From the IMG/VR virus record IMGVR_UViG_3300011888_000003: 20,000 bases of DNA. One strand, given 5' to 3'. Shown here one piece after another: positions 1-20,000 of the stretch. Origin of the DNA: an uncultured virus (IMG/VR IMGVR_UViG_3300011888_000003) (lineage: Duplodnaviria > Heunggongvirae > Uroviricota > Caudoviricetes). The notes beneath the pieces are model-generated. The model was not told the origin of the DNA and ran no database searches. It was given only the letters and a program-made list of their open reading frames with translations. The translations under genes were made by a program, and so were the position numbers. Within the stretch, counting starts at the first letter, position 1. The number at the start of each line of letters is the position of its first letter.

Positions 1-119
1 CTGAAATTCAACAGATGAAAGGTATGGCATTGGATATGAACGTTAATCTCAATGACAATACCGCAAAAATAACGAATAGCTGGATACAGCAAAAACTGAA
101 TGAGTCATTGAATCAGTAA
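1..119 (+). CDS. 3' end of upstream gene (partial), probably tape measure or other large tail protein
   Basis: Frame starting at base 3 is open: EIQQMKGMALDMNVNLNDNTAKITNSWIQQKLNESLNQ, stop TAA at 117-119. The product is inferred only from its position directly upstream of the hub gene. Confidence 0.55.
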   Translation, partial: EIQQMKGMALDMNVNLNDNTAKITNSWIQQKLNESLNQ

Positions 120-128
120 GATTGGAAC

Positions 129-134
129 AGGAGG
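129..134 (+). promoter_or_regulatory. Shine-Dalgarno site for the 2574-aa ORF
   Basis: AGGAGG 6 nt upstream of ATG 141. Confidence 0.85.
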
Positions 135-140
135 AACATT

Positions 141-3100
141 ATGAGCGCGACAGAAGCGTTGATTGTATCACTACAAAAACCTGCCGAGGATAAACCTTGG
201 CGGGTGGTAATGTTAATCCAAGGAGAATTGTTGACGGCAACGAGCATCGGGGCTGGCGGGCAAACGCCTGCCGGTCCTCGTTTGCTTGAAGCCATTAATC
301 ACTTGGAACAACACATCAAAGGATACCCATTCGAATATGGCATGACGATGGTTGCTGACGGGACGAACCGCTTGCTTGCTGTGCGTTACATTGGCAAAGA
401 CATCGGTATGATGGAAGCAACGAAAAAGACCCTTCAATACATTAAGAAAAGTAAAGTCACACCACGAAACTTTAAAATTGATGAGAATGTCATGTTCTCT
501 GAGACCTTCAATGCGCAAGACTTCATGGAGACGGAAGAAGAGCCTGCTATGATGATGATGATGGCAGTCGCTGAAGGACCAGATGGCGGAGGGACACCAG
601 AAGAGACAGAACCACAAGAAATGGAAGAAAACATTGGTTCTCCTGACCAATTCTTACTGTATGGAGAAGTGGCGAGGGTCGTCGATGGTGATACCGCGAC
701 CATCAAGACTCTTGCCATGCATAAAAGTCTAAAAGGAAAAAAGATTGGAAAGTACTTAATGGATGTAAACGTCGAGTTCAATCTTCGTTTCATCGGTATT
801 GATAGTCCTGAGACACGTAAGCAAGGGAATGCCGCCATCTATGCTGATAAACAAAACTCTGCACTTGCGGCACTCTGGGGCGTAACGACAGATGTCGTGT
901 ATGATGTCGGAGAAGAAGCGAAACACACGACAGCGGCGATGATTACCCCTGGTACGGACAATGCTTATGTTCTCGTTGCATTACAATACGATAAAGTAAA
1001 AAATGTACCGCTTCATGATAATGGAGACGGACAACGTCCTCTTGGTGTCTTGTATCATGTCAAACCAAACAAAAAAGACAAAGATAAATACAAGACGACA
1101 AAAGAAGGACTCATCATCAATGTCGATGAATTCTTAAAGGCGATGTCAGAAGACAATGTCAAAGGAACGAACATCAATAAGACATTGCTCGGAAAACGAT
1201 ACTCAAAAGACCCACGTCTTCCTTTATATCAACACGATACATACAACAACAATAAATCAACCGAACAAGGCATCGATGTCATCACATGGGGTGATGAAGT
1301 CGGATATAAAGAGCCAAGTGATAGTTATTATAATGAGAAAGACCCGAAATCGACGACGACCGATGACATCTCAGAACAAGACAGCATCGATAAAGCAGAG
1401 ACATTGTATGAGAACAAATATAAAGAACCAGTCTCGAATGCACTTGATTTCGTCTTGCCATATGATGACCGTCTTGCTGATGAGAACGGTATCTATTCTC
1501 GTAGCATCAAGTTGTCAAAAGATGAAGATGCACTCGAAGAACCGTTCAACTATGTGTATAAAGTGCGTATCGGAGATGTCTTGATGACAGTCCCGCCGCT
1601 CTCGATTCAAATGTCACGTATTAGTCAGATTGAAAAGGTGAAGACACTTCGGACACAGACATCGATGATGAAGGGAGTCGGGAGTGCGAAGACGACGATT
1701 GAGCTGGAATTGTACTTCCACGGAATGGATGCCATCAACGGGAAAGAATGGGGTTCATATGAGATGGACGGAAAGACATATCCATTCTACATGGACGGTC
1801 TTCGGACACTCATCGCTCAGTTCAAGAAAGCACCTTTCTTGCCGATTGACAATAAATACATCAATGAAAGTCTGAACATTCACAATGTGGCATTGATGAA
1901 CTTGACGGTACAGACAGTCCCTGATTTCCCACAATCGTTAAAAGCAGTCTTGACACTCGCGAAGTTCGAACCAGAAGCGTTCATGATTGAGGAACCGAGT
2001 CTTTCGAACGTCATGAACTATCCATTGTTCCGTTGGTACTATCAGCAAGCACTTCGTAAGCCGGAAGACTATGAAATTCCGAACCGGATGTATTTAGAAA
2101 AAATCGAAGAGTTGACGAACGAGTTTAATTTCTTCATTGCTGACGAATCGAAATTGAAATACCGAATGGATGCCATCAATGAATTGTTCCGAATGGTTCG
2201 TCCTGAGGAGTATGAAAAACAAGTCAAAGAAAAAACGTCTGATAGTGGTCAATTGATTGAAGACGAGAACCGTGTCAAAAAAGTCCTGAAACAATATGAC
2301 ATCTATGAAGGATACCGAGAAGAAGACAAAAAGAAATTCAAAATCGGACCAGAATCCAAGGATGCGTGGGGACGAGAAGCTTATCAAGAAATGTATGAAG
2401 GAAGCATGCCAGTCTTTAAAGGTTCGGGCGCGAACTCATCGTTCGTCTCAAAGAGTTATGTCTTCTACCAATACTTCCTCGATAACTATTTCCTCGACAA
2501 CCCGAAATTCAAGGAATACTGGGAAAAAGTAGAAGGGGCAAAAACGCCTGGGTTCTTCATCATTGCCTTCAATAACCAAGAGAACGCAAAGAAAATTGAT
2601 GCACGTGCGGCATTGATGCTTGAAGGAAAACATAAAAAACGTTCTGATGGTAGTGCTTATTTCGTCATTCCAGCAACAAAAGCAAACATCAAGATTCTTG
2701 AATCGATGAAAGGTGCACGAGAAATGGTTGAAGGAGACGTGCAGACGTATGCCGAGAAGTATACGCAACTCCAAGACATCGTCGACTCGACCGAGCAATC
2801 AATTGCCATGGTGCCATATGACATTCCTGGATTGATTCCGACGTCCATCAATGTCATGTATGAGAATCAATTCTCTAGCATGCAGATGCAAATGCTTGAT
2901 TCTCCGACACTTCAATACATGGGAGGGCAAGACCCTTACATCCAGTTAATCTTTGAAGGGGACCAAAACACGGTCATGGCAGTGAACGAGATGCTTCTTG
3001 TCATTGAACGCTACAATCGTCAATATCGTCAAGGTATCGTTGCTGGTTTCATGGATGTCACGAATCCCCTTCTGAAAATGTTTGGGGTCAAGACACTGAT

Positions 3101-6100
3101 GCCAGAGAATGTCCAAATCAACACGGTTCCTGGCTTCCCTGACCGCTTCCAAATTGTCATGGCATTATGTGGCTTCGACCGCACACAGCGCCGTCAGGAA
3201 CGCTTAGATGGCATCAGCGGGGCATATGACGACACACGACTTCAAGATAGACGTGTTAATAACTACAGTGAAGAAAAAGATTATGCCATCATGGAATACC
3301 GGATGCGGGGCATGGAAGTTTATCCAGACCTAGAACTTCCGACATTCGAAGAATTGAATAAAGTCCTACCTTCACTCAAAGCAGGATTCGATACATACGA
3401 GAATCGAAGCGACCAAGTCTATGTCGACCCTGACTTCTATATCGGTTCACAAAAGACACTTCGTGACATGATTGCACAAGTCGTCAAGAAAGACAGTGAG
3501 TTCAAGGTCGTCGCCTATGACAACCGAGGATTGAAAACGACTTCAAAACTGAATGGTGTCGGATTCATCGACCCAGCAGAATCAAAGACGTTCGTCGATG
3601 CGTTCAATAGCCTAGACAAAGCCGTCGATTATGTACCTTCCGATTTCACATGGCAGAACGAAAAAGAGAAGGATTCGACGACGAGTGCGAAGTCAGAAGA
3701 GGATGCACTCGATAGTGTCGAACTTGAAGGAGACATCAAGGATTATGTAACCATCGGTGAAGATGGAAAAGCACCATATCAGAAATTGCCAGGATATGAG
3801 AACTGGAAAAAGTTCAGTGGCAATAAAGGTAAGTCAAAAGAAGAGTATGAGAAATGGAAAAAGAATCCTGATAAAAACCCACGAGAAGAAGTCGTCTGGT
3901 TCGCCATCATGCAAAAAATGATTGAAAAGATTGGTAGAAAATATCTAGAAGGTATGGACGACGACTTCAAGATGATTGCGAATGGATTAGAAGGAAAACA
4001 TAATCTACCTTCGGACATGACGAATGAAGACTGGTCTGACCGTTACCGTAAGAGTAATTGGCACAACGTCGGAGACATGATAATGAAGATAACGGACGGG
4101 AACTACGGCGCTACGACATTTATGCCAGATGACATCTATGGAAAGAGTATGTATCTTTACTACAAAGGACTTGCGGAAGAAGAAGACGACTACGAGAATT
4201 GGAAGAAGATTCCGAAGTCGGACTTGTCTTACATTAAATCGAGCGCGGAGTTCAAAGCATCTCCAATGTGGGCGTATAACGGGAAACGAACGAGTTGGGG
4301 TAACATCAGTAAAAACTTGTTCAATAACTATTATGACGGCTCCATCGTGCCGTATGATGATGACCCATTAAAAGGAGTCGTCAAGATTCCGCTTCATCGT
4401 ATGGGTGGTATCATCAAATCGATTGCAAAGTATCATTCACGTTGGACACCATTTGAAGGTGATGGTTCTGGTAAATTGACGGACGGATGGCGCGCGGGAC
4501 TCATGGGGTATCCTCTCGACATCGTCAAAGACAAAGCAGAAGCAGAGCGTTTGATGTATGACTGGAAATACAATCTTGAGAAATCGATGGAATTGCTCGC
4601 TAAGTATTACAAACATGCGTTCTCTCAAAAAGAATTACGGTACAAGGCGTTTGCAAGTGAATGGATGGTTTGGCAATATGGACTACCAAATCAAGACCGT
4701 GAAGATGACTTGTTGCCGATTGGGAAGAAATCGGATGCTTCTGAGGTCCTGATGCCGAATGCTTTGAAGCCTGCCATGGGTTATCGTAATGTCATCATGC
4801 GAGAATGGCGGACGACGTATGCGGCCGTTGATAAAGAAGCACCAGCTGGTATCTTCGCTGGAGGGAAAGGGCCTGTCGTCCCTGCCGTGTTTGCGATGTA
4901 TAACGGATTTGAAGGTAATACGATGGATGTCTTTACAGGAGATAAGGATGCCATCATCAAGAGTCTCGTCAATGACTTGTATTATCCGATGGATGCATAC
5001 AAAGTCAATGATGATAAGACGAAGATTGTCGCCGCTTACAAGAAAGAGAAGATGGCGTCCATAAAGGCAGAGACGAGAGCAAAACTTGAGAAGAAAAGTC
5101 GTAACGAGGTCGATTTGATTTTCTACAACCATCTCTCTCAACTGAAGAATGTCATCGGTAAAGGAGACAATGAAAAGAAATTTGCGGCGAGTGTGTTCGC
5201 AAGTATCTTGACCGGTATCGGAGCGGTGTTACTCGCATTGTTCGGAACGGTCACATATGGACTCGGTTTCCTTGCGGCAGGTGCACTTGGCATCGGAGCA
5301 GGAATGCTTAGTGATAGCGATAGTGATAAGATTGCGAACATGGCACCAAAAGCAAAAGAAATCATGGATGCCTACAATCAGATGGACGGGGCGAACGAAA
5401 CGCTTCAGAACAACCGTCTCGTCAATCGGAATACACCGCAAGAGAATCACTTCAACATGTATAAAGACATGTTAGAGTATGACATGCAAGGACGCATGGT
5501 CAGGGCGTTCCCGACCTTCCAGATGTTCATAGTCGACGAAGGAAAATGGATGGCGAACTATCGTATTTGGGACAACCTCTATGGATTCAATGCCATTCAA
5601 TCGATTGACATCTATCGTTCTCGTAAGATTGCGGCAGATACAGCGAACATCTCAATGACGAACATGTATTCGAACTTGAATGGTCGACGAACGGACATGA
5701 TGAATGCCCGTGTCCAGACACCAGCCTTCTGGTCGACGATTACATGGAGTCAGTACATTCTAGGAAAACCACCAGAAGAGTTGATTGAGACGCGGAAAGA
5801 ACTGTACAAAGCGATGTACTTACAAACAGGTGCACGGATTCATTTACGGATGGGGTATGGTTCGAACGTGACACGTCTTCCAATCGTCTTTAACGGAACG
5901 ATTACAGAGATGGATACAGGGGAAGTCGTCAACCTACTCTGTCAAGGAGACGGTATCGAGCTCTCGAACATGATTTCTGGTGACCCTGATGACGATAACT
6001 CATTCCTCCGTGTACAAGAGCCAGCGGAATCCATCGGACGATTACTCACTTCTAAGGGTGGAGCTTTTAAAGACCTCATCAACAATGCGACCGATGGTCA

Positions 6101-7865
6101 ATTCTTTAAAGATAACCCTCTAGGGGTTATGCACTTCGGAGCACCGGTCGAAGCACCGATGGGTAACTATGTTCCATTCAACCGTGACTTCGGGGAAGCC
6201 GCTCAAAACATCTATTGTGCGAATGGTGTCGCGACATTCGACCAGTGGAAGAACGAGAAAGGGGAAGACGTCAACTTCATGAGTGTCTTGCAAGACTTTG
6301 ACACCTATGGAAAAGTCGGCATCACAGACTTCTTACAGCCAGGGGATGAACCGAACATACGAGTCAAGTATTTCAATAATACGATATGGGATATCATTCA
6401 GACGTTTGCATTATGTTCGAGTGATTACATTGCGGCCGTTTTACCGTTTGAGATGCGCTCAACGCTCTTCTTCGGGAAACCGCACTGGAATGTTGCCTAC
6501 CGGTATGACTCGACCTACGCCTACGATGAATCCATCAAAGAGTGGACGAGAACGTATGACCTCGAACACCGGAAGCCGTACATGCAGATGCATGTCTACG
6601 GTAGCCAACATAACATCATCTCAAATAACATCAAAGCATCTGAAGAAGGCGTCTACACGAACGTCATCGCTAGTTATGATGGAAACGTCGCACCTATCGT
6701 ACAAGCAGATAACGATATTCGTTTGGATAAACAGAAGACGGTCGTCGTCGAAGCAGACATCGTCGGAAGCTTCCCAGGGATTGACTTCTGGACGAGTGAA
6801 GACCAGGCGACGAAATATGCACAATCTTCCGTACGTGATTACATGAAGGACATGTATAAAGGTCACTTGCTCGTCATCGGTGACCCGACGCTGAAACCAC
6901 ATGATGCGATGTACATGAATGATACGATGGTTGACATGAACGGGCTCATGCTCGTCAAAGCAGTCACGCACCACTTCTCGATTGAGACAGGGTTCGTCAG
7001 CTCGATTGAGCCAGATGCTTATGTCACGAACTGGGACATGGACATGCTGTATCACGGGAAGATGGCTTCTTCAATCGGAAAGAACATTGCGATTCTAGGG
7101 GCTTCTGCTGGTCTGACATATGTCAGTAAGCGGGTCATCATGGGGTCTGCCTTCTATCGCTGGATGGCAGAAGATGAAAACATCATGAAGGCGAAGTATC
7201 GAGAAGTCAGTAAAAAGGTCGGCGTTCGAAAGATGCTGAACTGGTCACTGAAGAACCGAGACTTACCTGTCGAAATCAAAGATGCCATCGAAGAATTGAA
7301 GAATGCGAAGACGAACAAAGAAGTCAAGGAAGCCTACCAGAAGGTCTCAGACCAACTGGACGTCCATAAAAAGACATTGAAGAATGCGAAGAAAGCGGGA
7401 CGAGAAGCAGAAGAACTGAAACGACTTGAAACAGAAATCGACCAGATGAAGCGTGTCGTTCAAATGGCGAAAAACAGTAACAGGGTCGCAACAGGTGTCA
7501 AAGCTGGTTCAGCAGTGTTCAAGACAGGACTCAATGTCGTCAAAGCGATTGGGATGTCGAACATCATCACGATTGCTTTACAGGTCGCATTCTCGGTCGC
7601 GACCGAAGGGCTGTTCGAGATGTGGCGTCGAAAGAAACAAAACACGCAATGTGTCACGATATTCCCACTGCAATATCGAGGAAGTGAACTCGTCGCCGGA
7701 ATCAACGGTCACCAAGGGGCCGTGTACGGAGACATTCCTTCGAAAGCAGACCTTGTCTATAAATCGAACTTCGGAGACGGGAACGAGAATAAGACATGGT
7801 ATGAATACCTGAGTGCGACAATGAACTTCTTCTCAGGAGATACTGGAGCGGCAGAAGAAAAATGA
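141..7865 (+). CDS. Giant multidomain baseplate hub/tail protein (SNase nuclease, two tube-like repeats, degenerate SLT, hydrophobic segments, gp27/gpD-like hub)
   Basis: 2574-aa ORF with a strong RBS. SNase motifs VARVVDGDT, LRFIGIDSPET and DGQRPLG (~660-1200). Repeated domain ending TVPDFP / TVPGFP (~1563-1970 and ~2823-3179). Hub-type motifs GARIHLRMGYGS...VFNGTITE...LCQGDG and VIGDPTLKPHD...VKAVTHHFS...GFVS (~5490-7020). Lies upstream of baseplate genes. Confidence 0.75.
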   Translation: MSATEALIVSLQKPAEDKPWRVVMLIQGELLTATSIGAGGQTPAGPRLLEAINHLEQHIKGYPFEYGMTMVADGTNRLLAVRYIGKDIGMMEATKKTLQYIKKSKVTPRNFKIDENVMFSETFNAQDFMETEEEPAMMMMMAVAEGPDGGGTPEETEPQEMEENIGSPDQFLLYGEVARVVDGDTATIKTLAMHKSLKGKKIGKYLMDVNVEFNLRFIGIDSPETRKQGNAAIYADKQNSALAALWGVTTDVVYDVGEEAKHTTAAMITPGTDNAYVLVALQYDKVKNVPLHDNGDGQRPLGVLYHVKPNKKDKDKYKTTKEGLIINVDEFLKAMSEDNVKGTNINKTLLGKRYSKDPRLPLYQHDTYNNNKSTEQGIDVITWGDEVGYKEPSDSYYNEKDPKSTTTDDISEQDSIDKAETLYENKYKEPVSNALDFVLPYDDRLADENGIYSRSIKLSKDEDALEEPFNYVYKVRIGDVLMTVPPLSIQMSRISQIEKVKTLRTQTSMMKGVGSAKTTIELELYFHGMDAINGKEWGSYEMDGKTYPFYMDGLRTLIAQFKKAPFLPIDNKYINESLNIHNVALMNLTVQTVPDFPQSLKAVLTLAKFEPEAFMIEEPSLSNVMNYPLFRWYYQQALRKPEDYEIPNRMYLEKIEELTNEFNFFIADESKLKYRMDAINELFRMVRPEEYEKQVKEKTSDSGQLIEDENRVKKVLKQYDIYEGYREEDKKKFKIGPESKDAWGREAYQEMYEGSMPVFKGSGANSSFVSKSYVFYQYFLDNYFLDNPKFKEYWEKVEGAKTPGFFIIAFNNQENAKKIDARAALMLEGKHKKRSDGSAYFVIPATKANIKILESMKGAREMVEGDVQTYAEKYTQLQDIVDSTEQSIAMVPYDIPGLIPTSINVMYENQFSSMQMQMLDSPTLQYMGGQDPYIQLIFEGDQNTVMAVNEMLLVIERYNRQYRQGIVAGFMDVTNPLLKMFGVKTLMPENVQINTVPGFPDRFQIVMALCGFDRTQRRQERLDGISGAYDDTRLQDRRVNNYSEEKDYAIMEYRMRGMEVYPDLELPTFEELNKVLPSLKAGFDTYENRSDQVYVDPDFYIGSQKTLRDMIAQVVKKDSEFKVVAYDNRGLKTTSKLNGVGFIDPAESKTFVDAFNSLDKAVDYVPSDFTWQNEKEKDSTTSAKSEEDALDSVELEGDIKDYVTIGEDGKAPYQKLPGYENWKKFSGNKGKSKEEYEKWKKNPDKNPREEVVWFAIMQKMIEKIGRKYLEGMDDDFKMIANGLEGKHNLPSDMTNEDWSDRYRKSNWHNVGDMIMKITDGNYGATTFMPDDIYGKSMYLYYKGLAEEEDDYENWKKIPKSDLSYIKSSAEFKASPMWAYNGKRTSWGNISKNLFNNYYDGSIVPYDDDPLKGVVKIPLHRMGGIIKSIAKYHSRWTPFEGDGSGKLTDGWRAGLMGYPLDIVKDKAEAERLMYDWKYNLEKSMELLAKYYKHAFSQKELRYKAFASEWMVWQYGLPNQDREDDLLPIGKKSDASEVLMPNALKPAMGYRNVIMREWRTTYAAVDKEAPAGIFAGGKGPVVPAVFAMYNGFEGNTMDVFTGDKDAIIKSLVNDLYYPMDAYKVNDDKTKIVAAYKKEKMASIKAETRAKLEKKSRNEVDLIFYNHLSQLKNVIGKGDNEKKFAASVFASILTGIGAVLLALFGTVTYGLGFLAAGALGIGAGMLSDSDSDKIANMAPKAKEIMDAYNQMDGANETLQNNRLVNRNTPQENHFNMYKDMLEYDMQGRMVRAFPTFQMFIVDEGKWMANYRIWDNLYGFNAIQSIDIYRSRKIAADTANISMTNMYSNLNGRRTDMMNARVQTPAFWSTITWSQYILGKPPEELIETRKELYKAMYLQTGARIHLRMGYGSNVTRLPIVFNGTITEMDTGEVVNLLCQGDGIELSNMISGDPDDDNSFLRVQEPAESIGRLLTSKGGAFKDLINNATDGQFFKDNPLGVMHFGAPVEAPMGNYVPFNRDFGEAAQNIYCANGVATFDQWKNEKGEDVNFMSVLQDFDTYGKVGITDFLQPGDEPNIRVKYFNNTIWDIIQTFALCSSDYIAAVLPFEMRSTLFFGKPHWNVAYRYDSTYAYDESIKEWTRTYDLEHRKPYMQMHVYGSQHNIISNNIKASEEGVYTNVIASYDGNVAPIVQADNDIRLDKQKTVVVEADIVGSFPGIDFWTSEDQATKYAQSSVRDYMKDMYKGHLLVIGDPTLKPHDAMYMNDTMVDMNGLMLVKAVTHHFSIETGFVSSIEPDAYVTNWDMDMLYHGKMASSIGKNIAILGASAGLTYVSKRVIMGSAFYRWMAEDENIMKAKYREVSKKVGVRKMLNWSLKNRDLPVEIKDAIEELKNAKTNKEVKEAYQKVSDQLDVHKKTLKNAKKAGREAEELKRLETEIDQMKRVVQMAKNSNRVATGVKAGSAVFKTGLNVVKAIGMSNIITIALQVAFSVATEGLFEMWRRKKQNTQCVTIFPLQYRGSELVAGINGHQGAVYGDIPSKADLVYKSNFGDGNENKTWYEYLSATMNFFSGDTGAAEEK

Positions 7866-7869
7866 TTCA

Positions 7870-7905
7870 AAAGGACAAGAGAAATTTTCTCTTGTCTTTC
7901 TTTTT
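7870..7905 (+). terminator. Rho-independent terminator
   Basis: Perfect stem GACAAGAGAA (7874-7883) / TTCTCTTGTC (7887-7896), followed by TTTCTTTTT, just after the stop at 7865. Confidence 0.8.
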
Positions 7906-7940
7906 ATAGAAAGGTTAAGACATTAAGTAGAGGGGAGAAT

Positions 7941-9047
7941 ATGGCAAAGGAAAAGAAGAAAAAAGAGAGTATCATCGAAGTTGCGATGGACGCTCTTGAG
8001 CGAAAAAAGAAATCCTATGAAAAACAAGTCTTTGAAGCCAAAAGCTTCTATGAACGTAAACTAGAGTTTGCGGAAACATTTAAAATTCCTGGTTATGATT
8101 ATGGGGACGATGACGATGAAAGTTCAGACTCGGATTCTTCTGGTGTCGGGACAGGGGCAGATGTCGAAATGGGAACGAAATATGATAAAGAAATCAATGC
8201 GGCGGCAAAGAAGTATGGACTCAATCCTTATTTCATTGCAAGCATCATCAAGCAAGAATCAAACTTTGACCCGAATGCAGGGTCTGGTGTGGGCGCACGA
8301 GGACTGATGCAGTTGATGCCAGCGACGGCGGCAAGTCTAGGTGTTAAGAATGTAACAGACCCAGCAGATAATGTCATGGGTGGGACGAAATACATCAAAC
8401 AAATGCTCGATGGACAAGGGGGCGACCCAAAACTTGCACTCGCGGCATACAATGCAGGGCCTGGTAACGTTGCAAAATATGGCGGTGTACCACCTTTTGA
8501 AGAAACACAAAACTATGTCATCAAGATTCCAGGGTATTTCAAAGAATATACAGGAAAGACACTGGATAAAAAAACGGTCAAATGGCAAGGTCCGATGTCT
8601 TCAGGTGGAAGTGGAAGTGGAGGGGCAACAGTCAAAGGAGCGGCAAAAGACTTCATCAATAAATGGCAGGTGACGGCAGACTTCCCACGTTATCCTGACG
8701 GTAGTTATCACTCAGGAATAGACTTTGCTGGTGGAGGGATTGCCGGTACAAAGATTCCTTGTTTCCATGCAGGGACGGTCTTCGTCAAATCATTCATGGG
8801 GAACGGCTATGGAAACTATGTCGTCATCAAGACACCTGATAACCATTATCACTACTATGCGCATATGACGAATGTATATGTCAGTCAAGGAGACAAAGTC
8901 AAGGTCGACCAAATCATCGGAACCGTGGGGACGACAGGAAGAAGCACAGGGCCGCACTTGCATTATGAGGTTCGCCCAAGTAATAACAAGTACAGTGATG
9001 CATTGAATCCGCATAAGTTCTTAAAAGGAACGAATAAAGGAGTGTAA
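7941..9047 (+). CDS. Lytic transglycosylase (SLT) plus M23 endopeptidase; probable virion-associated peptidoglycan hydrolase
   Basis: SLT motifs IIKQESNF, GARGLMQLMP, ALAAYNAGPG and ETQNYV. Gly/Ser linker. M23 motifs HSGID, YAHM and STGPHLHYEV. RBS GAGGGG upstream. Confidence 0.92.
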   Translation: MAKEKKKKESIIEVAMDALERKKKSYEKQVFEAKSFYERKLEFAETFKIPGYDYGDDDDESSDSDSSGVGTGADVEMGTKYDKEINAAAKKYGLNPYFIASIIKQESNFDPNAGSGVGARGLMQLMPATAASLGVKNVTDPADNVMGGTKYIKQMLDGQGGDPKLALAAYNAGPGNVAKYGGVPPFEETQNYVIKIPGYFKEYTGKTLDKKTVKWQGPMSSGGSGSGGATVKGAAKDFINKWQVTADFPRYPDGSYHSGIDFAGGGIAGTKIPCFHAGTVFVKSFMGNGYGNYVVIKTPDNHYHYYAHMTNVYVSQGDKVKVDQIIGTVGTTGRSTGPHLHYEVRPSNNKYSDALNPHKFLKGTNKGV

Positions 9048-9049
9048 CC

Positions 9050-9661
9050 ATGGCAGAAGAAGAAATCTTAGGTTCAGGGATATCGGACGGTGAACCAATA
9101 CCTGACACCATCGACCAAGACAGTAACGTCGATGAGTACATCGAAGCGTCAAACATGGTAGATGACCGATGGGTTATCATGCCACGAGGTCGTCTTGGGA
9201 ATAAGCAGTTCTATGAACCACCGAAAGTAAAGCGTTCAGAATACATCAAGCACCGGACACGAGAAGCCTTCGATAGTGAATTCTTTAAGTTTGAGCCACT
9301 CGACAAGAAAAAGTTCATTCACATCAAACGCAATGACTCATTGAACTACTATCCACTGGATACACGACTCGTGATGAACTTACTTTATCGGAAAGTAAAC
9401 CGTCCACTCTATGTCGTCAATGGATTCCGTTCAACGATGGAAGGCATGACAAATGCACATACAGCAGGCCTCGCACTCGACTTTCTTGCACACACGAAGA
9501 AAGAAGCTGAAATGATTGCACATGCGGCATGGAGTGTCGGGATTCGTTCGATTGCAATACAAGGAGATTTTGAAGAAGGGGAAGGATTTGTTCACGTCGA
9601 TATTGGCCCCGCCTCTCAATTCTCGTTTGAAGGAAAAAGCTATCAAGGACCTGGTGGATGA
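9050..9661 (+). CDS. Peptidase M15-like (zinc LAS fold) protein
   Basis: VVNGFRS...NAHTAGLALDF (H-x6-D) and GFVHVDIG match the M15A pattern SGYRS...SxHxxGxAxD...FVHxD. RBS AAGGAG. Confidence 0.75.
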   Translation: MAEEEILGSGISDGEPIPDTIDQDSNVDEYIEASNMVDDRWVIMPRGRLGNKQFYEPPKVKRSEYIKHRTREAFDSEFFKFEPLDKKKFIHIKRNDSLNYYPLDTRLVMNLLYRKVNRPLYVVNGFRSTMEGMTNAHTAGLALDFLAHTKKEAEMIAHAAWSVGIRSIAIQGDFEEGEGFVHVDIGPASQFSFEGKSYQGPGG

Positions 9662-9689
9662 CCCTATACTTTTAAAAAGTAAAGGGTTA
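9659..9689. repeat. Imperfect inverted repeat/hairpin after the M15 gene
   Basis: TGACCCT-A-TACTTTT-A-AAAAGTA-A-AGGGTTA. Arms pair with one A/A mismatch and one G-U pair. No long U tract follows. Confidence 0.6.
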
Positions 9690-9716
9690 TGGTCTTAAAG
9701 AAATGGAGGTAACAAT

Positions 9717-10079
9717 ATGGCAAGTAATCCATTGGTCGATACCATCATATCAAAAGCCGTCATGCCGATGATTGATAAGCAAGCAAAAACGGTCAAAGGT
9801 ACGATTTACAGCGTTGACTACAAAATACGCAAAGCAGATGTTGTCTACTTTGAACCAAAGACAGGCGTTCGTCGTTTCAAAAAAGGTGTTGATTTTCCAG
9901 AAGACATGCAAGGATTTGTCGCGAAATCACTGGAATGCGGAGATGAAGTCGAAGTCTCGTTTCGGAACAATTCATACAAAGAAGGCTTCATCAGTAAAGT
10001 GATTGTCAAAGAGAAATCATTCGAAGACCTGAAAGTGGATAAAGGAAAAAAGATGCCACGGGCGACAGATTTGTTTTAA
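9717..10079 (+). CDS. Small baseplate protein, probable gp5/gpV N-terminal OB-fold (spike base)
   Basis: 120 aa. VKGTIYSVDY...ADVVY...LECGDEVEVSF resembles the spike OB-fold pattern. Lies between hub and gp25-like genes. RBS GGAGG. Confidence 0.5.
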   Translation: MASNPLVDTIISKAVMPMIDKQAKTVKGTIYSVDYKIRKADVVYFEPKTGVRRFKKGVDFPEDMQGFVAKSLECGDEVEVSFRNNSYKEGFISKVIVKEKSFEDLKVDKGKKMPRATDLF

Positions 10080-10091
10080 AGGAGAATAGAC

Positions 10092-10544
10092 ATGGCATTT
10101 GAAGAATATCGACACAAGAATGGTGATGATGCGTTCGACATCCCAGCATGGCGGCGCATGGCAGAAGAAGAATTGAAACGAAATAAAAAAAGTTTATCTG
10201 AGAAATCATTAGAAGAATTTTCGATTCGTGAGAAAGAAATTGCGATTAAACATCCTGAGACGGGCGCAAGCATCCGATTGACAGATGATGGTAGTATCGA
10301 ACTCATGGTAGAGAATGGGAATGGGATTCGCATCACAGAAGATGGAGTCTCTTTCTTTGGGAAGAAACTTTCCATATCGACGGGACTTTACGAGTTACAT
10401 ACGAAAAAGAATGGTGTCTGGATAAACAATGAAAATGAAAAAGGCATCTCGACGTTTGACCGTAAAAAAGGTGTCGGCAAAAAACTATTAAAAGAAATGA
10501 AAGAAAGTGGAATGAAAGGAAGGGGGCTGAAAGATGAAGATTGA
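10092..10544 (+). CDS. Small baseplate protein, probable spike beta-helix/beta-prism part
   Basis: 150 aa with short beta-turn repeats IKHPETGASIRLTDDGSIEL, NGNGIRITEDGVSF and LSISTG, typical of gp5/gpV C-terminal segments. RBS AAGGAG. Confidence 0.5.
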   Translation: MAFEEYRHKNGDDAFDIPAWRRMAEEELKRNKKSLSEKSLEEFSIREKEIAIKHPETGASIRLTDDGSIELMVENGNGIRITEDGVSFFGKKLSISTGLYELHTKKNGVWINNENEKGISTFDRKKGVGKKLLKEMKESGMKGRGLKDED

Positions 10545-11037
10545 TTTCAAGTTCTCCCCTGAAGGAGACTTGGTGCTAGGTGACCAGATGGTCAATGCAG
10601 AGGGTCTTCCACTCTATCGGGATATGGCACGTTCAGAAGGATACACGACAGAAGTCTCTGAGACAAGTGTGCCGATTCGTGACGTAGGCACAGCATTTGG
10701 GGATGAGGTCGATATGCAGACTATCTTGAACCGCATGCGGACAGACAATCCTGATTGGTTGTTGCATGAAGACATCGGGGCAAACTTAAGTGACTTGATT
10801 GGAGAACCCAATACAAAGACAACGATGTTGAAAGGAATTGAAAACATCACGAATGCTTTATTGTATGATGGAACGTTCCAGTCGACAGAAATCGAAGTTG
10901 TAGGTGCACCGTATGGTATGCAGGAAATCTTATTCTTTGTCCGATTAAAGCGAAAAGGAAGACAAGAAGTTCGAATCCCTTTACTCTTTAATCTAGAGCA
11001 AGGACTAGTCAATGAATATGAGGTGGAAGAAGAATGA
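10534..11037 (+). CDS. gp25/gpW-like baseplate wedge protein
   Basis: 167 aa. DFKFSPEGDL...QTILNRMRT...WLLHEDIGANLSDLIG...ITNALLYD fits the gp25/XkdS-like pattern. Directly precedes the baseplate-J-like gene. Confidence 0.75.
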   Translation: MKIDFKFSPEGDLVLGDQMVNAEGLPLYRDMARSEGYTTEVSETSVPIRDVGTAFGDEVDMQTILNRMRTDNPDWLLHEDIGANLSDLIGEPNTKTTMLKGIENITNALLYDGTFQSTEIEVVGAPYGMQEILFFVRLKRKGRQEVRIPLLFNLEQGLVNEYEVEEE

Positions 11038-11840
11038 TTGTAAAATCACAAACAGAAATGATAGAAAGGATACTAGGCTCCGTTCAAGCTCGAATTGGTG
11101 TCAACGCAACCGGTGCTGGGACCATCATGCAAACATTCACAGAGGTCAGCAGCGTCGAAGAGTTTTATGACTTCTATGAACAACTGGATGTCTTGAACAT
11201 GATGGCGTTCCTGTCGACAAGCTCAGGCGTTTACGTGGATTTAATCGGAGAACTCTTATCTTGTCCACGTGAAGCGATGGAAGATGATGCGACATACAAA
11301 GAACGTATCCGAAAACAAGTCTATACCGTAGCAGGAGCAAACTTGACGGCGATTCGATTAAAAGCATTGAACGTATCAGGTGTAGCAGACATTGACATAC
11401 AAGAATATACGAATGGGCCTGGGTCGTTCACCTGTTATGTATACGGTGACGGTACACAGTCGGATGCGCTCATCGTTGAAAACGTGCGCAATGCGATTGA
11501 GTCTGTTAAAGCATATGGAATTGAAATCAGTGTGAAGACTCCTTTACGTATTGGTATTGATATCGGGGTTCAAGTCATCTTCAAGGAAGGCGTCGGCGCC
11601 GCTGAACAAAAATTCATCCGAGAAGAAGTAGGCGACCGCATCCAAAAATACATCAATCAACTCTCTAAAGGAGAGGGCCTTGTCTTAAATGAAATCATCG
11701 AACAAGTAATGGTGACGGATGATAAGATACTGGATTGTGAAATTGACCTGCTTCGTATCGATGGAAAAGACCGTTTCATTGGGAACATAAACATAGGAGC
11801 AAATGAAATCTTAGGAATTCAGACAATAGAGGTGGGATAA
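11034..11840 (+). CDS. Baseplate J-like (gp6/gpJ) wedge protein, short form
   Basis: FLSTSSGVYVDLIG, EDDATYKERI, ALNVSGVAD, GPGSFTCYV, VKAYGI and YINQLSKGE are typical Baseplate_J segments. ATGA overlap with the previous gene. Confidence 0.85.
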   Translation: MIVKSQTEMIERILGSVQARIGVNATGAGTIMQTFTEVSSVEEFYDFYEQLDVLNMMAFLSTSSGVYVDLIGELLSCPREAMEDDATYKERIRKQVYTVAGANLTAIRLKALNVSGVADIDIQEYTNGPGSFTCYVYGDGTQSDALIVENVRNAIESVKAYGIEISVKTPLRIGIDIGVQVIFKEGVGAAEQKFIREEVGDRIQKYINQLSKGEGLVLNEIIEQVMVTDDKILDCEIDLLRIDGKDRFIGNINIGANEILGIQTIEVG

Positions 11841-11841
11841 G

Positions 11842-13428
11842 ATGGCAGTCACTAAGTTTACAAAAGACATGATGTCGATGCTACCAGAATGGATGAAGAT
11901 GGCCCGTGACGAAAACTCAGTCGGTGCGCAATTCTTAGATACATTCGGTGTCGAGTTCCAAGATGTCGAAAATATGTTGTCTGACTTCCAGAACAACTTC
12001 TTCATCGGAACAGCAAATGTTGACATGATTGATATCGTCTTCAAGTTTCCTGTTGCAAACGAAAACATTTTCAACATCGATGGATTGACACATGTCACGA
12101 TTAGCAAAAATGGTGAAATGAAGACGGTGCTTGATGCAGTCAACTTACGTCGTTTCTATGATAGATATTCAGAACCAATGTTCATTGCAGACATCGAAGA
12201 AGGTTATGTTTACATACGGTATGACCTTGATGATTTAGAGAATATGGAAAATGCATTTGATTATATTGAAATCAATGGAGAAAAACATTTTGATTATATG
12301 ATTCATCACATCTGGAATCCATTTGATGAGTTTGCGTACTTGCTTGGGATTGAGCGTCTCTATAAAGAACGCAATGCCAGTCTAAAGGAACGGATACTCG
12401 ATGTTTTCCGCAATCCTGCCAACTCGACGAAACAAGGTATCATCAACGGGATGGCACGGGAGTTAGGTCTTGCAAAAGAAAGCATTATCGTCAATGACTT
12501 CCAGGATTATGCATTCCGTAAAACATTGTTCGATGTATCAGGCCGCCCGTCCTCACTTCTCATTTCCTATGCTAATAAAATCAACATGGAGATGGCATTC
12601 ACATGGGATGCGATGACATATGGTGAAGCAAAATGGAAACGATTAGAGAACGGAAATCTTGGACTAAAATTCCTACCGCACTTATGGGATGCGGACACGT
12701 CGATGTTCTTGAAAGAAGAGTTCGTCAGTGGTGTCGGCGACAAGGACGATTTAAAGGTCTACAAGCCAGAGGTCCAGTCGAGCACACGAAACTTTAAAGC
12801 CTATGTCGGTCTAAAAGGATTCATCGAATCAACGGAAAATATCTATCCTGAACTTGAATTCAAGTACATGATTCATGCTGAAGGTAAGATTGCAAACGAG
12901 AAATACCCACTTGAAACATATAAGTATACCATCAAGGCAAGTGAGGTCGTTGCGCCGAAATATCGTATCGAAGGAACACAACGTTATCGGTATATCACAG
13001 ATTTGAATTTCGCACAGACATCTCGCTATGAATACAATCGGATTCCGCAAGGCGTCGATAGCAACACAGTTTTACACACACCGACGAATAAACAATTGCA
13101 AGTCACAGGATATATGCGAACGAATGATGGAAAGGTAACACCACAAATCAATCAATTCAAGGTCATCTGGAAAGATAGTACGGATGCAATCCAAGAATAT
13201 GTATTTGATACATTAGAAGATTTTACACAGAACAATACGATGGTGACAACCGAACTCGTTGATGCATTCGTCACAAATGATGGCACCGTCGAACTCGGTT
13301 TCGGTGAATTCTATAGCATGACTGATTCTAAAGGGGCATGGGAAGAAGCCTATACCGATGGAGAAGTCTATGATGCGATTGAAATACTAGATGAAGGTAG
13401 CATCACGCTACGACTTCCAAAAGCTTAA
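11842..13428 (+). CDS. Baseplate wedge protein (gp7/gpI-like core with extra beta domains)
   Basis: 528 aa directly after the J-like gene. N-terminal MLPEWM...FLDTFG, and FDEFAYLLGIERLYKERNASLKERIL...STKQGI, which parallels the wedge core motif of the J-like gene. Confidence 0.6.
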   Translation: MAVTKFTKDMMSMLPEWMKMARDENSVGAQFLDTFGVEFQDVENMLSDFQNNFFIGTANVDMIDIVFKFPVANENIFNIDGLTHVTISKNGEMKTVLDAVNLRRFYDRYSEPMFIADIEEGYVYIRYDLDDLENMENAFDYIEINGEKHFDYMIHHIWNPFDEFAYLLGIERLYKERNASLKERILDVFRNPANSTKQGIINGMARELGLAKESIIVNDFQDYAFRKTLFDVSGRPSSLLISYANKINMEMAFTWDAMTYGEAKWKRLENGNLGLKFLPHLWDADTSMFLKEEFVSGVGDKDDLKVYKPEVQSSTRNFKAYVGLKGFIESTENIYPELEFKYMIHAEGKIANEKYPLETYKYTIKASEVVAPKYRIEGTQRYRYITDLNFAQTSRYEYNRIPQGVDSNTVLHTPTNKQLQVTGYMRTNDGKVTPQINQFKVIWKDSTDAIQEYVFDTLEDFTQNNTMVTTELVDAFVTNDGTVELGFGEFYSMTDSKGAWEEAYTDGEVYDAIEILDEGSITLRLPKA

Positions 13429-13440
13429 GGAGGAAACAAG

Positions 13441-14532
13441 ATGGCAAGAAGTGAAGCAAAAAAAGTAGGGAATCCTGTCTATCAAGACTTATCGATGACA
13501 AGTTATCCTGAGTTTAAAGATGCTCTGGCAACGAACGCAACAACATCAGAAAAAAAGAATGATAACATGCTCGGATGGCAAAACATTGGAGACGGTTCCG
13601 CACCAGACTATACGATGGCAGAACATGTCAATGCTTTGATTGATGGGATTCGGGCAATTCAACGGGCACTTGGTGTCAACCCAATGTTACCAGCAGACGT
13701 TTCTCAGTTGACGGCAGAACAACTCTTGATTTTAAAACAGACGAACACGGTCAAGAAACGGATTGATGACTTAGAAAACCGTAACTATGATTCACGTTAT
13801 GGTGGTCCAGATTGGTCAGCGACGAGCGACCGAACGATTACGATGCACTTCCACAATGGCGAAAAAGGGCGCCCATCTAAAATTCAATTGACAAACGCGG
13901 CAGAGATTCAAGGAAAGCTTCCAAAGGCAAACTTGAATTTGGATGCGGCGACAGGTGTGACCGGAAGTGATATCAAGATTTCAACAGGTAGCGGGACGAC
14001 GATTGAAGAATCCATCTCAGAACGTCTTTCGACGGAAACAGGTGGTACAGTCAAAGGACAAGTCGAACTAAAATCGAAGTTCCAATCACGGACGCAACGT
14101 GAATATGAGACATCGGACTTCCTTGGGGCAAGTTCTTCTGATACACAAACACTCAGTGGTTCCCGTAAACAAATCGCTGGGACTTCAGCAGGAACGTTCT
14201 TACGGACGAATATCAGTAACTTACAATATGGTCGGTATGTACTCGGTGTTCGAGTGAAACTTGTATCAGGAAGCTTACTGCCGACGACGGTCTTCCAGAT
14301 GAAGATGGAAGCACAAACGAATGATGGAGCAGACATTGCCGAAGTATCAGGAGAAGACTTTGATACCGTCGGAAAATGGAAAATGGTCTACTTGGTCTTT
14401 GACCATGAACCAGGTGACACGTCGAAGCAAGGCGAACTTGTGATTGAGAAACTGGCGACCTCTTCTTCGGTTACGATAGCGGTCGACCACGCATATATCA
14501 TTCCAACCCATCCAGCAGTATTTGATAAATAA
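13441..14532 (+). CDS. Tail fibre/baseplate-attached structural protein with C-terminal carbohydrate-binding-like beta sandwich
   Basis: 363 aa, RBS AGGAGG at 13428-13433. AEHVNALIDGIRAIQRALGVNP helix and an HFHNG (HxH) motif as seen in fibre proteins. C-terminal GRYVLGVRVK...KWKMVYLVF...IAVDHAYI resembles a CBM-like jelly roll. Confidence 0.5.
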   Translation: MARSEAKKVGNPVYQDLSMTSYPEFKDALATNATTSEKKNDNMLGWQNIGDGSAPDYTMAEHVNALIDGIRAIQRALGVNPMLPADVSQLTAEQLLILKQTNTVKKRIDDLENRNYDSRYGGPDWSATSDRTITMHFHNGEKGRPSKIQLTNAAEIQGKLPKANLNLDAATGVTGSDIKISTGSGTTIEESISERLSTETGGTVKGQVELKSKFQSRTQREYETSDFLGASSSDTQTLSGSRKQIAGTSAGTFLRTNISNLQYGRYVLGVRVKLVSGSLLPTTVFQMKMEAQTNDGADIAEVSGEDFDTVGKWKMVYLVFDHEPGDTSKQGELVIEKLATSSSVTIAVDHAYIIPTHPAVFDK

Positions 14533-14549
14533 GAAAAGAGGTGTAAGAG

Positions 14550-16766
14550 ATGGCGGCAATTCGTCCAGAAGGACTTTCTCCTTGTTTCGAAAGTGTACTC
14601 AGTCCTTACATCCCTTCTTCTTACTTTTTTGAATGGGATTACCGGAAAGAAACAAGTAGTGATAAACAAACAAAAGCAGACATACGATGGTATGAGATGG
14701 AGTCTGATGAACCAGTTCTTTTAAAATCAAAGACCATCACTGGAACAAAAACATCTGTAACGTATCTTGATTCAGGTTTGTCCTTGGATTCAGGTTCGAC
14801 ATATGCATGGCAAGTGCGTACATACAATAGTAAAAACGAAGTCAGTCAATGGTCAGAGCTTGCAACCTTCCTTTTTGATGATGTTATCTTGAAGATGCCT
14901 NNNNNNNNNNNNNNNNNNNNNNNNNNNNNNNNNNNNNNNNNNNNNNNNNNNNNNNNNNNNNNNNNNNNNNNNNNNNNNNNNNNNNNNNNNNNNNNNNNNN
15001 NNNNNATCATCTCCGACTACGTCGGGCAAGGTGTGGAAGATGAAGAAGAGTACATGGATAAGGTCGAAGAACTGTTTACAGGAAAAGTAGTGCCTTCACG
15101 GAAAGACTTCACGACACTTCGTGATGCGATTAACTTTGTGGCGGTGAAGAAGGAAATCATGTCACCGTTTGATGTCATCGGTCCAATTAAGAATGGACTC
15201 GGGGCAAGTGACATGCAACTCATTCATGGCTTCTTGCTTTCGATGGCAAGCAACCCACCACAAGCGCCACGAGGAGTGAGCATCACGGCAAAAATCCCAA
15301 CGATTCAAGATGTTGCTTCCATCTCAGGAAGCACGAAAGGAACGGGAGATACGACCGTTGAAGTCGAGTGGGATGTAGAAGAATATGATGAGACGACAGG
15401 AAAGGTGAACTTCACGAGACTCTCAACATCTGAAGATATCTCGTACTATGAAGTCATTTTCCAGTATGGTGTTGACGGGAACATGGTCGAACATGTCATC
15501 TATTATCGCCCTGAAGACTTAGTAAGTATGGGGAACGGGTTCGAGTTCAGCACGAACTGGAACCGTATCTTTACGACAAGCAATATCGCAAATGCGAAAC
15601 ATGCGGTCTATGTCCGAGCAGTTGATGTCCGAGGGAATCAGTCGACATATTATAATGTTGCAAAAACATATGGTGGTTCTACAAAGATTCCACTTGGTGT
15701 CCGTGCTTATAATATGCAATACCAAAAAGACACGGATGCGTCGACGAAATGGTACTCAGTCGCTGGAATCAAAGAGTTCACGAAGACAAATTACAGTCAC
15801 AATCTTGGTCAGAATAAATTCAAAGTTCGGTATCGGATTCAGACGATTGACAAGACAGGATTGCTCGGTTCATGGGTCACAAGCTCATGGATTGATTTCC
15901 GAGGACTCGTTCCACCTGGTCCACCGAAGAACTTAAAATATACATCGACATATAACAGTTTCAAAGTCACATGGCAAGCGGGGACATATGCCACATCTTA
16001 TGAATTACGAGTCGATGACAGTGGCGTTAAATCTGAAAAAGATTTGAATTATACATCCGTCGATAAAAAGGCGAATACCTATTATACCTTCTATGTACGT
16101 TCTGTTAATGCAGTTGGTAAGAGTGCGTACGTTTCCATCAAAGTCAAGACGAAGCTTCCACCGACGGCGACGAAAACATACGGTGTCACGGCAAGTGGTC
16201 GAAGTTGGCGGACAGACTATAAGAGTTACGGAGGCATCGTCAAAGGGTCTTCCGGTTGGCGCATGGAGACAAGTGATGTTATCCAAGGGCGATGGGAATA
16301 CCTTGAGAATACTTATGATGACTGGGACATGGACGGAAAGAAAGATGACTACGTCTATAAGGGGATGCACAACGGAAACCATAAAGGACTCTGGTTCCCT
16401 GATTATGCAAAAATCCGAAGTGACTTGAAAGGCAAAAAGATTAAGACCGTTCAGGTATACGTGAGCCGAGAAAGCTCACAACATGGTTATCCGAAGGATG
16501 CGACGCCTATCTACTTATGGTTGCATAACTATGCATCAAGACCAAGTGGAGAACCGACGCTTTTCAATGAGTTCAAGTTCCCAAAATACTTAGACCGAGG
16601 ACAAAGCGCTTGGGTGACGATACCGACGTCAATGTTCCAAAAAATCATCGACGGTCAAGCACGAGGTTTCGGAGTTTATAAAAAGAATATCGGCGGAGCT
16701 TATGACGTTAGTTATCAGCGCTTCGATAGTAAGATTCAAATCAAAGTCACATATTACAATTATTAA
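14550..16766 (+). CDS. Fibronectin type III repeat tail protein, probable receptor-binding protein (spans a 105-N gap)
   Basis: FN3 signatures LDSGSTYAWQVRTYN...SQWS and PPGPPKNL...FKVTW...YYTFYVRSVNAVGKS. C-terminal domain QGRW...NHKGLWF...HNYASRPSGEP resembles Bacillota phage adsorption-protein C-termini. Continuity across 14901-15005 is assumed. Confidence 0.7.
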   Translation: MAAIRPEGLSPCFESVLSPYIPSSYFFEWDYRKETSSDKQTKADIRWYEMESDEPVLLKSKTITGTKTSVTYLDSGLSLDSGSTYAWQVRTYNSKNEVSQWSELATFLFDDVILKMPXXXXXXXXXXXXXXXXXXXXXXXXXXXXXXXXXXXIISDYVGQGVEDEEEYMDKVEELFTGKVVPSRKDFTTLRDAINFVAVKKEIMSPFDVIGPIKNGLGASDMQLIHGFLLSMASNPPQAPRGVSITAKIPTIQDVASISGSTKGTGDTTVEVEWDVEEYDETTGKVNFTRLSTSEDISYYEVIFQYGVDGNMVEHVIYYRPEDLVSMGNGFEFSTNWNRIFTTSNIANAKHAVYVRAVDVRGNQSTYYNVAKTYGGSTKIPLGVRAYNMQYQKDTDASTKWYSVAGIKEFTKTNYSHNLGQNKFKVRYRIQTIDKTGLLGSWVTSSWIDFRGLVPPGPPKNLKYTSTYNSFKVTWQAGTYATSYELRVDDSGVKSEKDLNYTSVDKKANTYYTFYVRSVNAVGKSAYVSIKVKTKLPPTATKTYGVTASGRSWRTDYKSYGGIVKGSSGWRMETSDVIQGRWEYLENTYDDWDMDGKKDDYVYKGMHNGNHKGLWFPDYAKIRSDLKGKKIKTVQVYVSRESSQHGYPKDATPIYLWLHNYASRPSGEPTLFNEFKFPKYLDRGQSAWVTIPTSMFQKIIDGQARGFGVYKKNIGGAYDVSYQRFDSKIQIKVTYYNY
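14901..15005. other. Assembly gap (105 N)
   Basis: Run of N in the sequence. Confidence 0.99.
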
Positions 16767-16785
16767 AGAATGAAGAGGTGAGCAC

Positions 16786-19700
16786 ATGGCTCAGTATGGA
16801 AAAACCTTCTATGGTAATAGTTACTACGGGAACATCACGGCGTTCTCATCGACGTACATATCAAAAGCGTTTGACGCGGAGGAACCATTCACTGGGCCAA
16901 TCACCGTCTCTTTGGATGCTGTCTTGACGCGCCAGACTTATCGGGCGCAAGATGCAGAACTTCGAAAGGTCGGTGCTTGGTCTGTATCAGGTACGACATT
17001 GCGAACGACAGAAGTCGGCGCAACCATCAGCATGAACATGGGTGCATCTCGTGCGAAATTATTATTCACAAAACAAAGTGACGTCAATCAAACGTTCGAA
17101 CTAAAGATTGCGACACCAACAGGAACCGTTCTCCATACACAAAGTATCTCAACGACAGGTTCAGGAAATGGGAGCTATGAGTCTCCTATCTTCGACTATC
17201 AAGAAGTCATCGTCACTGTCACGGCAAAAACAGGTGGCGGAACATTCATCTTCCAAGGCATCGAAGCAGTCGTCACCGATGTGAAAGTAGAAGCGGGAGC
17301 TGGAACATCAACGACGAATATGACATATTCTCCGATTACATTAACGTATGCAAATGGTGTTTACACGGGAACGACGCCAAGCGTTGCGAACAAGCGATAT
17401 GTACGATTCAAGATTCATCTCGCTTCCTCTGATGATGATGCATCACCTGTCGTCAAATACATGGAGATGCGTTCAGGAGATGTCACGACACGAGCAGAGG
17501 ATGGATACTGGCGAGCAAGCATCAACATGGAGAATGTAGCACAAGCCAAAAGCAAGACGTTCAAAGAAGTTGTTGCTTTCGATTGGGTCGAGAATAAACC
17601 AGCGGCAACAGAAATCGATTACCGTTCCCGTGGTGCAGTCAGTGCAGGTTCAACGAACCTTGGAGCAGAGACAGCGGTCTATCGTAAAGGATATAAACGA
17701 TTGCGATTACCAGAAGGTATCACGGAAGGCTATATCGTGACAAAAAAACGAGTAGACCCACGTGAGTATTTGGGGACAAACTTGAATCGAATCAAACAAT
17801 GGCTTGATATGAATACATTGCTGTCGATGCCAACAGAAGAACTTGGACAAGAGATTGAAATCTCATTCTATGATGTCTATCCTTCAGCAGACAATGCCGA
17901 CATCACACCAGTAATCACGTTCAATCCGACAGAGGAAGAATCGACACGAGCACTCGCTTTATTTAATACGGCAGAAGTCGGTCTGTTCTACATCATGATT
18001 CGACTGAAGCGTCTATCAACGAAAGGGACACCGGTCGTTGACTGGATGAGTTTCGAATCAGAAATGGAATTCAAACAATCGATTAGTCCGACAGGTCTTG
18101 ATATTTCTGCCATTGATAATGGGACGGGTATCAAACTATTGAAGACATTGACAGGGACAGAGTTTTCATGGCCGACGAATGCCAATGCAAACGCTGTGAA
18201 CACGTCTGCTTTATCTCGTGCAAAGAAAGACTTATTGCTTTTGGATGAGACGAATCAGTATGGTCTGACGCTTTACTTCAAATCAAAAGAAGCGGCGACA
18301 CAAGGGCGTAATACGACGAATACGTTGACAGATGCCATTTGGGGAAAACTCGTTGCTGAAGATGCACCTTCGACGTCGACGGCACTCGACCCGAAAAAAC
18401 CTTATTTCCATTATCACTACAATGGAAGCACAGTACAGTATCTCATCAAAGACAAGCATGAGATGGGAACGGACTATACACCAGCATTGATTCAAGATAA
18501 AAAGTATCGCTACCGCATCATCAATGGACGACCAGATTCCTTCANNNNNNNNNNGCAAGTCACACGACCGATGACATGGGCAGAAGTGGCAGAAATCTTC
18601 AACGTCACGGTGACGGCATTAAAAGCCGTAAACCCTGGGAAGCTCGAATACGAAGGAAAACTCGTCGTCGGACAATCCATAAAGGAGCCGAACACGACGA
18701 AGAACACGAACGTTTCTCTGATATTCGAAGGAAAGTCCACGGTCACTGATGTCAGTCCTCACAATAAAAATGGTACGAGTGTCATCGTTGCCGAATTATT
18801 GACAGGAAACTATGGCTTCACGGAGTGGCGCTCTGAACAACGTATCTACACAGGATACTTGAACGTCAATGATTTACGTAGTCCTTATCAACGGGAACAA
18901 ATCAATAGTACGATTGTCGCCGGAGAGTCACAATATACGGTACTTGCCGGAGATACATATGCAAGTATTGCAAAGAAGAAGAGCGTTAACGTCATCGATT
19001 TACAACGTCTGAATAATGATGTGCCACTTGTCACAGGAAATCGCATTCGTGTGCCATCACCGTTGACGTTGCCGATTCTTGCTCCAGAAGTCATCTTTAC
19101 GGATGAAGCAGGTAATGCGCTTGATAATCCATATAAGATTACCATCATCGACAACTCGGTGAAGAAAAAAGACGGNNNNNNNNNNCGGTGGAGGAAAAAG
19201 ACGTAAACATCATCGACACGAACTTGGTCACGGTCGGCTCAGGAACGAAGCCAGGTATGCGTTATGATATCCAGGAGTCTGCACCTGTCTCTGTTAAAAT
19301 CACACGAGGAGCGATTGCGAACGGACGTGACCTTTTAGAACATAAGAACGTCAATCGTATCATCTCCATTGTAGATACGAACGGGGTCTCATATTCGAAG
19401 TATACGGATATCGGTGGAATCAAGACAGGTGATTATGTGATGGAAGGGAACTATGTCTCGTGGGTAGGACAACAGCAGTCGTCGAAAGAGCCTGCCGCTG
19501 GTGTCGAATACACCGTGACCTATACCTATAATCAAATCAAAAAAGTATACCTGACAATGGATTCCACTTACGTCGAAAAAGCAGGGTATGACATTCTGTG
19601 GCGTTCACCTGAAGTCAAAGAATATGAAGGCGTCGCGCGCCCAGATAGTGATTTCAAAATCAAGATTGCGGCACCTGAAAGCTTTGAAGGATATACAACA

Positions 19701-20000
19701 CGAATCGAAGACGTCGGATACGTCGTAGAAGATAATGACATTTGGGTCAAAACCTATATCGAACAAGAAGAGGATGGCTATTACCTCATCGGTACGATGG
19801 ATGGAGAAGACCCAGCGAAGAACTGGTATCCACTGATTGAGTCGGGATACTACTACTTGAATGATGAAGAACGATACTTGTACTCTGAACCGATTCAGAC
19901 TGTCTTTGGTAAAGAAGCAGTGCCACTTGCGAAAAACATCAAGTATCAAGATGGTGGCATCAAGCTGTCGAAAGCGGCAACCAACTATGTGGAGAATGGA
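16786..20000 (+). CDS. Large LysM-containing tail/baseplate protein, over 1000 aa, partial at the 3' end; apparent frameshift at the 19176-19185 gap
   Basis: RBS GAGGTG. N-terminal YGKTFYGNSYYG. Two LysM-like domains (18556-18690 and 18934-19056, YTVLAGDTYASIAKK...LQRLN). After the gap another frame (VEEKDVNIIDTNL...KAATNYVENG) is open from 19188 to 20000 with the same codon style. Confidence 0.75.
18545..18554. other. Assembly gap (10 N)
   Basis: Run of N. The reading frame happens to be preserved across it. Confidence 0.99.
19176..19185. other. Assembly gap (10 N)
   Basis: Run of N. The coding frame changes across it. Confidence 0.99.

What the first reader, a model, noticed from the sequence alone, without database searches (positions are those of the whole stretch)
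660..1200. Apparently active thermonuclease (SNase) domain fused to a phage baseplate hub protein
Seen: near the N-terminus of the 2574-aa protein are VVDGDT, LRFIGIDSPET and DGQRPLG. Established: these correspond to the staphylococcal nuclease Ca-binding and catalytic residues D19/D21, R35, D40, E43 and R87, and all appear retained. Inference: a nuclease carried on the tail hub is analogous to an effector-extended VgrG. It could be delivered at infection (attacking host DNA/RNA or defence nucleic acids) or displayed outside to cut biofilm eDNA. I know of no characterised example of this fusion.
Basis: partly seen in the sequence, partly recalled or inferred. Interest (0 to 1): 0.85.

Follow-up and report, generated by a model that had tools for sequence, protein, structure and literature searches.

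The report
Nuclease domain on phage tail hub
The giant tail-tip (baseplate hub) protein of this jumbo phage carries a genuine staphylococcal-type nuclease domain with an intact active site, but this arrangement is normal for its phage lineage, was noted in print in 2007, and its job has never been tested.

Summary
ORF 141..7865 (2574 aa) carries VVDGDT, LRFIGIDSPET and DGQRPLG. These map onto SNase D19/D21, R35, D40, E43 and R87.

The protein alone misses Pfam SNase (E 0.08). A 21-sequence profile of the domain from giant relatives hits 251 PDB SNase sequences (best E 5.6e-6). An AlphaFold model (pLDDT 86) superposes on SNase at Z 12.4, rmsd 2.5 Å, 130 of 137 residues.

The host protein is the gp27/gpD-type hub of a Bacillus phage 0305phi8-36-lineage jumbo myophage. 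It sits between the tape-measure gene and a gpV-like spike gene.

The fusion is not new. Hardies et al. 2007 (PMC2147016) described it for prophage BtI1. Of 120 hub homologues listed, 105 carry the domain, and several NCBI/JGI records are already named "thermonuclease family".

New here:
- The five core catalytic residues are intact in 82 of 106 homologues, this one included.
- They have decayed in 22 of 106, needing at least 7 changes on the tree, while the fold is kept.
- 3 of 19 decayed hubs scanned carry a second nuclease module.

So nuclease activity looks selected for but dispensable. Whether it acts outside the cell or is injected remains untested. Earlier reports of this scan reached the same reading on other DNA.

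The parts
3..119 (+). C-terminal 38 aa of the upstream gene: the tape-measure protein homologue
   Evidence: Its end (…MNVNLNDNTAKITNSWIQQKL…) lines up by eye with the C-termini of KLEB27-3 gp034, WH1 gp095 and 0305phi8-36 gp146, the 'hypothetical tape measure protein'. No score was computed.
141..7865 (+). Giant baseplate hub gene (2574 aa, P0001)
   Evidence: tblastn: 36% identity over 97% to KLEB27-3 gp035 'putative baseplate protein'; 28% over 45% to 0305phi8-36 ORF147 'baseplate hub protein', E 2e-58. phrog_20474 at E 1.8e-218.
141..545 (+). N-terminal domain of unknown function (aa 1 to ~135)
   Evidence: For 8 of the 15 homologues without an SNase profile hit, BLAST aligns part of their N-terminus (58-106 residues) to this region. 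No Pfam or PHROG match. It corresponds to the 'functionally unidentified N-terminal domain' of Hardies 2007.
531..635 (+). Acidic, Met/Gly-rich linker (aa ~131-165)
   Evidence: Read directly from the translation. Poorly conserved among relatives.
645..1322 (+). SNase-fold domain (aa ~169-394), about 90 residues longer than S. aureus nuclease because of insertions
   Evidence: Model pLDDT 86.2. VIA-align Z 12.4, rmsd 2.5 A, model 9-233 vs SNase 6-141. Foldseek: 49 of the top 50 are SNase variants and 1 is Tudor-SN. Profile against PDB, E 5.6e-6.
684..695 (+). D182-G-D184-T185, equivalent to SNase D19-G20-D21-T22
   Evidence: Invariant in alignment A2. Aligned to SNase chain positions 19-22.
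786..812 (+). R216 … D221-S-P-E224, equivalent to SNase R35 … D40-T41-P42-E43
   Evidence: R and E are invariant in A2. Aligned to SNase 35-43. The D40 position is D in only 45 of 106 homologues (N 23, Q 16, E 11).
1035..1037 (+). R299, equivalent to SNase R87
   Evidence: Invariant in A2. Aligned to the R of …YGR… in SNase.
5175..5312 (+). Hydrophobic Gly/Ala-rich segment (aa 1679-1724) just before the hub core
   Evidence: Kyte-Doolittle 19-residue window, maximum 2.23.
5478..7130 (+). Conserved hub core (aa 1780-2330), gp27 / P2 gpD / Mu gp44-like
   Evidence: 305 homologues at E<=1e-5. Protein-atlas features: all ten nearest named clusters are Mu gp44/gpP or XkdQ-type baseplate hub proteins, score 0.97; a lead only. 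Hardies 2007 assigned the homologous part of gp147 to T4 gp27 domains 1 and 3. No direct HMMER hit to PDB.
7530..7619 (+). Second hydrophobic segment (aa 2464-2493) near the C-terminus
   Evidence: Kyte-Doolittle maximum 1.71.
7941..9047 (+). Separate tail-lysin gene: SLT lytic transglycosylase plus Peptidase_M23
   Evidence: Pfam PF01464 at 4.6e-30 and PF01551 at 1.7e-25. In 0305phi8-36 the SLT, NlpC/P60 and M23 domains lie inside the hub protein itself.
9717..10079 (+). P2 gpV-like spike homologue (120 aa)
   Evidence: BLASTP against 0305phi8-36 ORF148 'P2 gpV-like protein': 29% identity over 100 aa, E 4e-10.
11034..11840 (+). Baseplate J-like wedge protein
   Evidence: Pfam PF04865 at 2.7e-17; phrog_6 baseplate wedge.

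Best explanation
Identity (shown, about 0.95). Residues ~169-394 of the 2574-aa hub protein are a true staphylococcal-nuclease-family domain, enlarged by insertions. All six Ca-binding/catalytic residues are in place: D182, D184, R216, D221, E224, R299. The domain is an optional cassette between a conserved N-terminal domain and the body of a gp27/gpD-type baseplate hub of a 0305phi8-36-lineage jumbo myophage. Activity (inferred, about 0.65). The domain is a working Ca2+-dependent, sugar-non-specific nuclease carried on the virion tail tip in three copies, if the hub is trimeric like T4 gp27. Mode of action (inferred, about 0.4, the most likely single option). It is an accessory enzyme that works outside the cytoplasm, in the Ca2+-rich matrix and wall zone, during adsorption and penetration. 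It cuts extracellular or wall-associated DNA/RNA that hinders access. It acts alongside the SLT+M23 tail lysin encoded next door, much as depolymerases and tail lysins clear other barriers. It also serves as a structural block of the hub, which is why the fold persists in lineages where catalysis has decayed. The confidence given (0.4) is for the whole statement including the mode of action.
For: Fold and homology. Residue mapping. Hub identity and synteny (tape measure, hub, lysin, gpV-like, gpJ-like): and Hardies 2007. Selection for catalysis: the five core residues D,D,R,E,R are intact in 82 of 106 aligned homologues, although these share only ~25% identity in the domain. The window's 10-member clade is entirely intact. 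Nucleic acid as the substrate: of 19 hubs with a decayed SNase scaffold that were scanned, P0070 and P0073 carry a second, canonical SNase with intact motifs, and P0097 carries a DNA/RNA non-specific endonuclease domain (PF13930, 4.4e-22). Accessory character: the domain is missing from 15 of 120 homologues. Ten are full-length proteins lacking it outright, four look truncated, and one (P0112) keeps a decayed remnant. On a FastTree tree of the hub core (121 rows), presence/absence needs at least 7 changes and active-site decay at least 7. Extracellular action: canonical SNase needs millimolar Ca2+ and is a secreted enzyme (established knowledge, recalled). The stand-alone relative P0023 begins with a signal-peptide-like stretch. 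In relatives the same hub carries wall hydrolases.
Against: There is no biochemical, mass-spectrometry or structural evidence for this protein or any homologue. The GenBank note for 0305phi8-36 ORF147 lacks the 'identified by mass spectrometry' remark that its neighbours have. The protein alone is below Pfam's SNase threshold. The family-specific positions G219, K347, Y305, N239 and E259 are better conserved (94-104 of 106) than the catalytic R, E and R (83-85 of 106). 22 of 106 homologues are clear pseudo-enzymes. A structural role could therefore be the primary one. The SNase Y85 position is Gly here. Nothing shows that the N-terminal region is exposed on the virion rather than buried in the baseplate. 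Two hydrophobic segments flank the hub core, which would fit ejection into the membrane and delivery inward instead.
Confidence: 0.4

Rival explanations
1. Injected effector. The hub is expelled from the tail tip at infection. Its hydrophobic segments insert in the membrane. The nuclease then reaches the cytoplasm and attacks host DNA/RNA or defence nucleic acids.
For: Hub and spike proteins sit at the membrane-piercing tip (T4 gp27/gp5; Hardies 2007). Gly/Ala-rich hydrophobic segments lie at aa 1679-1724 and 2464-2493. Replacement of decayed SNase by other non-specific nucleases fits a 'weapon' as well as it fits a matrix enzyme. T6SS VgrG/PAAR-nuclease fusions are a precedent (recalled, not tested here).
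Against: Canonical SNase needs far more Ca2+ than bacterial cytoplasm offers (recalled). A non-specific nuclease entering just ahead of the phage genome would endanger that genome, and no immunity or inhibitor gene is evident in the window. The domain is lost or decayed in 37 of 121 homologues, with many changes on the tree. That is unusual for a key take-over factor.
Confidence: 0.2
2. Chiefly a structural or assembly module. The SNase OB-fold is a building block or nucleic-acid/ligand-binding spacer of the hub, and the catalytic residues in this protein are a not-yet-eroded legacy.
For: 22 of 106 homologues keep a well-aligned fold with 2 or more of the 5 core residues replaced. Non-catalytic family positions are more conserved than catalytic ones. 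Catalytically dead SNase folds are used as scaffolds in Tudor-SN, which appears at rank 45.
Against: All six residues are intact here and in all ten members of the window's clade. 82 of 106 homologues are intact across deep divergence. 3 of 19 decayed lineages regained a nuclease module. Ten full-length homologues do without the domain altogether, so it is not structurally essential.
Confidence: 0.15
3. A phosphodiesterase retargeted to a wall polymer. The enlarged SNase domain cleaves the phosphodiester backbone of teichoic acids of the Gram-positive host rather than nucleic acid, and so opens the wall for the tail lysin.
For: The hub's other cargo in relatives is always wall-directed (SLT, NlpC/P60, M23, amidase). 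The D40 position is variable (D in 45 of 106), the Y85 equivalent is not kept, and large insertions flank the active site.
Against: No SNase-family teichoicase is known to me (recalled). The modules that replace decayed scaffolds are a canonical SNase and a DNA/RNA non-specific endonuclease, which points to nucleic acid.
Confidence: 0.06

Closest known systems
BtI1 / BwK1 prophage-like homologues of 0305phi8-36 gp147 (Hardies, Thomas & Serwer 2007, Virol J 4:97, PMC2147016)
   Same: A giant 'hyperplastic' gp27-type hub with an unidentified N-terminal domain followed by a staphylococcal-nuclease domain. Peptidoglycan hydrolases are encoded in separate genes just downstream (passages read). This is the same architecture and gene order as here.
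   Different: Those sequences were not compared directly here, because they are not in the collections I could fetch by name. The paper calls the nuclease's purpose 'not obvious' and reports no test.
Bacillus phage vB_BceM_WH1 gp094 and Bacillus phage vB_BauM_KLEB27-3 gp035
   Same: Full-length homologues (36% identity over 87-97%) with the SNase-like domain at the same place (A2-profile E 4e-51 and 1.9e-54). WH1 gp094 passes Pfam PF00565 (25.9 bits against a cut-off of 21). The flanking genes are the same.
   Different: They are about 250 aa shorter. They are annotated only as 'virion structural protein' or 'putative baseplate protein'. No paper on either phage was found in the library.
Bacillus phage 0305phi8-36 gp147 (baseplate hub)
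   Same: Homologous body and hub core (E 2e-58), with the same position after the tape-measure gene and before the gpV-like gene.
   Different: It has no SNase domain (profile E>10). Instead it has an N-terminal SLT and C-terminal NlpC/P60 plus M23 domains inside the hub.
Staphylococcus aureus nuclease A (SNase, thermonuclease; Pfam PF00565)
   Same: Same fold (Z 12.4, rmsd 2.5 A, 130 of 137 residues, ~20% identity). The same D19, D21, R35, D40, E43 and R87 set.
   Different: SNase is a free secreted 149-aa enzyme. Here the domain is about 226 aa, with an enlarged hairpin, an extra helix after the E43 position and a low-confidence 35-residue loop. It is embedded in a 2574-aa virion protein. 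The Y85 equivalent is Gly.
Effector-extended ('evolved') VgrG / PAAR spikes of type VI secretion systems (recalled)
   Same: An enzymatic domain, sometimes a nuclease, is fused to a component of the contractile-tail tip complex that is homologous to gp27/gp5.
   Different: In T6SS the effector is usually C-terminal, is delivered into a rival cell and is paired with an immunity gene. Here it is N-proximal, no immunity gene is seen, and delivery is unproven.

Membership tests
Staphylococcal nuclease family (PF00565, SNase / thermonuclease) | OB-fold barrel plus three helices of SNase | tested here: met
   AF2 model pLDDT 86.2. VIA-align Z 12.4, rmsd 2.5 A, 130 of 137 residues, whole chain 6-141 covered; 298 chains at Z>=8. 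Foldseek probability 1.00.
Staphylococcal nuclease family (PF00565, SNase / thermonuclease) | Sequence-profile homology to SNase | tested here: met
   The profile of 21 hub domains hits 251 PDB SNase sequences, best E 5.6e-6. 15 of 21 members hit PF00565 at E<=1, best 1.5e-6. The homologue WH1 gp094 is above the Pfam cut-off. The window's sequence on its own is below it: 13.8 bits against 21, E 0.08.
Staphylococcal nuclease family (PF00565, SNase / thermonuclease) | Ca2+ ligands and catalytic residues (D19, D21, R35, D40, E43, R87) | tested here: met
   D182, D184, R216, D221, E224 and R299 occupy the aligned columns. Their spatial convergence in the model could not be measured, because no coordinates are available.
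Staphylococcal nuclease family (PF00565, SNase / thermonuclease) | Ca2+-dependent hydrolysis of DNA and RNA to 3'-phosphates | not testable with these tools
   This needs an enzyme assay.
gp27 / P2 gpD / Mu gp44 baseplate hub family (0305phi8-36 gp147 subfamily) | Homology to a recognised hub protein | tested here: met
   tblastn to 0305phi8-36 ORF147 'baseplate hub protein', E 2e-58, and to Acinetobacter phage ME3 'baseplate hub protein', E 2e-12. The gp147-to-gp27 link itself rests on Hardies 2007 (HHsearch/SAM).
gp27 / P2 gpD / Mu gp44 baseplate hub family (0305phi8-36 gp147 subfamily) | Direct match of the core to a solved gp27/gpD/gp44 structure or Pfam hub model | tested here: inconclusive
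   No Pfam or NCBIfam hit. The 5-sequence core profile finds nothing in PDB at E<=10. Protein-atlas features put the core next to Mu gp44/gpP-type hub clusters at 0.97, which is a lead only.
gp27 / P2 gpD / Mu gp44 baseplate hub family (0305phi8-36 gp147 subfamily) | Gene position between the tape measure and the spike/baseplate wedge genes | tested here: met
   The upstream ORF end resembles, by eye, the tape-measure C-termini of three relatives. Downstream lie a gpV-like gene (E 4e-10) and Baseplate_J.
gp27 / P2 gpD / Mu gp44 baseplate hub family (0305phi8-36 gp147 subfamily) | Presence in the virion at the tail tip | not testable with these tools
   This needs virion mass spectrometry or cryo-EM. 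The GenBank note for 0305phi8-36 ORF147 has no mass-spectrometry remark.
Effector-extended VgrG-like delivery (functional analogy, not homology of the effector) | Translocation of the fused enzyme into the target cell | not testable with these tools
   The only indirect hints are the hydrophobic segments.

The most novel reading that the evidence does not exclude
The hub-borne nuclease is a first-strike effector. It is expelled from the tail tip with the hub, threaded through the envelope by the flanking hydrophobic segments, and cuts host or defence nucleic acids before or as the phage genome enters. This would be a phage counterpart of nuclease-tipped VgrG spikes. The repeated decay, deletion and replacement of the module across the lineage would then reflect an arms race with host inhibitors.
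Probability: 0.15. Interest if true: 0.75.

Novelty: new member of a known kind. Interest (0 to 1): 0.3.

Why it matters
Virion-borne enzymes are normally wall or capsule hydrolases. A nuclease at the tail tip of a whole lineage of jumbo phages of Firmicutes is an unexplained and untested feature, first noted in 2007. If it clears extracellular DNA, it would be a natural anti-biofilm device. If it is injected, it would be a new kind of phage effector. This window adds one more intact example, so it does not open the question anew.

The survey done here sharpens the question. The activity is conserved in about three quarters of hubs, decayed or deleted many times, and replaced by a second nuclease in 3 of the 19 decayed hubs scanned. 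That argues for a real, nucleic-acid-directed but conditionally dispensable function. It also points to natural 'dead' and 'deleted' variants as ready-made controls.

Tried and rejected
**Searches that gave nothing**
- Pfam and NCBIfam on the whole protein: no family.
- Pfam on the domain alone: only E 0.08.
- phmmer of the domain against PDB: a chance phosphatase hit only.
- The 4-sequence profile against PDB: E 0.64 only.
- The first AF2 model, from 4 sequences: pLDDT 42, unusable.
- Megablast of 3.9 kb against phage records: no match.
- Viral-contig scan with the N-terminal 520 aa: no relative.
- The window's own genome is not held.
- Hub-core profile against PDB: no hit.
- PHROGs on the domain: only a weak endonuclease family, E 0.01.

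**Literature searches**
- 'KLEB27-3', 'vB_BceM_WH1' and 'thermonuclease + jumbo phage': 0 papers each.
- 'thermonuclease + baseplate': 1 listing. I judged it unrelated from the title and abstract start only.
- Searches returned reviews, judged irrelevant from the listings only.

**Readings rejected**
- That the 2574-aa protein is the tape measure. The tape-measure homologue ends at nt 119, and the core resembles hub families.
- That the motifs are a chance resemblance.

**Rows dropped**
- Of the 20 hits, P0020 was left out of alignment A2 as a 428-aa repeat protein with 6 short stretches. P0023 was left out as a 174-aa stand-alone SNase-like protein, so that the profile would stay free of canonical nucleases.
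- P0115, P0116 and P0118 were left out of the Pfam scan of decayed members because of the size limit.
- Four short, probably truncated proteins (P0037, P0113, P0121, P0126) and P0112 (a decayed remnant) were excluded from the count of clean deletions.
Full report
**1. What is in the sequence**

The window opens with the last 38 codons of a gene (3..119), followed by a strong Shine-Dalgarno (AGGAGG, 129-134). Next comes a 7,725-nt ORF, 141..7865, encoding 2574 aa.

- VVDGDT at aa 180-185 (nt 678-695)
- LRFIGIDSPET at aa 215-225 (nt 783-815)
- DGQRPLG at aa 296-302 (nt 1026-1046)

**2. Is it an SNase domain?**

Single-sequence searches are weak.
- Pfam finds nothing on the whole protein.
- On aa 161-400 alone, Pfam gives PF00565 at E 0.08, 13.8 bits against a cut-off of 21.
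- phmmer against PDB gives only a chance hit.

The word-indexed search found three close relatives. A profile of these four, run over 1.84 billion representatives, found 20 proteins at E<=0.001. Sixteen of them are giant proteins of 1589-2630 aa with the match at the same N-proximal place.

I aligned the domain from the window, the three close relatives and 17 of those 20 hits to make A2, with 21 rows. P0020, a repeat protein, was dropped. P0023, a 174-aa stand-alone SNase-like protein, was kept out on purpose. In A2, D22, G23, D24, T25, R56, G59, E64, N79, E99 and R139 of the domain are invariant. In protein numbering these are D182, G183, D184, T185, R216, G219, E224, N239, E259 and R299.

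This profile hits 251 distinct PDB sequences at E<=1, and all 60 shown are staphylococcal nuclease or thermonuclease. The best E-value is 5.6e-6. The match falls in three collinear blocks that put:
- DGDT on SNase 19-22
- R…D.PE on SNase 35-43
- EA on E57-A58
- the invariant R on R87

15 of the 21 members hit PF00565 at E<=1, best 1.5e-6.

With A2 as input, AlphaFold gives pLDDT 86.2 and pTM 0.86. With four sequences it had given pLDDT 42.
- Foldseek against PDB returns SNase variants in 49 of the top 50 rows and human Tudor-SN in one, with probability 1.00 and best E 4e-4.
- VIA-align gives Z 12.4, rmsd 2.5 Å, 130 of 137 residues and ~20% identity. The match covers SNase 6-141 and model residues 9-233.
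- In the viral model library the best matches are an unnamed 1160-aa piece (E 8.6e-12) and then nucleases or 'TNase-like' proteins. They include a 'Baseplate hub protein' of an uncultured phage.

The domain is therefore a true SNase homologue spanning aa ~169-394 (nt ~645-1322). It is about 90 residues longer than SNase because of three features seen:
- a longer first hairpin
- an extra helix after the E43 position
- a 35-residue loop of low confidence (pLDDT 57-69)

**3. What protein carries it?**

tblastn against 50,697 phage records finds 8 records, two of them duplicate entries of the same phage:
- Bacillus phage KLEB27-3 gp035, 'putative baseplate protein' (36% identity over 97%)
- Bacillus phages WH1 gp094 and Edson (36% over 87%)
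- Moorella phage MTATph1
- Bacillus phage 0305phi8-36 ORF147, 'baseplate hub protein' (E 2e-58)
- Acinetobacter phage ME3, 'baseplate hub protein' (E 2e-12)

All are 177-235 kb phages.

Gene order is shared with these relatives.
- The upstream ORF end resembles, by eye, the C-termini of KLEB27-3 gp034, WH1 gp095 and the 0305phi8-36 tape-measure gp146.
- Downstream lie an SLT+Peptidase_M23 lysin at 7941..9047, a homologue of the P2 gpV-like gp148 at 9717..10079 (E 4e-10), and a Baseplate_J protein at 11034..11840.

Hardies et al. 2007 assigned gp147 to the T4 gp27 / P2 gpD hub family by HMM comparison. I could not reproduce a direct structural link. The protein-atlas feature search places aa 1780-2330 beside Mu gp44/gpP and XkdQ-type hub clusters at 0.97, which is a lead only.

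**4. Is the fusion new?**

No. [quoted passage not shown] A search with the hub core (aa 1780-2330) finds 305 proteins at E<=1e-5. Among the 120 listed, several are already named:
- 'thermonuclease family protein' in Bacillus subtilis and B. mycoides
- 'nuclease' in Priestia and Cytobacillus
- 'endonuclease YncB (thermonuclease family)' in ten JGI entries

WH1 gp094 passes Pfam's SNase threshold.

Seven literature searches found no experimental study of such a hub nuclease. Earlier reports of this scan on other genomes reached the same conclusion. I had reached the paper independently.

**5. Survey of the lineage (the new part)**

An HMM of A2 finds the domain in 105 of the 120 listed hub homologues. 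It also finds it in KLEB27-3 and WH1, but not in 0305phi8-36 or the Moorella phage.

Of the 15 homologues without the domain:
- four look truncated
- one (P0112) keeps a decayed remnant
- ten are full-length proteins of 2089-2251 aa without the cassette
- for eight of the 15, BLAST also aligns part of the N-terminal domain

Among the 106 aligned domains, the window included:

| Residue set | Count of 106 |
|---|---|
| D,D,R,E,R all intact | 82 |
| All six canonical residues, as in this window | 45 |
| 2 or more of the five replaced | 22 |
| One of the five replaced | 2 |

The D40 position reads D 45, N 23, Q 16, E 11 and other 11.

The 22 decayed members are well aligned in the surrounding blocks, so they are genuine pseudo-enzymes rather than alignment errors. 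Family-specific positions are better conserved than the catalytic ones. G219 is kept in 104, K347 in 100, Y305 in 98, N239 in 95 and E259 in 94 of 106. The catalytic R, E and R are kept in 83-85.

I built a FastTree tree of the hub core with 121 rows and 552 columns.
- Decay needs at least 7 changes. It needs 9 when counted against all other states, and 8 are forced by well-supported branches.
- Clean absence needs at least 7 changes.
- Such counts cannot tell gain from loss.
- The window sits in a 10-member clade that is entirely intact. Its sister is a 33-member clade with 19 decayed members.

I scanned 19 of the 22 decayed hubs with Pfam.
- Two (P0070, P0073) carry a second, canonical SNase at aa ~585-692, with E 7e-16 and 4.5e-17 and intact DGDT / R..DTPE / R motifs.
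- One (P0097) carries a DNA/RNA non-specific endonuclease domain at aa 169-297, E 4.4e-22.
- Two carry wall hydrolases.
- Fourteen show nothing further.

**6. Reading**

Shown:
- It is a real SNase-family domain with a complete catalytic set.
- It sits in the hub protein of a 0305phi8-36-type jumbo phage.
- It is an optional cassette of that hub family.

Inferred:
- The conservation of catalytic residues across ~25% identity, and the re-acquisition of nuclease modules where the scaffold has decayed, argue that nuclease activity on nucleic acid is selected for.
- The many decays and deletions argue that it is accessory, like a depolymerase, and not part of the core injection machine.
- The persistence of dead domains argues for an added structural role.

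SNase chemistry needs millimolar Ca2+ and the family is typically secreted (recalled knowledge). The hub's other cargo in relatives is wall hydrolases. I therefore favour action outside the cytoplasm, on extracellular or wall-associated nucleic acid during adsorption and penetration (about 0.4).

The rivals are:
- The injected-effector model (about 0.2). The two hydrophobic segments flanking the hub core keep it alive.
- A mainly structural role (about 0.15).
- A retargeted teichoic-acid phosphodiesterase (about 0.06).

None can be settled without experiments.

**7. Verdict**

This window is a new member of a known kind. Interest is modest at 0.3. The open functional question is real but does not depend on this window.

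Noticed in passing
window 7941-9047 (+): The wall hydrolases lie inside the hub protein of 0305phi8-36 (SLT at the N-terminus, NlpC/P60 and M23 at the C-terminus). Here they form a separate two-domain gene (SLT plus Peptidase_M23) directly after the hub. Enzymatic modules evidently shuttle between the hub and its neighbour gene, as Hardies 2007 proposed.
   Followed up: partly
proteins P0070, P0073, P0097 (homologues, not in the window): Three hubs have a decayed ancestral SNase scaffold plus a second nuclease. In two it is a canonical SNase at aa ~585-692. In one it is an Endonuclea_NS_2 domain at aa 169-297. This looks like replacement of a lost activity by a fresh module.
   Followed up: partly
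window 5175-5312 and 7530-7619 (+): Two Gly/Ala-rich hydrophobic stretches (aa 1679-1724 and 2464-2493) bracket the conserved hub core. They resemble the membrane-seeking segments of tape-measure or ejection proteins. Their conservation across the family was not checked.
   Followed up: no
window 531-635 (+): An acidic linker with a run of five Met (…EEEPAMMMMMAVAEGPDGGG…) joins the N-terminal domain to the nuclease domain. It varies in length and composition even among close relatives.
   Followed up: no
window 1071-1112 (+), aa ~311-324: A 14-residue Lys-rich insertion lies in the low-confidence loop of the nuclease domain. It is present only in the window's protein and its 92%-identical relative P0002 and is absent from P0003/P0004.
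   Followed up: no
window 16786-19206 (+): An 806-aa protein in the baseplate/fibre block has a LysM peptidoglycan-binding domain near its C-terminus (aa 717-757, E 1.6e-7). Hardies 2007 marks LysM domains in a BtI1 gene of this region.
   Followed up: no
window 14550-16766 (+) and 19188-20000 (+): A 738-aa protein carries Ig-like and FN3 domains. The start of a DUF4815 protein runs off the window. Both are probably fibre or baseplate periphery proteins.
   Followed up: no
window 141-545 (+): The N-terminal ~135-aa domain is kept in at least part of the homologues that lack the nuclease cassette (BLAST aligns 58-106 residues in 8 of 15). It has no match in Pfam or PHROGs, and its function has been unknown since 2007.
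   Followed up: partly
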